Source: an uncultured Mariniplasma sp. (GTDB taxonomy: Bacteria > Bacillota_I > Bacilli_A > Acholeplasmatales > Acholeplasmataceae). From it: a stretch of 64,000 nucleotides of DNA. The position numbers were made by a program, and so were the translations under genes. Below are positions 1-64,000 of this stretch, one piece after another. Within the stretch, counting starts at the first letter, position 1; each line of letters starts with the position of its first letter. Below the pieces are notes generated by a model. The model saw only the letters and a program-made list of their open reading frames with translations, did not search any database and was not told the DNA's origin. The DNA lies in contig CAZPLF010000006.1 of the NCBI GenBank assembly GCA_964587475.1, forward strand, positions 1 through 64,000. The letters run 5' to 3'.

Positions 1-75
1 ACATGAATGGATAGAAGAAATCATTAAAAGCTAGCGATTGCTAGTTTTTTTAATAAAAAAGCTGAACTCGCAAGT

Positions 76-561
76 TCAACTTTTGAAAAATTCTAGAAAA
101 TGTTGATTATCTTTAAGTGTTAAGTAAATGGGTAACCCTAATGCATACATTACAACTGCTTCACCAATAAAAACTGATGGAATCGAGTAATAAAGAGGTG
201 CAAGTAAGTAACCATAAGTTAAGAGAGCGCCGACAATTAAACCATTGATGACTGCTGGCCAAACAAACGCTAAAAGAATTTTCTTTCTTGTCATATACAT
301 AAGAATTCCAGCTATTGTTGTTGCCATTGTACCAAAGATAACATCTAAAATGATTGTGGGTCCGAGTAGGTTAGCTACAAAGCAACCCAAGGTTAATCCA
401 ATAATATTCTTCTTGTTAAATAAGATGAGAATCATCAGAATTTCAGCTACTCTAAACTGAACTAAACCAAAGCTAGCAAATCTTAATAAAAAGACTAGCA
501 CGACATAAATTGCAGCAATCATGGATTGCATCAAAAAATCTTTTAAAACCATGTTTTTCAT
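76..561 (-). CDS. queT: QueT-family queuosine-precursor transporter (ECF S-component-like membrane protein)
   Basis: 161 aa polytopic membrane protein of QueT size and composition. It lies divergent to tgt, with a preQ1-like leader immediately upstream. Confidence 0.6.
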   Translation of the reverse strand: MKNMVLKDFLMQSMIAAIYVVLVFLLRFASFGLVQFRVAEILMILILFNKKNIIGLTLGCFVANLLGPTIILDVIFGTMATTIAGILMYMTRKKILLAFVWPAVINGLIVGALLTYGYLLAPLYYSIPSVFIGEAVVMYALGLPIYLTLKDNQHFLEFFKS

Positions 562-565
562 CTTT

Positions 566-615
566 TAATCTCCCTGTTTTGTTTTAGCTGGTTTCCTAGG
601 GTACAGCTAATGATA
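566..615 (-). ncRNA. Probable preQ1-I riboswitch in the queT leader
   Basis: The minus-strand leader reads AGCUG-UACCCUAGGAAAC-CAGCU-AAAACAAAACAGGGAG then about 9 nt then AUG. That gives a 5-bp P1 stem, a 13-nt loop containing CCCU, and an A-rich tail ending in AGGGAG (the SD). The loop CCCU can pair with the AGGG in the tail, the classic preQ1-I pseudoknot that sequesters the SD. Confidence 0.5.
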
Positions 616-671
616 ATTACTTTAACATTGTATCAAAATTATGATATAATTACAAGGTAAAGGATGTATAT

Positions 672-1787
672 ATGAGTATAAAATTTGAAGTGTTACACGT
701 CTGTAAACAAAGTGGTGCCCGACTGGGACGCCTTACAACACCTCATGGTGTTTTTGAAACGCCTTTTTTTATGCCTGTAGGCACTCAGGCGACAGTTAAG
801 ACATTGACTCCAGAAGAGACAAAAGAAGTCTCTGAAGGCTTAATATTGAGCAATACCTACCATCTATGGTTGCAACCGGGAAGAGAACTCATCAAAGAAC
901 ATGGTGGTATTCGTGGTTTTATGCAATGGGATGGTGCACTTTTAACCGACAGTGGTGGATATCAAGTTTTTTCTTTGACTGATATGCGTAAAATCACCGA
1001 TGAAGGTGTTCATTTTAAACATCATAAAAATGGTTCTGCACTTTTCTTATCTCCAGAAGATTCGATTAAAATTCAAGAGGATCTTGGCGCTGACATCATC
1101 ATGAGCTTTGATGAGTGTCCACCACCCTATGAAACCTATGATTATATGAAAGATTCTGTGGAACGTACATTAAGATGGGCAAAAAGAGGGAAAGAAGCAT
1201 TATCTACAAATCAAGCATTATTTGGCATTGTTCAAGGTGGTTTAGATAAAGAATTAAGAAAGCATTGTGCACAAGAATTGATCCAAATGGATTTTCCTGG
1301 ATACTCCATCGGTGGTTTGTCAGTTGGTGAGAAGAAACATGAAATGTATGAAATGACTGCATTCCTCAATCCAATTCTTCCCTTTGATAAACCAAGATAT
1401 TTGATGGGTGTTGGTGCTCCTGATGATCTTGTGGAAAATGTAATTAATGGTATTGATATGTTTGATTGTGTACTGCCTACAAGAATAGCACGACATGGTA
1501 CTGCACTTACAACTGAAGGTAAGATTGTTATCAAAAATCAAACCTATGAACATGACATGAGACCACTTGATCCTCATTTGCTAACTCATGTGTCTAAATA
1601 TACAAGATCATATATCCGACATTTATTTAAAGCAGAAGAAATACTTGGTATGCGACTTGTCACATATCAAAATTTGGCCTACCTAAAGCATTTAATGGGC
1701 CAAATTAGACTGGCAATTAAAGAAGATAGACTTTTGGATTTCAAGGAAGAAATGAAGAAAAAAACGAATTATTTTAAATCGAGATAA
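672..1787 (+). CDS. tgt: Queuine tRNA-ribosyltransferase
   Basis: 371 aa. Typical Tgt N-terminus: [26 protein letters not shown]. Confidence 0.93.
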
Positions 1788-1847
1788 ATCATCTTTATTT
1801 TAATGTGATATTCGTGTAAAATAGAGTTAGTGCTAGGAGGGATACCT

Positions 1848-2993
1848 ATGGTATTTGGCGAATCGGAAAATTTTGAACAAAAACCAGTCATTAAAGTCAT
1901 TGGTGTAGGTGGTGGCGGTGGTAATGCTGTAAATCGAATGATTGAAAACGATGTCAAAGGCGTTGTTTTTGTCGCGATGAATACAGATGCACAAGTCTTG
2001 AAACTTTCAAAGGCTGAAACGAGAGTTCAGATTGGTAAATATTTGACTAGAGGTCTTGGTGCTGGTGCGAAATCAGAAGTTGGTAGAGCAGCTGCAGAAG
2101 AATCTATTGCTGAAATTGAAGACGTATTAAAGGATGCCGACATGGTATTCATCACAGCTGGTATGGGTGGTGGAACTGGAACAGGTGCTGCACCTATCAT
2201 TGCTCAAAAGGCAAAAGAAATGGGATGCTTAACTATTGGTATAGTAACCAAACCTTTCGCATTTGAAGGCCCAGCTCGCATGCAAGCAGCTATTTATGGT
2301 CTAGAAGCATTAAAACCACATGTTGATACTTTAATTGTCATTCCTAATGAAAGATTACTCAATATATCAGGTCCTACGACACAATTATTGGATGCTTTTA
2401 GAGAGTCTGATAACGTACTTAGACAAGGTGTCCAAGGCATAGCAGAAATTATTGCCTTTCCTGGACTAATCAATGTTGATTTTGCTGATGTGAGAACCGT
2501 CATGGAAAACAAAGGTACCGCACTTATGGGTATCGGTATTGCATCAGGTGAAGACCGTGCAGTTGAAGCTGCTAGAAAAGCAATACATTCAAAATTATTA
2601 GAAGTTAGTATTGATGGTGCTACAGATGCAATCGTCAATATCACTTCAGGAACAAATATCACCTTGTTTGAAACAGATCAAGCGCTATCTGAAATTAAGA
2701 ATGCAACTGATCGTGATTTAAATATCATCTATGGTACAACAGTCAATGAAGATTTAGATGACGAATTCATTGTCACTGTCATTGCTACTGGATATGAACT
2801 TAAAGCTAAAGACTCAACAATTGAAAATCTTGCAAGTGAAATTTTTAATAAGACTTCAGATGAACAATTAAAATTAACACGTTCAGGTTTGAAAAGTTCA
2901 GATGAAGATTATATAGATGAAAATGACAAAATGCCAAAAGAAGGCAAACAGCGCAACCTACCTTCATGGCTAACAAAAAAAGGAAAATTTTAA
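1848..2993 (+). CDS. ftsZ: Cell division GTPase FtsZ
   Basis: GGGTGTG tubulin signature with [22 protein letters not shown] at 1835-1841 supports ATG 1848 rather than the GTG at 1830 in the ORF track. Confidence 0.93.
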
Positions 2994-3029
2994 AAGGCGA
3001 AAGCCTTTTTTACTGGAAGGGAATCATTT

Positions 3030-4127
3030 ATGCTAAAAGCAGGAATTATCGGCTTGCCGAATGTTGGAAAATCTACACTTTTCAATGCCATTACTAAAGC
3101 AGAAGCTCTTGCTGCAAACTATCCGTTTGCAACGATTGAACCCAATGTTGGTGTTGTCTATGTGCAAGATCCAAGACTTGATGTTTTAGAAAGAATTTAT
3201 AAACCTAAAAAAGTTGTACCAACAGCTTATGAGTTTATCGATATTGCAGGACTTGTACGTGGTGCATCTAAGGGTGAAGGATTAGGAAATCAATTCTTAA
3301 GTCATATTCGCGAAGTGGATGCTATTTGTCAGGTTGTCCGCTGTTTTGAAGATGGCAATATCACGCATGTAGAAGGTGATATCGATCCAGTCCGCGATAT
3401 TGAAACCATAAAAATTGAACTCAATTTAGCTGATTTAGATTCTGTTGATAAAAGAATTGCTAGACTTGAAAAAAAAGCAAAAGCAAAGCTTAAAGATGCT
3501 ATTTTAGAACATGAACTATTATCTAAAGTCAAAAAAGTATTAGATGATAATGGTAATCCAAGACTGATACCTTTTGAAGAAGAAGAATTAAAAATTATTA
3601 AGAATTTCAATCTTTTATCGATGAAACCAATGATTTATATTGCTAATGTTTCCGAAGAAGATCTACATAATCCGAGTTCAAATAAACATTATCAAAATTT
3701 GCTCAAATTAGCTCAAACGGAGGATACTGAAGTTGTTTTAATTTCTGCGCAAGTGGAAATGGAAATTGCCTCTTTGGAACCCGAAGAACAGTTGACTTTT
3801 CTTGAAGCTTATGGCTTAAAGAAATCAGGTTTGAATGAAGTGATTGAAAAGAGTTATTATCTTTTGGGTTTGAAAACATATTTTACCGCTGGTGAACCAG
3901 AAGTAAGAGCATGGACATTTAAAAAGGGCATGAAAGCTCCTCAATGTGCTGGAATTATTCATACGGATTTCGAAAGAGGATTTATCAAAGCTGAAACATT
4001 GTCTTATGACGATTTGCTTAAATATGGTACACCTCACGTAGCAAAAGAAAATGGTCGAGTTAGACTAGAAGGAAAAGACTATGTTGTCCAAGATGGTGAC
4101 ATCATGCTCTTTAGGTTTAATGTGTAA
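3030..4127 (+). CDS. ychF: Ribosome-binding ATPase YchF (Obg-family GTPase)
   Basis: P-loop GLPNVGKST and a C-terminal TGS domain. 365 aa. Confidence 0.9.
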   Translation: MLKAGIIGLPNVGKSTLFNAITKAEALAANYPFATIEPNVGVVYVQDPRLDVLERIYKPKKVVPTAYEFIDIAGLVRGASKGEGLGNQFLSHIREVDAICQVVRCFEDGNITHVEGDIDPVRDIETIKIELNLADLDSVDKRIARLEKKAKAKLKDAILEHELLSKVKKVLDDNGNPRLIPFEEEELKIIKNFNLLSMKPMIYIANVSEEDLHNPSSNKHYQNLLKLAQTEDTEVVLISAQVEMEIASLEPEEQLTFLEAYGLKKSGLNEVIEKSYYLLGLKTYFTAGEPEVRAWTFKKGMKAPQCAGIIHTDFERGFIKAETLSYDDLLKYGTPHVAKENGRVRLEGKDYVVQDGDIMLFRFNV

Positions 4128-4717
4128 TGTTTGATAATTTCTTAGGAATTGTTGTCTGTGCATCTAAATACTTTACATCATCACAAATAAGATTGCTCAA
4201 TCAAAAGGGTGTTTTTCATTTTGGAGAAAATAGAGTTCAAGATTTACTGGCAAAACAAAAGGATTTGACTGATTTAAATATTGTCTGGCATTTTATTGGT
4301 CATCTTCAAACAAATAAAGTGAAAGACATGATTAATCATATTGATTACTTACATACTTTGGATCGTCTCAATCTAGCAGAAAGCATCCAAAAATATGCAA
4401 ATAAACCGATAAAATGTTTGATTCAAGTCAATTTGACTAATGAAGATCAAAAAAGTGGGATTTTACCTTTGAATTTGGAACAATTTCTTATAGAAATTAA
4501 AAAATATGATAAAATAGAGTTAATCGGTTTGATGACTATAGGCAAAGATGATGATCATGTTCAAACGGAACTAGCATTCAAGACACTTGATGAGCTAGCC
4601 AAAAAATATGAACTGCCATTTCGCTCAATGGGGATGTCAAACGATTATGATCTCGCGATCAAGCATCATGCAACACACCTAAGAATTGGAAGAAAATTCA
4701 TGGAGTTGCTCGATTAG
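4127..4717 (+). CDS. ylmE: YggS/PLPBP-family pyridoxal-phosphate homeostasis protein (YlmE)
   Basis: FGENRVQDL and IGHLQTNK motifs. Its ATG overlaps the ychF stop by 1 nt. The N-terminus is shorter than is typical for YggS. Confidence 0.75.
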   Translation: MFDNFLGIVVCASKYFTSSQIRLLNQKGVFHFGENRVQDLLAKQKDLTDLNIVWHFIGHLQTNKVKDMINHIDYLHTLDRLNLAESIQKYANKPIKCLIQVNLTNEDQKSGILPLNLEQFLIEIKKYDKIELIGLMTIGKDDDHVQTELAFKTLDELAKKYELPFRSMGMSNDYDLAIKHHATHLRIGRKFMELLD

Positions 4718-4725
4718 GAGGTATT

Positions 4726-5067
4726 ATGGGACTTTTTAGTGTTGGAAAGAAAAAGAAGTTGCAAGAAGACATTATCGAAGACAAAACAATAATGTCCGAC
4801 CAGATTATTTTTGAAAAGCTCCAAAATGATGATGATGCATACTTGACTGGTCTTGCTGATCAGATGTTGGATGGACATCCACTGATCTTGAGTTTTGAAC
4901 CTCTTGATATCGACCAAGCTAACAAGGTGATTGCTTTCTTATCAGGTATTATTTATGCCGTTAAGGGAGAAATCGTCAATGTGAAAGAAAAAGTATTCAT
5001 GTTCGCAAGAGGCGATGTTTATCAAGATGGATCAATGGAAGATTTTTTAAAGGATATTGTCGAATAG
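4726..5067 (+). CDS. sepF: Cell division protein SepF (YlmF)
   Basis: 113 aa DUF552-like protein in the conserved position after ylmE. RBS GGAGG precedes it. Confidence 0.7.
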   Translation: MGLFSVGKKKKLQEDIIEDKTIMSDQIIFEKLQNDDDAYLTGLADQMLDGHPLILSFEPLDIDQANKVIAFLSGIIYAVKGEIVNVKEKVFMFARGDVYQDGSMEDFLKDIVE

Positions 5068-5074
5068 AATATTG

Positions 5075-5275
5075 CGATGACAAGGACAAACAGACTTGAT
5101 TGAAGTTAAAAGCGATTTAGGGATGGTGTAAGCCTAAAAACTACTCACAAGTTATGGATCACCTTCGAGCAAAAATAGAATTAAGTGCTAGAGAACGCTC
5201 TCTAGAACTAAGGTGGTACCGCGGAATGTTATTTCGTCCTTAGCTTTTAAGGACGATTTTATTTTTAAGATTAGA
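5075..5275 (+). promoter_or_regulatory. T-box riboswitch leader of ileS (AUC specifier)
   Basis: Conserved T-box sequence AACUAAGGUGGUACCGCGG at 5206-5224. Terminator hairpin UCGUCCUUAG...UAAGGACGA plus a U-run at 5234-5268. Candidate specifier AUC-A at 5158-5161. Confidence 0.85.
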
Positions 5276-5287
5276 GGAGAGATGAAG

Positions 5288-7993
5288 ATGGAATATAAAC
5301 ACACACTGCTTATGCCTAAAACCGATTTTCAGATGCGTGGTAATTTAGGTGTTAGAGAATTAGAATTTCAACAGAGATGGAAAGATATAGATTTATATCA
5401 AAAAGTCTTGGAACAAAATAAAGATAATGAACCTTTTGTACTACACGATGGACCTCCTTATGCGAATGGAGATATCCATATAGGACATACATTGAATAAA
5501 GTCTTGAAAGACTTTGTTTTGCGTTATCAGACAATGATCGGTAAGTATGTCAGATACATCCCAGGTTGGGATACTCATGGACTACCTATTGAAACAGCAT
5601 TAACCAAAAAAGGTATCAATCGTAAAGAAATGCCTCTTGTAGATTATCGCAAACTCTGTCAGAAATTTGCTGCTGAGCAAGTTGCAAAACAGAAAATCCA
5701 ATTTGAAAGACTCGGAATCTTGGGAGAATGGGATTATCCATATATCACTTATGATAAGGATTTTGAAGCAAGCCAAGTCAAGGTATTTGCTAAAATGGTC
5801 GATCGTGGATTGGTTTATAAAGGACTTAAACCGGTTTTTTGGTCTCCATCTTCAGAATCTGCGCTTGCAGAAGCTGAAATTGAATATCAGGATAAACAGT
5901 CGACATCAGTTTATGTTGCTTTTCCTTCGGTTGAACAAAAAGGATTATTACAAGATGCCTCTTTTATCATATGGACAACAACACCATGGACGCTACCAGC
6001 AAATCTGGCCATCTCAGTTCATCCACGTTTGAATTATAATGTGATTTTAGCAGATGGCAATAAGTATGTAGTTGGTGAAACATTGCTTAATGAATTAAAG
6101 AAAATACTCAATTGGACTGATGTTTCTATCTTGGGAACTCTTAAAGGGAAAGAATTAGAATTAGTTCAATATAAGCATCCGCTTTATGATCGCATTTCAC
6201 CTATTATTGTTGGTGAACATGTCACTGATACTGATGGTACTGGACTCGTTCATACAGCACCTGGACATGGTGAAGATGATTACCGTATCGGCAAAACTTA
6301 TAATCTTGAAATATTATGTCCTGTCGATGATAAAGGATATATGACAGAAGAAGCTGGACCATTTAGTGGTTTATATTACGAAGTAGCAAATGAAGAAATC
6401 GTCAAAGCACTTGAAGAAAAAAAGGTTTTACTCAGAAAAGATCGTTTCACTCACTCCTATCCTCATGATTGGAGAACTAAGAAACCAGTGATATTTAGAG
6501 CAACCCCTCAATGGTTTGCTAGTATTGATAAATTAAAAGATGAACTATTAGACGAAGTCGCTAAAGTTTCTTGGATCCCTGTTTGGGGTGAAGTCAGAAT
6601 TTCTAATATGATTACTGGTCGTGAAGACTGGTGCATTTCAAGACAACGTGCTTGGGGTGTTCCAATTCCTGTCTTTTATGCTGAAAACAATGAACCCATT
6701 TTGGATCAGAAAGTCTTGAGTCATATCAGTGATCTATTTAAAGAATTTGGTTCAGATGTATGGTATGAAAGAGAAGCTAAAGACCTACTACCAAAAGGAT
6801 TTAAACATCCTGGTAGTCCTAATGATTTGTTTAGAAAAGAAACTGACATCATGGATGTTTGGTTTGATTCTGGCACCTCATACTCCATTTTGGAATCTAG
6901 AGGCATCAAGTACCCTGCAGACCTCTATCTAGAGGGATCTGATCAATATCGTGGTTGGTTTAATTCTTCTCTGATCACTGGTGTTGCTGCCTATGGAAAA
7001 GCACCTTATAAAAAGGTCGTATCACATGGATTTGTTCTCGATGGACAAGGCAGAAAAATGAGTAAATCACTAGGTAATACAGTTGATCCTCTCGTGATTA
7101 TGAAACAGCAAGGTGCGGATCTATTAAGATTATGGGTTGCAACAGTTGATTATCAAAGCGACGTTAGAATCAGCAATGATATGATGACACAAATTTCTGA
7201 AGGTTATAGAAAAATCAGAAACACTTTCCGCTTTATGTTAGGTAATCTTGATGGATTCGACCCTGAAACGGATTACGTGGGTTATTCGATGAGAGGTAGA
7301 CTCAACCGTGTTATGACATTAAAATATAATCTTCTAGTATCACAAGTACTAGATGCTTATGAAAATTACGCTTTCGATAAGGTTTACCGCGCTGTTGTAC
7401 CATTTATGACGAATGAGTTATCGGCTTTTTATCTAGATTACACAAAAGACATCTTGTATATTGAAAAAGAAAATGACTTTGAACGTAAATGTGTTCAATC
7501 AACGCTATATGATATCACACTAGGAATGCTGAAATTATTGACACCAATCATTCCTCACACCACTTCTGAAGCTTATCTTTTATTACCATTTAGAGAAAAA
7601 GAAGACATTTATTTAGAGCAAATGCCAAGTGCAGGTAGTAAAATGGATGAATATCTTGTAGAAGCATTTGATATATTCGATTCTGTTCGACAAGTCGTTC
7701 TAAAGAAACTTGAAGATGCAAGAGAATTAAAGATTATTGGTAAATCACTTGCTGCTCAAGTCGATTTGATAGTGACCAAAGAGCAGATGGAAGCCATAAA
7801 GATTTTAGAAATGAAAATCCATCAAGTTTTGATCGTATCCAAAGTAAATATTACTTTAGGTGCTCAACTTGATGTCAAAGTATCACCCGCAACAGGAGCT
7901 ACATGTGATCGCTGTTGGAATATCGTTGATCATGTTCATGAAAATGGACTATGTGATCGATGCAATCATATCCTAGGAGAAGATAAAAAATGA
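5288..7993 (+). CDS. ileS: Isoleucyl-tRNA synthetase
   Basis: HIGH (PPYANGDIHIGH) and KMSKS motifs. Start placed at MEYKHTLLMPKT by alignment to the canonical IleS N-terminus. The ORF-track start at 5213 runs into the T-box. Confidence 0.93.
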   Translation: MEYKHTLLMPKTDFQMRGNLGVRELEFQQRWKDIDLYQKVLEQNKDNEPFVLHDGPPYANGDIHIGHTLNKVLKDFVLRYQTMIGKYVRYIPGWDTHGLPIETALTKKGINRKEMPLVDYRKLCQKFAAEQVAKQKIQFERLGILGEWDYPYITYDKDFEASQVKVFAKMVDRGLVYKGLKPVFWSPSSESALAEAEIEYQDKQSTSVYVAFPSVEQKGLLQDASFIIWTTTPWTLPANLAISVHPRLNYNVILADGNKYVVGETLLNELKKILNWTDVSILGTLKGKELELVQYKHPLYDRISPIIVGEHVTDTDGTGLVHTAPGHGEDDYRIGKTYNLEILCPVDDKGYMTEEAGPFSGLYYEVANEEIVKALEEKKVLLRKDRFTHSYPHDWRTKKPVIFRATPQWFASIDKLKDELLDEVAKVSWIPVWGEVRISNMITGREDWCISRQRAWGVPIPVFYAENNEPILDQKVLSHISDLFKEFGSDVWYEREAKDLLPKGFKHPGSPNDLFRKETDIMDVWFDSGTSYSILESRGIKYPADLYLEGSDQYRGWFNSSLITGVAAYGKAPYKKVVSHGFVLDGQGRKMSKSLGNTVDPLVIMKQQGADLLRLWVATVDYQSDVRISNDMMTQISEGYRKIRNTFRFMLGNLDGFDPETDYVGYSMRGRLNRVMTLKYNLLVSQVLDAYENYAFDKVYRAVVPFMTNELSAFYLDYTKDILYIEKENDFERKCVQSTLYDITLGMLKLLTPIIPHTTSEAYLLLPFREKEDIYLEQMPSAGSKMDEYLVEAFDIFDSVRQVVLKKLEDARELKIIGKSLAAQVDLIVTKEQMEAIKILEMKIHQVLIVSKVNITLGAQLDVKVSPATGATCDRCWNIVDHVHENGLCDRCNHILGEDKK

Positions 7994-8727
7994 ACATATT
8001 AGTTGTCAATGATGATGGATATCAAGCTGAAGGCTTAGGTATCTTGGTTAGAGCACTTACACCTTTTGGAAACGTTTATGTTTCAGCACCTAAAGATCAT
8101 CAAAGTGCTAAAAGTCATGCGATTACCATTAAAAGTCGTATCGAAACTTTTATGACGGAACCAATTTTTGGTTCAGCAGGAACTTTGGTTGTCGATGGAA
8201 CACCGGCAGATGCAACCCGTTTGGGTCTCAAGGTTTTTAATGTTGATTTTGATTTGGTCGTATCCGGAATCAATTATGGACAAAACATTGCATCTGATAT
8301 TTTATATTCAGGAACCGTCGCTGCAGCACTTGAAGCAAAAATCCTTGGTGTTGATGCAATTGCTATCTCAGCACACAATACACATTTGCCCTATTTATAT
8401 GACGAAACAATTAAATTGATGGATGAAATCATAGAAGCAAAACTCTATGAAGGTCCTGGCATTTTAAATGTGAATTTTCCAAGAGATACATTTGCAAGAC
8501 CAAAAGGTGTAAAAATTACACAAATGGGACAAAGATTGCAGCATGCAGAATTTATAAAAAGTGAGCGTCCCGATGTTTATCACATCAAATCCAGCATTAT
8601 TAGTTATCAGGAAAACGTTGATTCAGATGTTGCTGCATTTGATGAAGGTTTTGTATCTATAACACCACTTAATATCAATCGTACTGATTTTCAACGAATT
8701 AATGAGATTCTTAAGACAGAAAAATAG
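7990..8727 (+). CDS. surE: 5'/3'-nucleotidase SurE
   Basis: N-terminal ILVVNDDG signature. 245 aa. Confidence 0.85.
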   Translation: MNILVVNDDGYQAEGLGILVRALTPFGNVYVSAPKDHQSAKSHAITIKSRIETFMTEPIFGSAGTLVVDGTPADATRLGLKVFNVDFDLVVSGINYGQNIASDILYSGTVAAALEAKILGVDAIAISAHNTHLPYLYDETIKLMDEIIEAKLYEGPGILNVNFPRDTFARPKGVKITQMGQRLQHAEFIKSERPDVYHIKSSIISYQENVDSDVAAFDEGFVSITPLNINRTDFQRINEILKTEK

Positions 8728-8777
8728 TCATTAAACATAGTTTATGATAGAATAAATACATAGGGGTAGGTGAATTT

Positions 8778-9632
8778 ATGGCGCAATTTAATGTTCATTT
8801 TTTCAAGGAAAAAAGTAGAAAAATAGATTTAGATCAATTAATTGCTTTTTTTGATGATATTGAAGGTATCACTGTTGAAATGGATGAAAAGAGCGTTCGA
8901 TTTAATTATTTGCATCCAAGACTTCACTATGAAGCTCGTTTTTTAATTACGCCAAAATCTCAAGTCCCTGATATTTATCGTTTAAACCCTAAATATTTGG
9001 ATTTAAACTTTCACCTAGAAATGGTTATTTTAACTCCGGATTATGTTGCTAAACATTTGTTTGAAATTGTGAAGAAAGTCTGCGAACGATTTAATTTTCA
9101 CATTTATAATGAGATGTTTGAAGATGTGCTTCCATTCAAGATAGATGTCTTGAATAAAGTTTTTGCGATGCTTAAGGAAGCATATATAGTGAAAAATCCC
9201 GTTATTTTATCTGATTATCATATCTTACCAAAAGAACAGTTAAGTTCGATTCTTAGATATTTAGATGATTTACTAGAACTTCAAAAATATTATAAAGAAC
9301 TTGAAACATATGTTCCTAGATATCATTTTTTAACAACAGAAAAAAAAGAATTAGTCATTGGTATGGAATGGAAAGAACATTCATTAACCGTCTTTCCACC
9401 TTATCTCGATTATCTATTTTATCGTATCGGCAATGAAATAAAAATAGTGGCTTATGATGAAGCTTATCAGCTCATTGAAAAGTTTCTTCTTGACGTTCCT
9501 GGATTCATAAGAGAAACCAAGGTATTACCTAAGAAAACATCAAGTAAAGTGTTTAAGATTATGAAAAAAACAAAATTCAGTTTGATTAATCATACCTTCT
9601 CAAAGGAAAACGTTAAACACTTATTGGATTAG
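8778..9632 (+). CDS. Hypothetical protein
   Basis: 284 aa soluble ORF with good coding appearance and no recognisable motif. Confidence 0.5.
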   Translation: MAQFNVHFFKEKSRKIDLDQLIAFFDDIEGITVEMDEKSVRFNYLHPRLHYEARFLITPKSQVPDIYRLNPKYLDLNFHLEMVILTPDYVAKHLFEIVKKVCERFNFHIYNEMFEDVLPFKIDVLNKVFAMLKEAYIVKNPVILSDYHILPKEQLSSILRYLDDLLELQKYYKELETYVPRYHFLTTEKKELVIGMEWKEHSLTVFPPYLDYLFYRIGNEIKIVAYDEAYQLIEKFLLDVPGFIRETKVLPKKTSSKVFKIMKKTKFSLINHTFSKENVKHLLD

Positions 9633-9644
9633 AAGGAGTTTGTT

Positions 9645-10283
9645 TTGTTAAAAAAATATATAGTTCACATTTCAGGATTCGTTATTATATCACTTGGAAT
9701 TGTTGGTGTCATTTTCTCAAGACTTGGAGCAACTCCAGTTGATGCGTTTAATTATTTCATTTATACGCTCACCCCTTTCTCATTAGGGACGATTGTTATA
9801 TTTACAGGATTATTTGTAGCTTTGCTAGCATTTATCTTTAATCCAACAAAAGATATTATTCTCAGTATCTCATTTATTTTCTTAGTTGGCGTATTAATCG
9901 ATGGTTGGAAATTATTATTTGAATTAGTGCCTATCGCTTTTTATGACGAGTTGTTTATTCGTATTATTATGGCATCACTTAGTTTGATTTTAATTGCATT
10001 TGGTGTTGCTGTTACGATTACTACGGGAATTGTCACATCTCCATATGAAAAATTGATGATGGTTCTTAATAAAAAAATAAATAGTTTACAATTTTCAAAA
10101 ATGATTATTGAAGGAACATTTCTTATTTTAGCAATCATCATGGGAATTTACACAAAACAATTATTTGATCAAGTCAATGTTTTCACGGTCTTATTGGTAT
10201 TTGTCAATGGGCCATTGATTGGTATTTTTGCAAGAATGATCAATAAGAATGTAAAAAAAGGAGAAATTGGATATGCAACTTAA
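9645..10283 (+). CDS. YczE/YitT-like polytopic membrane protein
   Basis: 212 aa with about 6 TM segments and a Gly-rich N-terminus typical of the YczE/DUF161 family. Confidence 0.5.
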   Translation: MLKKYIVHISGFVIISLGIVGVIFSRLGATPVDAFNYFIYTLTPFSLGTIVIFTGLFVALLAFIFNPTKDIILSISFIFLVGVLIDGWKLLFELVPIAFYDELFIRIIMASLSLILIAFGVAVTITTGIVTSPYEKLMMVLNKKINSLQFSKMIIEGTFLILAIIMGIYTKQLFDQVNVFTVLLVFVNGPLIGIFARMINKNVKKGEIGYAT

Positions 10284-10417
10284 TAAGATGACTGTGCACA
10301 CTAAACTTGAAGCAAACTTTTACAACCTACAAGTAGACAAATTTAGCGAGATAATCACAGTTCACATACATAGATCAAAGTCTGTCATTACTATTTCTAA
10401 AAAGGAGAATAAAAACA

Positions 10418-11125
10418 ATGCCAACACCGCATATTGATTTAGAAAATAAAGATTTAATAGCAAAAACAGTTTTAATGCCAGGAGATCCACTGAGAGCCAA
10501 GTATATTGCTGATAACTTCTTAACAAAAGTTGTTCAAATAAACGATGTCAGAAACATGTGGGGGTATACAGGTTATTTTGGTAAAAAGAAAGTTACCGTC
10601 ATGGGTTCTGGAATGGGTATGCCAAGTATTGGTATATACAGTTATGAACTGTTTAAGTTTTATGACGTTGAAAATATAATACGTATTGGATCATGTGGTG
10701 CTTATAGTGATGAATTAAAACTATATGATGTTGTCCTAGTTGAACAAGCATATTCTGAATCAAGTTATGCTAAGACAATGGGTGTTTCATCAAGAAAGAT
10801 TTTACCTGCAAATAAAACCCTTAATAATAAATTGATAAAAGCTGCAGAAAAAATCAATGTTAAATTACATCCTTCAGTTGTTCATTCTTCAGATGTTTTT
10901 TATCGATTGAAGAGTGACGAGTATAAAGAAATACATGAAAAATATGGCGCACAAGCCGTTGAAATGGAGTCATTTGCCTTATTTGCTAATGCTAAAGCAT
11001 TACATAAACGCGCAGCTTGTCTTCTAACCGTATCGGATTCCTTGGTGACACATGAGGCAACCTCATCACAGGAAAGACAAGAAGCATTTACAAAAATGAT
11101 GGAAGTTGCTTTAAATAGTATCTAA
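10418..11125 (+). CDS. deoD: Purine nucleoside phosphorylase, DeoD-type
   Basis: PNP family-1 motifs (MPGDPLRAKYIA, VMGSGMGMPS). 235 aa. Confidence 0.9.
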   Translation: MPTPHIDLENKDLIAKTVLMPGDPLRAKYIADNFLTKVVQINDVRNMWGYTGYFGKKKVTVMGSGMGMPSIGIYSYELFKFYDVENIIRIGSCGAYSDELKLYDVVLVEQAYSESSYAKTMGVSSRKILPANKTLNNKLIKAAEKINVKLHPSVVHSSDVFYRLKSDEYKEIHEKYGAQAVEMESFALFANAKALHKRAACLLTVSDSLVTHEATSSQERQEAFTKMMEVALNSI

Positions 11126-12324
11126 TGCTACTCATTAAAAATGATTTCAAAACGATACAATTCGCTGTCTACTTTACAGACTTAGACGAAGATGAAACAC
11201 GTGTGTATCGTTTTTTGTTGCCTAGATTATTAACATCACATACGAACCAATTACTCAATAAAACAATGATGAATGAAAAACTAGAAGATCTATATGGTGC
11301 CTACTTCAAATCACGCGTTGAACGTGTAGGCAATTTTTCTGTTGTAAGCATTATCTTAACCATTGTGGATCCTTTAATAGTTGAAGATGAACAGTTGATG
11401 AATCAAGCAATTGAACTTTTTAATCAAGTTCTTTACGATCATGATACTTTTGATAAGGATCTTTTCCTTGAAGAAAAAAGAATGGTGATTGAACAATGGG
11501 AAACGCTTCATGATAAGAAAAGATTGTATGCACAAACTAAATTTTATGAACATTTCTTCAAAGGTGATGCCTACGGAACACCTCTTTCAGGTAGTCTAGA
11601 GGACATAAAAAAATTAAACGTACAAAAACTAGAAAAATATTATAAAGAAGTATTTTTGAAAAATACAAAGAAATTCGTGGTAAATGGTAGAGTGAGTCGG
11701 GAAGATCAACTTAAACTTGAAAAAATGATGGCTCATGATTTAGAGAATAAGCATCCATTTGTAACATCATTTAGACCTGTAAGACCGCTACTTTTTATCG
11801 AAGAAGAAACTCAAATGAAGCAAGCAATTCTTAAACTGGGTTATCATTTTCCTATTTTCAGAGAAGATGAACACTACCATGCAGCTATTTTGTTAGATAC
11901 CATTTTAGGAGGTTATCCAGAAAGCAGGCTTTTTCAAGAGATTCGAGAAAAAGATGGATTGTGTTATGATATATCTTCTAACTATGATTACTATAAAGGC
12001 GTCATCATGATTAGTAGTGGTGTTGATCTTATTCAAAAAGATATGGCTTTGGAAGCAATCAAAAATTTAGTTTTAGACATGATTCTCAAAGGCGTTTCAG
12101 AAGAAGAGTTATTGCATGCAAAAGCATATTATACACATCAAATAATGAGTAGCCTTGACAATCAGTCTTTTTTAACAAAAAGAGCATTCATACGCGAGTT
12201 ACTCAATCATGATGAAACCATTGAAGAAAGACTCAATGCACTAAATAAAGTAACAATTGCTGATATTAAGATGCTTCTTAATATGATTACTTTAGATACT
12301 GTTTATGTACTTCACGGAAACTAA
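11125..12324 (+). CDS. M16-family peptidase, non-catalytic subunit (no HxxEH)
   Basis: 399 aa pitrilysin-like fold without the zinc-binding motif. Its likely partner is at 23263. Confidence 0.65.
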   Translation: MLLIKNDFKTIQFAVYFTDLDEDETRVYRFLLPRLLTSHTNQLLNKTMMNEKLEDLYGAYFKSRVERVGNFSVVSIILTIVDPLIVEDEQLMNQAIELFNQVLYDHDTFDKDLFLEEKRMVIEQWETLHDKKRLYAQTKFYEHFFKGDAYGTPLSGSLEDIKKLNVQKLEKYYKEVFLKNTKKFVVNGRVSREDQLKLEKMMAHDLENKHPFVTSFRPVRPLLFIEEETQMKQAILKLGYHFPIFREDEHYHAAILLDTILGGYPESRLFQEIREKDGLCYDISSNYDYYKGVIMISSGVDLIQKDMALEAIKNLVLDMILKGVSEEELLHAKAYYTHQIMSSLDNQSFLTKRAFIRELLNHDETIEERLNALNKVTIADIKMLLNMITLDTVYVLHGN

Positions 12325-12356
12325 ACATTAAAGGATAAATAAGTTTTATTTAAGAT

Positions 12357-12392
12357 ACTTTCATACTCTATTTGGTATGAAGGTTTTTTTAT
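12357..12392 (+). terminator. Rho-independent terminator
   Basis: CUUUCAUAC-loop-GUAUGAAGG hairpin followed by UUUUUUU. Confidence 0.7.
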
Positions 12393-12462
12393 TTATATAT
12401 GTAATTAAATATTCCAATATGAATGAAAATTCCACACATTTTATTAATATTTCATAGAAAGG

Positions 12463-12490
12463 TTGACAATACTGTGAAAAATGATATAAT
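12463..12490 (+). promoter_or_regulatory. Sigma-A type promoter for the BMC locus
   Basis: TTGACA at 12463-12468, a 16-nt spacer, and an extended -10 TGATATAAT at 12482-12490. Confidence 0.6.
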
Positions 12491-12554
12491 TAAGCCAAAT
12501 ATAGACGTGAATATATGAAAGAAAATTACTCAATACAACAAAGAGGTGCGATTA

Positions 12555-13580
12555 GTGATAAAAAATAAAGATATCGCGATACGATCTGGGGTTTCTGTTG
12601 CTACTGTTTCTAGAGTGATGAATCAAAGTGGTTATGTCAAAGATGAAACTAAGGATTTGGTGCTCAAAGCATTCAATGAACTGGTCAATGACGATCAGCT
12701 TTTAGTTCAATCGATAGCAAATGGAAAAACCAATCTCATAGGTGTTGTTGTTCCGGATATTTCAAATCCTTTTTTTGGTGAGGTCATCAAGGGTATATCA
12801 AGCATAGCTGATCAACACTCCGCTAGTTTGTTAGTCTGCAACACAGAAGAACAACTAGATAAGGAAATTAAGTATCTAGAACTGTTTAAGACAAATAACA
12901 TCAAAGGCTTAATTATCACTCCAAAAACAGACCAAGGTGTTTATAATTCAAAATACTTATATCAGCTTGAAGGATTAGGGGTTCCTATTGTCTTATTAGA
13001 TCGCGGTATCAATTTATCTCATTTTAATTCGGTTTTCGTCAACAATACATCAGGTTCTTTTGATGCAATCAATGCTTTGATTAATGAAGGCCACAAAAAT
13101 ATTGCAATAATTTCAGGACCGATGTCATCCAAACCAGGACGTGAAAGATTCTATGGTTATGAAAACGCCTTGAAAAACAATAATCTACCAGTGAATAAAG
13201 ATTATATCTTCTTTGGTGATTTTAAGCTACAAAGTGGTTATGAAATAACCAAAAAAATTCTGAATCTTGAACATAGACCGACTGCTATTTTTGCAGCAAA
13301 CAATATGATGGCTCAAGGATGTATAAAAGCTTTAGTTGAAAACAAATTATCAATTCCAAAAGATATGTCATTTATTAGCTTCGATGATGTTGACATGTTT
13401 GAAATTATGAATCTCAATATTTCAACAGTATCAAGACCAACTGAATTAATGGGTATTGTCGCTGCTGAAATGCTATTTGAACTAGTAGATCATAAACAAG
13501 AGAAGCATACATCCATTAAGGAAGTATTGCTAGAAACCAAACTTGTTTTAAGAGGTTCAGAAAAATTAGTTAAAAAATAA
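12555..13580 (+). CDS. LacI-family transcriptional regulator (HTH plus periplasmic-binding-fold sugar sensor)
   Basis: N-terminal HTH IAIRSGVSVATVSRVMNQ. GTG start at 12555 follows RBS AGAGG. Confidence 0.85.
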   Translation: MIKNKDIAIRSGVSVATVSRVMNQSGYVKDETKDLVLKAFNELVNDDQLLVQSIANGKTNLIGVVVPDISNPFFGEVIKGISSIADQHSASLLVCNTEEQLDKEIKYLELFKTNNIKGLIITPKTDQGVYNSKYLYQLEGLGVPIVLLDRGINLSHFNSVFVNNTSGSFDAINALINEGHKNIAIISGPMSSKPGRERFYGYENALKNNNLPVNKDYIFFGDFKLQSGYEITKKILNLEHRPTAIFAANNMMAQGCIKALVENKLSIPKDMSFISFDDVDMFEIMNLNISTVSRPTELMGIVAAEMLFELVDHKQEKHTSIKEVLLETKLVLRGSEKLVKK

Positions 13581-13592
13581 GGAGTAAACAAT

Positions 13593-14411
13593 ATGGAAAT
13601 TAACGACATCAAACAAATCGTGAGAGATGAACTCGTTACGAGCATTCTAGAATCTCAAGAATTCTTGATTGTGGGTAATTGGAAAATGAATAAAACAAAA
13701 GTTGAAGTCAATGCTTTTTTAGACGATATTGCTAATCATGATTTTGGTGATAAAAATACGGTTGTCATTCTACCTCCAAGTGCTTATCTTTATCTATTTG
13801 AAGATAAACTGAGATTTAGTAAAGTACTATACGGAACTCAAAATTTCTATCCAAAAGAAAACGGTGCATTTACAGGAGAATTTTCAGTAGACATGATGAA
13901 AGATTTTGGATGTAAGTTTGCACTTGCAGGACATTCCGAAAGAAGAGATATATTTATGGAATGTGATGCATTTACTGCTAAAAAAGTGAGAAGTTGTTTA
14001 GAAAATCAAATTAAACCAATTTTATGCATTGGTGAAAATCTAGATCAAAGACAAACAACAGATTATAAACAGTTTTTAATTGATCAACTCAAAAGATCTT
14101 TGGACCGCGTTGAAGGAAAAGATTTAAGTCAAGTCATTATTGCCTACGAACCAATTTGGGCGATCGGTACTGGAGAGACAGCAACACCAGAACAAGTTGA
14201 AGAAATACATATGCATTTAAGAAAGTTTTTAGTTCAACAATATGGATCTGAAATTGGAAAAGAAATTCCTTTATTATATGGTGGAAGTGTTAATGCCAAA
14301 AATGTTAAGGAGCTTGCACTTGCAGAAAGTGTTTCTGGATTCTTAATTGGTGGAGCAAGCTTAAACGCTCAAACATTCATTGAGATAAGCAATATCCTAA
14401 ACGGAAAATAA
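13593..14411 (+). CDS. tpiA: Triosephosphate isomerase paralog with an N-terminal extension of about 21 aa
   Basis: GNWKMN, LAGHSERR and YEPIWAIGTG motifs. There are 27 residues before GNWKMN, against about 6 in housekeeping TpiA. Confidence 0.88.
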   Translation: MEINDIKQIVRDELVTSILESQEFLIVGNWKMNKTKVEVNAFLDDIANHDFGDKNTVVILPPSAYLYLFEDKLRFSKVLYGTQNFYPKENGAFTGEFSVDMMKDFGCKFALAGHSERRDIFMECDAFTAKKVRSCLENQIKPILCIGENLDQRQTTDYKQFLIDQLKRSLDRVEGKDLSQVIIAYEPIWAIGTGETATPEQVEEIHMHLRKFLVQQYGSEIGKEIPLLYGGSVNAKNVKELALAESVSGFLIGGASLNAQTFIEISNILNGK

Positions 14412-14451
14412 TAGTTGTTCATTAAAAAATCCTATAGAAAGGTAGAAGAAT

Positions 14452-15315
14452 ATGGAAATCAAAAATATCGATCGACTTGTCGACAAAGTCGCAGCAAATA
14501 TTTTAGATAAACTGGATTTAAAAACTACATATGGCAACATCAATCATAAATCCTGTTTCATTCTAATACCAAATATGGGACTGGGGATGAAAGAATATAT
14601 CGAATACATCATTGAACACTATCAAGGATACGAACTTTATTTAGCATCAAGAGAAAATGGAGCGAATGTTGGAGATTTTAAAAACATCAAAACACTTGAA
14701 TTTGATATGAAAAACCAAAAATTCATTCATCTCTTAGATTCAGTTGAAAATATCATTGTCTTAGGATTGAAAATCAATCAAATGAAATCTATCATTAAAA
14801 CTGATGACGAAGATGATGTGAATCAACTCATCCTAGAGGGACTTCTCGCAAATAAACAAGTCAACGTGATGATGAACGCAAATGAACATATCTTTAGTAA
14901 ACTAAAAAATATTGTTACTGATTTAAGACATATGGGAGTTTATGTAACTAACATCCATCAAGTGAAAGCTTCTTCAATTGTTTCAAATGTAGAAATTGAA
15001 AAGACACATCATTTAAATTCTCAACAGGAACCAGATAGATCATGGGCGATAGCAACAAAGATTGCACCTGAAAAATTATATACAGCATCTTCTAAGTTGG
15101 AAAAAGAATGTCAACTCAATCCTTTTAAAGAATCAAACGATGTACTCATACCATCAAAAAATGAATTGATTACAGAAAGTTATGTGTTAAAACTTAAAGG
15201 CAGAGGAGTTAGAACAATGATTCTTGATAAGAAACATTTAATTACGCCACTTGCAAAAGATAAATTAAGAGAATATAAAATAGATATCAAATATATAGAG
15301 GAGGCAAAATCATGA
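14452..15315 (+). CDS. Hypothetical BMC-locus protein with an amphipathic N-terminus
   Basis: 287 aa with no recognisable motif. N-terminus NIDRLVDKVAANILDKL. Sits between the TIM and aldehyde dehydrogenase genes. Confidence 0.55.
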   Translation: MEIKNIDRLVDKVAANILDKLDLKTTYGNINHKSCFILIPNMGLGMKEYIEYIIEHYQGYELYLASRENGANVGDFKNIKTLEFDMKNQKFIHLLDSVENIIVLGLKINQMKSIIKTDDEDDVNQLILEGLLANKQVNVMMNANEHIFSKLKNIVTDLRHMGVYVTNIHQVKASSIVSNVEIEKTHHLNSQQEPDRSWAIATKIAPEKLYTASSKLEKECQLNPFKESNDVLIPSKNELITESYVLKLKGRGVRTMILDKKHLITPLAKDKLREYKIDIKYIEEAKS

Positions 15316-16736
15316 GCACACAAGATCTAATTGAAAGACTTAGAGCAGAAATGGAAGAAAAATATGGAAATAAGTCAACAAATACAACAACACCTCGTGA
15401 AGCTATCAATGTAGGAAGACTTGGATGTTATGAAAATGTATTGGATGCTATTGCAGCAGCAAAAGCATCACAAGAACAATTGATGGAACTCTCCATGAAA
15501 AAGCGTAACGAAATCATTGCAGCGATGAGAAAAGCAAGTTTAGATAATGCTGAAAAACTAGCAGTGATGGCACATGAAGAAACCGGATTTGGTAGAGTTG
15601 CTGATAAAATTATCAAAAATATTTTAGCAGCAGAAAAAACACCAGGCACTGAAGATCTCAGATCTCGCGCATACACTGGTGATGATGGTATGACTTTAGT
15701 TGAAATGGCACCATTCGGAGTTATTGGCTCTATTACGCCATCTACTAACCCTAGTTCAACAATCATTAATAACAGTATTAGCATGGTTGCAGCAGGTAAT
15801 GGTGTCGTATTCAATCCTCATCCAAGTGCTAAAAAAGTGACGCTTGAGACGATTTCTATCCTCAATCAAGCCATCCATAAAGTGGGTGGACCTAAAGAAC
15901 TTTTGACTGCACCCATTGATCCAACCATGGAAACCAGCAAGGTCATCATGACGCATAAAGACATTAGAATGTTAGCTGTTACTGGTGGTGAAGCAGTTGT
16001 TGAAGTTGCTATGAGAAGCGGTAAGAAAGTCATTGCTGCTGGTCCAGGTAATCCTCCAGTGATTGTTGATGAAACAGCAAATATTAAGAAAGCTGCTAAT
16101 GATATCCTAAGAGGTTCAAGCTTTGATAACAATATCTTGTGTACTGCAGAAAAAGAAGCCTTTATTCTTAATAGCGTATTTAATGAGCTTAGAAATGAAA
16201 TGATTAGACTTGGAGCTTATGAACTAAAGCACCATGAAATAGATATCGTCACAAAAGAAGTGTTCATCAAGAATAATCAAGGTGAAACAGTAGTTAACAG
16301 AAAATATGTTGGCAAAAATGCTTCAGAGATTTTAAAAGCGTGTAAGATTCCAGTGAATCAAGATGTTAAGTTGATTCTTGCTGAAGTTGATGATTCTCAT
16401 CCATTTGTAAATATAGAAATGTTGATGCCAGTATTGGCATTAGTCAGAGTCTATTCGGTTGATGAAGCTATTGAAAAAGCAGTAGCTGCTGAAGCTGGAA
16501 GACATCACTCAGCCATGATGCATTCAGAAAGCGTTACGAACCTTACAAAAGCCGCACGCGCATTAGACACAACAATTTTTGTGAAAAATGCACCATCATT
16601 TGCTGGATTAGGTATCGAAGGAGAAGGTTTCACAACCTTAACCATTGCAACCCCAACAGGTGAAGGTTTAACCTCAGCTAGAAGTTTTACAAGAATTAGA
16701 AGATGTACTTTATCAGGCGGATTTAGAATTATTTAA
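15312..16736 (+). CDS. CoA-acylating aldehyde dehydrogenase (EutE/PduP family)
   Basis: ALDH fold with catalytic ILCTAEKE. The N-terminal peptide DLIERLRAEMEE resembles an encapsulation peptide. Confidence 0.85.
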   Translation: MSTQDLIERLRAEMEEKYGNKSTNTTTPREAINVGRLGCYENVLDAIAAAKASQEQLMELSMKKRNEIIAAMRKASLDNAEKLAVMAHEETGFGRVADKIIKNILAAEKTPGTEDLRSRAYTGDDGMTLVEMAPFGVIGSITPSTNPSSTIINNSISMVAAGNGVVFNPHPSAKKVTLETISILNQAIHKVGGPKELLTAPIDPTMETSKVIMTHKDIRMLAVTGGEAVVEVAMRSGKKVIAAGPGNPPVIVDETANIKKAANDILRGSSFDNNILCTAEKEAFILNSVFNELRNEMIRLGAYELKHHEIDIVTKEVFIKNNQGETVVNRKYVGKNASEILKACKIPVNQDVKLILAEVDDSHPFVNIEMLMPVLALVRVYSVDEAIEKAVAAEAGRHHSAMMHSESVTNLTKAARALDTTIFVKNAPSFAGLGIEGEGFTTLTIATPTGEGLTSARSFTRIRRCTLSGGFRII

Positions 16737-16757
16737 TGAAAAATAGGAGTGGATAAT

Positions 16758-18071
16758 ATGTCTATTGATTATATCCAAAGAATCAAAGAAATAGGGGTTG
16801 TCGGAGCTGGTGGTGCTGGTTTTCCAACACACGTCAAATTAAACAGTAAAGCTAAAATTGTCATTATCAATGGTGCTGAATGCGAGCCTCTGCTTAGAGT
16901 TGATCAACAATTGATGGAATTTTATCCCCAAGATGTTATAGCTGGATTAAAAATTGCAATGGCTCAAACTGGAGCATCTCAAGGTGTGATTGGCTTAAAG
17001 GGAAAGTATAAAACTGCAATCTTGAAACTCGAAGAACTGATTAAAGATGAAAGTTCAATAGAGATCAAGATTATAGGTGACTATTATCCCGCTGGCGATG
17101 AACAACAACTTGTTTATGAAGTCACCAAGAGAGTTGTTCCACTCATGGGTATTCCACTTGATGTGGGTGCTGTTGTCATTAATGTACTAACAGCAATTAA
17201 TATTGCGCGCAATAAGCCAGTTACTGAAAGAGTTGTTACAGTCACTGGAGTAGTGAAGAAACCACAAACGTTAATTGTTCCTGTGGGAACACCATTTCGT
17301 GAATTGATTGAAGCATGTGAAGGCCCTACTGACGAAAAGAACTTTAGTATCGTTGTTGGAGGACCTATGATGGGAAAAGTTGAATCCAATTGGGATACAC
17401 CCGTATCAAAAGTAACTGGTGGAATCATTGTCCTGCCAAATGATCAATATGTGATTGTTAAAAAGACAAGAAAAACCGAAACCGATCTTCAGTTAACAAA
17501 AGCGATTTGTTGCCAGTGTTCATTATGTACCGAGATGTGTCCAAGGAATATCATCGGACTCAATACAGAACCCCATAAGGTTATGAGAGGACTTGCCAAT
17601 GAAGATCCATCGACATTAGGTGCTATCGGTTCAGTCGTGTCTTGTTGTGACTGTGGATTATGCAGCATCTATGCATGTCCAATGGATTTAGATCCAGGTA
17701 AAATAACGAATTTGGTTAAGCAGAGCTTACTTAGAAAAGGTGCTAAAACCGAAAAGGTCATTCCTTATGAAGTTGATCCCTTAAGAGATAGCAAGAAGGT
17801 CCCAACAAAAAGGCTTATTGCAAGACTAGAATTATTAGATTATAATGTTGCAGCTCCCTTGAATTTCAATATATTTGAGACAAAGGCTGTAAAGGTTTTA
17901 TTAAAGCAACATATTGGTGTTGATGCAACACCAATTAAAAAGATTGGTGATACTGTTACGAAAGGTACATTAATTGCAACTTGTTATGATAAATTAGGTG
18001 CTAATGTTCATGCGAGCATCGATGGGCGCATTACAGATATTACTGATAAGTATATAGAAATACATGCATAA
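16758..18071 (+). CDS. PduS/RnfC-family flavin and 2x[4Fe-4S] oxidoreductase
   Basis: GAGGAGFPT nucleotide-binding site. Two Cys clusters: CCQCSLCTEMCP and CCDCGLCSIYACP. Confidence 0.8.
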   Translation: MSIDYIQRIKEIGVVGAGGAGFPTHVKLNSKAKIVIINGAECEPLLRVDQQLMEFYPQDVIAGLKIAMAQTGASQGVIGLKGKYKTAILKLEELIKDESSIEIKIIGDYYPAGDEQQLVYEVTKRVVPLMGIPLDVGAVVINVLTAINIARNKPVTERVVTVTGVVKKPQTLIVPVGTPFRELIEACEGPTDEKNFSIVVGGPMMGKVESNWDTPVSKVTGGIIVLPNDQYVIVKKTRKTETDLQLTKAICCQCSLCTEMCPRNIIGLNTEPHKVMRGLANEDPSTLGAIGSVVSCCDCGLCSIYACPMDLDPGKITNLVKQSLLRKGAKTEKVIPYEVDPLRDSKKVPTKRLIARLELLDYNVAAPLNFNIFETKAVKVLLKQHIGVDATPIKKIGDTVTKGTLIATCYDKLGANVHASIDGRITDITDKYIEIHA

Positions 18072-18085
18072 GGAGGAACTATGTT

Positions 18086-18631
18086 ATGGAAGCATTAGGC
18101 ATGCTCGAACTAAATAGTATTGCACGAGGTATTGAAGCTGGAGATACTGCGATTAAAACTGCTAATGTTAAATTAATTGGTGCTTATGCAGCTTGTCCTG
18201 GTAAATTTGTTGTGATGATAAGAGGTGAGGTTGCTGCTGTAAAAAGTGCCATTCAAGCTGGAGCTATCATCGCAGGTAAATCACTGATTAAAGATATCGT
18301 GATAGCAAATATACATGATCAAGTATTTTCAGCATTAAACTGTACAACAGAAATTGATCCAAAAGGTGCAGTTGGTATTATAGAAACCTATTCACTCGCA
18401 ACAGCTGTCTTAATATCTGATGCTGCCGTTAAGGCGGCAAGCGTTGAGTTATTGGAGATTAGATTAGGACGTGGACTTGGTGGAAAAGCATTTACCGTTT
18501 TGACTGGTGATGTGAGTAGCGTCAAAGCCGCAGTTGAAGCAGCTGTTATTGCCAGTAAAAATGATGGACTTTTAGCCCATACAGCAGTAATTCCAAGAAT
18601 TAGCAAGGAAATGTTACAAACATTGATTTAA
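18086..18631 (+). CDS. Tandem-domain BMC shell protein (BMC-T, PduT-like)
   Basis: Two BMC domains in 181 aa. Cys in AACPGKF sits at the position of the PduT pore 4Fe-4S ligand. Confidence 0.85.
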
Positions 18632-18656
18632 AAATAAAATAAGGGAGAATAAGAAA

Positions 18657-18932
18657 ATGGTAGTTGAAGCATTAGGATTAATCGAAACAAGAGGATTTGT
18701 AGGAGCTATTGAAGCTGCAGATGCAATGGTTAAAGCAGCAAATGTTAAACTTGTTGGAAAAGAAAAATCAGGTAGTGGATTAGTCGCAATTATGGTTCGT
18801 GGTGATGTTGGTGCCGTCAAAGCAGCAACTGAAGCTGGTGCTGAAGCAGCACGTAGAGTTGGAGAATTAGTATCAGTTCATGTGATCCCTAGACCACATG
18901 CAGATGTAGAAGACTTGCTTAGTAAGCTTTAA
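18657..18932 (+). CDS. BMC-H hexameric shell protein (PduA/EutM-like) 1
   Basis: [11 protein letters not shown]...[12 protein letters not shown] canonical BMC domain. Confidence 0.95.
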
Positions 18933-18963
18933 AAAAATAGATTAGAATAGGAGAATTAAAATT

Positions 18964-19236
18964 ATGAAAGAAGCATTAGGATTAATTGAAACAAGAGGAT
19001 TTGTTGCAGCAATTGAAGCTGCAGATGCAATGGTCAAAGCAGCAAATGTTAAACTAATTGGCAGAGAAAAATCAGGTAGTGGATTAGTTGCTATGATGGT
19101 TCGTGGAGATGTCGGTGCCGTCAAGGCAGCAACAGAAGCTGGCGCTGAAGCAGCGCGTAGAGTTGGAGAATTAGTATCAGTTCATGTGATCCCAAGACCA
19201 CATGCAGATGTTGAAGAATTACTCAACAATCTATAA
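18964..19236 (+). CDS. BMC-H hexameric shell protein 2
   Basis: Near-identical paralog of the previous gene. Confidence 0.95.
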
Positions 19237-19251
19237 AAAAGGAGAAAGAAA

Positions 19252-19560
19252 ATGAAAGAAGCATTAGGATTAATCGAAACTAGAGGTTTTGTCGCAGCAA
19301 TTGAAGCAGCAGACGCAATGGTTAAGGCTGCAAATGTAAGACTTATCGGAAAAGAAAAGTCAGGTAGTGGATTAGTAGCTATGATGGTTCGTGGTGATGT
19401 CGGTGCCGTCAAGGCAGCAACTGAAGCTGGCGCTGAAGCAGCTCGCAGAGTTGGCGAATTAGTATCAGTACATGTTATTCCAAGTCCACATGCAGATGTA
19501 GAAGAATTATTAAGTGCGCTTAAAGAATCACCTGCAAAAGTCGTCAAAGTAGCAAAATAA
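19252..19560 (+). CDS. BMC-H hexameric shell protein 3
   Basis: Paralog with a short C-terminal tail [13 protein letters not shown]. Confidence 0.95.
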
Positions 19561-19610
19561 TTTTTTGACAATAATTTGTGAATAAATCTATACAGAAAGG
19601 AGAAAACAAA

Positions 19611-19880
19611 ATGGTAGAAGCATTAGGTTTGATCGAAACTAGAGGATTTGTTAGTGCCGTCGAAGCTGCAGACGCAATGGTCAAAGCTGCAAATGTAAGA
19701 CTCATTGGAAAAGAAAAATCAGGCAGTGGGTTAGTCGCAGTTATGGTTCGTGGTGATGTAGGTGCCGTCAAGGCAGCTACTCAAGCTGGAGCTGAAGCAG
19801 CTCGCCGTGTCGGTGAGCTTGTTTCCGTACATGTTATTCCAAGACCACATGCAGATGTTGAAGAATTATTAAAGAAATAA
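19611..19880 (+). CDS. BMC-H hexameric shell protein 4
   Basis: Paralog. RBS AGGAG is 9 nt upstream of ATG 19611. The ORF-track start at 19578 is too long. Confidence 0.93.
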
Positions 19881-19889
19881 AAAGATAAA

Positions 19890-20675
19890 GTGAAAAGAGC
19901 TGAAATTATGGAATTAGATAAATTAATAGAAAGAATTGCTAATGAAATCTATAGCAAAATCGCAAAAGAAGACAATGGTTCATCAAGCATTAAAGTAAAT
20001 GACAATAGTGATCTTGCTAAAATGATTGATCATACATTGTTGAAACCAGAAGCAACAGAAGAAGATATTAAGAAGGTTTGTGAAGAAGCATTACAATATA
20101 AGTTTAAATCTGTTTGTGTAAACACACACTATGTTGCTTTAGTTTCACGTCTTTTGGCTGGATCTAGTGTTTTAACTTGTGGTGTTGTAGGATTCCCATT
20201 AGGTGCGATGACTACAAGAGCTAAAGTAGATGAAACTAGTGATGCGATTAAGAGTGGTGCACATGAAATCGATATGGTTATCAATATTGGTGCACTTAAA
20301 TCTGGCAATTGGAATATTGTCAAAAGTGATATTGAAGGTGTTGTCAATGTAGCAAGAGGTCGGGCGATAGTTAAAGTTATTTTGGAAACATCATTATTAA
20401 CTGATGAAGAAAAAATAAGAGCTTGTACAATTGCTAAAATGGCTGGTGCTGATTTTGTCAAAACCTCAACTGGATTTAATAAAGGTGGAGCAACAATCGA
20501 AGATATTACATTAATGCGTAAAGTTGTAGGACCACATATGGGTGTTAAAGCTTCTGGTGGTGTTCGTGATACTGAAACTGCGAGAGCAATGATTGCTGCT
20601 GGTGCAACAAGAATTGGAACAAGTTCAGGAATAAATATCATTAAGGGCTCTAAGCCTGCGACTGGTACTTATTAA
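19890..20675 (+). CDS. deoC: Deoxyribose-phosphate aldolase with an N-terminal extension of about 38 aa (SPU-type signature enzyme)
   Basis: Aligns along the full length with class-I DERA ([28 protein letters not shown]). Carries an extra N-terminal segment [19 protein letters not shown] plus a linker. The start may instead be ATG 19908. Confidence 0.9.
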
Positions 20676-20697
20676 TACCTAGAAAAGAGGAAATTAT

Positions 20698-21018
20698 ATG
20701 TATGCTGCGAGAATTATTGGAACTGTTGTGTGTACGCAAAAGGATCCAAGTATGAACAGTTTAAAGATGCAGGTTGTACAACCTGTTAACATCATTACCT
20801 TTAAAGATGAGGGTAAACCTGCAGTAGCAATTGATGCTGTTGGAGCTGGTGATTCAGAAATTGTTTTAGTTGTAGCTGGTAGTTCTGCAAGACTCACTGA
20901 ACTTACACAAAATAAACCTACTGATGCAACGATTATGGCAATTGTTGATTATGTCGATATTGAAGGTAAAAATGTCTTCAGTAAAAATAAAAAACAACCA
21001 GAAGTAGGTTCAAAATAA
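20698..21018 (+). CDS. BMC-P pentameric vertex protein (EutN/PduN/CcmL) 1
   Basis: 106 aa EutN fold. Opens with RIIGTVV. Confidence 0.85.
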   Translation: MYAARIIGTVVCTQKDPSMNSLKMQVVQPVNIITFKDEGKPAVAIDAVGAGDSEIVLVVAGSSARLTELTQNKPTDATIMAIVDYVDIEGKNVFSKNKKQPEVGSK

Positions 21019-21091
21019 ATTAAGACAAATCATCAGATTCAAAATGAAGATTAATATGCAATTTTTGCATATTATATAAGGAGATGTAACA

Positions 21092-21553
21092 ATGAAAATT
21101 GCTATTGGTTGTGACCATGGTGGTTATGAATTAAAGGAAAAAGCAAAAAAATATATTACAGAAGAATTAAAAATGCAAGTACAAGATTTTGGCACCTATA
21201 ATAAAAATAGATGTGATTATCCAGACTATGCATTTTTGGTTGCTTCTGCAGTTTCACTTAAAAAATGTGATTTCGGCATCATGATTGATGGCGCTGGTAT
21301 TGGTTCTTCCATGATGGCAAACAAAGTACCTGGCGTACTTGCTGCATGTGCAAATGAAGTCTATACAGCACATAATAGTCGCGAACATAACGGAGCTAAC
21401 GTTTTAACATTGGGTAGCTATGTTATAGGTGAAGGTGTCGCAAAAGAAATCATTAAAACATTCCTAAGTACCAAATTTGAAGGTGAAAGAAATTTACAAC
21501 GTGTAAAGAGTATTTTAGAAATCGAAAAAAGAATTTTAAGCAATAGGGAGTGA
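21092..21553 (+). CDS. rpiB: Ribose-5-phosphate isomerase B / LacAB-family sugar-phosphate isomerase
   Basis: MKIAIGCDHGGYELKE N-terminus. 153 aa. Confidence 0.88.
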   Translation: MKIAIGCDHGGYELKEKAKKYITEELKMQVQDFGTYNKNRCDYPDYAFLVASAVSLKKCDFGIMIDGAGIGSSMMANKVPGVLAACANEVYTAHNSREHNGANVLTLGSYVIGEGVAKEIIKTFLSTKFEGERNLQRVKSILEIEKRILSNRE

Positions 21554-21557
21554 TACT

Positions 21558-21830
21558 ATGCAAATGGCAAAAGTGATCGGTACTGTGACATCAACAGTCA
21601 AGATCAAAGATATTAAAGGTGTATCTTTACTAGTGATTCAACCTGTTAATTCAAAGTATGAATCACTAGGTGCACCTATTGTTGCCGGAGATAATTACGG
21701 TGCAGGTGTTGGTGAATATGTTTTCTATTCGAAAAGTAAAGAAGGAGCAATGAATTTACCGATTCCTACTTCATGTGTTGATGCTGGGATAGTTGGTATC
21801 ATTGATTATGTCTTTAGAAAAGATGAATAA
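21558..21830 (+). CDS. BMC-P vertex protein 2
   Basis: 90 aa EutN fold. Confidence 0.82.
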   Translation: MQMAKVIGTVTSTVKIKDIKGVSLLVIQPVNSKYESLGAPIVAGDNYGAGVGEYVFYSKSKEGAMNLPIPTSCVDAGIVGIIDYVFRKDE

Positions 21831-21851
21831 CATTAAGAATGAGGTGTTATT

Positions 21852-22148
21852 ATGCAACTAGCAATAGTCGTAGGGAATTTGGTTTCAACACATAAAAATG
21901 AATTAATCAAAGGAAAAAAACTTTTGTTTGTCCAACCTATTGATGAAAAATTGATCCCATTTGGTGATGAAATGCTTGCTGTTGATGCTGTAGGAGCAGG
22001 CATAGGTGATGTCGTTGTCATTCTGCATGAAGGTACGTCAGCAAGACAGGTTACCCATGCAGAAAGCAAATACTCACCAATCGAATTGTGTATTGCAGGC
22101 ATTGTCGATTCGATTAAAACTGAAGGTAGCTATAAAACTTTTGATTAG
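21852..22148 (+). CDS. BMC-P vertex protein 3
   Basis: 98 aa EutN fold. Confidence 0.82.
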   Translation: MQLAIVVGNLVSTHKNELIKGKKLLFVQPIDEKLIPFGDEMLAVDAVGAGIGDVVVILHEGTSARQVTHAESKYSPIELCIAGIVDSIKTEGSYKTFD

Positions 22149-22160
22149 TAGGATGATAAA

Positions 22161-23162
22161 ATGAACCTTTTAGATCATATAATTGAACAAGCAAAAAAGA
22201 ATATTAAAACGATTGTTCTTCCCGAAGGGAAGGATCAAAGAACCATTACCGCTGCAAGAAAACTTCAAAGTCAGAATATTGTAAATGTGATTGTTTTAAT
22301 TAATCGTGCTGATATGAATGATGAGACCACAAAGTTGCAAAGTGAAGGTATCAAAGTCATTGTTTTGGAACAATCTGAACAATTGAATTTGTACAGTTCA
22401 CAATTATACGAATTAAGAAAAGAAAAAGGAATGACAAAAGAAGAAGCTGATAAGCTTGTTCTCAATACTGTTTATCATGGCGTGATGATGGTTAAGAACC
22501 AAGATGCTGATGGTATGGTTGCTGGTGCAATTACTGCATCAGGTGATGTCTTAAGACCAGCACTTCAAATTCTTAAAACGGCAGAAAACGTAAAGATTGT
22601 GTCGTCGTTTTTCTTAATGGAAATTCCAAATTCCAAACATGTAATGAATAAAGTGTTTGCTTTTTCGGATTGTGGTCTAGTGGTTAATCCAAACGCAGAT
22701 GAATTAGCGGAAATTGCAATTCAAACTGCAAAATCATTTGCATATCTAACACATGAAGATCCTCGAGTAGCTATGCTTTCCTATTCAACTTATGGAAGTG
22801 CAAAAGGAGAGCTTGTTGATAAGGTTGTTACTGCAACAAAAAATGTACAATCGAAATATCCTAATCTTAAAATTGATGGCGAATTACAACTAGATGCTGC
22901 AATTGTACCTTCTGTTGCTCAATTAAAAGCACCATTAAGTAGAGTTGCAGGATATGCTAATGTATTGATATTTCCCGATTTGCAATCTGGAAATATAGGA
23001 TATAAATTAGTAGAGAGATTGGCTAATGCAGCAGCTTATGGACCAATCACTCAAGGATTGAGCAAACCTGTCAATGATCTTTCAAGAGGATGTTCAGCAG
23101 AAGATATTGTTGCTGTTGTGGCAATTACTGCTCTTCAAACACAATCAGGTATAGTTCATTAA
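22161..23162 (+). CDS. pta: Phosphate acetyltransferase (Pta/EutD type)
   Basis: 333 aa PTA_PTB fold. Motifs IVLPEGKDQR, AFSDCG, DLSRGCSAED. Confidence 0.88.
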   Translation: MNLLDHIIEQAKKNIKTIVLPEGKDQRTITAARKLQSQNIVNVIVLINRADMNDETTKLQSEGIKVIVLEQSEQLNLYSSQLYELRKEKGMTKEEADKLVLNTVYHGVMMVKNQDADGMVAGAITASGDVLRPALQILKTAENVKIVSSFFLMEIPNSKHVMNKVFAFSDCGLVVNPNADELAEIAIQTAKSFAYLTHEDPRVAMLSYSTYGSAKGELVDKVVTATKNVQSKYPNLKIDGELQLDAAIVPSVAQLKAPLSRVAGYANVLIFPDLQSGNIGYKLVERLANAAAYGPITQGLSKPVNDLSRGCSAEDIVAVVAITALQTQSGIVH

Positions 23163-23262
23163 TAAAATCCCAAGCACTAATTCAATTTGAAGAATTTTAG
23201 GAGAAAGGAATATATAGTCTAACTCTAATTAATGATTACAGTTATGAGTATACAATGTCAAA

Positions 23263-24537
23263 ATGATAAAAAAAACATTTGAACGCTTTAATGAATCACT
23301 TTATATAATCAAACTGAGAAATGGTATGCAAGTTCATATATTGCCTAAAGAAGATCCTTATTTCACGACATATGTTGAAGCAAGTGTTCCTTTTGGAGCT
23401 CTAGATTTATCATATAAAACTGATGATAAATTAATCAATACACCATATGGAACAGCACACTTCTTAGAACATAAAATATTTGCAATGCCTGATGGAGATG
23501 CATTTGCGCATTTTTCTGCTTTGGGTGTTGATGCAAATGCTATGACCTCATATGATCAAACGTCTTATTTATTTATTGCTACTCAAAATATGATTTCTGC
23601 TTTAGAGTATCTATTTGAAATGATTGACACGCCTTTTTTTACAAATGAAAATGTCGATCAAGAGAAACGCATTATCGCAGAAGAACTAAAGATGTATCTA
23701 GATGATCCGAATGTTGTCATGCATAACCAACTAATAGAGATGATGTATCATGCTCACCCTCTAAAGTATGATATTGGAGGAACGCTTGAATCAATTATGG
23801 ATATTACTCCAGAAATTCTTAAAGATGTCTATGATAAATTTTATAATCCCTCAAATCGGTTAATTACAATTGCTGGTAAAGTAGATATTAAAGAACTACA
23901 AATATTCTTTAAAAACTATGATTTAAAAAATCCAGTAAAATATAAAAAAGTAAAGACTATTTATCCGAAAGAACCTATGCGATTATACCAAAAATCAATG
24001 ATAGAAATCAAAGATGTTGGAATTGATAAGCTGATGCTTGGTATTAAACTTAGTCCAAGTAAGTCAAATCAAAGAGATCAAGTGAAAAAAGAAATGGCAG
24101 TTTCAATGCTTTTGAATATTCTTTTAGGCCCATCTTCTCAAACTTATGCAAAATTACTTGAAGATAAGTTGATCAATCAAAGTTTTTATGTCAACACAAC
24201 ATTTGAAAAAAAAGCAGAAAATATTATTGTATTTGCTGAAACGAAAAGAATTTATAAACTGAAGAAAATCTTAATCGATATTCTAACTGTTCAAGCTTTG
24301 AGTTTGGTAACTCAAGAAGCTTTTGATCGGTATAAGAAAGTTTATTTAGGCCAATTCATATTTGCTCTAAACAATCTAGAAACAAAAGCGTATCTTTATG
24401 GTAAATATTTCCATATGGGATCTTCTTTGTTTGATGTTGTCGATTTACTTAAAGAAATAGAATATGAAGACGTACTTCAAGAACTTAAATCAATACAAAG
24501 AAAATATATTGCTGTACTAATACATAAAAAGGCTTAA
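23263..24537 (+). CDS. M16-family zinc peptidase, catalytic subunit
   Basis: HFLEH inverted zincin motif. 424 aa. Confidence 0.75.
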   Translation: MIKKTFERFNESLYIIKLRNGMQVHILPKEDPYFTTYVEASVPFGALDLSYKTDDKLINTPYGTAHFLEHKIFAMPDGDAFAHFSALGVDANAMTSYDQTSYLFIATQNMISALEYLFEMIDTPFFTNENVDQEKRIIAEELKMYLDDPNVVMHNQLIEMMYHAHPLKYDIGGTLESIMDITPEILKDVYDKFYNPSNRLITIAGKVDIKELQIFFKNYDLKNPVKYKKVKTIYPKEPMRLYQKSMIEIKDVGIDKLMLGIKLSPSKSNQRDQVKKEMAVSMLLNILLGPSSQTYAKLLEDKLINQSFYVNTTFEKKAENIIVFAETKRIYKLKKILIDILTVQALSLVTQEAFDRYKKVYLGQFIFALNNLETKAYLYGKYFHMGSSLFDVVDLLKEIEYEDVLQELKSIQRKYIAVLIHKKA

Positions 24538-24706
24538 TTAAGTCTTTTTTTTCTTTAATTTCAAAATTTCTTTTTTAATTTCTGCATCTTTTAGTAAGCA
24601 TATGCTTTCTATATATAAATCACACGTATGAGGAACTTTATGATTAATTTGGCAATTATGTCATATTTTTTTCTTGGTTTATACTACAAGAAAACAAGGA
24701 GGACAT

Positions 24707-25069
24707 ATGTTAAATCAACTTATTATTATTGGTCGTTTGACCCACGATCCAGAAACAAAAATTCTTGAGGATGGAAGAAAAGTCAGCGATATCACACTTG
24801 CTGTCCAGCGCACGTTTAAGAACATGGATGGTAACTATGATACGGATTTCATCAAAGTAACTGTTTGGGAAGGACTAGCTACAGCCATTGAGGCATATTG
24901 TAAGAAGGGTGTCATGGTGGCTGTCAAAGCAAGATTACAAAGCTGGAAGTACGATTTGCCTGAAGACCGTAAGCTCAATATGCTTGAAGTTATTGCCGAA
25001 AGAATCAGCTATTTATCTCCATCAGGAAAGAATGAATTTAAGGTCTCAGAAGAAAGTTCAACAAAATGA
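24707..25069 (+). CDS. SSB-like single OB-fold protein lacking the acidic C-terminal tail
   Basis: LIIIGRLTHDPE start and single OB fold. No DDDIPF-like tail. RBS AGGAGG. Confidence 0.65.
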   Translation: MLNQLIIIGRLTHDPETKILEDGRKVSDITLAVQRTFKNMDGNYDTDFIKVTVWEGLATAIEAYCKKGVMVAVKARLQSWKYDLPEDRKLNMLEVIAERISYLSPSGKNEFKVSEESSTK

Positions 25070-25079
25070 ACTTTTTTTA

Positions 25080-25108
25080 TTGACATATCATACTATGCAA
25101 TGTATAAT
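25080..25108 (+). promoter_or_regulatory. Consensus sigma-A promoter of the padR operon
   Basis: TTGACA, a 17-nt spacer, then TGTATAAT. Confidence 0.65.
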
Positions 25109-25138
25109 ATAAGACATAAGGCAGTATGAGGTGATATT

Positions 25139-25441
25139 ATGAAAGAGCAAGTAAAAAAAGGAGTCCTAGAAATATTTGTTTTAGCTATCTTGATGAGAAG
25201 CGATTCCTATGGATACAAAATCGTAAGTGACCTGATACAATATATTGATATTAGCGAATCGACCCTCTACCCAATTCTAAGACGTCTAGAAAAGGCAGAT
25301 GAACTCGAAACGTACAATGTTTTGTTTCAAGGCAGGAATCGAAAGTATTACAAGATTACAAAAACAGGAAAGAAGCATATCGATGAATTTTTACTCGAAT
25401 GGGAAGACATTCGCAAAATCTACGATATCTTGATGAAATGA
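25139..25441 (+). CDS. PadR-family transcriptional regulator
   Basis: 100 aa winged-helix. Motifs VLAILMRSDSYGYKI and STLYPILRRLE. Confidence 0.85.
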   Translation: MKEQVKKGVLEIFVLAILMRSDSYGYKIVSDLIQYIDISESTLYPILRRLEKADELETYNVLFQGRNRKYYKITKTGKKHIDEFLLEWEDIRKIYDILMK

Positions 25442-25448
25442 GGATACT

Positions 25449-26012
25449 ATGAAAACTTGGCTTAAAGAATTAGAAAGAGAATTAAAGAAAAGATTTTATT
25501 TAACTGAAGTTGAAGGAATTGTTTCATATTATGAAGAAATTATTCAGGAGCGCATAGATAATGGTGAATCGATTGATGATGTTTTGAGCGACTATGATGC
25601 AAAAGAAATTGCAAAATCCATGACTGCTGAAGTTGTTATGAAAAGAGCAAACGATACATATAAATCTATTGCCAAAAGCTCTAAGCAATTGATGCTGTTT
25701 CTCTTATCCTCACCTTTGCTTATCCCATTGGGATTTGCATATGTGATTATCCTAATTGTTGCTGTTTCACTCATGTTTTCATTGGTTACAGTCATATTTG
25801 CCAGCGTTGTTGGTATGGTTGGACTCTTCTTGAACATGTATCAATCTGGACTTGGACAAAATGAAATTATTGGTTTCATCGGTGTTGGCTTAATGGCATT
25901 TTCATTCGCAGTCCTCATCTTGATATGGCTTTATCAAGCTGTTGAACAGCTTGCCAAAAAATTATTATATATATTTAGCAAACTAGCTAAAGATAAAGGA
26001 GAAAGAAAATGA
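25449..26012 (+). CDS. DUF1700-like membrane protein (PadR operon partner)
   Basis: Soluble N-terminal half followed by 3 TM segments. Typical second gene of a PadR/DUF1700/DUF4097 operon. Confidence 0.6.
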   Translation: MKTWLKELERELKKRFYLTEVEGIVSYYEEIIQERIDNGESIDDVLSDYDAKEIAKSMTAEVVMKRANDTYKSIAKSSKQLMLFLLSSPLLIPLGFAYVIILIVAVSLMFSLVTVIFASVVGMVGLFLNMYQSGLGQNEIIGFIGVGLMAFSFAVLILIWLYQAVEQLAKKLLYIFSKLAKDKGERK

Positions 26013-27022
26013 AATTTTTAATCAAACTTGTTTTACTCATATTTTTTGTAGGTTTAATCTTAGCTGTAGTTGCCTTTTTTGGAGGGGTTAACCTTGGTAA
26101 TCTTGGCGATTATTTCATTGACAATGAAGCATATGGTGATCCTATAGAATATGTATCGACAACGACCATTGATACGCTCAATGTTGAGTTGGATACTAGA
26201 AATATATTAATTTCAGTTACTGTAGGTGATGAATTCATCGTTACTTATCATGAGCATGAAAAAGATACATGGTCAATTGATGAAACAGATGGAACATTAA
26301 CGATTACACAAACGACTAAACCGGTTTTTTTCAACTGGTTCAATTTTAAAACAGCATCATCGGAAGTTCTTACGGTTTATATTGAAATTCCTGCAGATCT
26401 TGTCTTAAATTATTCTTTATCAAGTAATGTTGGGTTTATCACTTATGTAGATGGTCCACAATTAGCAAATGAAATATATGCTAACTCAAATACTGGTGAA
26501 GTACAAATCGAAGATGTAACTATGAATTCTCTGATGGTTCGAATGAATACAGGAACTATCACATTATCAAATTTAGTAATCACAGGTGATTTGGATGCGA
26601 AAACTGATACGGGACATATAGAACTTGATCATTTATCAGCAGATGAAATTATCCTAGATACTGATACAGGAAGAGTAGAAATGAATGCAATATCTGCTTA
26701 TCAGGTTGATGCACGATCAGATACAGGAAGAGTAGAAATGAATGATTCTGTCATATTGGGACTCGTTGACTTATCTACTTCAACTGGGAATGTTACAGTT
26801 GTTGACACAGTTGCTACAGGTTTTGATCTATCTTCAAGCACTGGAAACGTCAGATTCACAAGTGCAACTTCAATGGATTTGCGCTATGATCTAGAAACTA
26901 CAACCGGCAGTGTTTCAGTAAATGGAGATGATCAGGGTTCTAAACATTCAACATCAACAGGAACTATATTGCTCAAAGTTAAAGTAAGTACCGGAAATAT
27001 CACAGTAAGTGTACAGGACTAA
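26009..27022 (+). CDS. DUF4097-like beta-helical repeat protein (putative adhesin or cell-envelope stress sensor)
   Basis: N-terminal TM followed by repeated TDTG/STGN beta-strand units. Contains an intragenic 25-bp direct repeat. Confidence 0.6.
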   Translation: MKFLIKLVLLIFFVGLILAVVAFFGGVNLGNLGDYFIDNEAYGDPIEYVSTTTIDTLNVELDTRNILISVTVGDEFIVTYHEHEKDTWSIDETDGTLTITQTTKPVFFNWFNFKTASSEVLTVYIEIPADLVLNYSLSSNVGFITYVDGPQLANEIYANSNTGEVQIEDVTMNSLMVRMNTGTITLSNLVITGDLDAKTDTGHIELDHLSADEIILDTDTGRVEMNAISAYQVDARSDTGRVEMNDSVILGLVDLSTSTGNVTVVDTVATGFDLSSSTGNVRFTSATSMDLRYDLETTTGSVSVNGDDQGSKHSTSTGTILLKVKVSTGNITVSVQD

Positions 27023-27118
27023 GTCTTGTACATTTTTTTTATTTAGAAATAAAATTCAGATTCTGTCGCTTTATTCCCTTTGTGATTTATGCTACAATGT
27101 AAAGAGGAGATGATAACT

Positions 27119-28498
27119 ATGTCTATTAATTTTAAAGAAGAAGTATTTAAAAGAAAAGATGAATTGATTGCCGATTTAACAAAAATTATTCAGATTAACT
27201 CTGAGATGACCACATTTGATCCGAATCGCAAACAAGCACCTTTTGGTCCTGGACTAAAAGAAGCATTGGATACAATGCTTGCAATCGGACAAAGAGATGG
27301 TTTTGAGATTGTAAATTTAGATGGTTATGCAGGACATATTGAATACGGTAACCAAAAAGACTTTGTTGGAATGATTGGTCATTTGGATGTCGTACCCGCT
27401 GGTAACGATTGGACATATGCCCCTTATGGTGCTGAAATCCATGATGGGAAAATGTATGGACGTGGAACTGAAGATGACAAAGGACCAACAATTGCTGCAT
27501 ATTATGCACTAAAAATATTAAAAGAACTCAATGTACCTCTTTCAAAAAGAATTAAATTGATTTTAGGTAATGATGAAGAAACCGCTTGGAGAGGTGTGAG
27601 ACATTATTTTAGTGTCTATCCAGAAGCTCCAGTTTCTGGATTTATTCCTGATGCTGATTTTCCATTGATCTACGCAGAAAAAGGCATTTCTAGAATTCTT
27701 GTTCAAGGTAAACTTGATCGAGACGTATTGGTTGCCGTTGATGGTGGATTTAGGGATAATATGGTACCGGATTATGCATCAGCTAAATTAAATCCAACAA
27801 AGGATTTTGCTCAATTATTTACTAAATTCCTTAAAAAGAATAATTATGAAGGAAGCACATCGATTGAAAATAGACTCATAGTTATCCGAGTTGCAGGCAA
27901 GAGTGCTCATGGATCAACACCTGAATTTGGAGCAAACGCCATTGATCGTTTATTTGAGTTCCTAATCGAACAAAATATAAAATCTCCGGTTGTACAACTG
28001 GTTGAAAAATTCTTAATTCATGATATTCACGGAACGAAACTTGATGTTGCTTATCATGATGAAGAAATGGGATATTTGACCAATAATTTTGGTGTTATCA
28101 AATCTGAAAATGATCTATATACCATCAGTTTGAATTTAAGATATCCAAATGGTGTTGTATTTGATGAAGTTGTAGCAAAACTTACTGAGCAATTTGCTCA
28201 ATTTAAAGCAACAGTCAAGGTTGATTCCCATCAAAAATTGCTTTATAAAGATCCCAATTCACCTTTAGTAAAAACATTAATGGCTGTTTATAAGAGAAAT
28301 ACAAATGATCCAGATGCTAAGCCAATCAACATTGGTGGCGGAACATTTGCGAGAGCAATGCCTAATTGTGTTGCATTCGGACCACACTTTTTAAATAAAC
28401 CAACCTTCATTCATCAAAAGAATGAATTTATTGAAATTGAAGACTTACTCTTAGCAACGGTTATCTATACAGAGGCACTTTACGAACTAGCAAAATAA
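27119..28498 (+). CDS. pepV: M20-family dipeptidase (PepV-like)
   Basis: HLDVVPAG and GRGTEDDKGP motifs. About 460 aa. Confidence 0.85.
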   Translation: MSINFKEEVFKRKDELIADLTKIIQINSEMTTFDPNRKQAPFGPGLKEALDTMLAIGQRDGFEIVNLDGYAGHIEYGNQKDFVGMIGHLDVVPAGNDWTYAPYGAEIHDGKMYGRGTEDDKGPTIAAYYALKILKELNVPLSKRIKLILGNDEETAWRGVRHYFSVYPEAPVSGFIPDADFPLIYAEKGISRILVQGKLDRDVLVAVDGGFRDNMVPDYASAKLNPTKDFAQLFTKFLKKNNYEGSTSIENRLIVIRVAGKSAHGSTPEFGANAIDRLFEFLIEQNIKSPVVQLVEKFLIHDIHGTKLDVAYHDEEMGYLTNNFGVIKSENDLYTISLNLRYPNGVVFDEVVAKLTEQFAQFKATVKVDSHQKLLYKDPNSPLVKTLMAVYKRNTNDPDAKPINIGGGTFARAMPNCVAFGPHFLNKPTFIHQKNEFIEIEDLLLATVIYTEALYELAK

Positions 28499-28513
28499 GC
28501 TTTGGAGGTATTC

Positions 28514-29380
28514 ATGAAACCTTATCTTGATTTATGTCGTCATGTCATAGAAAATGGCAATTATAAAATGGATAGAACTGGAACAGGAACAAAAAGTGTT
28601 TTTGGATATCAAATGCGCTTTGATTTAAGCGAAGGTTTTCCTCTTTTGACAACTAAGAAAGTGCATCTCAAGTCCATTATTCATGAATTACTATGGTTTA
28701 TTCAAGGCGATACGAATATCAAATATCTTGTCGATCATGAGGTTAAGATATGGAATGATTGGCCCTATCAGGCTTTTACAAAAAGTGATGACTACCATGG
28801 CGAAACGATGGATCAATTTGTTGAAAAAATAAAAGCCGATGAAGTGTTTGCAACAAAGTATGGTGAATTAGGACCAGTTTATGGTGCTCAATGGCGTAAT
28901 TTTAATGGTGTCGATCAACTTCAATATATCCTAGATGAAATCAAAAACAATCCAGACTCTAGACGTATGATATTAAGTGCATGGAATCCTGCTGAAATTA
29001 AAAACATGGCTTTACCACCATGCCATACGCTCATTCAGTTTTATGTTAGGGATAACAAAATATCCTTGCAATTATATCAAAGAAGCGCTGATATCTTTTT
29101 AGGTGTTCCATTTAATATAGCATCTTATGCTTTACTGTTGATGATGGTTGCGCAAGTTTCAGATCTTGAGGTTGGTGAGTTTATTCATACCTTAGGCGAT
29201 GCACATATCTATCAAAACCACTTTGATCAAATCAACCTTCAATTAAGTAGAGAAATCAGAAAAAAACCAACAATGAAAATCAATCCAGAAATCAAATCTT
29301 TGTTTGATTTTAGATTTGAAGATTTCGAACTACAAAACTATCATCCTCACGCAGGAATCAAAGGTAAGGTGGCAGTATGA
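28514..29380 (+). CDS. thyA: Thymidylate synthase
   Basis: MKPYLDL, RTGTGT and PPCH active-site Cys region. Confidence 0.92.
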
Positions 29381-29847
29381 TTTCAATGATCTGGGCAATG
29401 GATGAAAATTGGTTAATTGGCAAAGATAATTTATTGCCTTGGCACTATCCCAAGGATTTAGCATATTTCAAAAATCACACCAAAAATAAAACTGTGTTAA
29501 TGGGTGATATGACTTATCAATCACTAAAAACTTATTATGTAACTAAACCTTTACCATTTAAAAAAGTTTTTGTTGCAAATATAGAAGATCAAAATTACCC
29601 TGATGCACATCATGTGAAGGATTTGTTTCATTTTCTTGAAACAACAAAAGAAGATATCATGATTATTGGCGGTCGAACTATCTATCAGCTATCTTTACCT
29701 TATGCTAAAAGACTTTATATAACATATGTGCTAAAAGCACACAAAGGGAATGTCTATTTCCCTAAATTAGATTTGAATGACTTTCAATTGATTGAAAAAA
29801 CACTTGAAGATGGATTAATCTTTGCTGTCTATGAAAGGATATCATAA
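29377..29847 (+). CDS. folA: Dihydrofolate reductase
   Basis: [23 protein letters not shown]. Start overlaps the thyA stop. Confidence 0.88.
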
Positions 29848-30635
29848 TGGTTTCAGCATTCTTCCTTTTAGTATGGTTTACAAGCACATATTTTTTAACT
29901 ATATGGGTCGGTAATTACTATCTGATTCCTGTTTGGTTAATTTTAGCCTATTTTATAGGTCTTTTAAGTATTGTTTTCTTTCTTTTTGTTAATTTACCCA
30001 TCATGAAATACACTAAAGTAACAAACAAATATAAAATCTATGCAACGAGAAGTATCGCAATATTTATGAATCATTTTGTTATGAGATTAAAACTAACCAT
30101 AGAAGGACTCGAAAATGTTCCTAAGGATGGTAAATTAACGATTTATGCTAATCATAAGTCTTACGCTGATCCCTTTATTATTATGGAAGCCATCAAATTT
30201 CCTTTAACAGTTACGCCAAAGATGGGTGTATACAAACTACCTTTGATTGGTTTATGGTTAAAATATTTAGGTGCATTTCCAATTGATAGGTCCAGTGATA
30301 GAAATACAGCTAGAGCCATGGTTGATGCCATCAGAGTCGTCAAAGATGGTATGGGTATGCTGATATTTCCTGAGGGAGGTATCAAAGATCGTTATGCTGA
30401 AAAAATGGTTGCAATGCGTGCTGGTGCCTATCGTGTGGCAATGAAGGCTGGTGCAGATATGCTACCTATCAGTTTACAAAACACAACCAATATTAAATAT
30501 CGTGCACCATTTAGATCCACACATGTTAAGGTGATCATTCATCCACTCATTCGTTTTGAGGATGTTAAACAGCTAGCGACATCAGTCATTGCAGATCAGT
30601 TATTTCACATTATTAATGATCATTTGATTGATTGA
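29847..30635 (+). CDS. plsC: 1-acyl-sn-glycerol-3-phosphate acyltransferase (PlsC family)
   Basis: NHKSYADP (HX4D) and FPEGG motifs. N-terminal TM segments. Confidence 0.8.
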   Translation: MVSAFFLLVWFTSTYFLTIWVGNYYLIPVWLILAYFIGLLSIVFFLFVNLPIMKYTKVTNKYKIYATRSIAIFMNHFVMRLKLTIEGLENVPKDGKLTIYANHKSYADPFIIMEAIKFPLTVTPKMGVYKLPLIGLWLKYLGAFPIDRSSDRNTARAMVDAIRVVKDGMGMLIFPEGGIKDRYAEKMVAMRAGAYRVAMKAGADMLPISLQNTTNIKYRAPFRSTHVKVIIHPLIRFEDVKQLATSVIADQLFHIINDHLID

Positions 30636-30661
30636 GAATTAACAAAACATTGTTTTTTTAA

Positions 30662-30695
30662 AGCCAGATCCAATAAGGTTTGGCTTTTTTTATGA
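30662..30695 (+). terminator. Rho-independent terminator
   Basis: AAGCCAGA...UUUGGCUU hairpin followed by a U-run. Confidence 0.6.
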
Positions 30696-30857
30696 AATAA
30701 TAGGCAATTTAGTATAGTAAAACAATGAAATAATAAAAAAGAGGCTCTAATATCCCATCTATCATGTATAATATAATAAAATCAAATGAATTTTACAGCT
30801 TTGCCATCCTCCATATCTCTTCCAAAATCTAAGCATCATTTTGAAAGGACATGAACC

Positions 30858-32165
30858 ATGACTCATAAACTGCAAAAAATCATTAATAAATATGGTGTTA
30901 TAGTCGTATTTGTACTTGCTTTTACCTTTGCACTAACACTTGAACCTTTAGCTGATATCCTATCTAATTATAGGCGGATTTTAACGAGTTCATCGGTTTT
31001 ATTATCAGATTATCTATATATTGGTGGCTTATCAGCAACTTTGATCAATGTTCTTTTAACAACGGGTTTAAATCTTCTCATCATCAAAGCACTTAAGGTA
31101 AAAATGGACGGATCCATTTTTGCATGTATGCTTACTATCGCTGGTTTTGCATTTTTTGGTAAAAACCTTTATAATGCGTTACCTCTATATTTTGGTATTT
31201 TTCTTTATTGTAAAATTACCAAAGCACAATGCAAAGATCATATAACGGTCTTTTTATTATCTTCAGGGATATCACCAATCACTAGTTTTCTAATTTTTGG
31301 TGCAGGATTTTCCCTTGTATATGGTATCATTTTAGGAGTTATTGTTGGAATTATTATTGGTTTAATTCTACCTGCATTCAACGAGTATTCAATGAAATTC
31401 CATCAAGGCTATAATTTATATAATACAGGTTTTTCAATGGGTGTGATTTCTATGATCTTAACAGGTATTTTAGGATCTTTTGGTGTTCAGATTATTAGAA
31501 ACTCCGAGCTGAATAATAGTTATCACACACAACTGTTCATCACAATTATCGTTATTTCTATATTGTTCATATTATTTGCTTTCTTTGAGAATAAAAATGT
31601 ATTAAGAAAATATCCATCCATTTTCAAATCTTCAGGTAGATTAGTTACTGACTTTTCAATATCTTTAGGTAAAGATGTTGCTCTACTAAACATTGGGTTT
31701 ATGGGTTTAATCATTTCAACTTTGATCTATTTCATGGGCATACAAATTAATGGACCAGTCATGGGAGCCATATTAACAGTTATAGGGTTTTCAGCACTTG
31801 GTAAACATCCATTAAATACAATACCGGTAATTATTGGAGCTATTCTTGCAATTGAACTGACGCCACTTGAATGGACGATCGGATCATCTTTATCAATTAT
31901 ATTTGTTACAGGTCTTGCTCCACTGGCTGGTCAGTTTGGAATTGTAGCTGGTATGATTGCAGGATTCATTCATGTAATGATTACACCTCTTGCACTCAAT
32001 TTTCAAGGGGGATTTGACCTTTATAACAATGGATTTGCTGCTGGATTTGTTTGTGCGCTATTAGCACCAATCTATAGTATTATTTTTAAAAAAAGAGATG
32101 ATACAAAGAAATGGAATTTAATATTACCGTTAAATATAAAAAAAAAGGCTAACGCCCTTGACTAA
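30858..32165 (+). CDS. Polytopic membrane protein (DUF1576-like)
   Basis: 435 aa with at least 10 TM segments and no catalytic motif. Confidence 0.5.
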   Translation: MTHKLQKIINKYGVIVVFVLAFTFALTLEPLADILSNYRRILTSSSVLLSDYLYIGGLSATLINVLLTTGLNLLIIKALKVKMDGSIFACMLTIAGFAFFGKNLYNALPLYFGIFLYCKITKAQCKDHITVFLLSSGISPITSFLIFGAGFSLVYGIILGVIVGIIIGLILPAFNEYSMKFHQGYNLYNTGFSMGVISMILTGILGSFGVQIIRNSELNNSYHTQLFITIIVISILFILFAFFENKNVLRKYPSIFKSSGRLVTDFSISLGKDVALLNIGFMGLIISTLIYFMGIQINGPVMGAILTVIGFSALGKHPLNTIPVIIGAILAIELTPLEWTIGSSLSIIFVTGLAPLAGQFGIVAGMIAGFIHVMITPLALNFQGGFDLYNNGFAAGFVCALLAPIYSIIFKKRDDTKKWNLILPLNIKKKANALD

Positions 32166-32719
32166 ATGATAGTGATTTGATTGTTCTCGATTGAAAAACA
32201 GATAACATCAGCATTATTAACAGAATCTATAAAACTATATCTCAAAGGATCAACGTAGACTCTAAGTGCTTTAATGACATGGGAGTGAGTGACCAATAAT
32301 ACATTTTTTTTAGTAGATTCATTAGCAAATGTAAGTGTTGCTTTAACTACTCTATTGATTAACAAGCGATCATTTTCATAGCCCTCAAAAGTGTAATCTT
32401 TTTGTCTAACTAACGGCATTGCATCACCAACTGGAAGTTCATCCAAATGAAAAAAATCACGCTCAACAAACTGATGATCAACTCGAATGGGTTGGTCATA
32501 TTTTATTTTTTTGGCGATAATAAATGCGGTTTCCAAAGCTCTTGATAAAGGCGAAGTTAAAATCTGATCAAATTGTTTTTTCTGACTTAAAAATACGTTT
32601 GCAAGCTCTATAGATTGTTTTCTTCCTATTTCATTTAGTGGAATATTAACTCGACCTTGTACGATACCATTGATATTATAGTCTGTTTGTCCGTGTCTAA
32701 CCATTGATATTATCATCAT
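32162..32719 (-). CDS. Histidine phosphatase family protein (phosphoglycerate-mutase-like)
   Basis: MVRHGQTDYN catalytic RHG motif. Start set at the internal MMIIS with RBS GAAAAGAGGG. The ORF-track 5' extension looks spurious. Confidence 0.75.
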   Translation of the reverse strand: MMIISMVRHGQTDYNINGIVQGRVNIPLNEIGRKQSIELANVFLSQKKQFDQILTSPLSRALETAFIIAKKIKYDQPIRVDHQFVERDFFHLDELPVGDAMPLVRQKDYTFEGYENDRLLINRVVKATLTFANESTKKNVLLVTHSHVIKALRVYVDPLRYSFIDSVNNADVICFSIENNQITII

Positions 32720-32795
32720 ATCCCTCTTTTCACCTTTCTCATTATAACATAATGAGCTATAAATATGATAAAATAATAACAAGGAGGCGAGAACG

Positions 32796-34091
32796 ATGCA
32801 TATTGTAGACTTAATCACCAAAAAGAGAGATGGCAAAGCTTTAAGTAAAAACGAAATAGAATTTATCATCAAAGGATATACAAATGGTAAAATTCCTGAT
32901 TATCAAATCAGTGCTTTATTAATGGCTATTTATTTTCAAAATATGAATGATGAGGAATCAACATATCTAGCATTAGCGATGAGAGATTCAGGTGATTCCA
33001 TTGATTTATCAGAAATTCCAGGAATCAAAGTTGACAAACATTCAACAGGTGGTGTTGGTGACAAGGTGACACTTGTTTTAGGACCACTATTAGCATGTTT
33101 AGGCGTGAAATTCGCTAAAATGAGCGGCAGAGGTCTTGGCCATACTGGCGGTACCATTGATAAACTTGAAAGCATACCAGGATTTAAGGTTGTTTTGCCA
33201 GTTGAAGTATTCATTCAACAGGTTAAAGATATAGGTATTGCTATTGTAGGACAAAGTGGAGATGTTGCACCTTCTGATAAGAAGCTTTACGCACTAAGAG
33301 ATGTTACGGCAACCGTAGATACAATTCCACTCATTGCTTCAAGTATTATGTCAAAGAAACTTGCAAGTGGTGCTGATGCCATTGTTTTAGATGTTAAAGT
33401 TGGGCATGGTGCCTTCATGAAAACAGAGGAAGAAGCAGTTAAATTAGCAAAACTTATGGTTAGCATCGGAAAACTTGCAGGCAAAAAAGTAACAGCGATT
33501 CTAACAGGAATGGATGAACCTCTAGGACATAAGATTGGTAATGCTCTAGAAGTTTATGAAGCCATTGAAACTTTGAATGGCCAAGGTCCTAAAGATCTAG
33601 TTGCTGTTACAGTTGAAATTGGTGCACATCTTCTACTAGATGCTCAGATTGAAACAGATTTTGAGATCGCTAAGATTAGATTACAAGAGGCACTTCAAAA
33701 TGGAACTGCTTATCAGAAGTTTCTTGAACTTGTAGAAGCTCAAGGAGGAGACGTTAATAGCCTTCTTGAACCAAGTTTGCTATTGTCTAAGGATACTGTA
33801 GAGGTTTTATCTGAAAAAGAAGGATTTATTATGGATATTAACGCTATGGATATCGGTAAGGCTGCAATGAGATTGGGTGCTGGAAGAGAAACCAAAGAAG
33901 ATGAAGTCTATCTTGACGTTGGCCTTGATTTGCATAAAAAGATAGGCTCATACGTTAAAAAAGGTGAATCTATTGCTACGCTATATGTTAGAGAAAAAGG
34001 TGTTAAAGAGGCTAAACAACTCATTCTAGATGCGATAACTATAGGCAAAGAACACAAGAAAATTGTTTTGATAAAACAAACCATTAAATAA
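32796..34091 (+). CDS. pdp: Pyrimidine-nucleoside (thymidine) phosphorylase
   Basis: Glycosyl-transferase family 3 motif KHSTGGVGDK. 431 aa. Confidence 0.9.
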   Translation: MHIVDLITKKRDGKALSKNEIEFIIKGYTNGKIPDYQISALLMAIYFQNMNDEESTYLALAMRDSGDSIDLSEIPGIKVDKHSTGGVGDKVTLVLGPLLACLGVKFAKMSGRGLGHTGGTIDKLESIPGFKVVLPVEVFIQQVKDIGIAIVGQSGDVAPSDKKLYALRDVTATVDTIPLIASSIMSKKLASGADAIVLDVKVGHGAFMKTEEEAVKLAKLMVSIGKLAGKKVTAILTGMDEPLGHKIGNALEVYEAIETLNGQGPKDLVAVTVEIGAHLLLDAQIETDFEIAKIRLQEALQNGTAYQKFLELVEAQGGDVNSLLEPSLLLSKDTVEVLSEKEGFIMDINAMDIGKAAMRLGAGRETKEDEVYLDVGLDLHKKIGSYVKKGESIATLYVREKGVKEAKQLILDAITIGKEHKKIVLIKQTIK

Positions 34092-34101
34092 GGGTGAAAA
34101 G

Positions 34102-35220
34102 ATGATCATGCATCCTGATTATGACAATTCGATATTGAATGTGACTGCAACCATTCTTAAAAATTACCATGCACCATCGATTTATTCTTCAATTCAAGAA
34201 TTAGATGAGGCCTTGGATAATCATCCAAAGCACCTGATTCTTGTCTTACTTGATGGCATGGGTATAAATATCATCAATCGCTATTTGCAACCTGATGATT
34301 TTTTAAGAAAGCAAGTCAAAAAGACAATTACTTCAGTGTTTCCACCAACGACTGTTGCGGCAACCAATGCTGTCTTGTCAGGATTACCACCCTATAGTAG
34401 TGGTTATTTGGGATGGGTTCAATACTTTAAGAAAGAGAAAACAAATCAAATTGTTTTTCTAAATCAAGATTTCTATGATTTGTCTAGAAAATTTGACGAT
34501 ATTCTTAGAGATAAATACTTGAGATATCCGACACTCTATGAGCAAATTCAAATGCATAGTCCTAAAGTAAAAACCTATGAATTATTCCCTAGTTTCAGGC
34601 TAAATGGATTTGAAACCTTTGAGAAACAAGTTGATTATGCTATAGAACTGACCCATAAAGATGAAGAAAATTTCAGTTATATTTATTGGACACAACCCGA
34701 CTTCATACAACATGATTTTGGAACAGAATCCGAACATACTGAAAAAATACTGAAATCTTTAAATGTACAGGCAGAAAGATTATCAAAAGAAGTGGGTCAA
34801 GATACAATCATTACGATTATTGCTGATCATGGTTTGACAAATGTTATCGGCATCGATTTATTTGATGATCAAGAAATTATGAGTTTGTTAAGAAGAAAGC
34901 CGTCTATAGAACCTAGAGCAACAAACTTCTTCATCAAAACGTTCATGAAAAAGAAGTTTAAAAATGTATTTAATGAAAAATATGGACATGAGTTCATACT
35001 TCATACAAAAAAAGAACTCTATGCATCAGGTCTACTGGGATATGGAGTCAAACATCCATTACTTGATGATTTTATTGGTGATTATGTTGCAATATCTATA
35101 GGTAATAAAATGTTTAATTTTAAAGAGCATTCTGCATTTCTTGGGCATCATGCTGGTTTGACAAAAGAAGAGATGGAAGTACCACTTATTATCTTTTATA
35201 AAGATAAAGACAACCAATAA
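34102..35220 (+). CDS. Alkaline-phosphatase-superfamily metalloenzyme (type I phosphodiesterase/NPP or phosphomutase family)
   Basis: LVLLDGMG followed by TSVFPPTTVAATNAVLSGLPP, which has a nucleophile Thr in an NPP-like motif. ADHG near the C-terminus. Confidence 0.6.
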   Translation: MIMHPDYDNSILNVTATILKNYHAPSIYSSIQELDEALDNHPKHLILVLLDGMGINIINRYLQPDDFLRKQVKKTITSVFPPTTVAATNAVLSGLPPYSSGYLGWVQYFKKEKTNQIVFLNQDFYDLSRKFDDILRDKYLRYPTLYEQIQMHSPKVKTYELFPSFRLNGFETFEKQVDYAIELTHKDEENFSYIYWTQPDFIQHDFGTESEHTEKILKSLNVQAERLSKEVGQDTIITIIADHGLTNVIGIDLFDDQEIMSLLRRKPSIEPRATNFFIKTFMKKKFKNVFNEKYGHEFILHTKKELYASGLLGYGVKHPLLDDFIGDYVAISIGNKMFNFKEHSAFLGHHAGLTKEEMEVPLIIFYKDKDNQ

Positions 35221-35270
35221 AGTTGTCTTTTTTTTAAAGAAAAAGGCTTAGATTGAACTAAGCCTTTATT
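35202..35270. terminator. Two adjacent hairpins forming a bidirectional terminator region
   Basis: AAGACAAC...GUUGUCUU followed by Us. AGGCUUAG...CUAAGCCU serves the convergent minus-strand gene. Confidence 0.6.
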
Positions 35271-35272
35271 TA

Positions 35273-36217
35273 CTATTTAACTGGTTTTGAATCTTTTGCA
35301 AATTCTGCAGCCATTAAAACTGTTGATGCTATGTCAGTAATGTTTGTAGGAACAACAATCTTCGTAGCTTGACCATTTGCAACTGCAACAAGTGCTTCAA
35401 GTGATTTCAATGTTAACACGGATTGATCAGCACCCGCATCTTTAATCAATTTAATACCAAGTGCTTCAGCTTCTTTAATCTTAAATATTGCAGAAGCTTC
35501 CCCTTCGGCTTGAAGAATCTTTTGTTGTTTGTTTGCTTCAGCTCTTAATAGAACAGCTTCAGCTTCACCTTCAGCCTCAAGAATCTTAGAACGTTTTTCC
35601 CCTTCAGCAATCAAAATGGTTTGACGTTTTTCACGTTCGGCACGCATTTGTTTTTCCATGGAATCGCGGATATCTTTTGGTGGAACGATGTTTTTAACTT
35701 CAACACGATTGACTTTAATGCCCCATGGATCAGTTGCTTCATCTAAAATAACTCTCATCTTAGTATTGATTAAATCTCTAGATGTAAGTGTTTGATCTAA
35801 ATCTAAATCACCAATAATATTACGCAATGTAGTTGCTGAAATGTTTTCAATAGCCATCATTGGATTTTCTGTACCATAAGTGTAAGCTTTTGGATCTGTG
35901 ATTGCAAAGAAGACAACAGTATCGATTTGCATTGTCACATTATCTCTTGTAATAACTGGTTGAGGATCGAAATCTTTAACTTGTTCTTTTAGAGATACAG
36001 TTTTCACTTGACGATCTAAAATTGGTACTAAGAAATGGACACCAACGCCCCAAGTCTTATAATAACCACCAAGACGTTCAACAATAACTTTTTTGGTCTG
36101 TGTGACCAATCTGAAACTAGCTGCAAGGATTATGAGCAGAATAGCACCAATGATAATCAGTACAATTCCCACAGTTCCTAATGCAATAGGTGCAAGTAAA
36201 TTACTTAAAAAATTCAT
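35273..36217 (-). CDS. SPFH/band-7 (stomatin/flotillin-like) membrane protein
   Basis: N-terminal TM, SPFH domain, then a coiled-coil AEGEKRSKILEAEGEAEA repeat region. Confidence 0.85.
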   Translation of the reverse strand: MNFLSNLLAPIALGTVGIVLIIIGAILLIILAASFRLVTQTKKVIVERLGGYYKTWGVGVHFLVPILDRQVKTVSLKEQVKDFDPQPVITRDNVTMQIDTVVFFAITDPKAYTYGTENPMMAIENISATTLRNIIGDLDLDQTLTSRDLINTKMRVILDEATDPWGIKVNRVEVKNIVPPKDIRDSMEKQMRAEREKRQTILIAEGEKRSKILEAEGEAEAVLLRAEANKQQKILQAEGEASAIFKIKEAEALGIKLIKDAGADQSVLTLKSLEALVAVANGQATKIVVPTNITDIASTVLMAAEFAKDSKPVK

Positions 36218-36235
36218 TTTTATTCCTCTTTTCTT

Positions 36236-36661
36236 TTATTGTATTTTTTCTACAATCAATTTTGCGCCTTCAACATCTAAGACACGAACATTTTCGCCAA
36301 CTTGAATCACTTCATTTGAAATAGCTGACCAATCTTGATTTCTAACTTTGACACGACCAATTGAATCAATTTCAATCAATTGGATACAAACACCACTTGC
36401 GCCAATATATAAATCGACGTTGGTCTTAATTTCATTAGTTTTGAAGTATTTCATTGCTAATGGTCTTGTTAGAGCAAGTAGTAATATTGTAACGATAGCA
36501 AATAATACGACTTGGATGACAATGTATACATTTAACAAAGCTAAAATGAAACTAGGAATTGCAGCTAATGCAAACCATACACTTACCATGTCAGCAGTAG
36601 CAAATTCGACCATTAAAGCAACAACGAAAATACCTAACCACAACCATAACATCCATTCCAT
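36236..36661 (-). CDS. NfeD-family membrane protein (short form, stomatin operon partner)
   Basis: Two or three TM segments followed by a C-terminal OB-fold beta domain. 141 aa. Confidence 0.7.
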   Translation of the reverse strand: MEWMLWLWLGIFVVALMVEFATADMVSVWFALAAIPSFILALLNVYIVIQVVLFAIVTILLLALTRPLAMKYFKTNEIKTNVDLYIGASGVCIQLIEIDSIGRVKVRNQDWSAISNEVIQVGENVRVLDVEGAKLIVEKIQ

Positions 36662-36663
36662 AA

Positions 36664-37047
36664 TTACAATTCCTCCTTCATATCAACAATTAAAAGTTGA
36701 TCTTTACTATTCCAATTTGCCTTGTATTTATGAGTTTCGAATTCAAGATTCAGATTGGCTAAATCACTAACTTCTTGCATGAATGCCTTATTGGTGACAC
36801 GACTATATGATGAGCGAACAGTAATCCGATATTTTTGATTTTCCGGAATATCGTGACGAATTGCATCTGTTTTATTGAGTGGTTTCACCACAATAAATTT
36901 TTTCGCTTTATCAAAACCTAGCATGACACTATATGCATTCTCAAAATAGGTTGTTGCTGGCTTATTTAGTGTTAAATTTCCAGCAGCTAATGTAACGATA
37001 CAGTCTTTTGGCTTTTCATTAAACCAAGTTATTTCCATTGCAATCAC
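36664..37047 (-). CDS. Hypothetical protein in the SPFH cluster
   Basis: 127 aa with no recognisable motif. Translationally coupled to nfeD. Confidence 0.45.
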   Translation of the reverse strand: MIAMEITWFNEKPKDCIVTLAAGNLTLNKPATTYFENAYSVMLGFDKAKKFIVVKPLNKTDAIRHDIPENQKYRITVRSSYSRVTNKAFMQEVSDLANLNLEFETHKYKANWNSKDQLLIVDMKEEL

Positions 37048-37115
37048 TCCTTACACTTACTATTATACACCAAATTATTTAAATTGCAAGAAGTATTACT
37101 AAAAATTATTTTATG

Positions 37116-37577
37116 TTATTTAAGACACAATTCAATGATTTCTACACCAAGATTATCTGCATATTCACGAATTAGGTGTTCTTCCTCTTTAGTAAATGAG
37201 TTTGAAATTTCAGTGTGATCTCTGATATATTCTTTTATGGTTTGAATTGAATCAAGAGCAGCATAAACGAAAAGTTTGATATTGATAACGCGATATTTAA
37301 TATAGACTTTGTATTCAGTAGTCTCATCAGTTATTTTAATTGTGAACGTTTTTTCTTGGATATCTAGCGGAACAATTTCTACAACGCGATCTAAGAGTGG
37401 AATTGTTATGTATATACCAGGATGATCAACGATTTTTAAAAATCGCCCCAATCTTTCAACAACTAAAGCTTTGTTAACTTGAACCAGTTTTATATTTGGA
37501 ACCATGAGTAGCATGATTAAAAATGCAATGACTAATAGACCTTTAACAATATCTGGCATCATATACCCTCTTTTCAA
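37116..37577 (-). CDS. Short SPFH-domain paralog
   Basis: N-terminal TM followed by an SPFH-like VVERLGRF and IPLLDRV core. 153 aa. Confidence 0.6.
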   Translation of the reverse strand: MKRGYMMPDIVKGLLVIAFLIMLLMVPNIKLVQVNKALVVERLGRFLKIVDHPGIYITIPLLDRVVEIVPLDIQEKTFTIKITDETTEYKVYIKYRVINIKLFVYAALDSIQTIKEYIRDHTEISNSFTKEEEHLIREYADNLGVEIIELCLK

Positions 37578-37625
37578 TAGAGTTTGAATCTTGTGTATTT
37601 TATATATTCATGATATGATATGAAT

Positions 37626-37716
37626 GATCACTACGGGGAGCTTAAATGCTGAGAGGACGAAAGTCGACCCGCGAACCTGATCTGGATCATACCAGCGGAG
37701 GGATAGTCGACATAAT
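37626..37716 (+). ncRNA. TPP (THI-box) riboswitch
   Basis: ACGGGGAGC...GCUGAGAGG...ACCCGCGAACCUGAUCUGGAUCAUACCAGCGGAGGGA matches the THI-element consensus (CUGAGA, ACCUGAUCUGGAUAAUGCCAGCG). Confidence 0.9.
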
Positions 37717-37785
37717 TAATTGTCATTTACTATCAATTTCTTGGTTCATCCATAGAAATTTTTTATTTTCTAAGGAGAAAAAGAA

Positions 37786-38478
37786 ATGAAATTGAAGAAA
37801 GAAACGCTTAGAATGCTAATCGCTGTTAATTTATTAGCAGTAGCAATTGTTTTGGATGTCTTAACAAATGCTATACCCGGGTTAAACTTGAGTATGCCAT
37901 TTGGAGGCAAGTTTTTTGGGATTTCAATGTTGCCTTTGATTTTAATAGGTTTACTCATTGGTTTCAAATATGGATTGATTTCAACACTCATTTTTGCAGT
38001 GTATAATTTTGGAATTGATTATATCATTTATCTAGAAACATTAAGAATCACTTTAGAAACTTGGACAGGTATATCTTGGACGATTTGGATGATAGGATTA
38101 TTGGTATTACTTGATTATGTGATTCCATTTATGTCATTTGGATTATCAGGTTTCTTTAGAGATGGACTTAAAAAAAGGAAAATATTTGTTATTGCTGTTA
38201 TTTCAGTTAGTTTGATCAGACTCATATCAAGCACACTCAGTGGTGTCATCTTATGGGGTAGTAGTATTGAATATGCAGCTTCACAAGTTGCATCTGGCGA
38301 TGAAGCACAAAATCTTGCAACTCGCATCTTCTCAGTTGTTGGAGAAAACTTGTGGTTGTATAGTTTTGGATATAACTTCATTTATATATTTACAACAGGA
38401 TCAACTGTCATTGTCATCGGATTATTAATTTTTAAGAGACTCCAAGTTTTAGCTCAAAATTTATTGGAAAGAAATTGA
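37786..38478 (+). CDS. thiT: ThiT/YuaJ-like thiamine transporter (ECF S-component-like)
   Basis: 230 aa six-TM protein immediately downstream of the TPP riboswitch. Confidence 0.65.
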   Translation: MKLKKETLRMLIAVNLLAVAIVLDVLTNAIPGLNLSMPFGGKFFGISMLPLILIGLLIGFKYGLISTLIFAVYNFGIDYIIYLETLRITLETWTGISWTIWMIGLLVLLDYVIPFMSFGLSGFFRDGLKKRKIFVIAVISVSLIRLISSTLSGVILWGSSIEYAASQVASGDEAQNLATRIFSVVGENLWLYSFGYNFIYIFTTGSTVIVIGLLIFKRLQVLAQNLLERN

Positions 38479-39038
38479 TCAATGACTTTGATGTAATCAA
38501 GTCTTGGTTGAAAACCAAATGGGATTAGAAAAGCTTTTTCAAGAAATGTGGAATAAGGGATGGATTTACGTCCTTTTTCTTTATCATATTGAATATCCCA
38601 TAAAGAGAATAGAACCTCAGCAGGAAGATAAAAATACTGATTATATTTCTTGAAATGCACAATTAAAAAAGCGATACCACCTTGTTTATGAACATTTCTC
38701 AAATGATCTATTTGATGTTCATGGATATTTTTTAAAGGCATCGAGGTTGTTGAATTGGTCTCTTTTGCATCAAAATCGATATACTTACCGTTATAAACAC
38801 CATTAAAGTCTGTTGTTGATGGGGTTTTATAATAGGCTTCAGTAATCTTGGCTTTGTTTCTCGCTGGATAACTGACATTGACCACTTGAATTGGTGTTGG
38901 TTTTTTATGAATAACAGCAATACCTATGTTTAAATAATAGGCATTTGTTGTCTCAATATCTGATTCAAGAGTCATACCAAGGTTTGCATAACTTGTTGTT
39001 TTTACTTGTGATTTACGTTTTATCGGATAATTTATCAT
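38454..39038 (-). CDS. recU: Holliday-junction resolvase RecU
   Basis: Strong similarity to B. subtilis RecU throughout: NLGMTLE, IAVIHKKPTPIQVVNV, STTDFNGVYNGKYIDFDAKET. Confidence 0.9.
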   Translation of the reverse strand: MINYPIKRKSQVKTTSYANLGMTLESDIETTNAYYLNIGIAVIHKKPTPIQVVNVSYPARNKAKITEAYYKTPSTTDFNGVYNGKYIDFDAKETNSTTSMPLKNIHEHQIDHLRNVHKQGGIAFLIVHFKKYNQYFYLPAEVLFSLWDIQYDKEKGRKSIPYSTFLEKAFLIPFGFQPRLDYIKVIDQFLSNKF

Positions 39039-39150
39039 ACATTATTCTCCTATTAACATGATAACATAGATCTAAAACAAAATCATTGTTATATTCTAAA
39101 AACATGGTATAATATCAGTAGTAAAAAACGTTGCTATAGGAAGTGATAGT

Positions 39151-40824
39151 TTGAGTGAAATTCGTTTTTTTGCTTTGGGCGGATTGGGTGAAAATGGCAA
39201 GAATATGTATGTTGTCGAAGTTGACAAACAGCTGTTCATTTTAGATGCTGGTATTAAATATCCAAGTTCAGAGCTTTATGGGGTAGATGAGATTATCCCA
39301 GATTATAGAATACTGATTCGTGCAAAAGACCGCATTCGTGGTATTTTTCTATCGCACGCTCATGAAGATCATATCAGTGCTTTGCCTCACATACTGAGGG
39401 ATTTAAATGTTCCTGTTTATGCGACTAATTTTACGATGCAAGTCGTTATGGATATGCTTAAAGATGAAGATTATAATTTAGAAGAGCTGACACTTAATAC
39501 TATTTCTCAAAACAGTATCATTAAATTTGGTAATGTACGTGTTACTTTTTTTAGCACGACCCATTCAATCCCTGAATCTGTTGGTATCGCCGTTCATACT
39601 TTAGATGGCTCCATCGTCTATACGAGTGATTTTACATTTGACCAGAGTGGAGATTTAAAATATCAAACTGATTTCAGAAAAATCAATGAGTTGGCTGAAA
39701 AAAATGTCTTGGCTTTATTGACTGAATCTTTGGGATCCACTCTAGAACTTAATAGTGGAGTTAACGACACACTCATGCATAAGCTCAATAGTGTATATAC
39801 CAATGCCGATGGAAGAATTATTGTCTCATTGTTTTCATCAGATTTACAAAAAATACAGCGCATTGTTGACATCTCTTTAGCACATCATAAAAAGATAGCT
39901 ATCATCGGTAGACGAGCACAACGTATCGTCGATATTGCTATTGAAGATGGTTATTTAAAAATACCCACTGAATCACTTATTAATTTAAGATACATTGATG
40001 AAAAAAATAAAAACGATGACAATGACATTGTCGCTTTAGTTACTGGAAGCAGACATGAACCATTTTTCATGATACAAAGAATGTGTAAAAAATCTGACCG
40101 TTTGATTCATATCACAGAAAAGGATACTGTCATCTTAATGACACCTCCTGTTCCTGGAACAGAAAAGATGGCAGCCAGAACACTAGATATTTTGTACCGC
40201 AGTGACGCGCAGGTTCAAATGATTAATAAAAGACTTCTTACATCTGCACACGCATCCGCAGAAGAACTGAAGATGATGATGAATTTGCTTAAGCCTAAGT
40301 ATATCATTCCAGCCATTGGCGAATATCGCCATCAATATGGTGTTAAAAAATTAGCTGAAACGATTGGTTATCATGCAGAAGACGTCTTTATTCTTGACAA
40401 TGGTGATGTTCTTACCATAAAGGACAAGGAAGCCTATGTATCCAAAAATGATATTAGCGTTGGTGAAATCTTAATCGATGGAACTGCTGTAGGTGATGTC
40501 AATGATTTTGTCATGAAGGATAGAGAACTACTTGCTGAAGATGGTGCACTTCTCATTGTCGCTCATGTCAGTCCAAAAACAAAAACAATTTTAGGTGAAG
40601 TCCAAATTGTAACCAGAGGGTTTGTTTATATTCAAGAATCCGAAGAACTTTTAGGAAAAGTTAAAGATATGTTCTATGAAGTGAGTAAAAAACATCTTGA
40701 TGGAAAGTATATCAATTGGAATGAATATAAAAGAGATGTCAGAAATGAAGTCAACCGTTTTATCTATCAAGAAACTAGAAGAAGTCCCATAACAATACCT
40801 GTTATTATTTCAACTGAAGGGTAA
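39151..40824 (+). CDS. rnj: Ribonuclease J
   Basis: Beta-lactamase/beta-CASP fold with the HAHEDH motif. 557 aa. Apparent TTG start. Confidence 0.88.
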   Translation: MSEIRFFALGGLGENGKNMYVVEVDKQLFILDAGIKYPSSELYGVDEIIPDYRILIRAKDRIRGIFLSHAHEDHISALPHILRDLNVPVYATNFTMQVVMDMLKDEDYNLEELTLNTISQNSIIKFGNVRVTFFSTTHSIPESVGIAVHTLDGSIVYTSDFTFDQSGDLKYQTDFRKINELAEKNVLALLTESLGSTLELNSGVNDTLMHKLNSVYTNADGRIIVSLFSSDLQKIQRIVDISLAHHKKIAIIGRRAQRIVDIAIEDGYLKIPTESLINLRYIDEKNKNDDNDIVALVTGSRHEPFFMIQRMCKKSDRLIHITEKDTVILMTPPVPGTEKMAARTLDILYRSDAQVQMINKRLLTSAHASAEELKMMMNLLKPKYIIPAIGEYRHQYGVKKLAETIGYHAEDVFILDNGDVLTIKDKEAYVSKNDISVGEILIDGTAVGDVNDFVMKDRELLAEDGALLIVAHVSPKTKTILGEVQIVTRGFVYIQESEELLGKVKDMFYEVSKKHLDGKYINWNEYKRDVRNEVNRFIYQETRRSPITIPVIISTEG

Positions 40825-40831
40825 AAAAATT

Positions 40832-40868
40832 AAAGGTGTTAGCGATAAGCTACACCTTTTTTATTTTT
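40832..40868. terminator. Bidirectional rho-independent terminator
   Basis: AAGGUGU-loop-ACACCUU hairpin flanked by A-runs and U-runs between convergent rnj and rarA. Confidence 0.7.
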
Positions 40869-42102
40869 GATTTCTTTTTTTATGCTTGACTTTATCAATC
40901 ATTTTCAATCGATCAGATAGAGCCTTTTCATAACTTGATTCATCCTTTGGATGATAATAGGTTTTATCTTTAATTGCATCAGGCAAATATGACTGATCGT
41001 TGACACTATCAACATCGTTATGTGGGTAGTGATAAATATCAGGATTCAGTTTTATCTTTCGATTGCTTGCTTGATCTGGAACAACACCGGTATCATTTTC
41101 TCCATAATCGTGAAGTGCATCATCAATTGCTATAACTGCAGTATTGGATTTAGGTGAAATTGCCATGTCAATGACAATAGCAGATAAAATGATTCTAGCT
41201 TCAGGAAGTCCAACGCGGATAGCGCTGTCACAAGCATTTAACACCTTGCCTCCCATTAAAGGATTTGCTAAACCGATATCTTCATAAGCTATGACGATAA
41301 GTCTTCTGATGATAGCTTGAAGATCGCCTAAAGTAATCAACCTAGCTAAGTAATGGATCGATGCATCAACATCTGAACCTCTAATTGATTTTTGAAGTGC
41401 ACTGAGCAAGTCATAAAAATGATCTTCATGATCGTCTAAATCATGATTGATTTTACCAGCAATACGATAAATAATTTGTGGTGTAAGCATATCACCGTCA
41501 TTTAAGACCAATGATGCACTTTCTAAAATGTTAAGTGCAGTTCTTACCTCATGGTTGGAATAACGAATAATTGCAGATAATGCACTTTTTTCAATTCTTA
41601 TATCGACATCGAGTTCTTTAACACCATTGAGCACAGCTTTTTCCAAAGCTTCGTCATCTAGATTTTTTACTTCGTAAAGATGGCATCTTGAGCGTATTGC
41701 CATATTGATACTTTGATATGGATTTAAAGTTGTTATACCAATGATTGTAGCATTACCTTTTTCCATGTATGGAAGTAAGTAGTCTTGAATATCTGTTTTC
41801 ATTCGGTGAATTTCATCGATAACAATCAAGATGTCATGATAGGAAGTCGTATCAATAATATCCTTTAATTTTGCCTTGCTATCAGTAGAGGCATTAAAGA
41901 AATACACATCTAAACCGGATTGGGCAGCGAATAGCTGAGCTATTGTTGTTTTTCCAGTACCGGGAGGTCCATAAAGGATAAAAGATAGCAGCTTCTTTTT
42001 TTCAAGCATGGAAACTAAAATACCATCTTTTCCTACAAGATGGTCTTGTCCATAAACATCTTCAAATTTTTGTGGTCTCATGCGGTATGCTAGAGGCTTC
42101 AT
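40861..42102 (-). CDS. rarA: Replication-associated recombination protein RarA/MgsA (AAA+)
   Basis: Walker A GPPGTGKTT. 413 aa. Confidence 0.88.
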   Translation of the reverse strand: MKPLAYRMRPQKFEDVYGQDHLVGKDGILVSMLEKKKLLSFILYGPPGTGKTTIAQLFAAQSGLDVYFFNASTDSKAKLKDIIDTTSYHDILIVIDEIHRMKTDIQDYLLPYMEKGNATIIGITTLNPYQSINMAIRSRCHLYEVKNLDDEALEKAVLNGVKELDVDIRIEKSALSAIIRYSNHEVRTALNILESASLVLNDGDMLTPQIIYRIAGKINHDLDDHEDHFYDLLSALQKSIRGSDVDASIHYLARLITLGDLQAIIRRLIVIAYEDIGLANPLMGGKVLNACDSAIRVGLPEARIILSAIVIDMAISPKSNTAVIAIDDALHDYGENDTGVVPDQASNRKIKLNPDIYHYPHNDVDSVNDQSYLPDAIKDKTYYHPKDESSYEKALSDRLKMIDKVKHKKRNQK

Positions 42103-42215
42103 TATCTCACCCGTTTACATTATAGCATACTTGCTTAAAACTATAAAATAGAGTAAAATAAGAAGATAATAGTAGGTCTTTTTTTCTTATGAAAGACACT
42201 TGTGGAGGAATAATA

Positions 42216-42728
42216 ATGAATTTAAAAGAATTTATTGCAGATGTACCTGATTTTCCAATTAAGGGCATTCTATTTAGAGATATTACACCATTGATGCTCA
42301 ATGGCAAAGCATACAAATATGCTGCTGATCAATTTACCAAGTTTGCTGCTGAAAAGAAAGCAACTGTTATTGTTGGACCCGAAGCTAGAGGGTTTATCTT
42401 TGGCTGTCCAGTAGCTGCTAATCTAGGCATTGGGTTTGCTCCTGTTAGAAAACCAGGCAAACTTCCAAGAGATGCAGTAAATGTTACTTATGAACTTGAA
42501 TATGGAGTCAACAAATTATGCATGCATTCTGATGCCGTTAAAAAAGGTGACAAGGTTTTAATCGTCGATGATCTGTTAGCTACAGGCGGAACGATTCAAG
42601 CAACCATTGAATTAGTGGAAAAACTTGGTGGTGAAGTAGTTGGATTGGCTTTTTTAATTGAACTTTCCGATTTAAATGGTAGAGAAAAACTTGGAGAATA
42701 TGATATATTAACTTTAATCACTTATTAA
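42216..42728 (+). CDS. apt: Adenine phosphoribosyltransferase
   Basis: PRPP-binding [13 protein letters not shown]. 170 aa. Confidence 0.9.
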
Positions 42729-42740
42729 GGAAGTGAATGC

Positions 42741-44918
42741 ATGAATGATCCTTTGTTTCAATCCCTTATTGAATCTTTCGATTCATATATAAAAAGAGAT
42801 TCAGACATTAAGCTTATTGAAAAGGCTTATGTTTTAGCGCGGGATAAACACGAAGGACAAATGAGAAAGAGTGGGGAACCATATATCACTCATCCCATTG
42901 CTGTAGCTAAAATTTTAGCTGAACTAAGAGCTGGACCTGCAACTTTGATTGCTGCTCTGCTTCACGACACAGTCGAAGATACAGTTTTGACTTTGAAGGA
43001 TGTTGATTCAATGTTTGGTTCTGATATTGCTCAATTGGTTGATGGTGTGACCAAAATTGGGAAATTATCATTTACAACAACAGCAAGTCAAGTAGATAAT
43101 CATCAAAAGATGCTGCTAGCGATGGCTAAAGACATCAGAGTTGTCTTAATCAAAATAGCAGATAGACTTCATAACGTTAGAACTTTAGATTCTATGTCTC
43201 CAGAAAAACAATATAAAATTGCGACTGAGACCTTAGAGATTTATGCACCTTTGGCTCATCGCTTAGGTATTTTTAGAATTAAAGCTGAATTGGAAGACCG
43301 TTCCTTAAGATATACAGATCCACCGATGTATTATCGAGTATCTAATATGATACAAGCAAAAAGAAATGAACGGGAAGCGTCCATCGACCATGTGATCACA
43401 AATATCACTGAATTGTTTACGATGAGTGATCTACATGATTTTGAAATCAAAGGACGCATAAAGAATATTTTTAGTATCTATAAGAAAATGGTTAAAGATA
43501 GCCGTGCTTTTGAAGATATCTATGATTTGCTAGCTGTTCGAATCATTGTCGATCGCATTGAAACATGCTATCAAGCACTTGGTATTATTCATGCGAATTT
43601 TACACCCATACCAAGAAGGTTCAAAGATTACATTGCTGTACCAAAACCTAATATGTATCAATCTTTGCATACGACAGTGCTTTCAGATGATGGTACCCTT
43701 TTTGAAGTTCAAATAAGAACCTCAGAAATGGATCAGATAGCTGAATATGGGATTGCTGCACACTGGGCATATAAAGAAAATAAAACGTATTCCAAGGAAA
43801 AAGAACAGTTTGAAATAGCCCAAAAATTAAAGTGGTACGGCGAATTACTCAAGATGAGTGAGGATATCGATGAAACCGATGGCGGGGCAGAGGAGTTTGT
43901 AGGTACCATAAAAGGCGATATTTTAGAAGCCAATATTTATGTTTTTACGCCAAAAGGTGAAGTTATTGAGTTACCAAAAGGATCAACACCTATAGACTTT
44001 GCTTATCGAATCCATACCGATATCGGAAATAAGATGGTTGGCGCACTTGTCAATAATCGTATTGTCACTTTGGATTACCAATTAAGTACTGGTGACATCG
44101 TCAGTGTCAAGATTAACAAAAACTCCTATGGCCCAAGTGAAGATTGGATGAAAATTGCCAAATCTGCACATGCTAAACATAAGATTAAGAGCTTTTTAAA
44201 CAAACAAAATCGTGATCAAATTATCATCATGGGTAAAGATATGCTAGAAAGAGAACTTTCTTCGCAAAAAGTCACCGAAACCCTAGATGATCAATTTGCA
44301 AAAAAACATTTTGAAAAAAATATGGTGACCAGTGTTCCTGACCTATATCTAGAAATTGGTAAGGGCATCATTAGTCCTAAAACTGTTGTCAGTAAATTGC
44401 TAGGTCAAGAAGTCGATCGCGACCTAATGTTACAAAGACAAATGGAAAAGGCATCAAAACAACTGACTACACATAGTGAAACAGGCGTTGTGATTGAAGG
44501 TTTATCAAGCCCTCAATTAAAACTTGCAAACTGTTGTCTTCCCATACCTGGAGATTCGATAATAGGTTATGTCAGTAAACAGAGTGGCATCGTGATCCAT
44601 GCTGCATTTTGTCCAAATTGCAGCCAATTTGAAGAAAATCGACTGATTGATGCTTTTTGGTCAAATAAGATTTCTAGAAAATATCCAACATGGATTAAAG
44701 TTGTCGGTGGAAATAGACCAACCATGCTCGCAGATGTTGTTACTGTCATTAACGCTTCAAGTGTCTCCATTGCTGAAGTCAATGCAATGACAACAAATAA
44801 TATGGAAATGATTATGCGAATCAAAGTTTCAATCGATAATGCTCAATCACTACAATCCTTAATGATTAACTTAAGAAAAGTAAGTGAATTGTATAGTGTG
44901 GAAAGAGATTTCAAATGA
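42741..44918 (+). CDS. relA: Bifunctional (p)ppGpp synthetase/hydrolase Rel
   Basis: HD hydrolase domain, synthetase domain, then TGS and ACT. 725 aa. Confidence 0.92.
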   Translation: MNDPLFQSLIESFDSYIKRDSDIKLIEKAYVLARDKHEGQMRKSGEPYITHPIAVAKILAELRAGPATLIAALLHDTVEDTVLTLKDVDSMFGSDIAQLVDGVTKIGKLSFTTTASQVDNHQKMLLAMAKDIRVVLIKIADRLHNVRTLDSMSPEKQYKIATETLEIYAPLAHRLGIFRIKAELEDRSLRYTDPPMYYRVSNMIQAKRNEREASIDHVITNITELFTMSDLHDFEIKGRIKNIFSIYKKMVKDSRAFEDIYDLLAVRIIVDRIETCYQALGIIHANFTPIPRRFKDYIAVPKPNMYQSLHTTVLSDDGTLFEVQIRTSEMDQIAEYGIAAHWAYKENKTYSKEKEQFEIAQKLKWYGELLKMSEDIDETDGGAEEFVGTIKGDILEANIYVFTPKGEVIELPKGSTPIDFAYRIHTDIGNKMVGALVNNRIVTLDYQLSTGDIVSVKINKNSYGPSEDWMKIAKSAHAKHKIKSFLNKQNRDQIIIMGKDMLERELSSQKVTETLDDQFAKKHFEKNMVTSVPDLYLEIGKGIISPKTVVSKLLGQEVDRDLMLQRQMEKASKQLTTHSETGVVIEGLSSPQLKLANCCLPIPGDSIIGYVSKQSGIVIHAAFCPNCSQFEENRLIDAFWSNKISRKYPTWIKVVGGNRPTMLADVVTVINASSVSIAEVNAMTTNNMEMIMRIKVSIDNAQSLQSLMINLRKVSELYSVERDFK

Positions 44919-45349
44919 GATGCATTGTTCAAAGAGTTGTTCAAGCTCTAGTTGAAGTGGAAAATGAAGTTATAGGATCAATTGAAAAAGGGTTTTTAGT
45001 TTACGTGGGCATCCATCATTCGGATGATGAAAAAACAGTTGAAAAGATGGCTCAAAAAGTGATTTCATTACGCATATTTGAAGATGAACAAGAGAAAATG
45101 AATCTCAATTTGAAACAGGTTGATGGACAAATATTATCCATTTCTCAATTTACACTTTATGGTGATACCAAAGGTAATAATAGACCATCATTTATCGAAG
45201 CTGCTAAACCAGAGCAAGCTATAAAACTCTATAATCTTTTTAATGAAAAATTAGAAGAACATTGTCATGTGGAAAAAGGATTGTTTGGTGCCCATATGAA
45301 AATCAAATCAATCAATGATGGACCAGTAACAATCCTCATTGAAATGTAA
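44915..45349 (+). CDS. dtd: D-aminoacyl-tRNA deacylase
   Basis: MRCIVQRV N-terminus and the SQFTLY motif. 144 aa. Confidence 0.9.
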   Translation: MRCIVQRVVQALVEVENEVIGSIEKGFLVYVGIHHSDDEKTVEKMAQKVISLRIFEDEQEKMNLNLKQVDGQILSISQFTLYGDTKGNNRPSFIEAAKPEQAIKLYNLFNEKLEEHCHVEKGLFGAHMKIKSINDGPVTILIEM

Positions 45350-45374
45350 TTGACAAAAGTAGTAAATTAAGATA

Positions 45375-45585
45375 TCATGTTTATGTAAGTGAATCGTCTG
45401 TGATGAAGGAAGAATTCATTGATTTCTATTAGCGATGGCAGATAGTGAAAGAGCCAAGATATCAAGAATTGTGACACCTTCGGAGACATGTTGTTATTGA
45501 GGGCTAGAAATGTTCTAGAACTAAGGTGGTACCGCGTATACAATTACGTCCTTAGATGTTTTAAGGATGTTTTTATTTTTTTGGA
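45375..45585 (+). promoter_or_regulatory. T-box riboswitch leader upstream of GNAT, hisS and aspS
   Basis: T-box sequence AACUAAGGUGGUACCGCG at 45518-45536. Terminator CCUUAG...UUAAGGA plus a U-run at 45550-45582. Specifier region GUGACACCUUCGG at 45470-45482. Confidence 0.85.
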
Positions 45586-45593
45586 GTATATAA

Positions 45594-46172
45594 ATGAAGA
45601 AACCCTATCAGAAAATGCCAGTGATCTATTTTGATGATTATTGTTTGAGAACCATCAAAAGATCAGATGCAAAAAACATGTATGAATACGGAAAAGATCC
45701 AGAAGTCACCTGTTTTTTGTCGTGGGGACCATTTATTCTTCTTGAAGAAGCCAAAAAATCGATTGTAAACATTTTTCTTCCCCGATTAAGAGAAGAATTA
45801 CCCGTAGGGTATGCCATAATTGATATGAAAATACCAAAAATGATTGGAACCATCGATTTTCATAGTAAAATAAAAGGTGTCAATGGTGCTGAAATTGGAT
45901 TTGTGTTGCATAAGACTTACTGGAATAAGGGAATCATGACGAAAGCACTTCAAAAAATGGTGGTTATTGGATTTGATTATTTGAATTTTGATGTCATTAA
46001 GATAAAACATCTTAAACAAAATACTGCAAGTCAGAAAGTCATTCAAAAAGTTGGTTTTAAATTTGTTAAGACCGAATTGTATATATTGGAAAAACGAGAT
46101 CATGTCGTAAAAGATGAACTGCTCACTTATGAGCTAACTAAGGAGGATTATTATGGCAATCAACAAAGTTAA
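45594..46172 (+). CDS. GNAT-family N-acetyltransferase (RimJ/RimL-like)
   Basis: 192 aa. Acetyl-CoA motif A region HKTYWNKGIMTKAL. The stop overlaps the hisS start. Confidence 0.65.
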   Translation: MKKPYQKMPVIYFDDYCLRTIKRSDAKNMYEYGKDPEVTCFLSWGPFILLEEAKKSIVNIFLPRLREELPVGYAIIDMKIPKMIGTIDFHSKIKGVNGAEIGFVLHKTYWNKGIMTKALQKMVVIGFDYLNFDVIKIKHLKQNTASQKVIQKVGFKFVKTELYILEKRDHVVKDELLTYELTKEDYYGNQQS

Positions 46173-47421
46173 GGGAACCTATGATGTTTTACCAAATGAA
46201 TCATATCTATGGCAGGCCTTGGAACAGAAAATCAGAGATATATTAAGTGTATATAATATGAAGGAAATGCGTACGCCAATCATGGAATATAGCGATGTTT
46301 TTCATCGTCATACTGAATTATCGGATATGGTTACCAAAGAAACCTATGATTTTGATGACCGTGCAGATAGAAAGCTCACATTAAGACCTGAAGGCACAGC
46401 AGGTATTATCCGAAGTTACGTTGAAAATAAACTATATGCAAGTCAAGAATTGGAAAAAGTTTACTATATTGGCCCAAATTTCCGTTATGAAAGACCACAA
46501 AAAGGACGATATCGTCAATTCTATCAATTTGGCGTTGAAGCAATAGGAGCAATTGATCCAGCACTTGATGCTGAAATGATTATTTTGTCCTATGATTTCA
46601 TCAAGAGATTAGGCCTTAAGGGCGTTAGAGTCAGAGTTAATAGCTTAGGTGATGAATCTTCCAGTTTGAATTATCAAGAAGCACTAAAGACCTATTTTAT
46701 GCCACATCTCAAAGAACTTTGTGATGATTGTAAAGTGAGACTAAATAAAAATCCTTTACGCATCCTTGATTGCAAAATCGATCACAAGAATGAAGCGGTA
46801 AAAAATGCTCCAACACCTCAAGATTATTTGAATCATGAATCTAGAGCTTACTTTAAGCAAGTTCTTGATCATTTGAATGCAGCGAAAATCAGTTATGAAA
46901 TCGCGCCTAAGCTCGTTCGAGGATTAGACTACTATAGTCACACAGTTTTTGAAATAGAAGCGGATATTGAAGGATTTGGTGCTCAAAACGTACTTGGTGG
47001 AGGCGGCAGATATCAAAATTTAGTTTCTGAACTCGGTGGACCTGATTTAGGTGGAATCGGTTTTGCTTTTGGTATGGAAAGACTCTTGCTCGCACTTGAT
47101 GCTGAAAATGTTAATTTTGCTCAGGAAAGAGATCTAGATGCCTTTGTTATCGTTTTTAAGGATGAGTTAAAGACAGTAGCAACTGAGATTCTATATGAAC
47201 TTCGAAAAGCTGACTTGGTTGCAGATACCAATTACTCGCAAAAAGCCTTTAAGGGACAACTTAAACAGGCACTTCGTTATAAAGCGAAATACTTGATCAT
47301 TTTAGGTGAAGAAGAGTTTCAAAAAGGTGTAGTAGCAATAAAAGATACAAAGACAGAAGTTCAAGAAGAAGTTTTAATTCCTAAAATTAAAAAGTACTTA
47401 TTAGAAAAATTGGAGAAGTAA
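46153..47421 (+). CDS. hisS: Histidyl-tRNA synthetase
   Basis: Class II aaRS motifs with an HisRS-specific fold. 422 aa. Confidence 0.92.
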   Translation: MAINKVKGTYDVLPNESYLWQALEQKIRDILSVYNMKEMRTPIMEYSDVFHRHTELSDMVTKETYDFDDRADRKLTLRPEGTAGIIRSYVENKLYASQELEKVYYIGPNFRYERPQKGRYRQFYQFGVEAIGAIDPALDAEMIILSYDFIKRLGLKGVRVRVNSLGDESSSLNYQEALKTYFMPHLKELCDDCKVRLNKNPLRILDCKIDHKNEAVKNAPTPQDYLNHESRAYFKQVLDHLNAAKISYEIAPKLVRGLDYYSHTVFEIEADIEGFGAQNVLGGGGRYQNLVSELGGPDLGGIGFAFGMERLLLALDAENVNFAQERDLDAFVIVFKDELKTVATEILYELRKADLVADTNYSQKAFKGQLKQALRYKAKYLIILGEEEFQKGVVAIKDTKTEVQEEVLIPKIKKYLLEKLEK

Positions 47422-47422
47422 T

Positions 47423-49141
47423 ATGAAATATACACACCACAACAATGAATTGAATAGCACGCATCTCAATCAAAAAGTGTTTCTAAAAGGTTGGGTAGCC
47501 AAAAATAGAAATCTTGGAGGTCTTATGTTTATTGATTTAAGAGACCGTTTTGGTATAACTCAACTTGTTGTCAAACCAGAAAACCCATTTTATGAGATTG
47601 CTCTTAAGATTAAGAATGAGTTTGTCATTGAAGCCAAAGGTATTGTCATTATGCGCGAGAGCATCAATAAAGGAATTGCTACTGGAGAGATTGAAGTTGA
47701 TGTCACTGAACTCACGATTTTGAGCGCAGCTGAAACAACACCAATGATTATTGCAAATGATACAGATGCGTTAGAAGACACCAGACTTAAATATAGATAT
47801 CTAGACTTAAGAAGACCAGTGATGCAAAACTTTATGATTAAAAGACATCAAATCACTCAAGCGATTCGTTCAACTTTAGTCGATGAAGGATTTTATGAAC
47901 TGGAAACACCTATATTAGGTAAATCTACTCCTGAAGGAGCTAGAGATTATCTTGTACCTTCTAGATTATATCCAGGCACTTTCTATGCGCTTCCTCAATC
48001 ACCACAAATCTATAAGCAGCTTTTCATGATTGCAGGATTTGAGAAGTATTTTCAGGTTGCACGTTGCTTTAGAGATGAAGATCTTAGAGCAGATAGACAA
48101 CCCGAGTTTACTCAAATAGATATTGAAGCATCCTTTGTTGATCAATCAGATGTTCAAGAAGTAGTTGAAAAAGTCATGGTACAAACATTTAAGAAAGTGC
48201 TTGATATCGATGTAAAAGCACCATTTGTTCAAATGTCATATCAGGAAGCTATGGAAAAATATGGTACTGATAAACCTGATATGCGCTATGAATTATTATT
48301 ACAAGACTATACTGATTTCTTTAAATCAATTGATATTCCATTTTTTAATGATAGAGAGTTTGTTAAAGGACTATTGGTTGAGAATGGTAGCCATTTGACG
48401 AGAAAAAACATCGATGCACTGACTGATCTAGTCAAGAAAAACCATGGTGAAGCGCTTGCCTTTGTTAAGATGAGCGAAGGTGTCATATCTGGAAGCATTG
48501 TGAAATACATGAGTGAAGAAGAGCAATCCTCACTTGGTTTAAACAATGGTGAGATTTTGTTTCTTGTACCTGGTAAATTTGACAATGTGTCATCTGCTCT
48601 TGGTGCATTAAGAATTGCTATTGCTACAGAATTTAAGTTGATTCCAGAAGGTGTTTATAAGTTTCTTTGGGTTGTTGATTGGCCATTGTTAGAATATAAC
48701 GAAGAAGAACAAAGATATTATGCAAAACATCATCCATTTACTGCACCGGTTGATCCTAAAGTCCTCAAGAATAATCCGAAGGATGCGATGGCTAAAGCCT
48801 ATGATATCGTGTTAAATGGCTATGAAATCGGTGGAGGATCCATTCGTATTCATAATCAGGAAGTTCAAAAATTAATGTTTGATACATTAGGATTAACAAA
48901 AGAAGACGTAGCCCATCGCTTTGGTTTCTTTGTTGATGCCTTAAAATATGGAACACCACCACATGGTGGATTAGCTTTGGGATTGGATCGGGTTGTCATG
49001 CTGATGACGAACACATCAAACATCAAAGATGTTGTAGCCTTCCCAAAAACACAAAGTGCAAAAGATATGATGATGCAAGCACCTAGTGATGTTGATCAGA
49101 TTCAGTTGGACGAATTGCAGATTAAGGTGACTAAACCATGA
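47423..49141 (+). CDS. aspS: Aspartyl-tRNA synthetase
   Basis: N-terminal OB anticodon-binding domain, class II core with the FRDEDLRADRQPEFTQ motif and a GAD insertion. Confidence 0.92.
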   Translation: MKYTHHNNELNSTHLNQKVFLKGWVAKNRNLGGLMFIDLRDRFGITQLVVKPENPFYEIALKIKNEFVIEAKGIVIMRESINKGIATGEIEVDVTELTILSAAETTPMIIANDTDALEDTRLKYRYLDLRRPVMQNFMIKRHQITQAIRSTLVDEGFYELETPILGKSTPEGARDYLVPSRLYPGTFYALPQSPQIYKQLFMIAGFEKYFQVARCFRDEDLRADRQPEFTQIDIEASFVDQSDVQEVVEKVMVQTFKKVLDIDVKAPFVQMSYQEAMEKYGTDKPDMRYELLLQDYTDFFKSIDIPFFNDREFVKGLLVENGSHLTRKNIDALTDLVKKNHGEALAFVKMSEGVISGSIVKYMSEEEQSSLGLNNGEILFLVPGKFDNVSSALGALRIAIATEFKLIPEGVYKFLWVVDWPLLEYNEEEQRYYAKHHPFTAPVDPKVLKNNPKDAMAKAYDIVLNGYEIGGGSIRIHNQEVQKLMFDTLGLTKEDVAHRFGFFVDALKYGTPPHGGLALGLDRVVMLMTNTSNIKDVVAFPKTQSAKDMMMQAPSDVDQIQLDELQIKVTKP

Positions 49142-49635
49142 AGACCATTGTATTAGCTGGTGGTTGTTTTTGGGGCCTTGAAGCCTATTTTAATCAACTG
49201 AAAGGCGTCGTAGATACATCTGTTGGTTATGTTGACGGTAATATGAAAAACCCTACATACGAACAAGTATGCAGCGGAAAAGCAAAACATGCTGAAGCAT
49301 GTCAGGTTTTTTATGATGAAACTGTCATCACGTTGGAACAAGTTCTAGATCAATTTTTTAGAATCATCAATCCTTTTAGCATCAATAAGCAAGGACACGA
49401 TATTGGTCATCAATACCGAAGTGGTATTTACTTTAATGATAGCTTAGATGAACCATTGATTTTAAGTTTTATGAAAACATATTTTGGTAAAGATTTTAAA
49501 CGCGTGGCAACTCAAGTTAAACCTAATAATGATTATGAACTTGCAGAAGCATATCATCAGGATTACTTAATTAAAAATCCAGGTGGATATTGTCATGTAA
49601 ACTTAGGCTTAGCAACAAAGGAGGAAATTAAATAA
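49138..49635 (+). CDS. msrA: Peptide methionine sulfoxide reductase A
   Basis: GGCFWG active-site motif. Confidence 0.9.
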   Translation: MKTIVLAGGCFWGLEAYFNQLKGVVDTSVGYVDGNMKNPTYEQVCSGKAKHAEACQVFYDETVITLEQVLDQFFRIINPFSINKQGHDIGHQYRSGIYFNDSLDEPLILSFMKTYFGKDFKRVATQVKPNNDYELAEAYHQDYLIKNPGGYCHVNLGLATKEEIK

Positions 49636-50108
49636 TGCGAAAGGATTATATTTCCTGGGATCAATATTTTATGGGTGTTGCAAAATTATCCTCATTAAGA
49701 AGCAAGGACCCTAGCACTCAAGTTGGCGCATGTATTATCAATCCTGGTAAGCGGATTGTAGGTATAGGCTATAATGGTCTACCGCAAGGATGCAGCGATG
49801 AAACGTTTCCTTGGGCAAGTGAAGGAGAATATGTAGATACAAAGTATCCATATGTCGTTCATGCAGAAGCAAATGCAATTCTTAATGCAACAACTAATCT
49901 TAAAGGCTCATCGATATATGTTACCTTATTTCCATGCAATGAATGTACGAAACTGATCATTCAAAGTGGTATTATAGAAATTGTTTATGAATCTGATAAG
50001 TATAAAGATACAAAAGAACATCAAGCGGCAATCAAAATGCTCAAAGCATCTGGAGTTAGATATCGCCAAATAGAAGTTGGTGAATTAAGCTATGTTACAA
50101 CTAATTAA
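49635..50108 (+). CDS. dCMP deaminase (ComEB-like)
   Basis: CDA zinc motifs HAEANA and PCNECTK. Confidence 0.88.
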   Translation: MRKDYISWDQYFMGVAKLSSLRSKDPSTQVGACIINPGKRIVGIGYNGLPQGCSDETFPWASEGEYVDTKYPYVVHAEANAILNATTNLKGSSIYVTLFPCNECTKLIIQSGIIEIVYESDKYKDTKEHQAAIKMLKASGVRYRQIEVGELSYVTTN

Positions 50109-51087
50109 GCAATACAAAAAACTATTAATTATCCTCATATTTCCCTTTGTATATTTACTTTTTGTTTTGGTTGCACCTACACAATTAGCAGTAATTGCTC
50201 CAGGTGGACTCACACAAGTAGTTGAAACAATCGAAATTGATGGATATGAGATGGTTGACAATTTCAATACAATATATGTTTATACATATTCTCCAATAAC
50301 CCCATTTCAATCGTGGGTTTTAGCCATTGACGAAACCATCAACATCTATCCGATGACGAAGCGTCAAAAGGATTTATCGATGAAAGATGAATTTGCACAA
50401 GGTCAACTTTCGAAATTGGTCTCACTAAAAACATCAATCATTAAAGCCTATGAACTTGCTCATGATAGTAAACCTGAAATAAGCATTGATTATCATTATG
50501 AAGGGTTATATGTCTATTACCGACCTAGTCACATCGAAGGTCTTGAAATAGGGGATCAAATCGTTGCAATCAATGGTCGACACTATTCTGATTATACACA
50601 TGAAGAATTCGTTGCTTTAGCTTATGATCCTGAAGTTGAGTTTACAATTAAGCGTATTGAAGGTGAAGGAAACATCTATGAAAGTGTATCATATGTTTAT
50701 ACTGAAGATGATGCCTATATGATTTTTTATCCTGATTATGTGATTGATTTAGCAACTCCAAGCTTTCAGCTACCAGGTTTAAGTAGTCTTGTTGGCGGCC
50801 CAAGCGGGGGACTCATCCAAACACTTAGTATTTATGTAAGTTTAGTAAATATAAACATTGGTGATGTAAAAATTGCGGGTACAGGGACGATAGAAATGAG
50901 TGGAGATGTCGGTAGAATTGGTGGAATTACGCAAAAAATGTATACTGCAATCTACAATAATATCGACATTATGTTCATGCCATCATCCCATTATTCTGAG
51001 ATTCCCAACATGGATTATCCATTTATAATTGTAGCTGTAGACACTGTAGAAGAGGCGGTACAATGGCTCAATGAAGAGTTTAACTAA
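50092..51087 (+). CDS. YlbL/SepM-like membrane-anchored PDZ plus Lon-C (S16) protease
   Basis: N-terminal TM, a PDZ-like middle, and a C-terminal VGGPSGGL...GGI..K Lon-like Ser-Lys region. Confidence 0.6.
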   Translation: MLQLIKQYKKLLIILIFPFVYLLFVLVAPTQLAVIAPGGLTQVVETIEIDGYEMVDNFNTIYVYTYSPITPFQSWVLAIDETINIYPMTKRQKDLSMKDEFAQGQLSKLVSLKTSIIKAYELAHDSKPEISIDYHYEGLYVYYRPSHIEGLEIGDQIVAINGRHYSDYTHEEFVALAYDPEVEFTIKRIEGEGNIYESVSYVYTEDDAYMIFYPDYVIDLATPSFQLPGLSSLVGGPSGGLIQTLSIYVSLVNINIGDVKIAGTGTIEMSGDVGRIGGITQKMYTAIYNNIDIMFMPSSHYSEIPNMDYPFIIVAVDTVEEAVQWLNEEFN

Positions 51088-51466
51088 GATAATTGATTTT
51101 GTTTTTCGCTTCTTTAGAAGATTTGCCAAACTGGTTAAAATAATAGATAAAAAAACAGCGATGAAATTAGTTGTCAAATCTGTATTTGGAGCGTTACTGA
51201 TTTCGGTGTTGATCGTTTTAATACCAGCTTTAGTAATGATCAATATGTTTATATATACTAAACTTAAGTTTTTTATATCCATGCTTTTGGTTTTGCTCAT
51301 TATGGGGTGGAGTTTTCTTTATTATTATTTTTATTATCGGTTATTGAAAATTTATCATCCAGCACTTGAAGATATCAATACAAAAATACCTCAATTGACG
51401 GAAAGTACAATTGTTGCCTTATTTTTCATGATTTTAGGCATTGTCGTTCTGTCGGTTGTATTCTAG
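51071..51466 (+). CDS. Small membrane protein, hypothetical
   Basis: 131 aa with 3 TM segments. Confidence 0.4.
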   Translation: MKSLTKIIDFVFRFFRRFAKLVKIIDKKTAMKLVVKSVFGALLISVLIVLIPALVMINMFIYTKLKFFISMLLVLLIMGWSFLYYYFYYRLLKIYHPALEDINTKIPQLTESTIVALFFMILGIVVLSVVF

Positions 51467-51475
51467 GAGGATTCT

Positions 51476-52012
51476 ATGCTTTTAGCAACAATCATTATTA
51501 TATTCTCAATCTTAATAGATCAAATATCCAAACAGGTTGCTCAGGCTTATATACCTCTTTTGATGAGCGGAAATGATAATATCGTTCTTATTCCCAAATT
51601 AATTGAATTGAGTTACCATCAAAATACTGGAGCTTCGTTTAATATTTTTGATGGTGCACAACTATTTTTCATGCTCATTACAATTGTTGCACTGATTATA
51701 TTCGGTTATCTGTTCACAGATATTAATTTCAAAACCAAAAAAGTTTACAGTATTTCCATTGCTTTATTTATAGGTGGAACGCTTGGTAATGCTATCGACC
51801 GCGCTTTATTTGGATATGTTATTGATTTTTTACACTTTCCATTCTTGACACCAATCTTAAATTTATTTGGTGCTAGCAATTTCTATAACAATTTCGCAGA
51901 CATCTTTTTAAGTGCTGCAATCGTTTTATTCGCTATTGATCTATTTGTAATTGATCCAAAGCGAAAGAAAAAGGAGAAACAAAATGTCATTATCAATCAA
52001 GATCAATCATGA
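51476..52012 (+). CDS. lspA: Lipoprotein signal peptidase II
   Basis: Motifs NTGASF, GGTLGNAIDR and FLHFP. Confidence 0.88.
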   Translation: MLLATIIIIFSILIDQISKQVAQAYIPLLMSGNDNIVLIPKLIELSYHQNTGASFNIFDGAQLFFMLITIVALIIFGYLFTDINFKTKKVYSISIALFIGGTLGNAIDRALFGYVIDFLHFPFLTPILNLFGASNFYNNFADIFLSAAIVLFAIDLFVIDPKRKKKEKQNVIINQDQS

Positions 52013-52898
52013 ATCTGTTGGATTGAGGCTAGATCACTTTCTTCTGGAACATTACTATAAAGAAAAAAGTAGAAGTTATGTTCAGCATGCAATCAAAGAA
52101 GGCTATGTATTAGTCAATGGGGTAAAAGCTAAAACTGGACATACGTTAAAATTAGACGATTTAATCCAATTAGAAGCTATTGAAACCAAAAAACTTGATT
52201 TGGATGCTGTCAATTTGCATTTGGACATTGTTTATGAAGATGATGACCTACTCGTCATCAATAAACCTCAAGGTATGGTTGTCCATCCAGCTTCTAGTTA
52301 CCATGAACCAACATTAGTCCATGGTCTTTTATATCAAGTTGACGAATTGAGTTCAATCAATGGGGTTGCACGTCCTGGTATCGTTCATCGTATCGATAAA
52401 GATACTTCAGGATTGCTTGTTGTTGCAAAAAATGACTTTACCCATCAAGCCTTAAGTCATGATCTCTCAGAACATAAAATTCAAAGAGAATACATTACTT
52501 TAGTCTATGGGAAGTTTAAAGAGAACGAGGGAACAATTGATGCTCCAATCTCAAGACACCCCAAAAATAGACTAAAAATGACAATCGTAAGTGGTGGGAA
52601 ACCAGCAAAGACCCATTTTAACGTCATTGATAGATTCGAACACTACACATTGCTGACTTGTCAGTTGGAAACAGGTAGAACACATCAAATTCGTGTTCAT
52701 ATGGCCTATATCAACCACCCCATAGTTGGTGATCCAATCTATGGACCTAAAGATGTTGTCGGAAAAACCGGACAATTCTTACATGCTCAAAAAATATCGT
52801 TTTTCCATCCAACAAAAAAAGAGCATATGACATTTACTGCCGATATGCCCCAAGAATTTAAAGATATTTTGAAAAAACTTACGTCAGATTCTGTTTAG
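51984..52898 (+). CDS. rluD: RluA/RluD-family 23S rRNA pseudouridine synthase
   Basis: S4 domain followed by the HRIDKDTSGLLVVAK catalytic motif. Confidence 0.88.
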   Translation: MSLSIKINHESVGLRLDHFLLEHYYKEKSRSYVQHAIKEGYVLVNGVKAKTGHTLKLDDLIQLEAIETKKLDLDAVNLHLDIVYEDDDLLVINKPQGMVVHPASSYHEPTLVHGLLYQVDELSSINGVARPGIVHRIDKDTSGLLVVAKNDFTHQALSHDLSEHKIQREYITLVYGKFKENEGTIDAPISRHPKNRLKMTIVSGGKPAKTHFNVIDRFEHYTLLTCQLETGRTHQIRVHMAYINHPIVGDPIYGPKDVVGKTGQFLHAQKISFFHPTKKEHMTFTADMPQEFKDILKKLTSDSV

Positions 52899-53742
52899 TG
52901 ACATTCTTGAAATTCATTTTTGTGACTAATGATAATGTTTTTAGTCCCCTAGAATCATAAATATCTCTGACCATTTCATCAACGTCTTTGCTAGCGCCTT
53001 TGAGTAAAGTAGTATCTAGCTTTTTGCCATATTCATCCATTTTAACCAAAAAGGCATATCGAGCAATAATAGAAGCAGCAGCAACACTTAAGTGAATCTG
53101 TTCTGCTCTAACATGAAAATCAATGTCACGGTAAATTAGGGTTTCATCTTTAATATAATTAAAGTATAATTGAGGTGTGCAAAATTGATCAACAATCACC
53201 GCAACAGGAGTTTTAAGTTTTGAAGATGTTTTAATGATTGCTTGATTATGTAGCAAAGCCTTGATTTTATTTAGATTATAACCTTGTTCGACAAGTTCAT
53301 TATATTTTCTAGGTGGAAGTATTAATAAAGAATGAATTAACTTTTTTGCTATTTTAGGTGCAATCGCAATAATTGCTTTATCATTCATGTTTTTAGAATC
53401 ACGAACATTCAAACTTTCTAAAAATGCGATGTCGCTTGAGGATGCATAAAGGGCACAAACTACAATGGGACCAAAAACATCTCCTGTACCGACTTCATCG
53501 GAACCAATGGCTTCATAATCTTCACGGTTGAGATGACTTTTGATAGAAACAAGTTCATGAGTAACTTCTTTACCTTGTAGCAAAACTTTCCCAGTTTTGT
53601 ATCCTAAAATATCAATACCATTGTGTTCTGCATGAAAAAGCAAATAGGGATTTGTATCCTCTATTTGGTGATATTGATAAACTTTGTTTAGTTTTTCGAG
53701 TTCAATTTCATTAACTGAAATGGTATAGTGCTTCATGGACAT
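52879..53742 (-). CDS. rnhC: Ribonuclease HIII
   Basis: N-terminal TBP-like domain followed by an RNase HII/HIII core (GSDEVGTGD). Confidence 0.85.
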   Translation of the reverse strand: MSMKHYTISVNEIELEKLNKVYQYHQIEDTNPYLLFHAEHNGIDILGYKTGKVLLQGKEVTHELVSIKSHLNREDYEAIGSDEVGTGDVFGPIVVCALYASSSDIAFLESLNVRDSKNMNDKAIIAIAPKIAKKLIHSLLILPPRKYNELVEQGYNLNKIKALLHNQAIIKTSSKLKTPVAVIVDQFCTPQLYFNYIKDETLIYRDIDFHVRAEQIHLSVAAASIIARYAFLVKMDEYGKKLDTTLLKGASKDVDEMVRDIYDSRGLKTLSLVTKMNFKNVTKQNLT

Positions 53743-53795
53743 CTCCTGCTCTTTATATATTATACCATATTTTTTAAAAAATAGGTGGCTCTTGA

Positions 53796-56116
53796 TGAGA
53801 TTTATGATGAATGCTTTAGAATTAAATCAAATACTTGAATTGATAGCAAAACATGCAAAATCAGATACGATTAGAAATGAAATTATCAATTTAGAACCCA
53901 TGACGGATATGCAGTTGATTGGACTAGCATTAGATGAAACCATGGATATGACCACACTCATTTTTCGAGCTGGTGTTTTACCGTTTTTAGAAGACTATGA
54001 CATTCACGAATTATTGAAATATGCGAGCCTAGAAAGAATATTTTCTATTCAAGAATTGTTGTATATCCGTTTATTTTTGTTGATGGAAAGAGATATCATC
54101 AAATATTTTCGTGAACTAGATCGGCTGAAAATTAATGTTGGATCCCTTTCGAAGTATTTTCAAAATCTTCATACACATCGTAGTTTACTTGATTATATTC
54201 AATCAAAAATAGATGAAGATGGTCAAATTTTAGATGATGCAACACCGGAACTATTGAGAATTAGAAGAGGTAAATCGAGATTTGAGAAACAGCTTCAAGA
54301 CAAATTACAGAAATTTCTCATCGATCACAGTGCCTACTTAAATGAATTGATCATAGTTCAGAGAAATGATCGTTTTTGTATACCAGTCAAGGATACATAT
54401 AAGAATAAAATCAAAGGTGTCATTCATGATGTTTCCGCTAGTAAGCAAACCATCTATATTGAACCTGAAGCAACCAGACAAATTACAGCACAAATTGAAC
54501 AGCTCAAAGTAGAAGAAGAAAAAGAAATCCAAAAGATAATTGCTTTATTAAGCGAAGAAGTTCATAATGCTCATGCGAGTCTGAAGGATAATCTAGACAT
54601 TTTTCTAGGCTTAGATTTCATTTCAGCAAAAGCTCAATATGCAATTAAGCTCAATGCAATGAAACCAAGTATCAATGAAGTTGGTACAATTTCATTGATT
54701 AAAGCGAAACATCCCTTATTGGATCAGAAGCTTGCGATACCGATTACGCTTGAATTAAATAAAGATCTTAAAACCTTATTGATTACTGGACCAAACACTG
54801 GTGGTAAAACAGTTGCTTTAAAGACAGTTGGATTATTGACCTTAATGACTCAATGTGGTCTATTAATTCCTGCGAGCGAAGCATCCAATGTAGCTATCTT
54901 TGATCAGATTTTTGCAGACATCGGAGACGAACAGTCTATTTTGCAATCTCTATCCACTTTTTCTTCGCATCTCAATAAAATTATAGCAATGATTGAAGGT
55001 GTGAAAGATAATAGTTTGGTATTGCTTGATGAACTTGGCAGTGGTACCGATCCAAATGAAGGTGTTTCCTTGGCAATTGCTATTCTTAACGCATTTAAAC
55101 CATTTGATATAAGAATGATGGTAACTACGCATTATTCTGAACTTAAGAGCTATGCTTATGAACAACCCAATATGATCACTGCAAGTGTCGCCTTTGACAA
55201 AAAGACGTTAAAACCTCTATACTACCTTCAAATGGGTACTACGGGGTCTTCACATGCATTTCTCATCGCAAGAAGACTTGGGCTAAAGGAAGAGGTTGTA
55301 AGAGACGCTGAAACCATTTATCAAGGCAGACAAACCGACTTAGCAAAAATCATGGAAAAACTCAATGATGAGATGCTCTATATTGAAAAACAAAAAGAAA
55401 ATCTTGCCAGTGAAATACTAGAAAGTAGAAAAGCTAAGATCGAATTTCAACAATCCAAAGAGAAATTATTAGCAGAACAAGATAAAACGATTGAGAAAGT
55501 AAGAATCAAAGAAGAAAAAGCATTTAATGAACTCAAAGACGAAGTGAGAGAAATTATCATTGAACTACAAAAGAAAAATGAAGTTTCAAAGCCAGAACTA
55601 GCAGCAATCAAGTATAAGCTTAATCAACAAATTGATAATCAAAAATTAGTTTCATTCGATGATGAGCTTCAAGTAGGTAATCGTGTATTTATTCTTTCTT
55701 ATCAGCAATATGGAGAGATTAAATCAATCAAGAATGATGATTATCGAGTTGTATTCGGCAAATTTGACTTGGTATTTAAATCCTATGAATTAAGAAAAGA
55801 AGAAGCCAAAAAAGAGCCAGATAAGGCTGTGAAACATGAAAAACACATCATTGGAGATACACCTGTACGAAGTGCTAAGTTTGAGCTTGATTTAAGAGGA
55901 TATCGCTTTGAAGAAGTTAAAGATGCCATGGATCAAGCTATTGATTCTGCAATACTTTCGGGTTTAGAAACCATGCGCATTATACATGGCTTTGGAAGCG
56001 GTGCAGTAAGAAAAGCTGTCTATGATTATATCAAGTCTTCACCATATATCAAGACACATCGGTTTGGTGGTGATGGAGAAGGATTAAATGGCGTTACAAT
56101 AATTACTTTAAAATAG
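53796..56116 (+). CDS. mutS2: Endonuclease MutS2 (MutS ATPase plus C-terminal Smr)
   Basis: Walker A GPNTGGKT and a C-terminal Smr domain. Start at ATG 53796 after RBS GGTGG. The ORF-track start overlaps rnhC. Confidence 0.88.
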
Positions 56117-56191
56117 TGCATAAGGCTTGATAAATTCAAGTTTTCAGCATATAATAAGAATTGAAAATTATAAAGAAATGAGGAAAATTTA

Positions 56192-56500
56192 ATGATTGAT
56201 TATCAAGGACAACCCTATCAAGAAGTAATTGGACATCAAGGTTTAGTTGTAGTACAGTATTTTGCAACTTGGTGTGGACCATGCAAAATGTTAAAACCGG
56301 TTTTAGAATCTTTGAGTACAGAAATGGTAGACACTAAGTTTTATCGGATAGATATTGATTTATATAGAAATCAAGCTGTAGAAGCTGGCATTCGCAGCGT
56401 TCCAACTGTAGTACTGTATAAAGATGGCGAAGAAGTTGATCGCCAAAGCGGTTATCAACCTAAAGAAAGAGTAGCTGCTTGGTTTAACCAATTCAAATAA
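56192..56500 (+). CDS. trxA: Thioredoxin
   Basis: WCGPC active site. 102 aa. Confidence 0.92.
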   Translation: MIDYQGQPYQEVIGHQGLVVVQYFATWCGPCKMLKPVLESLSTEMVDTKFYRIDIDLYRNQAVEAGIRSVPTVVLYKDGEEVDRQSGYQPKERVAAWFNQFK

Positions 56501-56502
56501 AT

Positions 56503-56530
56503 AGAGCACGCGAGTGCTTTTTTTATTCTG
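56503..56530 (+). terminator. Rho-independent terminator
   Basis: AGCAC-GCG-GUGCU hairpin followed by UUUUUUU. Confidence 0.7.
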
Positions 56531-56562
56531 CGAAATAGTGTATAATTTGAGGTGGTGATAAC

Positions 56563-57411
56563 ATGGATGGTTTTTTTCTCATCAACAAGCCTATCGGAAT
56601 GACGTCTCATGATGTTGTTTTTCAGATTAAAAAGAAATTTCATCTTGATAAAATTGGCCATACAGGTACATTAGACCCATTTGCAAGTGGTCTTTTAATT
56701 CTTTGTGCAGGAAAAGCAACAAAACTTGCCTATTTGTTTTCTAATCTAGATAAAACCTATGAAGGTTCAATTCTTTTTGGTCATCATTATGATACTTATG
56801 ATACAACCGGAAAAATCATGAATTCAAAAATCACAAATCTCAAAACAGATGATATTGAGTTGGCGATGAAACAAATGATAGGTACATATAATCAGCTGCC
56901 ACCAATGTATTCTGCGATCAAGCAAAATGGTAGAAAACTCTACGAACTTGCACGTCAAGGACAGGATATTGAAAGAGAGACAAGACCAGTTGTCATCTAT
57001 GATTTCAAGATGACAAGTACCTATGAGTTAAATAAATGCTCATTTTATGCTTTTGTATCAAAAGGTACCTATATTAGAAGCCTCGCCGTTGATTTAGCTG
57101 AAAAACTTGATACATATGCTGCTCTTGACTCACTAAATCGCTTATCAATCGGTCAATATATGCTTCAAAATTCAAAAAGCATTGAAGAAATTACAAAAGA
57201 TGATATGATATCTTTAAAGACATTCTTTAAAAATACCCAACGTGTTATTCTTAATGATTATTTGATTGGTTTGGTCAAAAATGGAGTTTATCTTGATGAT
57301 CGTCAAATCATAACAGATCAACCATTTATTGTATATAATGAAAAAGAAGAAATGATAGCCTTTTATGAAGTAAAAAATGAGAATCAGTATAAACCAGTAT
57401 TGATTTTATAG
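56563..57411 (+). CDS. truB: tRNA pseudouridine(55) synthase
   Basis: GHTGTLDP catalytic motif. Confidence 0.9.
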   Translation: MDGFFLINKPIGMTSHDVVFQIKKKFHLDKIGHTGTLDPFASGLLILCAGKATKLAYLFSNLDKTYEGSILFGHHYDTYDTTGKIMNSKITNLKTDDIELAMKQMIGTYNQLPPMYSAIKQNGRKLYELARQGQDIERETRPVVIYDFKMTSTYELNKCSFYAFVSKGTYIRSLAVDLAEKLDTYAALDSLNRLSIGQYMLQNSKSIEEITKDDMISLKTFFKNTQRVILNDYLIGLVKNGVYLDDRQIITDQPFIVYNEKEEMIAFYEVKNENQYKPVLIL

Positions 57412-57419
57412 GAGTTAAC

Positions 57420-58325
57420 ATGAAAATAGTATCTGCAAACTATAAGTTAATACAAAATGATGAACCCATAACACTTGCTATGGGTAATTTTGACGGACTT
57501 CATCTTGGGCACCAGAAACTCATCAAACGTGTTGTCACTTATACCGATACCAAGCATGCTGTTTTGACATTTGAACCACACCCATCTTTTATCTTGCGCA
57601 AGCAACCGTTTAAGACTTTGACACAAAAAAATGACAAAATTGAACTTTTATCAAGCTATGGACTCGATTTTGTCTTTGTTATTGATTTTAATCTAGAATT
57701 TTCACATTTATCGATACAAGAATTTGTTGAATTTTTAAGAAGAATAAATGTAAAACGCTTAGTTATAGGAAGAGATGCAAGATTTGCTTATCGCGGTGTG
57801 GGCACAATTGCCGATTTGAAGAAATGGTTTATTATAGATGTTGTTGAGGATATGCAATTTAACAATACACGTCTTTCTACAACATACGTTAAAGACTACC
57901 TTTTGGCAGGAGATCTTGCTGCAGCACGCACACTTCTTAACAGATATTATCACATCAAAGGACAAGTCATACACGGAAACCACGTGGGACATAAACTAGG
58001 TTTTCCCACAGCAAATATTGACTACGATCATTATTTTTTACCTCAAAGTGGTGTTTATTATGTGCGCGTATTATTTAAGGGTATATGGTATCACGGTATG
58101 GCAAATATTGGTAATAATCCGACTCTAAACTTCAGTTTTGAGAAAAGATTAGAAATATATATTCTTGATTTTGATCAAAATATCTACGGTCAGAATTTAG
58201 AAATTGTATTTTTTATGCGATTTAGAGATGAACTTAAATTCAAAGGGAAAAAGGAATTAATCGAGCAATTAAAGAAGGATGAAATTGAAGTGAGAAGATT
58301 AACAAATCTGAAAATTATGATATAA
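57420..58325 (+). CDS. ribF: Bifunctional riboflavin kinase / FAD synthetase
   Basis: GNFDGLHLGH nucleotidyltransferase motif and a C-terminal riboflavin kinase domain. Confidence 0.9.
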   Translation: MKIVSANYKLIQNDEPITLAMGNFDGLHLGHQKLIKRVVTYTDTKHAVLTFEPHPSFILRKQPFKTLTQKNDKIELLSSYGLDFVFVIDFNLEFSHLSIQEFVEFLRRINVKRLVIGRDARFAYRGVGTIADLKKWFIIDVVEDMQFNNTRLSTTYVKDYLLAGDLAAARTLLNRYYHIKGQVIHGNHVGHKLGFPTANIDYDHYFLPQSGVYYVRVLFKGIWYHGMANIGNNPTLNFSFEKRLEIYILDFDQNIYGQNLEIVFFMRFRDELKFKGKKELIEQLKKDEIEVRRLTNLKIMI

Positions 58326-58348
58326 TATGACCGTAAGGTGGTGGATTT

Positions 58349-58672
58349 ATGAAATTGATATTAGCTATCGTATCTAACGATGATGCAAACAAAGTTCAAA
58401 AAGCATTAGTTAAAGATAGATTCTTTTCAACACGTCTTGCAACCACTGGTGGATTCCTTAGAGCAGGTAATGTTACATTTCTCATTGGAGTCAATGACGA
58501 GAAGGTACCTCAAGCACTTGAAATCATTGAAGCACACAGTAAAAAGAGAACTAAACTCGTTCCAAATACCATTGTTAATGAATTTGGATCATTCTCCGCA
58601 TTACCTATAGAAGTAGAAGTCGGTGGTGCAACAGTCTTTGTTGTAAACGTTGACCAATTTGTTAAAATATAG
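58349..58672 (+). CDS. darA: PII-like c-di-AMP receptor DarA (YaaQ/PstA family)
   Basis: Aligns with B. subtilis DarA across 107 aa: KLATTGGFL, GNVTF.IGV, VEVEVGGATVFV..VD.F. Confidence 0.8.
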   Translation: MKLILAIVSNDDANKVQKALVKDRFFSTRLATTGGFLRAGNVTFLIGVNDEKVPQALEIIEAHSKKRTKLVPNTIVNEFGSFSALPIEVEVGGATVFVVNVDQFVKI

Positions 58673-58767
58673 TTGCATTTTATAAAAAAAATGCTACAAT
58701 ATAAAAGGCGGTAACAAGGATGAGGGAAAGCCAACCCCGTCTTTAGTTATTCGAGAAAGGAAACACT

Positions 58768-59037
58768 ATGGCATTAGATAAGGCAAAAAAGACTGAAATC
58801 ATCAAAGCATATGCAATCAAAGAAGGGGACACTGGTTCGCCAGAAGTTCAAATCGCAGTTCTTACTCAAGAAATCAACGATTTAAACAACCATCTTACAC
58901 AGCATATTCATGATTTTCACTCTCGTCGTGGTCTTTATATGAAGATCGGACTAAGACGTCGCTTGTTAAAGTATTTACGTTCAAAAGACGTAACACGTTA
59001 TCAAGTATTGATTCAAAAACTTGGATTACGTCGGTAA
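58768..59037 (+). CDS. rpsO: 30S ribosomal protein S15
   Basis: 89 aa. Canonical S15 sequence. Confidence 0.95.
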
Positions 59038-59038
59038 A

Positions 59039-59068
59039 AAGATTGCTCAAGCAATCTTTTTTTTTATT
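59039..59068 (+). terminator. Rho-independent terminator
   Basis: AGAUUGCU-caa-GCAAUCU hairpin followed by a long U-run. Confidence 0.75.
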
Positions 59069-59073
59069 TATTC

Positions 59074-60906
59074 TTAACTGCGATTAAATAGTTTTTTTAG
59101 TAGATCAACATATAAATCTTGTGTATGCTCAGTATTTGTTATTTCTATAGCTACAATTGGATCATCAGTAATGATGCCGTCGATGTCACTGAAAATAAGT
59201 GATTCTAATTGCGCAGGATCGTTAACTGTCCATACATAAGCCTTTTTCCCTTTGAGATGGATGAGATCTAAAAGACCTGGATTACCTTGAATATACGATC
59301 TTTCGAGACCATAAGCATCAACCTCTATAAAATTAATCAGTGTGTCTGGATTACCAAAATATGATGAGAGAAGAAGTAAAGTTTGATAATCAGAATTCAT
59401 GGCTTTTATGCGCTGAAGCTGACTTCGATTCGTTGATAAAAATGTTGTTATATCGAGCATATCGTTTTCTTCAATCATTTCAATAACTATTTGTTCCAAA
59501 TTTTCATTATTGGCCTTAAGATCAATAAAGATGTTAATCTGATGATCAATTAAAGCTATAGCTTCTTCAAGAGTAGGTACGGGTTCAAAAAGATAGTCAG
59601 TTGAAAACCAGCTTCCTGCACTTACTTCTTTAAGTTCCTCTAAAGTCATATCCTGGACCCTAATACCACTTGTTACATTTGTTGTTCGTTTGATTGTATC
59701 ATCATGCATCAAAACTGGTATGCCATCTTTTGTTAATCGAACATCAAATTCAACAACATCAGCACCTTGATTAATTGCTAGCTCTATGGATGCAAGTGTA
59801 TTTTCAGGTGCATACATAGAAGAACCCCTATGTGCAACAATTTCGGTTTTATTGAGTAATTCAAATTGGGATTCAGGTTGAACGACAGCAACTATTGTTG
59901 TAATATTTAGAATTGAAAATAGGATAATTAAGACAACAAAACCTCTTCTGAACCATTTTGAATTGAAATTAACCTTATTCATTCTTACGAGTAAAGCATC
60001 AGGTCTTACAAGTCCATTTTTTTCTTTATATTGGTAATACCATGTGGTTATAAGTGAAAAGTTAACGGGTATTAAAATGATGGTTGCAAATAAACCTACA
60101 ATGAGATATACAGAATAAAGTACGGATAGCAAATAACCAAGAATAACTTCTTGACCTCTAGTGATCCAAATGAAACCAGCGATGAAAGCAATGATCAAAA
60201 AATAGAATAAATAGAGAATTAAATTGAGAAATAGATTGACGACTCCAAATTCAAGAAGCATTTTTAATCTATTTCCTTTAAGCATCTTCCTGCTTTGATA
60301 ATAAGCAGATTTTAGCGAATACTGATCGATTGAAAATAGATGTATAGAAAAAAGAGATTCAATAAAAATGACAATCATCAAGAAGATAAAACCATATATA
60401 ATGATGCTAAAAAGTTGATTTTGATTGATCTGATTAACGATATAAGATGGTATTTGTACGGTTGATGCAATACCAACAAAATTCATAATTTGAACCAGAA
60501 ACACCAAAGAAAATGCGGGTACTAATATAAAAATATGATATTTTCTAAATGCAAGCAAGACACGTTTAAATCCTAGCAAAACAAAGTTACTAAAGGAGAT
60601 GTTTTGTTTATGGTACCCCAAATCATAGAGTAAAGCGAGAAAAATGAATTCTACAAGAATATAGACACTAAATAACAAAATGAGCATAAAAATCAGAAAT
60701 AATGTTAATGGTTTGGTGAGATAACTGATAAATTGTGCGTTGATAACATATGTATATCCACTTGCAGATATTGAATAATAAAAGATGAGTCTAGCAATTG
60801 GATAAATGATAAAAATACCTATAATTCTATAGATGAATTCGAATAACAAAAGCGTTCTGCCATTAAAAAGCATTTGCTTAAAAGCTTGAACCATTGTTTT
60901 TTTCAT
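59074..60906 (-). CDS. Polytopic membrane protein with a C-terminal glycerophosphodiester phosphodiesterase (GDPD) domain
   Basis: About 8 TM segments followed by HRGSSMYAPENT...VEFDVRLTKDGIPVLMHDDT, the GDPD catalytic His/Glu/Asp region. Confidence 0.8.
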   Translation of the reverse strand: MKKTMVQAFKQMLFNGRTLLLFEFIYRIIGIFIIYPIARLIFYYSISASGYTYVINAQFISYLTKPLTLFLIFMLILLFSVYILVEFIFLALLYDLGYHKQNISFSNFVLLGFKRVLLAFRKYHIFILVPAFSLVFLVQIMNFVGIASTVQIPSYIVNQINQNQLFSIIIYGFIFLMIVIFIESLFSIHLFSIDQYSLKSAYYQSRKMLKGNRLKMLLEFGVVNLFLNLILYLFYFLIIAFIAGFIWITRGQEVILGYLLSVLYSVYLIVGLFATIILIPVNFSLITTWYYQYKEKNGLVRPDALLVRMNKVNFNSKWFRRGFVVLIILFSILNITTIVAVVQPESQFELLNKTEIVAHRGSSMYAPENTLASIELAINQGADVVEFDVRLTKDGIPVLMHDDTIKRTTNVTSGIRVQDMTLEELKEVSAGSWFSTDYLFEPVPTLEEAIALIDHQINIFIDLKANNENLEQIVIEMIEENDMLDITTFLSTNRSQLQRIKAMNSDYQTLLLLSSYFGNPDTLINFIEVDAYGLERSYIQGNPGLLDLIHLKGKKAYVWTVNDPAQLESLIFSDIDGIITDDPIVAIEITNTEHTQDLYVDLLKKLFNRS

Positions 60907-61122
60907 ATAATCACACTCAATTCACATCTTCATTATATCATTTTGAAACAAAGTATTTTAAACATAAGGTGTAGTAGAATATCTCGTTTGATAACGAAAT
61001 CTCTAAAAATCGAGAAATAATCTACAAACGACTCTTTTTACTATGAATAAATACAAATTATGGTATAATTATTAAGGTTAAAAAAATAGAAAAGAAATAT
61101 AAAATGAAGGAGATTTTATATC

Positions 61123-63255
61123 ATGCAAAAGAAAGTTTATGAAACAACACTAGGCGGTAGAGTTCTACGTGTTGAAACAGGTGAAATGGCGAAGCAAGCT
61201 CATGGCTCAGCTTTGATTTCATACGGTGACTCTACAGTATTAAGTGTTGTAACAGCTAGAAATGAAGCTTCCACACAAGATTTCTTCCCTTTAATGGTAA
61301 TATATCAGGAAAAACTTTATGCAGCTGGAAAAATCCCTGGAGGATTTTTAAGAAGAGAAGGCAGACCATCAGAACATGAAACTTTGACTTCACGTTTAAT
61401 TGATAGACCACTTCGTCCATTATTTCCAGAAGGATTTAAAAATGAAGTTCAAATCATTAATACAGTATTATCAAGTGATCCAGAATGTACAACTGAAATG
61501 GCAGCATTATTGGGTTCATCCCTAGTACTTGGTCTTTCAAACATTCCATTCAATGGACCAATAGCTGGTGTACAAATCGGTAGAGTAGATGGTGAGTTTG
61601 TAATTAATCCTACACCTGATCAATTGTTAACAAGTGACTTAGATTTGATTGTTACAGGTACTAAGACTGCAATCAATATGGTTGAAGCTGGTGCTAAACA
61701 AGTTGATGAAGAAACCATTTTATCAGCAATTATGTTTGGTCATGAAATCATTAAAGAACTTATTGCTTTTCAAGAAAAGATTTTAGCTGATTTCGATATA
61801 GTTAAGATGGATTATGATGATTTTGCAGTTGATGATGCTGTTAGTAGCGAAGTTAATCAATATGCAAAAGATCGTTTGATTAAAGCAGTATCAATCTTTG
61901 ATAAGCTTGAAAGATATCATGCCATTGATGCAATATCTGAAGAAACAATTGAACATTTCGAAAAGAAATCATTCTTTAAACTGATTGATGGTGTTAAAGT
62001 ATTTGACGAAAAAGCGCAAAAAACATATCTTGCACAAGTTAAAAAAATGGTAGATAGTATTGTTACAGCTGAAGTTAGACGTTTAATCACTCAAGATAAA
62101 GTACGTCCCGATGGACGTAAGGTTGATGAAATCAGACCATTATCATCACGTGTTGATGTGTTGCCTAGAACTCATGGATCAAGCTTGTTCACCAGAGGTC
62201 AAACTCAAGCATTAGGTGTTGTTACATTAGGTGCCTTAGGTGAAAACCAGATCATTGACGGTTTAGGACTTGATGATGTAAAGAGATTTATGTTACATTA
62301 TAATTTTCCACCATTTAGTGTTGGTGAAACCGGACGCTATGGTTTTGTTGGACGTCGTGAAGTAGGACATGGAGCATTGGGCGAACGTGCCTTGTTACAG
62401 GTTTTACCAAACGAAGAAGAATTCCCATATACCATTCGTATCGTATCTGAAATTCTAGAATCTAATGGTTCAAGTTCCCAAGCAACTATTTGTGCCGGTA
62501 CAATGGCATTGATGGCAGCTGGTGTTCCAATTAAAGCTCCAGTTGCAGGTATTGCTATGGGTTTGATTAAAGAAGGCGATTATTACACCATTTTATCAGA
62601 CATTCAAGGCATGGAAGATCATGAAGGCGATATGGATTTCAAGGTTGCTGGCACTGAAACAGGTATTACTGCCTTACAAATGGATATTAAGATTTCAGGT
62701 ATCACCGAACAAATTTTAAGAGAAGCACTTGAACAAGCACGTTTAAGTAGATTACATATCTTAAAGCATATGTTGGAAACAATTCCAGCAGTTGCTCCTG
62801 ACTTATCAAAATTTGCTCCAAAAGTTAAACTTATTACAATCAATCCAGATAAAATCAGAGATGTTATTGGTGCTGGCGGAAAAATTATCACTAAGATTAT
62901 CGAGGATAACAATGGTGTTAAAATTGATATCAGTCAAGATGGTAAAGTCATTTTAATGCATATGGAAACTAAATGGATTGAAAGTGCCGCTCAACGCATC
63001 ATGGATTTAGTCCGTGAAGCAGAAGTAGGTAAGATTTATGAAGGTAAAGTCACTCGCATTGAAAAATTTGGTTGTTTCGTAGAATTATGGCCTGGAACAG
63101 AAGGTTTGGTTCATATCTCACGTCTTGCAAAAGAACGTGTCGAAAAAGTCGAATCAGTCGTGTCGCTTGGTGATCAAATTCTTGTTAAGTGTATTGGAAT
63201 TGATGATAAAGGCCGTGTGGATCTTTCTAGAAAAGATGCATTGTCAGCTAAGTAA
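61123..63255 (+). CDS. pnp: Polynucleotide phosphorylase
   Basis: Two RNase PH domains followed by KH and S1 domains. 710 aa. Confidence 0.95.
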
Positions 63256-63328
63256 AGATTAAATGGCTTAAGATAAATAACTTTAAAATAATGATATAAT
63301 AGAAGTATAGATTGAAAGGAGAATAACA

Positions 63329-63928
63329 ATGAATTTAGAATTAAGAGTAGATCCTATTCGAAAAGTCCGTAGTGAAAATAAAGTTCCAGGGGTTATGTAT
63401 GGAACGTCCTTCAAATCAACATCAATTCAAGTTGACGAAAAGGAATTAAAAGAAGCGCTAAAAACACATGGCAAAAATATGACCTTTAAGGTTAAATTAG
63501 AGGGAAAACAACATTTTGCTTATATTCAACATGTCAAAACACTCGTGCTTAAACCTCATGACATCATTCATTTTGACTTGCGCTGTGTTGGAGCAAAAGA
63601 AATGGTTTCTGCAATGATTCCAGTAGTGCTTATTGGTAAAGAAGTATTCCATAAAACTGCACTTTACCCACAAGAAACACTGACTGAAATTGAAGCAGAA
63701 TATTTACCAGGTTATGGTGTTTCTAAGATTGAAATAGATGTTTCTAAGTTAAAACTTGGTGACTCCGTTAGAGTCAAAGATTTAGTTCTTGAACAGCACA
63801 TTCATGTTTTAGAAGATCCAGAACAAGCAATTGTCACTATCAAGGAAATTCATATTAAAGTTGAAGAAGAAGTTGATGAAGATCTTGAATCAGATGATGA
63901 AAGCGAAGAAGAAACCGTTGTTGAGTAA
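63329..63928 (+). CDS. ctc: 50S ribosomal protein L25 / general stress protein Ctc
   Basis: L25 beta-barrel N-domain and an acidic C-terminal tail. Confidence 0.85.
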   Translation: MNLELRVDPIRKVRSENKVPGVMYGTSFKSTSIQVDEKELKEALKTHGKNMTFKVKLEGKQHFAYIQHVKTLVLKPHDIIHFDLRCVGAKEMVSAMIPVVLIGKEVFHKTALYPQETLTEIEAEYLPGYGVSKIEIDVSKLKLGDSVRVKDLVLEQHIHVLEDPEQAIVTIKEIHIKVEEEVDEDLESDDESEEETVVE

Positions 63929-64000
63929 GTAAAGAGTACCTTGTTGTATTAATTACTTTATGATATAATGTCTTTTGTCAGTGGAAGGTGATCGAGCCTA

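What the first reader, a model, noticed from the sequence alone, without database searches (positions are those of the whole stretch)
11125..24537. The BMC island is wedged between the two genes of an M16 peptidase pair
One M16 gene, lacking HxxEH and so non-catalytic, ends at 12324. Its likely catalytic partner, which has HFLEH, starts at 23263. These two subunit genes are normally adjacent, as with ymfF and ymfH. Between them lie a terminator, a fresh promoter and the whole 10.7 kb BMC operon. This suggests the BMC locus is a horizontally acquired insertion.
Basis: inference. Interest (0 to 1): 0.6.

Follow-up and report, generated by a model that had tools for sequence, protein, structure and literature searches.

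The report
Microcompartment operon inserted inside peptidase gene pair
A 10.9 kb self-contained operon for a protein-shelled organelle that probably digests the sugar of DNA has been inserted exactly between two normally overlapping peptidase-subunit genes in one small clade of wall-less environmental bacteria; it is a clean, well-resolved example of something already known to happen, namely that such operons move as units.

Summary

- **The gene pair.** The YmfF-like M16 gene (11125-12324) has no HxxEH. The YmfH-like gene (23263-24537) has HFLEH.
- **Relatives.** In 84 of 84 related loci these two genes overlap or abut (-32 to +11 nt). None has microcompartment genes nearby.
- **The insert.** In the window, 10,938 bp (12319-23256) separate the pair. 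This holds a terminator, a perfect promoter, a LacI regulator and 16 genes of an SPU-type (DeoC/RpiB) microcompartment.
- **Damage at the site.** The break falls inside the GGAGG ribosome-binding site of the second gene and rewrites the first gene's C-terminus (HGGQND* to HGN*).
- **Age.** A sister lineage shares both junctions, so this was one older event.
- **Mobility.** The same LacI-to-Pta cassette (75-80% nt identity) sits in four other unrelated chromosomal contexts, including strain zrk1.
- **Missing hallmarks.** There is no GC or codon shift, no flanking repeats and no mobility gene.

Horizontal origin is therefore likely but not proven; relocation within the genome is not excluded. 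Both peptidase genes remain under purifying selection. This is a tidy but ordinary case: a new member of a known kind.

The parts
10418..11125 (+). deoD (purine-nucleoside phosphorylase), the conserved left neighbour of the M16 pair
   Evidence: TIGR00107 275 bits. It is syntenic in all Acholeplasmataceae loci.
11125..12324 (+). M16_1: YmfF-like non-catalytic M16B subunit, with its C-terminus altered by the insertion (HGN* instead of HGGQND*)
   Evidence: Pfam M16_C only. YfmF_fam 274 bits against a cutoff of 285. No HxxEH; R274/Y281 pair present. C-terminus comparison.
12319..23256 (+). The inserted segment (10,938 bp) relative to the uninserted junction of relatives. The right edge is uncertain by about 6 nt.
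   Evidence: Junction alignment against L002, L003 and L004. The sister-lineage junctions L103 and L112 are shared.
12357..12391 (+). Intrinsic terminator-like hairpin plus U7, now ending the deoD-M16_1 transcript
   Evidence: Fold -13.7 kcal/mol, z = -5.1.
12463..12490 (+). Cassette promoter TTGACA-16-(TG)TATAAT. Cassette-to-cassette DNA homology starts here (12479-12485).
   Evidence: 12/12 match. blastn homology limits. Conserved 40-60 nt upstream of lacI among cassettes.
12546..13580 (+). LacI-family repressor (probable start GTG 12555). Its best family matches are PurR, RbsR and CytR, all below cutoff.
   Evidence: Gene call in L106.
13593..14411 (+). Triosephosphate isomerase with a 24-aa N-terminal extension that looks like an encapsulation peptide
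   Evidence: N-terminal sequence.
14452..15315 (+). 287-aa protein of unknown function (weak TIGR02536 'eut_hyp' match) with an encapsulation-peptide-like N-terminus
15312..16736 (+). CoA-acylating aldehyde dehydrogenase (EutE/PduP type)
   Evidence: NF011927 636 bits. Homologues listed.
16749..18071 (+). PduS/RnfC-like flavin and Fe-S electron-transfer protein
   Evidence: Complex1_51K, Fer4_17, RnfC_N and SLBB domains. TIGR01945.
18086..18631 (+). BMC-T, a tandem-domain PduT-like shell protein
   Evidence: Two BMC domains. TIGR02526 131 bits, below cutoff.
18657..19880 (+). Four BMC-H hexamer shell genes: 18657-18932, 18964-19236, 19252-19560 and 19578/19611-19880
   Evidence: PF00936 in each.
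19890..20675 (+). Deoxyribose-phosphate aldolase DeoC, the signature enzyme (probable start ATG 19908), with an N-terminal extension of about 35 aa
   Evidence: TIGR00126 288 bits. N-terminal sequence. It is 45-55% identical to the housekeeping DeoC of relatives.
20698..21018 (+). BMC-P pentamer (vertex) protein 1
   Evidence: PF03319.
21092..21553 (+). RpiB-type sugar-phosphate isomerase, the second SPU signature enzyme
   Evidence: PF02502 176 bits.
21558..22148 (+). BMC-P proteins 2 and 3 (21558-21830 and 21852-22148)
   Evidence: PF03319.
22161..23162 (+). Pta-type phosphotransacetylase, the last gene of the cassette. DNA homology to other cassettes ends at 23145.
   Evidence: TIGR00651 381 bits. 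blastn limits.
23163..23262 (+). 100-nt spacer with no terminator and no Shine-Dalgarno sequence. It is homologous to the spacer in sister lineage L112.
   Evidence: Fold z = -0.66.
23263..24537 (+). M16_2: YmfH-like catalytic M16B subunit (HFLEH at nt 23458-23472)
   Evidence: It retains every residue that is invariant across 40 homologues.

Best explanation
A self-contained 10.6 kb cassette was inserted once, by a route that left no site-specific signature. The cassette comprises its own promoter, a LacI-family regulator and 16 genes for an SPU-type bacterial microcompartment.

The insertion hit the 8-nt overlap between the ymfF-like and ymfH-like genes of a heteromeric M16B peptidase. It happened in the common ancestor of this Mariniplasma-like Acholeplasmataceae lineage and one sister lineage. 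The cassette most likely came from another environmental Mollicute of similar base composition.

Shown consequences:
- The translational coupling of the pair is lost, because the GGAGG ribosome-binding site inside the first gene's 3' end was destroyed.
- The first gene's last residues were replaced, and it is now followed by a terminator.
- The second gene sits 100 nt downstream of pta with no terminator or recognisable promoter in between.

Inferred consequence: the second gene is probably read through from the LacI-controlled operon.

Inferred function, from family knowledge:
- The acylating aldehyde dehydrogenase traps acetaldehyde as acetyl-CoA.
- Pta regenerates CoA and yields acetyl-phosphate.
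- TIM and RpiB handle the sugar phosphates.
- The PduS-like protein, with the PduT-like shell protein, may move electrons out of the shell.

This pathway fits the surrounding nucleoside-catabolism genes (deoD, thymidine phosphorylase, a phosphopentomutase-like gene).
For: - **Empty site.** In all 84 related loci that carry both genes, the two genes are -32 to +11 nt apart. Synteny SurE-...-DeoD-M16_1-M16_2-SSB-PadR-...-M20 is conserved, and no shell genes lie within 10 kb.
- **Junction.** Relatives read CAT GGA GGT CAA AAT GAT TAA, overlapping the downstream ATG. In the window, homology stops at 12318 and resumes at about 23257.
- **Shared event.**
  - L103 (M16_1 86% aa) continues into a LacI gene 91% identical to the window's, against 75-79% for other cassettes.
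  - L103 flanking DNA matches window 10741-12325 and 12417-13296.
  - L112, from the same sample, shows the pta 3' end, a homologous spacer, then M16_2.
  - An AldDH 93% identical occurs in the same samples.
  - Cassette dS (AldDH 0.74) is similar to host dS (DeoD 0.76).
- **Cassette as a unit.** The same gene order at 75-80% nt identity, bounded at 12479 and 23145, occurs in four other contexts: L082, L086, L089 and zrk1 CP134194.1.
- **Not an artefact.** L001, L091 and L106 reproduce the junctions.
- **Pair still functional.** dN/dS is 0.06-0.08 for M16_1 and 0.067 for M16_2, similar to uninserted lineages.
- **Function.** Pfam and NCBIfam assignments. Encapsulation-peptide-like N-termini on TIM, the 287-aa protein, AldDH and DeoC. 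SPU definition and proposed DNA-sugar catabolism (PMC8217296, PMC4207490). The M16B heterodimer concept for YmfF/YmfH (PMC8960859).
Against: - GC is 35.3% in the insert against 33.8% outside, GC3 is slightly lower in the insert, and codon-usage distance is within the range of control blocks.
- No direct or inverted repeats link the two junctions here or around any other copy of the cassette.
- The insert holds no integrase, transposase or tRNA gene.
- The cassette was not found on plasmids or viral contigs.
- No donor was identified, and I could not check whether the nearest uninserted relative (L002) carries the cassette elsewhere.
- The host tree of window, L002 and L104 is an unresolved near-trichotomy.
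- dS values are near saturation.
- Co-transcription of M16_2 with the operon, encapsulation and substrate are all untested inferences.
Confidence: 0.85

Rival explanations
1. Relocation within the genome rather than horizontal acquisition. The cassette was already resident elsewhere in the ancestor's chromosome, as in the L082-type or L086-type context, and moved into the M16 junction in this clade.
For: - The insert shows no compositional difference.
- Other cassette copies come from low-GC (32-34%) contigs, and named carriers are Mycoplasmatota.
- Cassette protein identity between the window and L082 (77-93%, apart from the poorly conserved 287-aa protein at 51%) is in the same range as host protein identity between the window and L002 (59-92%).
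Against: - No second copy or remnant is visible in the 64 kb window.
- Five different contexts with no shared flanks suggest repeated independent arrivals.
- Microcompartment loci are widely documented as horizontally transferred units (PMC8217296, PMC4207490).
Confidence: 0.2
2. Ancestral arrangement with loss. The microcompartment locus between the two M16 genes is the old state, and relatives deleted it.
For: The near-trichotomy of window, L002 and L104 does not by itself exclude L002 being nested within the inserted clade.
Against: - It would need dozens of independent, base-perfect deletions. Each would have to restore an overlapping stop/start, the GGAGG site and the HGGQND C-terminus.
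- That restored arrangement is also found in Clostridia and Saccharibacillus.
Confidence: 0.02
3. Assembly chimera. The two M16 genes are adjacent in reality and the metagenome assembler joined unrelated contigs.
For: The window comes from a metagenome-type assembly.
Against: - Both junctions recur in independent assemblies from another sample (L091 and L106).
- They also recur, diverged by about 17%, in a sister lineage from JGI samples (L103 and L112).
- The M16_1 C-terminus itself is altered.
Confidence: 0.01

Closest known systems
SPU (sugar-phosphate utilisation) bacterial microcompartment loci (Axen 2014, PMC4207490; Sutter 2021, PMC8217296)
   Same: - DeoC-type aldolase plus RpiB as signature enzymes, with an acylating AldDH, TIM and a PduS-like protein.
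- BMC-H paralogues, a BMC-T and a triplet of BMC-P proteins.
- Predicted catabolism of deoxyribose-5-phosphate from DNA.
- Patchy distribution attributed to horizontal transfer.
   Different: - It uses a Pta-type phosphotransacylase (PF01515). The SPU loci first described mostly had PduL.
- The host is an Acholeplasmataceae Mollicute.
- I did not assign one of the seven SPU subtypes.
- No alcohol dehydrogenase is present for NAD+ recycling.
Same cassette in Mycoplasmatota bacterium zrk1 (CP134194.1) and in uncultured contigs L082, L086 and L089
   Same: Identical gene order from lacI to pta. AldDH is 81-86% identical and DNA identity is 75-80% over 10.6 kb.
   Different: - Each sits in a different chromosomal neighbourhood, and none lies between M16 genes.
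- The number of BMC-H copies varies from 3 to 5.
- pta is split in L089.
YmfF/YmfH-type heteromeric M16B peptidases (B. subtilis ymfF-ymfH; PttP1/PttP2, PMC8960859; named YfmF/YfmH 'EF-P 5-aminopentanol modification-associated' by NCBIfam)
   Same: One subunit carries HXXEH. The other lacks it and carries an R/Y pair seven residues apart. The genes are adjacent in all relatives.
   Different: - Here the two genes are 10.9 kb apart and are no longer translationally coupled.
- No ymfI-like gene follows.
- The substrate in Mollicutes is unknown.
Microcompartment reported in Ca. Izemoplasma/Izimaplasma HR2 (cited in 10.1101/528695)
   Same: A wall-less, DNA-degrading relative of Mollicutes with a microcompartment proposed to handle aldehydes from deoxyribose.
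   Different: I did not compare the sequences directly. That microcompartment was found in one of several Izemoplasma genomes, which again indicates patchy distribution.

Membership tests
SPU-type bacterial microcompartment locus | DeoC-type aldolase (PF01791) encoded in the locus | tested here: met
   19890-20675: PF01791 at 8.5e-20 and TIGR00126 at 288 bits.
SPU-type bacterial microcompartment locus | RpiB-type isomerase (PF02502) encoded in the locus | tested here: met
   21092-21553: PF02502 at 176 bits.
SPU-type bacterial microcompartment locus | Shell genes of all three classes (BMC-H, BMC-T, BMC-P) | tested here: met
   Four single-domain PF00936 proteins, one tandem PF00936 protein and three PF03319 proteins.
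SPU-type bacterial microcompartment locus | Acylating aldehyde dehydrogenase and phosphotransacylase core | tested here: met
   AldDH NF011927 at 636 bits. The phosphotransacylase is Pta-type (TIGR00651, 381 bits), not PduL.
SPU-type bacterial microcompartment locus | Cargo enzymes carry encapsulation peptides and are packaged in a shell | tested here: inconclusive
   Helix-like N-terminal extensions are seen on TIM, the 287-aa protein, AldDH and DeoC. No structural or experimental test was done.
YmfF/YmfH heteromeric M16B peptidase | One subunit with the HXXEH zinc motif | tested here: met
   HFLEH at residues 66-70 of M16_2. YfmH_fam 354 bits, above the 250 cutoff.
YmfF/YmfH heteromeric M16B peptidase | Partner subunit lacking HXXEH, with an R/Y substrate-binding pair | tested here: met
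   No H..EH in M16_1; R274 and Y281 are seven residues apart. The YfmF_fam score of 274 is just below the cutoff of 285.
YmfF/YmfH heteromeric M16B peptidase | The two genes are adjacent and co-transcribed | tested here: not met
   They are 10,938 nt apart here. They are adjacent in 84 of 84 relatives, so the failure comes from the insertion and is not evidence against partnership.
YmfF/YmfH heteromeric M16B peptidase | Physical heterodimer with peptidase activity | not testable with these tools
   Shown only for homologues (PMC8960859).
Classical genomic island or integrative element | Integrase or transposase gene, or a tRNA/att target | tested here: not met
   Every gene in 12319-23256 is regulatory, shell or metabolic. 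The target is a protein-gene overlap.
Classical genomic island or integrative element | Flanking direct repeats | tested here: not met
   Only chance 8-9-mers link the junctions. None were found around the other cassette copies.
Classical genomic island or integrative element | Deviating base composition or codon usage | tested here: not met
   GC 35.3% against 33.8%; RSCU distance 0.047, within the control range (maximum 0.053).
Classical genomic island or integrative element | Present/absent polymorphism with an intact empty site in relatives | tested here: met

The most novel reading that the evidence does not exclude
The promoter-lacI-to-pta SPU cassette is a discrete module that moves repeatedly between or within environmental Mollicute genomes. 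It has at least five landing sites. It carries no mobility gene, repeat or compositional trace, which implies an unrecognised or purely recombinational transfer route.

In this clade it may have taken over all deoxyribose-phosphate cleavage. The housekeeping deoC that normally sits two genes upstream, next to deoD, is missing. If no other copy exists, a core step of nucleoside catabolism has been moved into an organelle, and the catalytic M16 subunit has been placed under a sugar-responsive operon.
Probability: 0.15. Interest if true: 0.5.

Novelty: new member of a known kind. Interest (0 to 1): 0.3.

Why it matters
- It gives a near base-resolved 'before and after' for the acquisition of a complete metabolic organelle operon by a small-genome, wall-less bacterium.
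- It shows that a translationally coupled two-subunit enzyme can survive being split for a long evolutionary time.
- It adds to the evidence that SPU microcompartments travel as plug-and-play units among DNA-scavenging environmental Mollicutes.
- It does not change the current understanding of microcompartments or of gene transfer.

Tried and rejected
- **GC, GC3 and codon usage across the insert.** No usable signal.
- **Repeats at and across the junctions, and around four other cassette copies.** Nothing beyond chance. This includes a 9-mer, AAAATGATA, at 12478 and 23260, which I judged to be chance in AT-rich DNA.
- **Cassette on plasmids (PLSDB, distant blastn).** Only generic shell-gene matches.
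- **Cassette on viral contigs.** Nothing found.
- **Rfam scan of the whole window.** Only a TPP riboswitch far from the locus.
- **Taxonomic names for cassette-bearing contigs through cluster members.** No names returned.
- **Linking cassette-bearing contigs to hosts through their flanks.** No informative homology to the window.
- **NJ tree to order window, L002 and L104.** Unresolved.
- **Remnant of housekeeping deoC in 10284-10417.** Only a weak 25-aa tblastx match, not convincing.
- **ThiS/ThiF of the sister lineage.** No homologue in the window.
- **Limits reached.** I therefore could not test whether uninserted relatives carry the cassette elsewhere.


Full report
**What is in the sequence**

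The region lies on the + strand of a low-GC (about 34%) window. Its proteins are closest to Acholeplasmataceae/Mariniplasma genomes assembled from metagenomes.

The gene at 11125-12324 encodes a 399-aa protein. It matches only the inactive Peptidase_M16_C domain and the NCBIfam YfmF family (274 bits, just under the 285 cutoff). It has no HxxEH motif but has an R274/Y281 pair.

The gene at 23263-24537 encodes a 424-aa protein with Peptidase_M16 and M16_C domains. It scores 354 bits on the YfmH family, above the cutoff of 250. HFLEH lies at residues 66-70, and the protein keeps every residue that is invariant in 40 homologues.

Homologues of this pair, YmfF/YmfH and PttP1/PttP2, act as heteromeric M16B peptidases. 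One subunit carries HXXEH and the other carries the R/Y pair (PMC8960859).

Between the two genes lie, in order:
- a strong hairpin plus U-run at 12357-12384 (-13.7 kcal/mol, z = -5.1);
- a perfect extended promoter at 12463-12490;
- a LacI-family regulator;
- TIM;
- a 287-aa unknown protein;
- an acylating aldehyde dehydrogenase;
- a PduS/RnfC-like protein;
- one tandem BMC-T and four BMC-H shell genes;
- DeoC;
- three BMC-P genes with RpiB after the first of them;
- Pta.

**Are the two M16 genes normally adjacent?**

I scanned one genome per species with an alignment of YmfH-like homologues and kept 80 loci. A metagenome scan with the YmfF-like protein added 11 more.

In all 84 loci that contain both genes, the stop of the first and the start of the second are -32 to +11 nt apart. 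Most overlap by 4 or 8 nt.

Across Acholeplasmataceae the neighbourhood SurE - unknown - YczE-like - (DeoC) - DeoD - M16_1 - M16_2 - SSB - PadR - HAAS - DUF4097 - M20 is conserved. None of these loci has shell, AldDH or PduS genes within 10 kb. Adjacency also holds in Clostridia MAGs and Saccharibacillus. The window is the exception.

**The junctions**

Close relatives read ...CAT GGA GGT CAA AAT GAT TAA. The downstream ATG lies inside AAT GAT, and GGAGG serves as its ribosome-binding site.

In the window, homology ends after CAC GGA (12318) and resumes at about GTCAAA ATG (23257). The insert is therefore 12319-23256, or 10,938 bp. This has three effects:
- The first protein now ends HGN* instead of HGGQND*.
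- The ribosome-binding site of the second gene is gone.
- The second gene lies 100 nt after pta, with no terminator-like structure (z = -0.66) and no good promoter in between.

It is therefore probably read through from the new operon. That last step is an inference.

**Not an artefact, and not unique to one genome**

Independent assemblies from other samples reproduce the pta-to-M16_2 junction (L091, 99.6% identity) and the M16_1-to-lacI junction (L106).

A second lineage, about 17% diverged in DNA, shares the event:
- L103/L104 have an M16_1 that is 86% identical and ends HGE* at the same codon. It is followed by lacI that is 91% identical to the window's, whereas other cassettes give 75-79%.
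- In that lineage an extra 1.3 kb carrying reverse-strand ThiS- and ThiF-like genes replaces window 12326-12416.
- L112, from the same sample, shows the pta 3' end, a homologous spacer and M16_2.
- An AldDH 93% identical to the window's occurs in the same samples.
- Synonymous divergence of the cassette (AldDH dS 0.74) resembles that of the host gene deoD (0.76).

This fits one ancestral insertion followed by vertical descent. The nearest uninserted lineage (L002/L092/L107, 85-88% aa identity) has the intact overlapping junction. The order of the three lineages is not resolved.

**The cassette is a unit found elsewhere**

The closest AldDH homologues (76-93% identity) include proteins named from Mycoplasmatota strains zrk1 and WC30 and from Tenericutes MAGs. 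Bacilli and Clostridia follow at 64-70%.

Their contigs carry the same gene order from lacI to pta, but in four other unrelated neighbourhoods:
- between a GH18 enzyme with an unknown protein and an unknown protein with a NERD protein (L082);
- between an ABC-F ATPase and ribosomal protein L25 with a hydrogenase (L086);
- after a defence-like region and before an AI-2E transporter (L089);
- between a cold-shock gene and beta-propeller genes in strain zrk1, CP134194.1.

DNA identity to the window is 75-80% from 12479 (inside the promoter) to 23145 (just before the pta stop). Nothing beyond those limits is shared.

**What is missing**

- The insert is compositionally unremarkable. GC is 35.3% against 33.8%, GC3 is 0.223 against 0.247, and codon-usage distance is 0.047 against a control maximum of 0.053. 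The other cassette-bearing contigs have 32-34% GC, so a donor of similar composition would leave no mark.
- No direct or inverted repeats link the junctions here or in the other loci.
- No integrase or transposase is present.
- The cassette is not found on plasmids or viral contigs.

The insertion is therefore firmly established, but its mechanism is unknown. A horizontal source is likely rather than proven. Relocation of a resident copy remains possible, because I could not search the relatives' whole genomes.

**Function**

By the published definition, a locus with DeoC-type aldolase, RpiB, acylating AldDH and shell proteins is an SPU-type microcompartment. These are proposed to catabolise deoxyribose-5-phosphate from DNA (PMC8217296, PMC4207490).

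- Helix-like N-terminal extensions on TIM, the 287-aa protein, AldDH and DeoC look like encapsulation peptides.
- The regulator's best matches, PurR, RbsR and CytR, are nucleoside or ribose regulators, although all are below cutoff.
- The neighbourhood contains deoD directly upstream, and thymidine phosphorylase and a phosphopentomutase-like gene downstream.
- The phosphotransacylase is Pta-type rather than PduL.
- No alcohol dehydrogenase is present. The PduS-like and PduT-like proteins may provide the redox outlet, but this is an inference.

**State of the split peptidase**

Both genes are intact. Their dN/dS values (0.06-0.08 for M16_1 and 0.067 for M16_2) are like those of uninserted lineages (0.04-0.11). 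dS is near saturation, so these figures are rough. The pair has tolerated being separated.

**Verdict**

Horizontal transfer of microcompartment loci as self-sufficient modules is well established in the literature, and SPU loci are known from 26 phyla. This is a well-resolved new example, not a new kind of thing.

Noticed in passing
window 10284-10417; compare L003 7420-8070 and L008 7438-8067: Most Acholeplasmataceae relatives have a housekeeping deoC immediately upstream of deoD. It is absent at that spot in the window and in L002/L092, L004, L005/L097, L098 and L104. The only DeoC in the 64 kb window is the microcompartment copy. I do not know whether these genomes have another deoC or a cassette elsewhere.
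   Followed up: partly
L103 1765-2711 (- strand); L086 17716-17964 (+ strand): An 82-aa ThiS/MoaD-like protein ending in GG, paired with a ThiF-like E1 in L103, lies between M16_1 and lacI in the sister lineage. A 49% identical homologue follows pta directly in the L086-L088 cassettes. It may be an occasional accessory of the cassette. It has no homologue in the window.
   Followed up: partly
L089 2-162, 1527-1687, 4178-4338, 5762-5922; window 44915-45349 (dtd): Upstream of the cassette in the 1.49 Mb contig are four direct repeats of 161-226 nt (78-85% identity) that resemble the 3' end of the D-aminoacyl-tRNA deacylase gene. They separate small modules (AbiEii, an AAA_14 ATPase, a shikimate-kinase-like protein). 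This looks like serial integration at the dtd 3' end.
   Followed up: partly
L089 17461-18463: The pta gene of that cassette is split into two 169-aa reading frames. This could be a frameshift, a pseudogene or a sequencing error.
   Followed up: no
window 37624-37720 (+): A TPP riboswitch (RF00059, 63 bits), the only Rfam match in the window.
   Followed up: no
window 12546 vs 12555; 19578 vs 19611; 19890 vs 19908; 16749 vs 16758: The mechanical ORF starts (GTG) for lacI, the fourth BMC-H, deoC and the PduS-like gene are probably too far upstream. Public gene calls on identical contigs use the downstream starts, and 12555 is preceded by AGAGGTG.
   Followed up: partly
window 23263-24537 and downstream: NCBIfam links the YfmF/YfmH families to EF-P 5-aminopentanol modification, but no ymfI-like reductase gene follows the pair here or in the Acholeplasmataceae loci. 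SSB follows instead. The role of the pair in these organisms may therefore differ.
   Followed up: no

Follow-up and report, generated by a model that had tools for sequence, protein, structure and literature searches.

The locus described here is, with a probability of about 0.8, a LacI-controlled SPU-type (subtype SPU4) bacterial microcompartment (BMC) operon of a wall-less marine member of the Izemoplasmatales (Mycoplasmatota), and would break down DNA-derived deoxyribose while trapping the toxic acetaldehyde. As read from its genes, the operon is complete and encodes an organelle with a protein shell. An aldehyde-sequestering metabolosome with deoxyribose-5-phosphate aldolase (DERA, DeoC) as signature enzyme had been proposed in an earlier note on this DNA, and this reading held: the DERA and aldehyde dehydrogenase (AldDH) motifs are intact, encapsulation-like extensions are present, and the neighbouring genes belong to nucleoside salvage.

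The open reading frame listing and the Pfam/NCBIfam scans of the window (the whole stretch of 64 kb that was analysed) agreed that the BMC locus is real. They gave 16 co-oriented genes on the + strand, between 12555 and 23162; the earlier count was 17, although the list given with it also sums to 16.

12555–13580, + strand: LacI-family repressor, 341 aa (LacI HTH and Peripla_BP domains)
13593–14411, + strand: triosephosphate isomerase, TIM (PF00121, 280 bits)
14452–15315, + strand: eut_hyp/PduM-like core protein, 287 aa (no Pfam match; weak TIGR02536 eut_hyp match, E 1e-12)
15312–16736, + strand: acylating AldDH (NF011927, 636 bits)
16758–18071, + strand: PduS-type flavo-FeS protein, metabolosome NADH dehydrogenase, MNdh (Complex1_51K, SLBB, Fer4_17, RnfC_N)
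18086–18631, + strand: PduT-type tandem BMC-T, BMC-T(SE) (E 4e-46 to 3NWG)
18657–18932, + strand: BMC-H paralog 1 (PF00936, 104 bits)
18964–19236, + strand: BMC-H paralog 2 (PF00936)
19252–19560, + strand: BMC-H paralog 3 (PF00936; PSPH in place of PRPH, Lys-rich C-terminal tail)
19611–19880, + strand: BMC-H paralog 4 (PF00936; start reset to internal ATG)
19908–20675, + strand: DERA, signature enzyme (TIGR00126, 288 bits; cut-off 117)
20698–21018, + strand: BMC-P pentamer protein 1 (PF03319, 91 bits)
21092–21553, + strand: RpiB-family protein (PF02502, 176 bits)
21558–21830, + strand: BMC-P pentamer protein 2 (PF03319, 80 bits)
21852–22148, + strand: BMC-P pentamer protein 3 (PF03319, 85 bits)
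22161–23162, + strand: phosphotransacetylase Pta, housekeeping PF01515 type (PF01515, 400 bits; TIGR00651, 381 bits)

All shell genes and enzymes passed their Pfam or NCBIfam cut-offs, the reading frames of all 16 genes are intact, and the genes tested against orthologs are under purifying selection (dN/dS 0.05–0.13). Intergenic gaps within the locus do not exceed 73 nt, and consensus scans found no convincing + strand terminator inside it, nor any terminator 3' of Pta. The single promoter claimed earlier for all genes was found (see below); one transcript for the whole locus is plausible, as far as such scans can tell.

The DERA aligned with solved DERAs from residue 34 onwards (E 1e-83, 60–70% identity), and its N-terminus forms a 34-aa amphipathic extension. 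Its catalytic Asp/Lys/Lys motifs, including GVKASGG, are all present. For relatives with no cassette at this position, the alignment with the deoD-adjacent DeoC homologs covers only ~207 aa; these homologs therefore lack the N-terminal extension. Extensions resembling encapsulation peptides were also found on AldDH, whose N-terminus reads MSTQDLIERLRAEMEE and whose catalytic Cys motif NNILCTAEKE is present, and on TIM, where 24 residues precede a PF00121 domain starting at residue 25 and the motifs NWKMN, GHSERR and YEPIWAIGTG are kept. A fourth such extension is carried by the protein listed earlier as unknown, which can now be named eut_hyp/PduM-like. An amphipathic helix forms its N-terminus and a conserved ITPLAKDKL domain its C-terminal part; it also has a flavoprotein-fold (UbiX/HFCD-like) domain and a lineage-specific, disordered insert of ~55 aa.

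PduS has a GAGGAGFP motif, along with the Cys-rich motifs CCQCSLCTEMCP and CCDCGLCSIYACP. It adjoins PduT, in which the CPGK Fe-S motif of the pore is aligned with that of 3NWG; this arrangement is characteristic of MNdh/BMC-T(SE) pairs. As had been claimed, the locus lacks an alcohol dehydrogenase, and none is encoded elsewhere in the 64-kb window; the MNdh/BMC-T(SE) model accounts for this absence (PMC11626177).

Shell proteins cleared the thresholds of the BMC (PF00936) and EutN (PF03319) models: the four BMC-H genes scored 103–105 bits each for a cut-off of 24.5, and the three BMC-P genes 80–91 bits for a cut-off of 25. BMC-H paralog 1 has the interface motifs KAANV and PRPH, and its pore motif is GSG; paralog 2 shares 90–94% protein identity with the other paralogs. 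No further shell genes occur outside the locus in the 64-kb window. Neither a BMC-T(dp) large-pore protein nor an acetate kinase is encoded in the locus.

Two enzymes, Pta and RpiB, have no encapsulation peptide or terminal extension. For Pta, the domain spans residues 3–327 of 333; a housekeeping-type enzyme without encapsulation peptide that replaces PduL is a new detail of the present analysis. The earlier family assignment of RpiB stands; its catalytic cysteine is replaced by Asp (IDGAG, versus ICGTG in solved RpiB), a replacement also first noted here. In SPU6, a DERA-RPI complex has been published and the RpiB homolog is inactive on R5P (Dwyer 2024, PMC11585597). By analogy, RpiB is probably a partner of DERA, and would probably be carried into the shell bound to it, in a packaging role rather than as an R5P isomerase. 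The missing catalytic Cys, together with the inactivity of the SPU6 homolog, leaves part of the pathway logic unexplained.

The alternative that survives best, though we consider it doubtful, is an 'incomplete-core' metabolosome: DERA, AldDH, TIM, PduS and the flavoprotein-like protein alone would be enclosed, with Pta and RpiB left in the cytosol as ordinary enzymes of the same operon, and acetyl-CoA and CoA would cross the shell. It is favoured by the housekeeping nature of Pta, by the bare termini of both proteins, and by the BMC-specific PduL (PF06130) that Bacillales SPU4 loci carry. The lack of an encapsulation peptide on Pta and of BMC-T(dp) in the locus counts against our preferred reading, as regards CoA recycling and the exit of acetyl-CoA. 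The missing BMC-T(dp) also argues against the alternative, since this protein is the typical companion of SPU loci without encapsulated PTAC (Dwyer 2024, PMC11585597). Further arguments against it are that the DERA-RPI complex offers RpiB a piggy-back route, and that Pta is the last cassette gene in all Izemoplasmatales and Lachnospiraceae versions. In EUT1 compartments, EutD is encapsulated. That EUT1 likewise has a PF01515 enzyme without recognisable peptide (Sutter 2021 catalogue) is another argument against this alternative.

RpiB also bears on a second, unlikely alternative, in which the substrate would be another sugar phosphate (RNA-derived, or a rare pentose or deoxy-sugar phosphate), isomerised in the shell by RpiB and TIM, with DERA acting on a related aldol substrate. 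The dN/dS of RpiB is 0.06–0.08, a sign of strong purifying selection; almost every BMC-linked homolog has the Asp, and the Cys-to-Asp change is invariant over nearly all SPU lineages, a pattern that suggests a conserved specific function and not decay; Dwyer et al. (PMC11585597) left open that SPU compartments process further sugar phosphates. The NCBIfam models nearest to LacI, each below cut-off, are PurR, CytR and RbsR, the last being a ribose repressor. However, the DERA has every catalytic residue and matches the deoC equivalog model with 288 bits. Lachnospiraceae relatives of the locus have no RpiB, so the core chemistry can do without it. The neighbouring genes also point to nucleoside salvage: SurE, a phosphodiesterase-family gene, and two phosphorylases are found in the same window, the latter outside the cassette.

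10418–11125, + strand: DeoD purine-nucleoside phosphorylase, which makes deoxyribose-1-P (TIGR00107, 275 bits)
32796–34091, + strand: pyrimidine-nucleoside phosphorylase, Pdp (NF004747, 584 bits)

Upstream of lacI, whose start was moved from 12546 to 12555 on the basis of the RBS AAGAGG and of 341-aa orthologs, the following elements were detected.

12357–12384, + strand: intrinsic terminator-like hairpin (11-bp stem, 6-nt loop, T-run)
12420–12434, no strand assigned: candidate LacI operator O1, TGAATGAAAATTCCA (consensus TGNAA-N5-TTNCA)
12463–12490, + strand: sigma-70 promoter (TTGACA, 16-nt spacer, TG-extended TATAAT; 12/12 consensus)
12516–12530, no strand assigned: candidate LacI operator O2, TGAAAGAAAATTACT, between the -10 element and the RBS

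Orthologous loci retain the TTGAC of the promoter at an unchanged offset. A gap of 29 bp separates O1 from the -35 element downstream of it, and 9 species of Izemoplasmatales have the same inverted repeat, equally far from the start of lacI. When the whole 64 kb were scored with a position weight matrix from which the window's own sites had been left out, O2 was the best match (18.8 bits) and O1 the second best; their centres are 96 bp apart. The conservation of this candidate operator pair, seen in 9 species, is a new detail of the present analysis. LacI, bound to two operators flanking the promoter, probably represses the operon, and a (deoxy)nucleoside or pentose-phosphate signal may be the inducer.

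Sequence comparison shows that the whole unit is a ~10.9-kb cassette inserted cleanly between the overlapping genes yfmF and yfmH, since deoD, yfmF and yfmH are contiguous in relatives without a cassette at this site; this too is a new detail. The terminator-like hairpin lies 3' of yfmF, upstream of the promoter and just within the left edge of the cassette. A second contig, with Pta and YfmH proteins 83–88% identical to those here, has the same insertion. It is highly improbable that the cassette is a recent acquisition, silent or in decay, with no current function in this organism: it did split a translationally coupled pair, and its flanking genes vary between species, but the 16 intact frames, the low dN/dS values, the consensus promoter with conserved candidate operators and the insertion common to both contigs all argue against it.

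The locus is a good example of the SPU4 subtype of the published catalogue, not a discovery. The locus type was catalogued between 2014 and 2021, with TIM, eut_hyp with encapsulation peptide, the BMC-P triplet and, in 14 of 33 loci, PduS/PduT as hallmarks (Sutter 2021 Suppl. Data 2). The present locus fits this content in its AldDH, DERA, RPI, PTAC, TPI, eut_hyp with encapsulation peptide, BMC-P triplet and absence of BMC-T(dp). What had been called unusual extras (TIM, RpiB, three BMC-P, PduS/PduT, no alcohol dehydrogenase) are thus traits already described for SPU4 loci or for metabolosomes. The earlier statement that none of the SPU loci had been characterised was out of date: active SPU6 DERA and the DERA-RPI complex have been purified (Dwyer et al. 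2024, PMC11585597), and SPU-type archaeal shells reconstituted (2025 preprint, PMC12747264).

Gene order (LacI, TIM, eut_hyp, AldDH, PduS, PduT, BMC-H, DeoC, BMC-P, RpiB, BMC-P, BMC-P, Pta) is common to Ca. Izimaplasma sp. HR2, strain zrk6 and ~10 other Izemoplasmatales species. Only the BMC-H copy number differs, with three in HR2 and four here, versus two typical in the SPU4 catalogue. A BMC for deoxyribose-derived aldehydes was already postulated for HR2, according to a statement cited in 10.1101/528695. The present organism is a different species, with 39% identity to the HR2-like clade for eut_hyp and ~78–80% for DeoC; the insertion site differs from that of HR2, and the ~55-aa insert sets its eut_hyp apart from those of HR2 and the SPU4 catalogue. 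Bacillales SPU4 loci (e.g. Paenibacillus alba) share DERA, AldDH, TIM, RpiB, a eut_hyp-like protein (~250 aa), the BMC-P triplet and BMC-H. In them, PduL takes the place of Pta and a SorC/DeoR-type regulator that of LacI; they lack PduS/PduT, have only two BMC-H genes, and their genes are ordered differently, DERA coming last.

SPU6 of Chloroflexi (Dwyer, Sutter and Kerfeld 2024) shares the DERA signature with N-terminal extension and conserved catalytic residues, the Cys-less RPI and the BMC-P triplet. In contrast to the present locus, it encodes BMC-T(dp) and a GntR regulator, its AldDH bears the encapsulation peptide at the C-terminus, its RPI has an encapsulation peptide and a 75-residue linker, and it is devoid of PduS, TIM and PTAC. 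Enzymes were purified and assayed only from SPU6. EUT1 of Salmonella also has an acylating AldDH followed by a PF01515-type EutD, in a BMC-H/BMC-P shell, but its signature enzyme is a B12-dependent ethanolamine ammonia-lyase instead of DERA, and NAD+ is recycled by the alcohol dehydrogenase EutG instead of PduS/PduT. The MNdh/BMC-T(SE) module (Sutter et al. 2024) similarly places a PduS homolog beside a CP(G/S)K BMC-T, with AldDH and without alcohol dehydrogenase; it was characterised in another compartment type, whereas the pair here is read from sequence. Finally, the SPU-type BMC of Hodarchaeales (2025 preprint) shares DERA, AldDH, PduS, RPI, the BMC-P triplet and a proposed catabolism of DNA-derived dR5P. 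There, a flavoprotein domain is fused to DERA, whereas the flavoprotein-fold protein is here a separate gene; the archaeal locus was acquired from Myxococcota, and one of its BMC-P has a DNA-binding disordered tail.

Izemoplasmatales are presented in PMC8289736 and PMC8397711 as experimentally supported DNA degraders. In the pathway that we propose, SurE, DeoD and Pdp would release deoxyribose-1-P from scavenged DNA, and a mutase would convert it to deoxyribose-5-P; a search of the 64-kb window for a canonical phosphopentomutase (DeoB) gave no match. The deoxyribose-5-P would enter, through the BMC-H pores, a shell made of four near-identical BMC-H, one BMC-T and the BMC-P triplet, to which the N-terminal amphipathic helices would target DERA, AldDH, TIM and the eut_hyp/PduM-like protein. 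Inside, DERA would cleave it into glyceraldehyde-3-P and acetaldehyde, an activity shown for the SPU6 homolog, and the encapsulated TIM would equilibrate GAP with DHAP. The trapped acetaldehyde would be converted to acetyl-CoA and NADH by the CoA-acylating AldDH; NAD+ may be regenerated without alcohol dehydrogenase, electrons passing from PduS to the Fe-S cluster in the PduT pore and on to the cytosol. Pta would turn acetyl-CoA into acetyl-P, recycling CoA, and an acetate kinase would use acetyl-P to make ATP.

The dense run of co-oriented + strand genes described at 12.5-23.2 kb in the earlier note was borne out by the ORF list and profile searches. The operon holds 16 genes and not 17, and the genes named in that note also total 16. 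Position 12463, claimed as the start of the locus, is that of a promoter (12463-12490) with 12/12 consensus positions and an extended TG. Four start codons (LacI, PduS, BMC-H4 and DeoC) were reset from ortholog lengths and ribosome-binding sites.

Features of the microcompartment (BMC) operon
12357-12384, intrinsic terminator, 5' of the operon promoter
12420-12434, candidate LacI operator, 5' of the -35 element
12516-12530, candidate LacI operator, between the -10 element and the RBS
12555-13580, + strand, LacI (ORF list, profile search)
13593-14411, + strand, TIM (ORF list, profile search)
14452-15315, + strand, eut_hyp/PduM-like protein, 287 aa (ORF list; no Pfam match)
15312-16736, + strand, acylating aldehyde dehydrogenase, AldDH (NF011927, 636 bits)
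16758-18071, + strand, PduS-like protein (profile search)
18086-18631, + strand, PduT-like BMC-T (profile search)
18657-19880, + strand, four BMC-H genes (PF00936)
19908-20675, + strand, DeoC, or DERA (deoC equivalog)
20698-21018, + strand, BMC-P (PF03319)
21092-21553, + strand, RpiB (PF02502, 176 bits)
21558-22148, + strand, two further BMC-P genes (PF03319)
22161-23162, + strand, Pta (PF01515)

Intergenic gaps within the operon are 73 nt at most, and its reading as one transcript is plausible. No terminator was found 3' of Pta. Rfam gave no RNA element, riboswitches included, at the operon; the sole match lies far off, a TPP riboswitch (RF00059, 63 bits, 37624-37720) located 5' of a + strand gene at 37786-38478.

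The shell genes passed the proposed check against HMM cut-offs by wide margins. The five PF00936 proteins reached 103-144 bits, where 24.5 is the cut-off, and the three PF03319 proteins 80-91 bits, where it is 25; all of them lie within 4 kb. The four BMC-H paralogs share 90-94% identity in protein and 82-88% in DNA. In the paralog at 19252-19560, PSPH replaces the PRPH edge motif and a 12-residue Lys-rich C-terminal tail is present; a BMC-H paralog of 101-104 aa was found too in three related loci (L001, L003 and L087). The BMC-P paralogs are 35-36% identical pairwise, the second and third being adjacent. The sole BMC-T is the PduT-like protein, which carries a CPGK motif and adjoins PduS, and no BMC-T(dp) is present in the locus. 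Such an operon would be expected to give closed shells with encapsulated enzymes.

The catalytic Lys of DeoC, for which an alignment had been proposed as a check, is kept together with the other catalytic motifs (Asp/Lys/Lys), and the protein matches the deoC equivalog at 288 bits (cut-off 117). Its residues 1-34 form an amphipathic N-terminal extension, missing in solved DERAs, whose alignment begins at residue 34, and in the non-BMC deoC of related genomes. AldDH has the acylating-type catalytic Cys motif NNILCTAEKE, and its N-terminal helix MSTQDLIERLRAEMEE, with a low-complexity linker behind it, counts as an encapsulation peptide. Similar extensions are found on TIM and on the eut_hyp/PduM-like protein, but none on Pta, RpiB or LacI. 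The 5' ends of the TIM gene (13587-13621) and the eut_hyp-like gene (14446-14480) are 71% identical over 35 nt, a stretch spanning the RBS region and the first encapsulation-peptide codons (MEIND.../MEIKN...), a hint that one gene acquired its targeting peptide as a copy from the other. The eut_hyp/PduM-like protein, called unknown earlier, presumably has a role in the compartment. It contains a disordered insert of about 55 residues (172-228), restricted to its closest relatives; the 228-233-aa orthologs, those of HR2 and zrk1 among them, lack it.

Loci for sugar phosphate utilisation (SPU) were named in 2014 (PMC4207490), and in 2021 the catalogue grew past 280 loci, divided into seven subtypes (PMC8217296). 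The earlier interpretation of the locus as a deoxyribose-5-P (dR5P) metabolosome is right in substance; its claim of novelty is not, this kind being catalogued already. By content, synteny with Candidatus Izimaplasma HR2 and the catalogue text, the locus is assigned to the SPU4 subtype. It contains a DeoC-type class I aldolase (PF01791) with an N-terminal extension, an RpiB-type protein (PF02502) near DERA and BMC-P, and a BMC-P triplet. The SPU4 entry (Firmicutes or Ca. Izimaplasma HR2 as host; AldDH, DERA, RPI, phosphotransacetylase (PTAC) and TPI) fits almost line by line, including an eut_hyp with an encapsulation peptide, the BMC-P triplet and the lack of BMC-T(dp). TPI (PF00121) and the PF02441-flavoprotein-related eut_hyp (TIGR02536) with its N-terminal peptide are both present; the PduS-linked BMC-T(s), confined to a subset of SPU4 loci, is the only BMC-T here. 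SPU4 hosts are Bacillales, Clostridiales or Tenericutes/Izimaplasma, and the best DERA matches are in Mariniplasma and other Izemoplasmatales (78-87%). Assignment to the EUT, PDU or GRM types was rejected, as no ethanolamine lyase, diol dehydratase or glycyl-radical enzyme occurs in the locus or the window.

The HR2 locus has an identical gene order, the sole difference being its three BMC-H copies. In contrast, Bacillales SPU4 loci, such as that of Paenibacillus alba, encode PduL (PF06130) and a SorC-type regulator and have no PduS/T, whereas Lachnospiraceae loci share the Pta/PduS/PduT layout but lack RpiB. The features called unusual in the earlier note (TIM, RpiB, three BMC-P, PduS/T, no alcohol dehydrogenase) already figure in published SPU4 and MNdh descriptions, and PduS/T occur in 14 of 33 SPU4 loci (Sutter et al. 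2021 catalogue, Suppl. Data 2). The statement that no SPU compartment had been characterised is likewise outdated: SPU6 DERA has been purified in active form, as has a DERA-RPI complex (Dwyer et al. 2024, PMC11585597), and Asgard-archaeal SPU-type shells have been reconstituted (2025 preprint, PMC12747264). The proposal of a microcompartment for deoxyribose-derived aldehydes in HR2 goes back to Skennerton 2016, cited here through 10.1101/528695.

Two enzymes depart from expectation. PTAC is of the housekeeping Pta/EutD type (PF01515) without terminal extension, and not the PduL type (PF06130) that characterises SPU4, which is BMC-specific and in most cases bears an encapsulation peptide. The same type without extension occurs in HR2 and in Lachnospiraceae relatives, and since the catalogue files HR2 under SPU4 regardless, it sets a sub-variant apart without placing the locus outside SPU4. 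RpiB reads IDGAG where solved RpiB has ICGTG, so that the Cys of the catalytic Cys-x-Thr is replaced by Asp. Asp is found at this position in nearly all BMC-linked homologs (more than 60 loci, many phyla), and the variant is under strong purifying selection; judged by these residues, RpiB here is not a standard enzyme. It is unlikely, but deserves some weight, that Pta and RpiB stay outside the shell. Neither carries a targeting peptide; an SPU6 RpiB homolog with almost no activity on ribose-5-P binds DERA at about 1:1 (Dwyer et al. 2024, PMC11585597). Both proteins would have roles within the compartment in our model. With no BMC-T(dp), the locus offers no evident path for CoA recycling or acetyl-CoA exit.

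The overall reading, an SPU4 metabolosome that degrades dR5P, is given a probability of roughly 0.8. The compartment chemistry is predicted from strong family assignments and published work on homologs. PduS has an FMN/NADH-binding domain and two Cys-rich motifs of the typical 4Fe-4S cluster kind; its gene is separated by 14 nt from that of PduT, in which CPGK occupies residues 37-40, and the pair has the arrangement of an MNdh/BMC-T(SE) module, a PduS homolog directly adjoining a BMC-T(s) with a CP(G/S)K Fe-S motif. MNdh with an electron-conducting shell partner has been proposed to regenerate NAD+ in loci without alcohol dehydrogenase (PMC11626177). Here PduS and the PduT pore would regenerate NAD+, standing in for that enzyme. 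That the compartment acts on another sugar phosphate is improbable: DeoC has the equivalog score and catalytic residues of a DERA.

The surroundings bear on both the origin of the cassette and its substrate supply.

Genes flanking the operon and genes of nucleoside salvage
7990-8727, SurE nucleotidase
10418-11125, DeoD
11125-12324, yfmF, M16 family (NCBIfam: associated with EF-P 5-aminopentanol modification)
23263-24537, yfmH, M16 family (NCBIfam: same association)
32796-34091, pyrimidine-nucleoside phosphorylase (pdp)
34102-35220, nucleotide pyrophosphatase/phosphodiesterase-family gene, adjoining pdp

In seven related metagenome contigs (L091, L093, L094, L096-L099), deoD, yfmF and yfmH are contiguous. 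The yfmF end overlaps the yfmH ribosome-binding site and start in these relatives, where the two genes look translationally coupled. The whole LacI-to-Pta unit lies between them in the window and in one other contig (L095; Pta and YfmH proteins 83-88% identical). The insert is about 10.9 kb long, with junctions near 12321 and 23255. No terminal repeats or mobility genes were found at its edges, the sole large repeat family being the four BMC-H paralogs. The same cassette sits in unrelated neighbourhoods in other Izemoplasmatales. In the window, yfmH is without the GGAGG that the 3' end of yfmF formerly provided, and neither a promoter nor a terminator was found between Pta and yfmH; its expression may therefore now depend on read-through from the operon. 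That the insert is a silent island is very improbable, given the promoter and dN/dS values of 0.05-0.13 for all genes tested against two orthologous loci, which are qualitative as dS is near saturation.

Among DERA relatives, those of uncultured Mariniplasma come closest (87%), followed by those of other Izemoplasmatales at 78-85%, one of which is Mycoplasmatota strain zrk6 with its complete genome (CP074575.1). Copies 100% identical to the 287-aa eut_hyp protein, with the same upstream gene, occur on marine metagenome contigs. On these grounds, the host is a free-living marine Mycoplasmatota without a cell wall. Cell-division genes persist in this wall-less lineage: FtsZ, a YggS-like PLP protein and SepF form a cluster at 1830-5067, beside tgt, ychF and ileS. 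For members of this group, breakdown of extracellular DNA is supported by experiment (PMC8289736, PMC8397711). The cassette was found in at least 11 Izemoplasmatales species-level genomes (L001-L014 and the HR2 locus L087), including cultured strain zrk6, and homologs of its proteins are recorded for strains zrk1 and WC30 too; HR2 was its sole carrier in a previous survey (10.1101/528695).

Deoxyribose-1-P would come from the salvage genes of the window, which also contains thymidylate synthase and DHFR genes. A search of the window for a canonical phosphopentomutase gave none. The product of 34102-35220 (372 aa, alkaline-phosphatase superfamily), which starts 11 nt past pdp, was rejected as one, since it matches the nucleotide pyrophosphatase/phosphodiesterase family (PF01663) no more than weakly and has no NCBIfam match; it may act as a phosphodiesterase in nucleic-acid scavenging or as a phosphopentomutase of non-canonical type. 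In the more distant relatives L093, L094, L096, L098 and L099, a short non-BMC deoC (about 3414-4070) lies directly 5' of deoD. In the window and in L091, the closest cassette-free relative at the site, a YczE-like membrane protein and an unannotated 284-aa ORF replace it, so that the BMC DERA may be the only DERA of this lineage.

Comparison of promoter regions from nine Izemoplasmatales species revealed a 15-bp inverted repeat, TGNAA-N5-TTNCA, in two copies at fixed positions. The two copies here, 96 bp apart from centre to centre, rank 1 and 2 in the 64-kb window under a weight matrix from which they were left out; shuffled sequences gave a mean of 0.3 matches at the same threshold. We infer that this pair constitutes the LacI operators, and the inducer, as modelled, is likewise a putative one. 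The third-ranked match (TGAAAGAAATTTACA, 14.4 bits, 21484-21498), within the rpiB coding sequence, may be a chance match or an internal operator. The scan gave no convincing further site 5' of deoD or pdp.

SPU is one of the most widespread types of microcompartment. To our knowledge, no SPU compartment has been observed or genetically tested in its native host. The locus adds no new BMC type; it does show the compact HR2-style cassette to be common among Izemoplasmatales, cultured strains included. Because these are known extracellular-DNA degraders, the proposed function, dR5P catabolism with acetaldehyde containment, is directly testable in the carriers. The conserved candidate operator pair is a handle on the inducer, and the Pta and RpiB oddities bear on the loading of peptide-less cargo and on CoA recycling. 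More tentatively, the Izemoplasmatales version might be a distinct mobile SPU4 sub-variant and the main route from deoxyribose of extracellular DNA to ATP in abundant wall-less degraders of the seafloor. It would combine a dual operator for LacI, electron export by PduS/PduT, a recruited Pta of housekeeping type that has no recognisable peptide, and a Cys-to-Asp RpiB brought in by DERA. If true, Pta would be loaded independently of a peptide, or CoA esters would cross an H/T/P shell without a large-pore trimer, and an SPU compartment could be tested in its native host for the first time, several carriers (strains zrk6, zrk1 and WC30) being in culture and having complete genomes. The value of the locus lies in these carriers, the candidate operator pair and the Pta/RpiB puzzles, as an entry to a first in-host test of an SPU compartment.

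What the first reader, a model, noticed from the sequence alone, without database searches (positions are those of the whole stretch)
13593..14411. A dedicated triosephosphate isomerase paralog with an N-terminal extension inside a BMC locus
This TIM is not in a gap-pgk-tpi-pgm-eno glycolytic context. It is the first enzyme gene of the BMC operon and has about 21 extra N-terminal residues (INDIKQIVRDELVTSILESQ) ahead of the conserved GNWKMN start. An encapsulated TIM would convert the glyceraldehyde-3-P released by DeoC into DHAP inside the shell. Triose-phosphate handling of that kind is not part of the classical Pdu, Eut or GRM paradigms.
Basis: partly seen in the sequence, partly recalled or inferred. 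Interest (0 to 1): 0.65.

Follow-up and report, generated by a model that had tools for sequence, protein, structure and literature searches.

The report
Microcompartment-targeted triosephosphate isomerase, already described

Summary
ORF 13593-14411 (+) encodes a 272-aa triosephosphate isomerase with an intact catalytic set. It has 27 residues before the GNWKMN motif, against 7-10 in ordinary TIMs. It follows a LacI regulator and opens a cluster of PduM-like protein, acylating aldehyde dehydrogenase, PduS, BMC-T, four BMC-H, DeoC, three BMC-P, RpiB and Pta.

About 100 protein clusters share the extension. All 22 reference-genome loci that carry it (Izemoplasmatales and Mariniplasma-like) show the same synteny. 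None of 58 ordinary TIM loci has shell genes. On the catalytic core alone, the extended TIMs form a clade (100/100 bootstrap) apart from ordinary Mollicutes, Bacilli and Clostridia TIMs.

AlphaFold predicts helix 3-21. Residues 1-11 match the EutC and EutE encapsulation peptides of E. coli.

This is the SPU (sugar phosphate utilising) microcompartment:
- It was named in 2014 partly for its TIM.
- An N-terminal encapsulation peptide on SPU4 TPI was predicted in 2024.
- A microcompartment was postulated for Izimaplasma HR2 in 2016.

I could not test whether the same genome has a second, glycolytic tpiA. Verdict: real, correctly read, a new member of a known kind, low interest.

The parts
12463..12490 (+). 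Promoter-like site (TTGACA, 16 nt, TG-TATAAT; 12 of 12) upstream of the regulator. It is the likely operon promoter. A terminator-like hairpin of the preceding gene lies at 12357-12384.
   Evidence: This is a consensus match only.
12546..13580 (+). LacI-family transcription regulator. Its stop lies 12 nt before the TIM start.
   Evidence: Pfam LacI plus Peripla_BP_1/3. It is conserved directly upstream of the TIM in the related loci whose sequence reaches that far upstream (19 of the 22 reference-species loci), at 72-84% identity.
13579..13584 (+). Shine-Dalgarno AAGGAG, 8 nt upstream of the TIM ATG.
   Evidence: Sequence read.
13593..13664 (+). N-terminal extension of the TIM (residues 1-24, MEINDIKQIVRDELVTSILESQEF). 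Residues 1-11 form a Eut-type encapsulation-peptide motif. Residues 12-21 continue the helix straight into strand beta-1.
   Evidence: Helix 3-21 with pLDDT 84-87. Absent from ordinary TIMs. A profile of the extension hits E. coli EutE and EutC residues 1-11. Conservation is shown.
13665..14411 (+). Catalytic TIM barrel (residues 25-272) and stop codon. N29, K31, H114, E186, the loop-6 AIGTG, YGGS 229-232 and GGASL 253-257 are conserved.
   Evidence: TM-score 0.93-0.94 to solved TIM structures.
14452..15315 (+). 287-aa PduM / TIGR02536-like microcompartment protein with an amphipathic N-terminal helix (MEIKNIDRLVDKVAANILDKL).
   Evidence: Hydrophobic moment 0.64. Detected in 20 of the 22 reference-species loci, always between TIM and AldDH.
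15312..16736 (+). CoA-acylating aldehyde dehydrogenase (EutE/PduP type) with an N-terminal helix (MSTQDLIERLRAEMEEKYG).
   Evidence: PF00171. NF011927 scores 636 bits.
16749..18071 (+). PduS/RnfC-like flavin and Fe-S oxidoreductase.
18086..18631 (+). Tandem-domain shell protein (BMC-T, PduT-like).
   Evidence: Two PF00936 domains.
18657..19880 (+). Four hexamer shell genes (BMC-H) at 18657-18932, 18964-19236, 19252-19560 and 19578/19611-19880.
   Evidence: PF00936 annotation on L001, which is 99.9% identical to the window here.
19890..20675 (+). Deoxyribose-5-phosphate aldolase (DeoC/DERA), the signature enzyme. It has an N-terminal extension of about 35 residues that holds an amphipathic helix ([21 protein letters not shown]).
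   Evidence: TIGR00126 scores 288 bits over residues 42-251. Hydrophobic moment 0.61.
20698..21018 (+). Pentamer shell protein (BMC-P) 1.
   Evidence: PF03319.
21092..21553 (+). Ribose-5-phosphate isomerase B, 153 aa, with no N-terminal extension.
   Evidence: TIGR01120 scores 152.5 bits against a cut-off of 138.65. This is the longest possible ORF.
21558..22148 (+). Pentamer shell proteins 2 and 3 (21558-21830 and 21852-22148).
   Evidence: PF03319 annotation on L001.
22161..23162 (+). Phosphotransacetylase of the Pta/EutD type (PF01515), the last gene of the conserved module.
   Evidence: It ends the conserved block, also in strain WC30 where the neighbourhood differs.

Best explanation
The gene encodes a catalytically competent triosephosphate isomerase that belongs to the cargo of a sugar-phosphate-utilising (SPU, most like subtype SPU4) bacterial microcompartment. 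The host is an uncultured Mariniplasma/Izemoplasmatales-like bacterium.

Shown here:
- The enzyme family and an intact active site.
- A conserved N-terminal helix of about 20 residues, found only in TIMs that sit in such loci.
- Strict synteny at the head of the operon.
- A separate evolutionary lineage from ordinary TIMs.
- Sequence resemblance of residues 1-11 to the EutC and EutE encapsulation peptides.

Inferred:
- The helix recruits the TIM dimer into the shell lumen, together with DeoC, the aldehyde dehydrogenase and the PduM-like protein, which also carry N-terminal helices.
- Deoxyribose 5-phosphate, made from deoxynucleosides by nearby phosphorylases, enters the shell.
- DeoC splits it into acetaldehyde and glyceraldehyde 3-phosphate (GAP).
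- The dehydrogenase and Pta convert acetaldehyde to acetyl-CoA and then acetyl phosphate.
- The TIM equilibrates GAP to DHAP. That equilibrium lies about 20:1 towards DHAP (established biochemistry).
- A low luminal GAP level would pull the reversible aldolase reaction forward where acetaldehyde is deliberately retained. It would also keep a second reactive aldehyde away from the promiscuous dehydrogenase.
- DHAP would leave the shell for glycolysis.
For: Enzyme identity and active site:
- PF00121 at E 1.8e-83, and TIGR00419 above its cut-off.
- Invariant N29, K31, H114, E186, YGGS and GGASL across 76 sequences.
- The model has mean pLDDT 91.9 and TM-score 0.93-0.94 to solved TIMs. The first ~24 residues are unmatched.

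The extension is specific to microcompartment-linked TIMs:
- About 100 clusters at 51-98% identity (P0001-P0103, apart from four shorter or truncated entries) have 27-44 residues before [GA]NWKM. Identity then falls from 51% to at most 48% in TIMs with 7-10 residues there.
- All 22 reference-species loci with the extended TIM have the aldehyde dehydrogenase directly downstream, in 20 of them after the PduM-like gene. The LacI regulator, PduS, shell genes, DeoC, RpiB and Pta follow in the same order as far as each contig reaches. None of 58 ordinary TIM loci has shell genes.
- The module keeps its boundaries in a different chromosomal neighbourhood in strain WC30.
- A Clostridial-type member shows the same TIM, 238-aa ORF, AldDH, PduS and BMC order.
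- The extended TIMs are monophyletic on 245 core columns (100/100), apart from ordinary Mollicutes, Bacilli and Clostridia TIMs.

Resemblance to encapsulation peptides:
- A profile of the extension ranks E. coli EutE and EutC residues 1-11 directly after the window's own TIM among 1,422 ORFs (10.6 and 10.2 bits; the next hit scores 3.8).
- More distant TIM clusters carry the same D-I-x-x-[IL]-[IV]-R start, followed by variable linkers.
- An Elusimicrobia TIM-RpiB-DeoC cluster without shell genes has no extensions. This serves as a natural control.

Literature:
- TIM helped define SPU loci (PMC4207490).
- TPI is prominent in SPU1 and SPU4, an N-terminal encapsulation peptide is predicted on SPU4 TPI, and a GAP-to-DHAP step is drawn inside the shell (PMC11585597).
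Against: - No experiment shows encapsulation of any SPU TPI.
- Over 18 residues the helical hydrophobic moment is only 0.27, below the window background of 0.38 +/- 0.11. Only the first 11 residues are clearly amphipathic (0.67).
- The helix joins strand beta-1 through about 3 residues rather than the flexible linker typical of encapsulation peptides. Its high pLDDT and the invariant E13 and Q22 suggest the second half packs on the barrel.
- The match to EutC and EutE is short, with E about 0.01-0.02 in a small database.
- The locus differs from the published SPU1/4/7 description: Pta is PF01515 rather than PduL, and RpiB has no extension.
- A second, cytosolic TIM, which the DHAP-export model needs, was not demonstrated.
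Confidence: 0.7

Rival explanations
1. The TIM is co-regulated with the microcompartment but works in the cytosol, or on the outer face of the shell. It would feed GAP that leaves the shell into glycolysis or gluconeogenesis. Under this reading the N-terminal helix is a structural or oligomerisation element of this TIM lineage and not a targeting signal.
For: - The helix is rigidly attached, with a linker of about 3 residues, pLDDT 84-87, and invariant E13 and Q22.
- Whole-helix amphipathicity is weak, at 0.27.
- RpiB and Pta of the same operon carry no extension at all, so a place in the operon does not imply a targeting peptide.
Against: - The extension is found only in shell-linked TIMs and is missing from the TIM of a shell-less TIM-RpiB-DeoC cluster.
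- Its first 11 residues match the EutC and EutE encapsulation peptides specifically.
- Distant TIM clusters keep that motif but vary the rest, with linkers. That pattern is expected of a targeting peptide.
Confidence: 0.17
2. It is the organism's only, housekeeping TIM, which happens to be encoded beside the microcompartment genes. The extension would then be a lineage trait of Izemoplasmatales-type TIMs.
For: No second TIM lies in the 64-kb window or within 10 kb of the gene in 28 related loci. The rest of the genome could not be searched.
Against: - The extended TIMs of Izemoplasmatales-type bacteria group with those of Clostridia (100/100) and not with ordinary Mollicutes or Bacilli TIMs.
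- Only 22 reference species carry it, always inside the microcompartment module.
- The module sits in different neighbourhoods in different genomes.
- The literature reports that the microcompartment genes are absent from other Izemoplasma genomes (10.1101/528695).
Confidence: 0.05
3. The TIM-family and RpiB-family isomerases act as a pair on another sugar phosphate, as the TIM-like EryH and RpiB-like EryI do on tetrulose and erythrulose phosphates in Brucella erythritol catabolism (recalled from memory). The TIM's substrate would then not be GAP.
For: - TIM, RpiB and DeoC travel together both with and without shell genes.
- The role of RPI in SPU chemistry is acknowledged as unexplained (PMC11585597).
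Against: - The protein passes the TIM equivalog cut-off, and RpiB passes the rpiB equivalog cut-off, whereas the erythrulose-4-phosphate isomerase model scores 92 against a cut-off of 240.
- All catalytic and phosphate-gripper motifs of true TIMs are invariant.
- GAP is the obligatory product of the adjacent DeoC.
Confidence: 0.05

Closest known systems
TPI of SPU (sugar phosphate utilising) bacterial microcompartments, especially subtype SPU4 (Axen 2014, PMC4207490; Sutter 2021, PMC8217296; Dwyer, Sutter and Kerfeld 2024, PMC11585597)
   Same: - DeoC/DERA with an N-terminal extension.
- Acylating AldDH with an N-terminal helix.
- PduS, RpiB, a triplet of BMC-P and no double-layer BMC-T.
- A PF00121 TPI with a predicted N-terminal encapsulation peptide.
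- The proposed GAP-to-DHAP step in the lumen.
- A Firmicutes-type host range.
   Different: - The phosphotransacetylase is PF01515 (Pta/EutD type), not the PduL (PF06130) reported for nearly all SPU1/4/7 loci.
- RpiB lacks the encapsulation peptide and ~75-residue linker described for SPU RPIs.
- The subtype could not be assigned formally, because the BMC Caller profiles and the paper's supplementary tables were not available.
Microcompartment postulated in Candidatus Izimaplasma sp. HR2 (Skennerton 2016, cited in 10.1101/528695 and PMC8289736)
   Same: HR2 carries an orthologous locus (L021) with the same gene order. Its TIM is 66-67% identical to the window's and has the same extension.
   Different: The window comes from a different, uncultured Mariniplasma-like organism (84-86% identity to the closest MAGs). 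I could not read the 2016 paper to see whether it discussed the TIM.
EutC and EutE N-terminal encapsulation peptides of the ethanolamine microcompartment
   Same: The start motif M-[DN]-x-x-[DQ]-I-E-[EQ]-[IV]-V-[RK] is shared at residues 1-11, with an 11-residue hydrophobic moment of 0.61-0.79.
   Different: In EutC and EutE the helix is followed by an Ala/Pro/Ser-rich flexible linker. Here the helix runs on for 10 more conserved residues into strand beta-1. Targeting by EutC 1-19 is experimentally shown (recalled from memory), whereas none is shown here.
Ordinary glycolytic TpiA (gap-pgk-tpi-gpm-eno operons)
   Same: Fold, catalytic residues and predicted reaction.
   Different: At most 48% identity, no N-terminal helix, a different genomic context and a separate clade.

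Membership tests
Triosephosphate isomerase (EC 5.3.1.1, PF00121 / TIGR00419) | Profile match above the curated cut-off. | tested here: met
   PF00121 scores 280 bits against a cut-off of 20.1. TIGR00419 scores 173.3 against 130.6.
Triosephosphate isomerase (EC 5.3.1.1, PF00121 / TIGR00419) | Catalytic Asn/Lys, His and Glu, plus the phosphate-gripper loops (AIGTG, YGGS, GGAS). | tested here: met
   N29, K31, H114, E186, G192-T193-G194, Y229-G231-S232 and G253-G254-A255 are invariant in 76 sequences.
Triosephosphate isomerase (EC 5.3.1.1, PF00121 / TIGR00419) | (beta/alpha)8 barrel fold. | tested here: met
   The AlphaFold model has pLDDT 91.9. Foldseek gives TM-score 0.93-0.94 to solved TIMs.
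Triosephosphate isomerase (EC 5.3.1.1, PF00121 / TIGR00419) | GAP/DHAP isomerase activity. | not testable with these tools
   This needs an enzyme assay.
SPU bacterial microcompartment locus | Shell genes: BMC-H, BMC-T and a triplet of BMC-P. | tested here: met
   PF00936 on five genes (one of them tandem) and PF03319 on three genes.
SPU bacterial microcompartment locus | DeoC-type aldolase (PF01791) as signature enzyme, with an N-terminal extension. | tested here: met
   TIGR00126 scores 288 bits over residues 42-251. The preceding ~35 residues hold an amphipathic helix with hydrophobic moment 0.61.
SPU bacterial microcompartment locus | Acylating aldehyde dehydrogenase (PF00171). | tested here: met
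SPU bacterial microcompartment locus | RpiB-type isomerase (PF02502). | tested here: met
   It lacks the encapsulation peptide described for SPU RPIs.
SPU subtype SPU4 | No double-layer BMC-T; PduS present; TPI with an N-terminal encapsulation peptide; PduL-type phosphotransacetylase; subtype-specific shell-protein clades. | tested here: inconclusive
   PduS is present and the TPI carries an N-terminal extension. The only BMC-T is a 181-aa tandem-domain protein, which looks single-layer, but the type was judged from size alone. The PduL criterion is not met, because Pta is PF01515. Shell clades could not be assigned without the BMC Caller profiles.
Encapsulation peptide | A terminal extension that is absent from homologs not associated with microcompartments. 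| tested here: met
Encapsulation peptide | An amphipathic alpha-helix of about 15-20 residues. | tested here: inconclusive
   A helix at 3-21 is predicted. The hydrophobic moment is high only for residues 2-12 (0.67) and is 0.27 over 18 residues.
Encapsulation peptide | A poorly conserved flexible linker to the enzyme domain. | tested here: not met
   Only about 3 residues separate the helix from strand beta-1, and residues 12-23 are highly conserved. Linkers are present in the more distant clusters P0121, P0123 and P0125.
Encapsulation peptide | Necessary and sufficient for targeting cargo to the shell. | not testable with these tools
   This needs fusion and deletion experiments.

The most novel reading that the evidence does not exclude
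In this Izemoplasmatales/Clostridia branch of SPU microcompartments, the cargo-organising role has moved between enzymes. RpiB, which elsewhere carries the encapsulation peptide and binds DERA, has none here. The TIM instead carries a rigid, linker-less helix whose tip is a Eut-type targeting motif. The TIM dimer would then be a bivalent structural hub that nucleates the core, and would also remove GAP. If it proved to be the only TIM of the cell, part of central triose-phosphate metabolism would pass through an organelle.
Probability: 0.15. Interest if true: 0.45.

Novelty: new member of a known kind. Interest (0 to 1): 0.2.

Why it matters
It adds a well-delimited example to a known but experimentally untested prediction, namely that SPU microcompartments package a triosephosphate isomerase.

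What is useful here:
- The TIM lineage is sharply defined: about 100 clusters and 22 reference species, always at the head of the operon.
- The extension contains an 11-residue Eut-type motif, which could be tested directly as a targeting tag.
- Cultured carriers with complete genomes exist (strains WC30 and zrk6), and their relatives are known DNA degraders in marine sediments.

It does not change the current picture of microcompartment biology.

Tried and rejected
Search for a second tpiA in the same genome (not resolved):
- No tool scans a whole genome.
- The window, 28 related loci and the stretches just beyond the window ends hold no second TIM and no glycolytic operon.
- The single genome-contig scan used query-specific peptides, so it returned only extended TIMs of relatives and ordinary TIMs of unrelated phyla.
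- I chose not to spend further large protein searches on an ordinary Mollicutes TIM. The chance that the WC30 or zrk6 copy would fall among the 120 listed hits was small.

Literature that could not be used:
- Skennerton 2016 is not held.
- The supplementary tables of Dwyer 2024 are not held.
- The supplements of Wasmund 2021 do not list TIM genes.
- Protein P0092 (Clostridium sp. WILCCON 0185) is not on record for context look-up.

Analyses that did not support a simple reading:
- Whole-helix amphipathicity does not support a textbook encapsulation peptide (0.27). I kept the claim only for residues 1-11.
- Other helix periodicities were checked, with no clear gain.
- A profile of the PduM-like protein found no solved structure.

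Readings considered and rejected:
- An internal start giving an ordinary-length TIM. There is no SD, and the N-terminus is conserved at the protein level.
- A fusion or annotation artefact. The same protein is called on independent assemblies.

Full report
**Observation**

The ORF at 13593-14411 on the + strand is real. It starts at an ATG 8 nt downstream of a consensus AAGGAG (13579-13584) and ends at TAA 14409-14411. It encodes 272 residues.
- Pfam TIM (PF00121) matches residues 25-267 at E 1.8e-83.
- The TIM equivalog TIGR00419 is passed, 173 bits against a cut-off of 130.6.
- In an alignment of 76 relatives, the catalytic Asn29, Lys31, His114 and Glu186, the loop-6 AIGTG, YGGS 229-232 and GGASL 253-257 are invariant.
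- An AlphaFold model (mean pLDDT 91.9) superposes on solved TIMs with TM-score 0.93-0.94. About 246 of the 272 residues align, so the N-terminus has no counterpart in any solved TIM.

27 residues precede GNWKMN, against 7-10 in ordinary TIMs.

**The extension is a constrained feature, not an annotation accident**

A search of the 5.8-billion-protein collection gave about 100 clusters (P0001-P0103, apart from four shorter or truncated entries).
- They are 51-98% identical to the query, mostly 270-288 aa long, and cover 94-100% of it.
- All have 27-44 residues before [GA]NWKM.
- Identity then falls from 51% to at most 48%, in proteins of about 250 aa without the extension.

Within the 83 sequences that share the window's register:
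- positions 6, 9, 10, 14, 15, 18 and 19 are hydrophobic in 98-100%;
- position 11 is always Arg or Lys;
- Glu13 is invariant and Gln22 is present in 93%.

AlphaFold predicts one helix, residues 3-21 (pLDDT 84-87). It runs into strand beta-1 (25-29) after about three residues.

**Context**

The gene follows a LacI-family regulator by 12 nt. It opens a co-directional block:
- a PduM/TIGR02536-like protein;
- a CoA-acylating aldehyde dehydrogenase;
- a PduS/RnfC-like oxidoreductase;
- a tandem BMC-T and four BMC-H;
- DeoC;
- BMC-P, RpiB, and two more BMC-P;
- a PF01515 phosphotransacetylase.

A perfect sigma-70-like promoter lies upstream of the regulator, just after a terminator-like hairpin (consensus match only). 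Nucleoside-catabolic genes lie nearby: SurE, purine and pyrimidine nucleoside phosphorylases, and a PF01663 enzyme.

**Comparative evidence**

A scan of one genome per species returned 22 species with the extended TIM. All are Izemoplasmatales, 'Mycoplasmatota' or Mariniplasma-like. They include Candidatus Izimaplasma HR2 and two complete genomes, WC30 and zrk6. The closest relatives are uncultured Mariniplasma MAGs at 84-86% identity.
- In all 22 loci the aldehyde dehydrogenase lies directly downstream of the TIM, in 20 of them after the PduM-like gene. The LacI regulator, PduS, the shell genes, DeoC, RpiB and Pta follow in the same order wherever the contig reaches.
- None of the 58 ordinary TIM loci returned by the same scan has shell genes.
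- In WC30 the module has the same boundaries, LacI to Pta, but different neighbours.
- A Clostridial-type member shows TIM, a 238-aa ORF, AldDH, PduS and BMC.
- A neighbour-joining tree on 245 core columns, with the extension excluded, puts the Izemoplasma-type and Clostridial-type extended TIMs in one clade with 100/100 bootstrap. That clade is separate from ordinary TIMs of Mollicutes, Bacilli and Clostridia.
- An Elusimicrobia MAG has a TIM-RpiB-DeoC cluster without shell genes, and neither its TIM nor its DeoC has an extension. This is a natural control.

A dedicated, horizontally mobile, microcompartment-linked TIM lineage would show this pattern. A housekeeping gene would not.

**Is the extension an encapsulation peptide?**

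For:
- A profile built from the 83 extensions was searched against 1,422 ORFs: the E. coli eut locus, 58 unrelated loci and the window. The window's own TIM ranks first. Next come the first 11 residues of E. coli EutE (MNQQDIEQVVK, 10.6 bits) and EutC (MDQKQIEEIVR, 10.2 bits). The next best hit scores 3.8 bits.
- EutC 1-19 is an experimentally validated targeting peptide (recalled from memory).
- More distant 50%-identity clusters of TIM (P0121, P0123, P0125, P0148, P0171) begin with the same D-[IL]-x-x-[IL]-[IV]-R motif. There it is followed by variable Gly/Ser/Pro-rich linkers, the classical arrangement.
- DeoC, the aldehyde dehydrogenase and the PduM-like protein of this locus also have N-terminal helices.

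Against:
- The 18-residue hydrophobic moment is 0.27, below the window background of 0.38 +/- 0.11. Only residues 2-12 are clearly amphipathic (0.67).
- There is no flexible linker.
- The second half of the helix is conserved in a way that suggests it packs on the barrel.

I read it as a Eut-type targeting tip on a rigid stalk. Targeting itself is inferred.

**Mechanism (inferred)**

This agrees with the published scheme.
1. Deoxyribose 5-phosphate from nucleoside breakdown enters the shell.
2. DeoC yields acetaldehyde and GAP.
3. The dehydrogenase and Pta take acetaldehyde to acetyl-CoA and then acetyl phosphate.
4. PduS, with the PduT-like BMC-T, may handle reducing equivalents.
5. The TIM converts GAP to DHAP.

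The TIM equilibrium favours DHAP about 20:1, and the DeoC reaction is reversible (established biochemistry). A luminal TIM would therefore lower GAP where acetaldehyde is retained, pull the cleavage forward, and keep a second aldehyde away from the dehydrogenase. DHAP would then leave for glycolysis, which needs a cytosolic TIM.

**Comparison with what is known**

- Axen et al. [quoted passage not shown]
- Sutter et al. (2021) catalogued more than 280 SPU loci in seven subtypes (PMC8217296).
- Dwyer, Sutter and Kerfeld (2024) report that TPI is prominent in SPU1 and SPU4, and they predict an N-terminal encapsulation peptide on SPU4 TPI. They draw GAP-to-DHAP conversion inside the shell. They also note that SPU4 is the one subtype that co-occurs with other microcompartment types; I read those types (EUT2, GRM1, BUF3) as Firmicutes types, from memory (PMC11585597).
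- A microcompartment for aldehydes from deoxyribose was postulated for Izimaplasma HR2 in 2016, as cited in 10.1101/528695. HR2 carries the orthologous locus (L021).
- TPI also appears in SPU-type loci of Myxococcota and Asgard archaea (PMC12747264).

The locus differs from the published generalisations in two ways. Pta is the PF01515 (EutD) type and not PduL, and RpiB is only 153 aa with no room for the encapsulation peptide described for SPU RPIs. I could not assign the subtype formally.

**What remains open**

- There is no second TIM in the window, in the flanks of 28 related loci, or in the up to ~5 kb of sequence that other assemblies hold beyond each window end.
- The organism is known only from metagenome contigs.
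- The second clause of that test, that the extension is shared by the housekeeping TIMs of relatives, is refuted.

**Verdict**

It is a new member of a known kind, not a new kind of triose-phosphate handling. Interest is low (0.2). The most novel reading still open is that the TIM dimer acts as the cargo-organising hub in a branch where RpiB has lost its targeting peptide, or even that it is the sole TIM. I give that reading about 0.15 probability.

Noticed in passing
window 14452-15315 (+): A 287-aa protein lies directly downstream of the TIM. It has a strongly amphipathic N-terminal helix (MEIKNIDRLVDKVAANILDKL, hydrophobic moment 0.64). Its C-terminal part matches TIGR02536 (a eut-operon hypothetical) and, weakly, PduM. 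No solved structure is related. The window's copy and that of one Mariniplasma MAG carry an insertion of up to about 58 residues relative to the other homologs.
   Followed up: partly
window 21092-21553 (+): The RpiB of this locus is 153 aa at its longest possible ORF. It therefore has no N-terminal encapsulation peptide or long linker, unlike the SPU RPIs described by Dwyer et al. 2024. The called RpiB genes of strain WC30 and of a Bacilli MAG are equally short (153 and 151 aa).
   Followed up: partly
window 22161-23162 (+): The phosphotransacetylase that ends the conserved module is the Pta/EutD type (PF01515). Nearly all SPU1/4/7 loci are reported to have the PduL type (PF06130). It is conserved in that position in the related loci that reach that far.
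   Followed up: partly
L006 9348-9935: In a Bacilli MAG (JAFGUE010000055.1), the gene upstream of the TIM is a 195-aa protein annotated with both a LacI HTH domain and a BMC shell domain. It stands in place of the full-length LacI regulator and may be a regulator-shell fusion.
   Followed up: no
L073 9989-11896 (and 18937-20115): An Elusimicrobia MAG has an ordinary TIM (253 aa), RpiB and DeoC in a row, with phosphopentomutase nearby. There are no shell genes within 10 kb and no N-terminal extensions. The enzyme trio is therefore also linked outside microcompartments.
   Followed up: partly
proteins P0121, P0123, P0125, P0148, P0171: Other TIM clusters, 41-48% identical to the window's where identity was reported, start with a similar D-[IL]-x-x-[IL]-[IV]-R helix followed by variable linkers. 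They are probably the TPIs of other microcompartment subtypes. Their genomic contexts could not be looked up.
   Followed up: no
window 18086-18631 (+) with 16749-18071 (+): The tandem BMC-T has the sequence ACPGKF at the position where PduT binds its Fe-S cluster (recalled from memory). It sits next to the PduS-like flavin/Fe-S protein, which suggests an electron route across the shell.
   Followed up: no
window 12357-12490 (+): A terminator-like hairpin (12357-12384) is followed by a perfect 12-of-12 sigma-70 promoter match with an extended -10 TG (12463-12490), upstream of the LacI regulator. Regulator and microcompartment genes may form one transcript. Both are consensus matches only.
   Followed up: no
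window 7990-8727, 10418-11125, 32796-34091, 34102-35220: Nucleotide and nucleoside catabolism genes surround the locus: SurE nucleotidase, purine nucleoside phosphorylase, pyrimidine nucleoside phosphorylase, and a PF01663 phosphodiesterase-family enzyme that may or may not be the phosphopentomutase. This fits a supply of deoxyribose 5-phosphate.
   Followed up: partly

Follow-up and report, generated by a model that had tools for sequence, protein, structure and literature searches.

The closest described systems to the locus studied here are microcompartments in which a flavo-FeS protein, renamed MNdh (formerly PduS), is paired with the shell protein BMC-T^SE, and for which NAD+ recycling by electron passage through the shell has been proposed (Sutter et al., PNAS 2024; PMC11626177). 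The same study reported 361 microcompartment (BMC) loci that carry the MNdh/BMC-T^SE pair but no alcohol dehydrogenase (ADH) gene, listed the sugar-phosphate utilisation (SPU) compartments among the types carrying MNdh, and supported the model in vitro for the Clostridium botulinum pair by EPR, voltammetry, and NADH-oxidation assays (PMC11626177). The electron-export model has also been applied to SPU compartments by Dwyer et al. 2024 (PMC11585597). The mechanism matters because it turns the shell into a redox-separating barrier and removes a wasteful alcohol branch. The case for electron export, including the ADH-less loci and the presence of SPU among the MNdh types, is already in print, and the genes flagged in the 64 kb stretch of DNA analysed here (the window) are a clear example of this published system rather than a new mechanism. 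What the locus adds is one clean, clade-wide conserved ADH-free example from free-living wall-less DNA degraders of marine sediments.

Gene content and compartment type

As shown in Table 1, the conserved operon is opened by the gene for a LacI-family regulator and ends with a phosphotransacetylase (Pta) gene, while the terminator-like hairpin marks its upstream boundary. A sigma-70-type promoter candidate, recognized from its consensus match alone, lies just 5' of the LacI-family gene. The gene order LacI-TIM-PduM-like-AldDH-MNdh-BMC-T-BMC-H (2-5 copies)-DERA-P-RpiB-P-P-Pta is kept in ~25 Izemoplasmatales genomes. Both here and in all the related loci, the genes for the aldehyde dehydrogenase (AldDH), MNdh, and BMC-T directly follow one another, and those for MNdh and BMC-T adjoin in every locus holding both.

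Table 1. Positions of the operon features and of selected motifs in the window
Feature	Position	Strand	Remarks
Terminator-like hairpin and T-run	12357..12384	+	3' of upstream yfmF-family gene
Sigma-70-type promoter candidate	12463..12490	+	12/12 consensus (TTGACA, 16 nt spacer, TATAAT); extended -10 TG
LacI-family regulator	12546..13580	+	closest to PurR/RbsR/CytR; conserved in related loci; gene-caller start 12555
Triosephosphate isomerase (TIM)	13593..14411	+	N-terminal extension of ~22 aa, encapsulation-peptide type (MEINDIKQIVRDELVTSILES)
PduM-like microcompartment protein	14452..15315	+	orthologues with PF15953; weak TIGR02536 match
CoA-acylating AldDH	15312..16736	+	PF00171; NCBIfam PRK15398 at 636 bits
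AldDH N-terminal encapsulation-type helix	15324..15359	+	residues 5-16
MNdh (PduS homologue)	16749..18071	+	predicted FMN/NADH-binding, 2x[4Fe-4S], RnfC_N C-terminal (domain profiles, motifs); likelier start ATG at 16758, AGGAG 8 nt upstream
MNdh Gly-rich site	16803..16823	+	GAGGAGF at residue 19
MNdh Fe-S motifs	17508..17543, 17643..17681	+	
BMC-T^SE (PduT-like tandem BMC-domain shell protein)	18086..18631	+	two PF00936 stretches
BMC-T AACPGK	18188..18205	+	Cys37 codon 18194-18196, in CPGK motif
Four tandem near-identical BMC-H hexamer genes	18657..19880	+	18657-18932, 18964-19236, 19252-19560, 19578/19611-19880
Deoxyribose-phosphate aldolase (DERA/DeoC)	19890..20675	+	TIGR00126, 288 bits; probable start 19908
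BMC-P pentamer (vertex) protein 1	20698..21018	+	
RpiB-type sugar-phosphate isomerase	21092..21553	+	without clear encapsulation extension
BMC-P pentamer proteins 2 and 3	21558..22148	+	21558-21830, 21852-22148
Phosphotransacetylase, Pta/EutD type	22161..23162	+	PF01515

Four proteins, AldDH, DERA, TIM, and the PduM-like protein, have a conserved encapsulation-type extension. In AldDH the extension is the helix DLIERLRAEMEE, which is kept across orthologues and leads into a low-complexity linker that varies in length; DERA likewise bears an N-terminal encapsulation-type helix, and the PduM-like protein combines an encapsulation-peptide-like N-terminus with a conserved C-terminal LITPLAKDKLRE motif. 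Unlike these four proteins, MNdh has no such extension, as would fit a protein that docks directly onto the shell protein. Pta also has no recognisable encapsulation extension, so the luminal cofactor economy is only partly understood.

DERA is the signature enzyme of SPU compartments and, being a class I (Schiff-base) aldolase, works without a cofactor. The operon combines this PF01791 DERA-type aldolase and a PF02502 RpiB with shell genes, an AldDH, and a BMC-P triplet, and the locus shows all the features by which MNdh, BMC-T^SE, and SPU are defined at the sequence level. Judged by these features, the compartment is of the SPU type, predicted to degrade deoxyribose phosphate in a wall-less marine bacterium. 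Every gene of the operon could be assigned, and none encodes a B12-dependent enzyme, an adenosyltransferase, or a cobalamin function. Historically, PduS was annotated as a cobalamin reductase that supports a B12-dependent enzyme (PMC11626177, PMC4207490). In that role the protein would thus have no client here; such a role is contradicted by the gene content and we consider it very improbable for this locus.

The MNdh and BMC-T^SE proteins

A Pfam scan placed four domains in MNdh, namely Complex1_51K (residues 12-153), SLBB (162-209), Fer4_17 (254-315), and RnfC_N (379-435), and this PF01512-PF10531-PF13534-PF13375 order matches the one that defines MNdh. Relative to RnfC the protein is circularly permuted, with residues 382-431 aligning to RnfC 34-83 and residues 7-312 to RnfC 122-416 (7zc6, total E 1e-56). 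The FMN/NADH-site motifs GGAGFPTHVKL (likewise GAGGAGFPTHVKL) and AECEP align with RnfC, as do both Fe-S motifs, CCQCSLCTEMCP and CCDCGLCSIYACP. Their eight cysteines (Cys254/257/260/264 and Cys299/302/305/310) are invariant in 30/30 orthologues, and no ferredoxin-type motif was present in the window outside MNdh. Thus, the four-domain order with C-terminal PF13375, the FMN/NADH motifs, and the eight cluster cysteines that define MNdh all occur here, and so does its defining context, a gene next to one for a BMC-T^S that bears a Cys, at a locus with an acylating AldDH. It was once speculated for SPU loci that the PduS homologue itself turns acetaldehyde into ethanol and so replaces ADH (Axen et al. 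2014; PMC4207490). However, no aldehyde site can be recognised in the protein, which aligns over its full length with the NADH:FMN/Fe-S electron-transfer module RnfC, and an ethanol-forming role would not explain why it is so strictly paired with a shell protein that bears a Cys, which makes such a role hardly credible.

The BMC-T protein is a tandem PF00936 protein of the single-layer, non-permuted type, and it aligned over its full length and without gaps to 3nwg and to the PduT structures 3pac and 3n79, its identity to PduT structures being 41-46% (43.5% to 3pac and 41.2% to 3n79 over 177 residues). Its Cys37 falls on the Cys of C. freundii PduT ('TICPGKF' in 3pac) and on the Ser at chain position 38 in the S. 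enterica PduT structure 3n79 ('TISPGKF'), which we take to be the C38S mutant of PduT. The CP(G/S)K motif that defines BMC-T^SE, with its Cys where PduT has residue 38, is therefore present, and CPGK is unchanged across all Izemoplasmatales BMC-T orthologues. The pore Cys is invariant in 30/30 orthologues, in seven of which it is the sole Cys; together with the equally invariant Fe-S cysteines of MNdh, this puts the motif match beyond chance. The original prediction had described an acylating AldDH with an encapsulation-like N-terminal peptide, directly followed by a PduS-like flavo-FeS protein with a Gly-rich site and two 4Fe-4S Cys motifs and then by a tandem BMC-T with a Cys at the PduT cluster-ligand position. 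All three descriptions were borne out, the last by the alignment with PduT that had been set in advance as a check on the Cys position.

Alcohol dehydrogenase and NAD+ recycling

The classical metabolosome core consists of AldDH, PTAC, and AlcDH, and its ADH component is missing at this locus. Pfam was run on every ORF of at least about 230 aa, the size of an ADH, and among these ORFs of the window there were zero matches to the Fe-ADH, Zn-ADH, and SDR families. Antisense ORFs aside, those of at least 150 aa that the scan left out measured just 157-165 aa and are too short for an ADH. As a positive control, the same scan detected a PF00465 Fe-ADH in L024 and in L025, two distant MNdh loci, as well as Zn-ADH-family ORFs in a third distant locus (L027). 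ADH genes were also absent from the orthologous operon itself and from about 10 kb around it in ~25 related Izemoplasmatales genomes. The claim that the locus lacks an ADH therefore stands for the window and for the flanks of the orthologous loci, and with it all the sequence premises of the electron-conduit reading hold; as a functional assignment by homology, that reading is reasonable and supported.

We put a probability of roughly 70% on the flagged genes being the redox core of an SPU-type microcompartment of an Izemoplasmatales bacterium (Mycoplasmatota), from which the electrons of NADH are exported through MNdh/BMC-T^SE without an ADH. [quoted passage not shown] Encapsulated acylating AldDH would use CoA and NAD+ to turn acetaldehyde into acetyl-CoA, with formation of NADH, and Pta would convert acetyl-CoA to acetyl-phosphate. 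MNdh, docked to the BMC-T^SE trimer on its luminal face, would then oxidise NADH at its FMN and regenerate NAD+ without an ADH, while the electrons would pass from its two 4Fe-4S clusters to a pore 4Fe-4S cluster held by three Cys37 residues and on to a cytosolic acceptor. At the locus itself this reading builds on the gene identities, the domain order, the cofactor-ligand motifs, the pore Cys alignment, the conserved MNdh/BMC-T^SE adjacency, and the fact that the locus has no ADH, whereas the cofactors bound, the oxidation of NADH, the sequence of electron transfers, and the placement of MNdh on the lumen side are predicted by analogy from the literature on homologues.

The direction of electron flow or the side of the shell on which MNdh sits could also be the opposite, so that reducing equivalents enter the lumen or a cytosolic partner is serviced. 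MNdh here is without an encapsulation peptide, and half of the published AlphaFold solutions dock it against the concave face of the shell protein, which is the outer one (PMC11626177). However, the sole luminal redox reaction predicted from the operon yields NADH, which calls for an oxidant and not a reductant. MNdh homologues have moreover been detected by proteomics in purified compartments, as cited in the same study, in which the luminal face of BMC-T^SE is also the more conserved one (PMC11626177). We regard such an arrangement as quite improbable.

A stronger competitor to electron export as the main route is that NAD+ is mostly recycled otherwise, by an encapsulated or cytosolic ADH whose gene lies elsewhere in the genome or by slow NAD(H) exchange through the pores, with MNdh/BMC-T^SE being auxiliary or conditional. 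In most loci with MNdh (1,725) an ADH gene is present as well, and the growth of Salmonella pduS and pduT knockouts is only mildly affected, which indicates that the module can be auxiliary (PMC11626177). The three distant loci of the positive control are further instances, and the ADH search here covers 64 kb of the genome, such that an AdhE or an encapsulated Fe-ADH could lie elsewhere. Against this, neither the window nor the 10 kb flanks of the ~25 orthologous loci have an ADH, whereas MNdh/BMC-T^SE is present in each of these loci that spans its position. In addition, among the Izemoplasma MAGs examined in a preprint, an aldehyde-alcohol dehydrogenase is found in HR1 and ZiA1 but compartment genes only in HR2. 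On balance we consider another main route unlikely, and we infer that this organism would recycle NAD+ mainly or solely through MNdh/BMC-T^SE. The wider proposal, that throughout the Izemoplasmatales the pair is the sole NAD+ route of the deoxyribose-phosphate compartment and delivers electrons to a cytosolic fermentative sink, is possible though doubtful. The sink might be a ferredoxin or flavodoxin feeding FeFe hydrogenase or Rnf, either of which has been reported for cultured relatives. If the pair were the sole route, all acetaldehyde would end up as acetyl-phosphate (and ATP) instead of half of it becoming ethanol, and the clade, ADH-free and genetically simple, would serve as a natural test case for the external acceptor of BMC-T^SE. 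The clade could suit a search for this acceptor since a few relatives are cultured.

Comparison with described systems

The locus agrees with described SPU loci (Axen 2014; Sutter 2021; Dwyer 2024) in its DERA, AldDH, and TIM with encapsulation peptides, its RpiB and PduS homologue, and its BMC-T^s and BMC-P triplet without a BMC-T^dp. The locus of Ca. Izimaplasma HR2 (L019), in which a compartment was noted earlier, has an identical gene order at 73-90% identity. A PduL-type PF06130 phosphotransacylase, which is reported for SPU1, SPU4, and SPU7 and is not universal, was not found in the operon; unlike in those types, the phosphotransacylase here is the PF01515 Pta lacking an encapsulation peptide.

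RnfC of the Rnf ferredoxin:NAD+ oxidoreductase (7zc6, 9eri, 8ahx) provides the solved structures closest to MNdh (E 1e-56 to 1e-41) and shares with it the NADH/FMN site and two 4Fe-4S clusters, which are predicted here. However, the RnfC_N barrel-sandwich domain is N-terminal in RnfC and C-terminal in this MNdh, the second Fe-S motif (CxxCxxCxxxxCP) has a spacing one residue longer than that of RnfC, and the partner of MNdh is a shell protein, whereas those of RnfC are membrane Rnf subunits. The PduS/PduT pair of Salmonella and Citrobacter is likewise similar, both in PduS architecture and in a BMC-T that is 41-44% identical over 177 residues with the cluster-ligating Cys position, yet this locus lacks both the ADH PduQ and the B12-dependent diol dehydratase that PDU loci encode. 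As in the MNdh/BMC-T^SE pair of C. botulinum GRM1, MNdh has four domains in permuted order, FMN/NADH motifs, and two Fe-S motifs, although the compartment here is SPU rather than GRM1 and the host belongs to the Mycoplasmatota. Also shared are the adjoining BMC-T with CPGK and the co-occurrence with an acylating AldDH, and like the 361 loci cited above the locus has no ADH.

Gene content of the operon and its microcompartment type

The segment at 15312-18631 contains three consecutive plus-strand genes, which encode a CoA-acylating aldehyde dehydrogenase (AldDH), a flavoprotein homologous to PduS (MNdh), and a PduT-like shell trimer protein (BMC-T). Both peptides quoted in the original prediction are exact translations of the DNA, namely DLIERLRAEMEE of AldDH (15324-15359) and AACPGK of the BMC-T (18188-18205). 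The mechanically assigned GTG/TTG starts of the MNdh, deoxyribose-phosphate aldolase (DERA), fourth BMC-H, and LacI ORFs are probably too far upstream. Gene calls on identical public contigs favor the shorter starts for all four; they begin MNdh at the ATG at 16758 (437 aa), and AGGAG lies 8 nt ahead of this codon.

Features of the operon, listed in gene order, and of its surroundings (paired starts are mechanical/shorter)
Feature	Position	Strand	Details
DeoD-type purine nucleoside phosphorylase	10418-11125		near operon
YfmF-family M16 peptidase-like gene	11125-12324		
Terminator-like hairpin	12357-12384		ahead of operon
Promoter candidate	12463-12490		follows hairpin, ahead of operon; perfect consensus
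LacI-family regulator	start 12546/12555	+	341 aa from shorter start; first operon gene
Triosephosphate isomerase (TIM)	between LacI and PduM-like genes	+	
PduM-like protein	14452-15315	+	287 aa; PF15953 tag on orthologues
CoA-acylating AldDH	15312-16736	+	474 aa; PF00171; NCBIfam PRK15398, 636 bits vs cutoff 403
Flavoprotein MNdh	16749/16758-18071	+	Complex1_51K 12-153, SLBB 162-209, 4Fe-4S dicluster 254-315, RnfC_N 379-435
Tandem BMC-T	18086-18631	+	181 aa; two BMC (PF00936) domains
BMC-H x4, tandem	18657-19880	+	BMC-H4 start 19578/19611, 89 aa from shorter start
DERA	start 19890/19908	+	255 aa from shorter start; TIGR00126, 288 bits
BMC-P 1	after aldolase	+	
RpiB	after BMC-P 1	+	
BMC-P 2 and BMC-P 3	between RpiB and Pta	+	
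Phosphotransacetylase (Pta), Pta/EutD type	22161-23162	+	PF01515; last in order
YfmH-family M16 peptidase-like gene	23263-24537		
Pyrimidine-nucleoside phosphorylase	32796-34091		near operon
Alkaline-phosphatase-superfamily protein	34102-35220		PF01663; no NCBIfam match

The gene content is that of a sugar-phosphate utilization (SPU) microcompartment as described by Axen et al. 2014 (PMC4207490), Sutter 2021, and Dwyer et al. 2024 (PMC11585597), and the sequence-level defining features of MNdh, its shell partner BMC-T^SE, and SPU are all present at the locus. A minor departure from SPU1/4/7, which are reported to carry PduL (PF06130), is the Pta/EutD-type phosphotransacylase. BMC-T^dp is absent from the locus. 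The four BMC-H paralogues differ chiefly at their termini, the third having a ~12-aa C-terminal tail.

AldDH, the aldolase, TIM, and the PduM-like protein each carry a conserved amphipathic N-terminal extension of the encapsulation-peptide type, joined to the rest of the protein by a linker that varies. The encapsulation-type N-terminus originally proposed for AldDH is thus retained in its orthologues, and N-terminal encapsulation peptides have also been predicted on SPU AldDH and SPU4 TPI (Dwyer et al. 2024, PMC11585597). Inspection of the termini revealed no such extension on MNdh, RpiB, or Pta, the last having a standard N-terminus. The RpiB C-terminal tail was rejected as an encapsulation peptide because it falls within the normal RpiB length (residues 1-146 match model positions 2-147 of 149). 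Since a sequence search of solved structures with the 287-aa ORF gave no match, its PduM-like identity is taken from the PF15953 (PduM) tags of its Izemoplasmatales orthologues (228-232 aa); the gene in the window itself has no Pfam match, and the copy in Ca. Izimaplasma HR2 is named 'Nucleotide utilization protein'. The N-terminus of the protein resembles an encapsulation peptide and its C-terminal LITPLAKDKLRE motif is invariant; the window copy is ~55 aa longer than most orthologues.

The flavoprotein and the pore cysteine of its shell partner

The nearest solved relatives of MNdh are RnfC subunits, with 7zc6 (E 1.2e-56) ranking first and 9eri and 8ahx next. The alignment falls into two pieces in swapped order, with query residues 7-312 matching RnfC 122-416 and residues 382-431 matching RnfC 34-83, which places the barrel-sandwich domain at the C-terminus of MNdh, whereas it is N-terminal in RnfC. 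Alignment to RnfC includes both Cys motifs and two segments of the NADH/FMN site, GGAGFPTHVKL and AECEP, and all eight cluster cysteines are invariant across 30 orthologues. Together with the domain set, these features uphold the PduS/RnfC-type identity originally assigned to the flavoprotein. A role for MNdh as an aldehyde reductase is not supported, given that the protein is homologous over its full length to an electron-transfer module. Likewise, a cobalamin reductase would need a client enzyme, and the operon contains none.

A sequence search of solved structures aligned the BMC-T with PduT structures over its full length and without gaps. Identity was 43.5% to 3pac (C. freundii PduT; E 2.6e-43, 177 residues), 41.2% to 3n79 (S. 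enterica PduT), and 46.2% to 3nwg, which is labeled only 'Microcompartments protein' and which we take to be a Desulfitobacterium PduT-like protein. Cys37 of the BMC-T faces the Cys of TICPGKF in 3pac and the Ser of TISPGKF (chain position 38) in 3n79, presumably a crystal structure of the C38S mutant. The alignment was run as a refuting check, and because Cys37 occupies the cluster-ligand position of PduT, it leaves the original placement of this residue standing. The pore cysteine was also found in 30/30 orthologues from related loci and is the sole cysteine of the protein in seven of these, which shows that the position is under selection.

Four more distant loci from Bacillota and Synergistaceae (L022, L024, L025, and L027) have CCGK or CAGK as the pore motif of the BMC-T next to MNdh. 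The Cys is kept, but the motif departs from CP(G/S)K, the form that all MNdh partners have been described as sharing (PMC11626177). These four loci also have CN or CG in place of CP at the end of the second MNdh Fe-S motif.

Alcohol dehydrogenase search and the proposed route of NAD+ recycling

To assess the proposed absence of an alcohol dehydrogenase (ADH), all ORFs of ADH size (≥ ~230 aa) in the 64 kb window were scanned against Pfam, which identified no Fe-ADH, Zn-ADH, or short-chain dehydrogenase family member; the scan left out three non-antisense ORFs of 157-165 aa, which are too short for an ADH. Thus, the claim holds for the locus. Similarly, no ADH is present in the operon of ~25 related loci having the same gene order. 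The ADH-size ORFs in the 10 kb flanks of related loci encode a tRNA-guanine transglycosylase (assigned from its N-terminal sequence alone), a ketopantoate reductase, an acyltransferase, and a GH18 lipoprotein, among others. The GH18 lipoprotein is an 870-aa ORF beside the operon in locus L003, for which AdhE was considered and rejected. As positive controls, PF00465 Fe-ADH genes adjoin the same module in two Oscillospiraceae loci (L024 and L025) and Zn-ADH-family genes are found in a Synergistaceae locus (L027), these distant loci being 47-52% identical.

The original prediction interpreted the MNdh/BMC-T pair as a means of exporting electrons for NAD+ recycling, an interpretation supported by what the genes encode, by the ligand motifs, and by the conserved MNdh/BMC-T pairing, as well as by a published model. 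DERA would cleave deoxyribose-5-phosphate to acetaldehyde and glyceraldehyde-3-phosphate, and AldDH would convert the acetaldehyde to acetyl-CoA, generating NADH in the lumen. Oxidation of this NADH by MNdh would send electrons via the two MNdh clusters to another 4Fe-4S cluster, which the three Cys37 residues of the BMC-T trimer would bind at the pore, and a cytosolic acceptor would then take the electrons up outside the shell. The cofactor content, NADH-dependent cluster reduction, and potential ladder of such a pathway may be carried over to this locus by analogy with experiments on C. botulinum homologues (PMC11626177). Reverse electron flow, or an MNdh located outside the shell, fits poorly because the only predicted luminal redox step produces NADH. 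The most serious rival is that NAD+ is recycled by a different route, for example through cofactor leakage or an ADH gene located elsewhere, and that the module has a conditional role like the one in Salmonella. Electron export through MNdh/BMC-T^SE may be the sole NAD+-recycling route here, and the electron acceptor outside the shell is presumed to be cytosolic. Ferredoxin-type Cys motifs were sought in all six frames of the window; the only ones were the two within MNdh, which yielded no external acceptor candidate.

Distribution of the locus and comparison with known systems

A search with the flavoprotein, using one genome per species, identified 34 loci. The closest (70-78% identity) all belong to the Izemoplasmatales/Mycoplasmatota, including Ca. 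Izimaplasma HR2 and two complete genomes, which places the window in this wall-less, free-living clade. The operon order of the window is kept in about 25 loci, which have between two and five BMC-H copies and in which the flavoprotein gene invariably adjoins the BMC-T gene. In the window, the operon (11 kb) sits between YfmF- and YfmH-family genes, which we take to be a normally adjacent pair in B. subtilis. Neither neighbor is found at any of 33 related loci, and the flanks differ among those loci, which suggests that the operon has relocated as a module within the clade. Of the nucleoside phosphorylase genes near the operon, that for pyrimidine nucleosides lies beside a PF01663 gene, whose product might stand in for phosphopentomutase. 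A 349-aa membrane protein with ferric-reductase-like transmembrane and FMN-binding domains is encoded in HR2 (locus L019, 17799-18848), ~1.5 kb downstream of the operon, and the window lacks a counterpart. The Wasmund preprint credits the proposal of a compartment in HR2, to which locus L019 corresponds, to 2016, in a passage missing from the published version.

Both the system type and its reading are already in the literature. Axen et al. 2014 (PMC4207490) noted that the ADH alone is missing from SPU loci and suggested that PduS might compensate. Dwyer et al. 2024 (PMC11585597) reported that every SPU subtype but SPU6 has a PduS homologue and cited MNdh as an alternative means of NAD+ recycling. 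Sutter et al. (PNAS 2024, PMC11626177) introduced the names MNdh for the PduS homologue and BMC-T^SE for its partner, found the two adjacent in 97% of 2,172 loci, counted 361 loci with the pair but without an ADH, listed SPU among the B12-independent types carrying MNdh, and proposed that NAD+ is regenerated by exporting electrons across the shell. The mechanism outlined above is identical to this model. The present locus is an ordinary, well-conserved member of a known system; what it still offers is a clean, naturally ADH-free example from a clade in which some representatives have been cultured.
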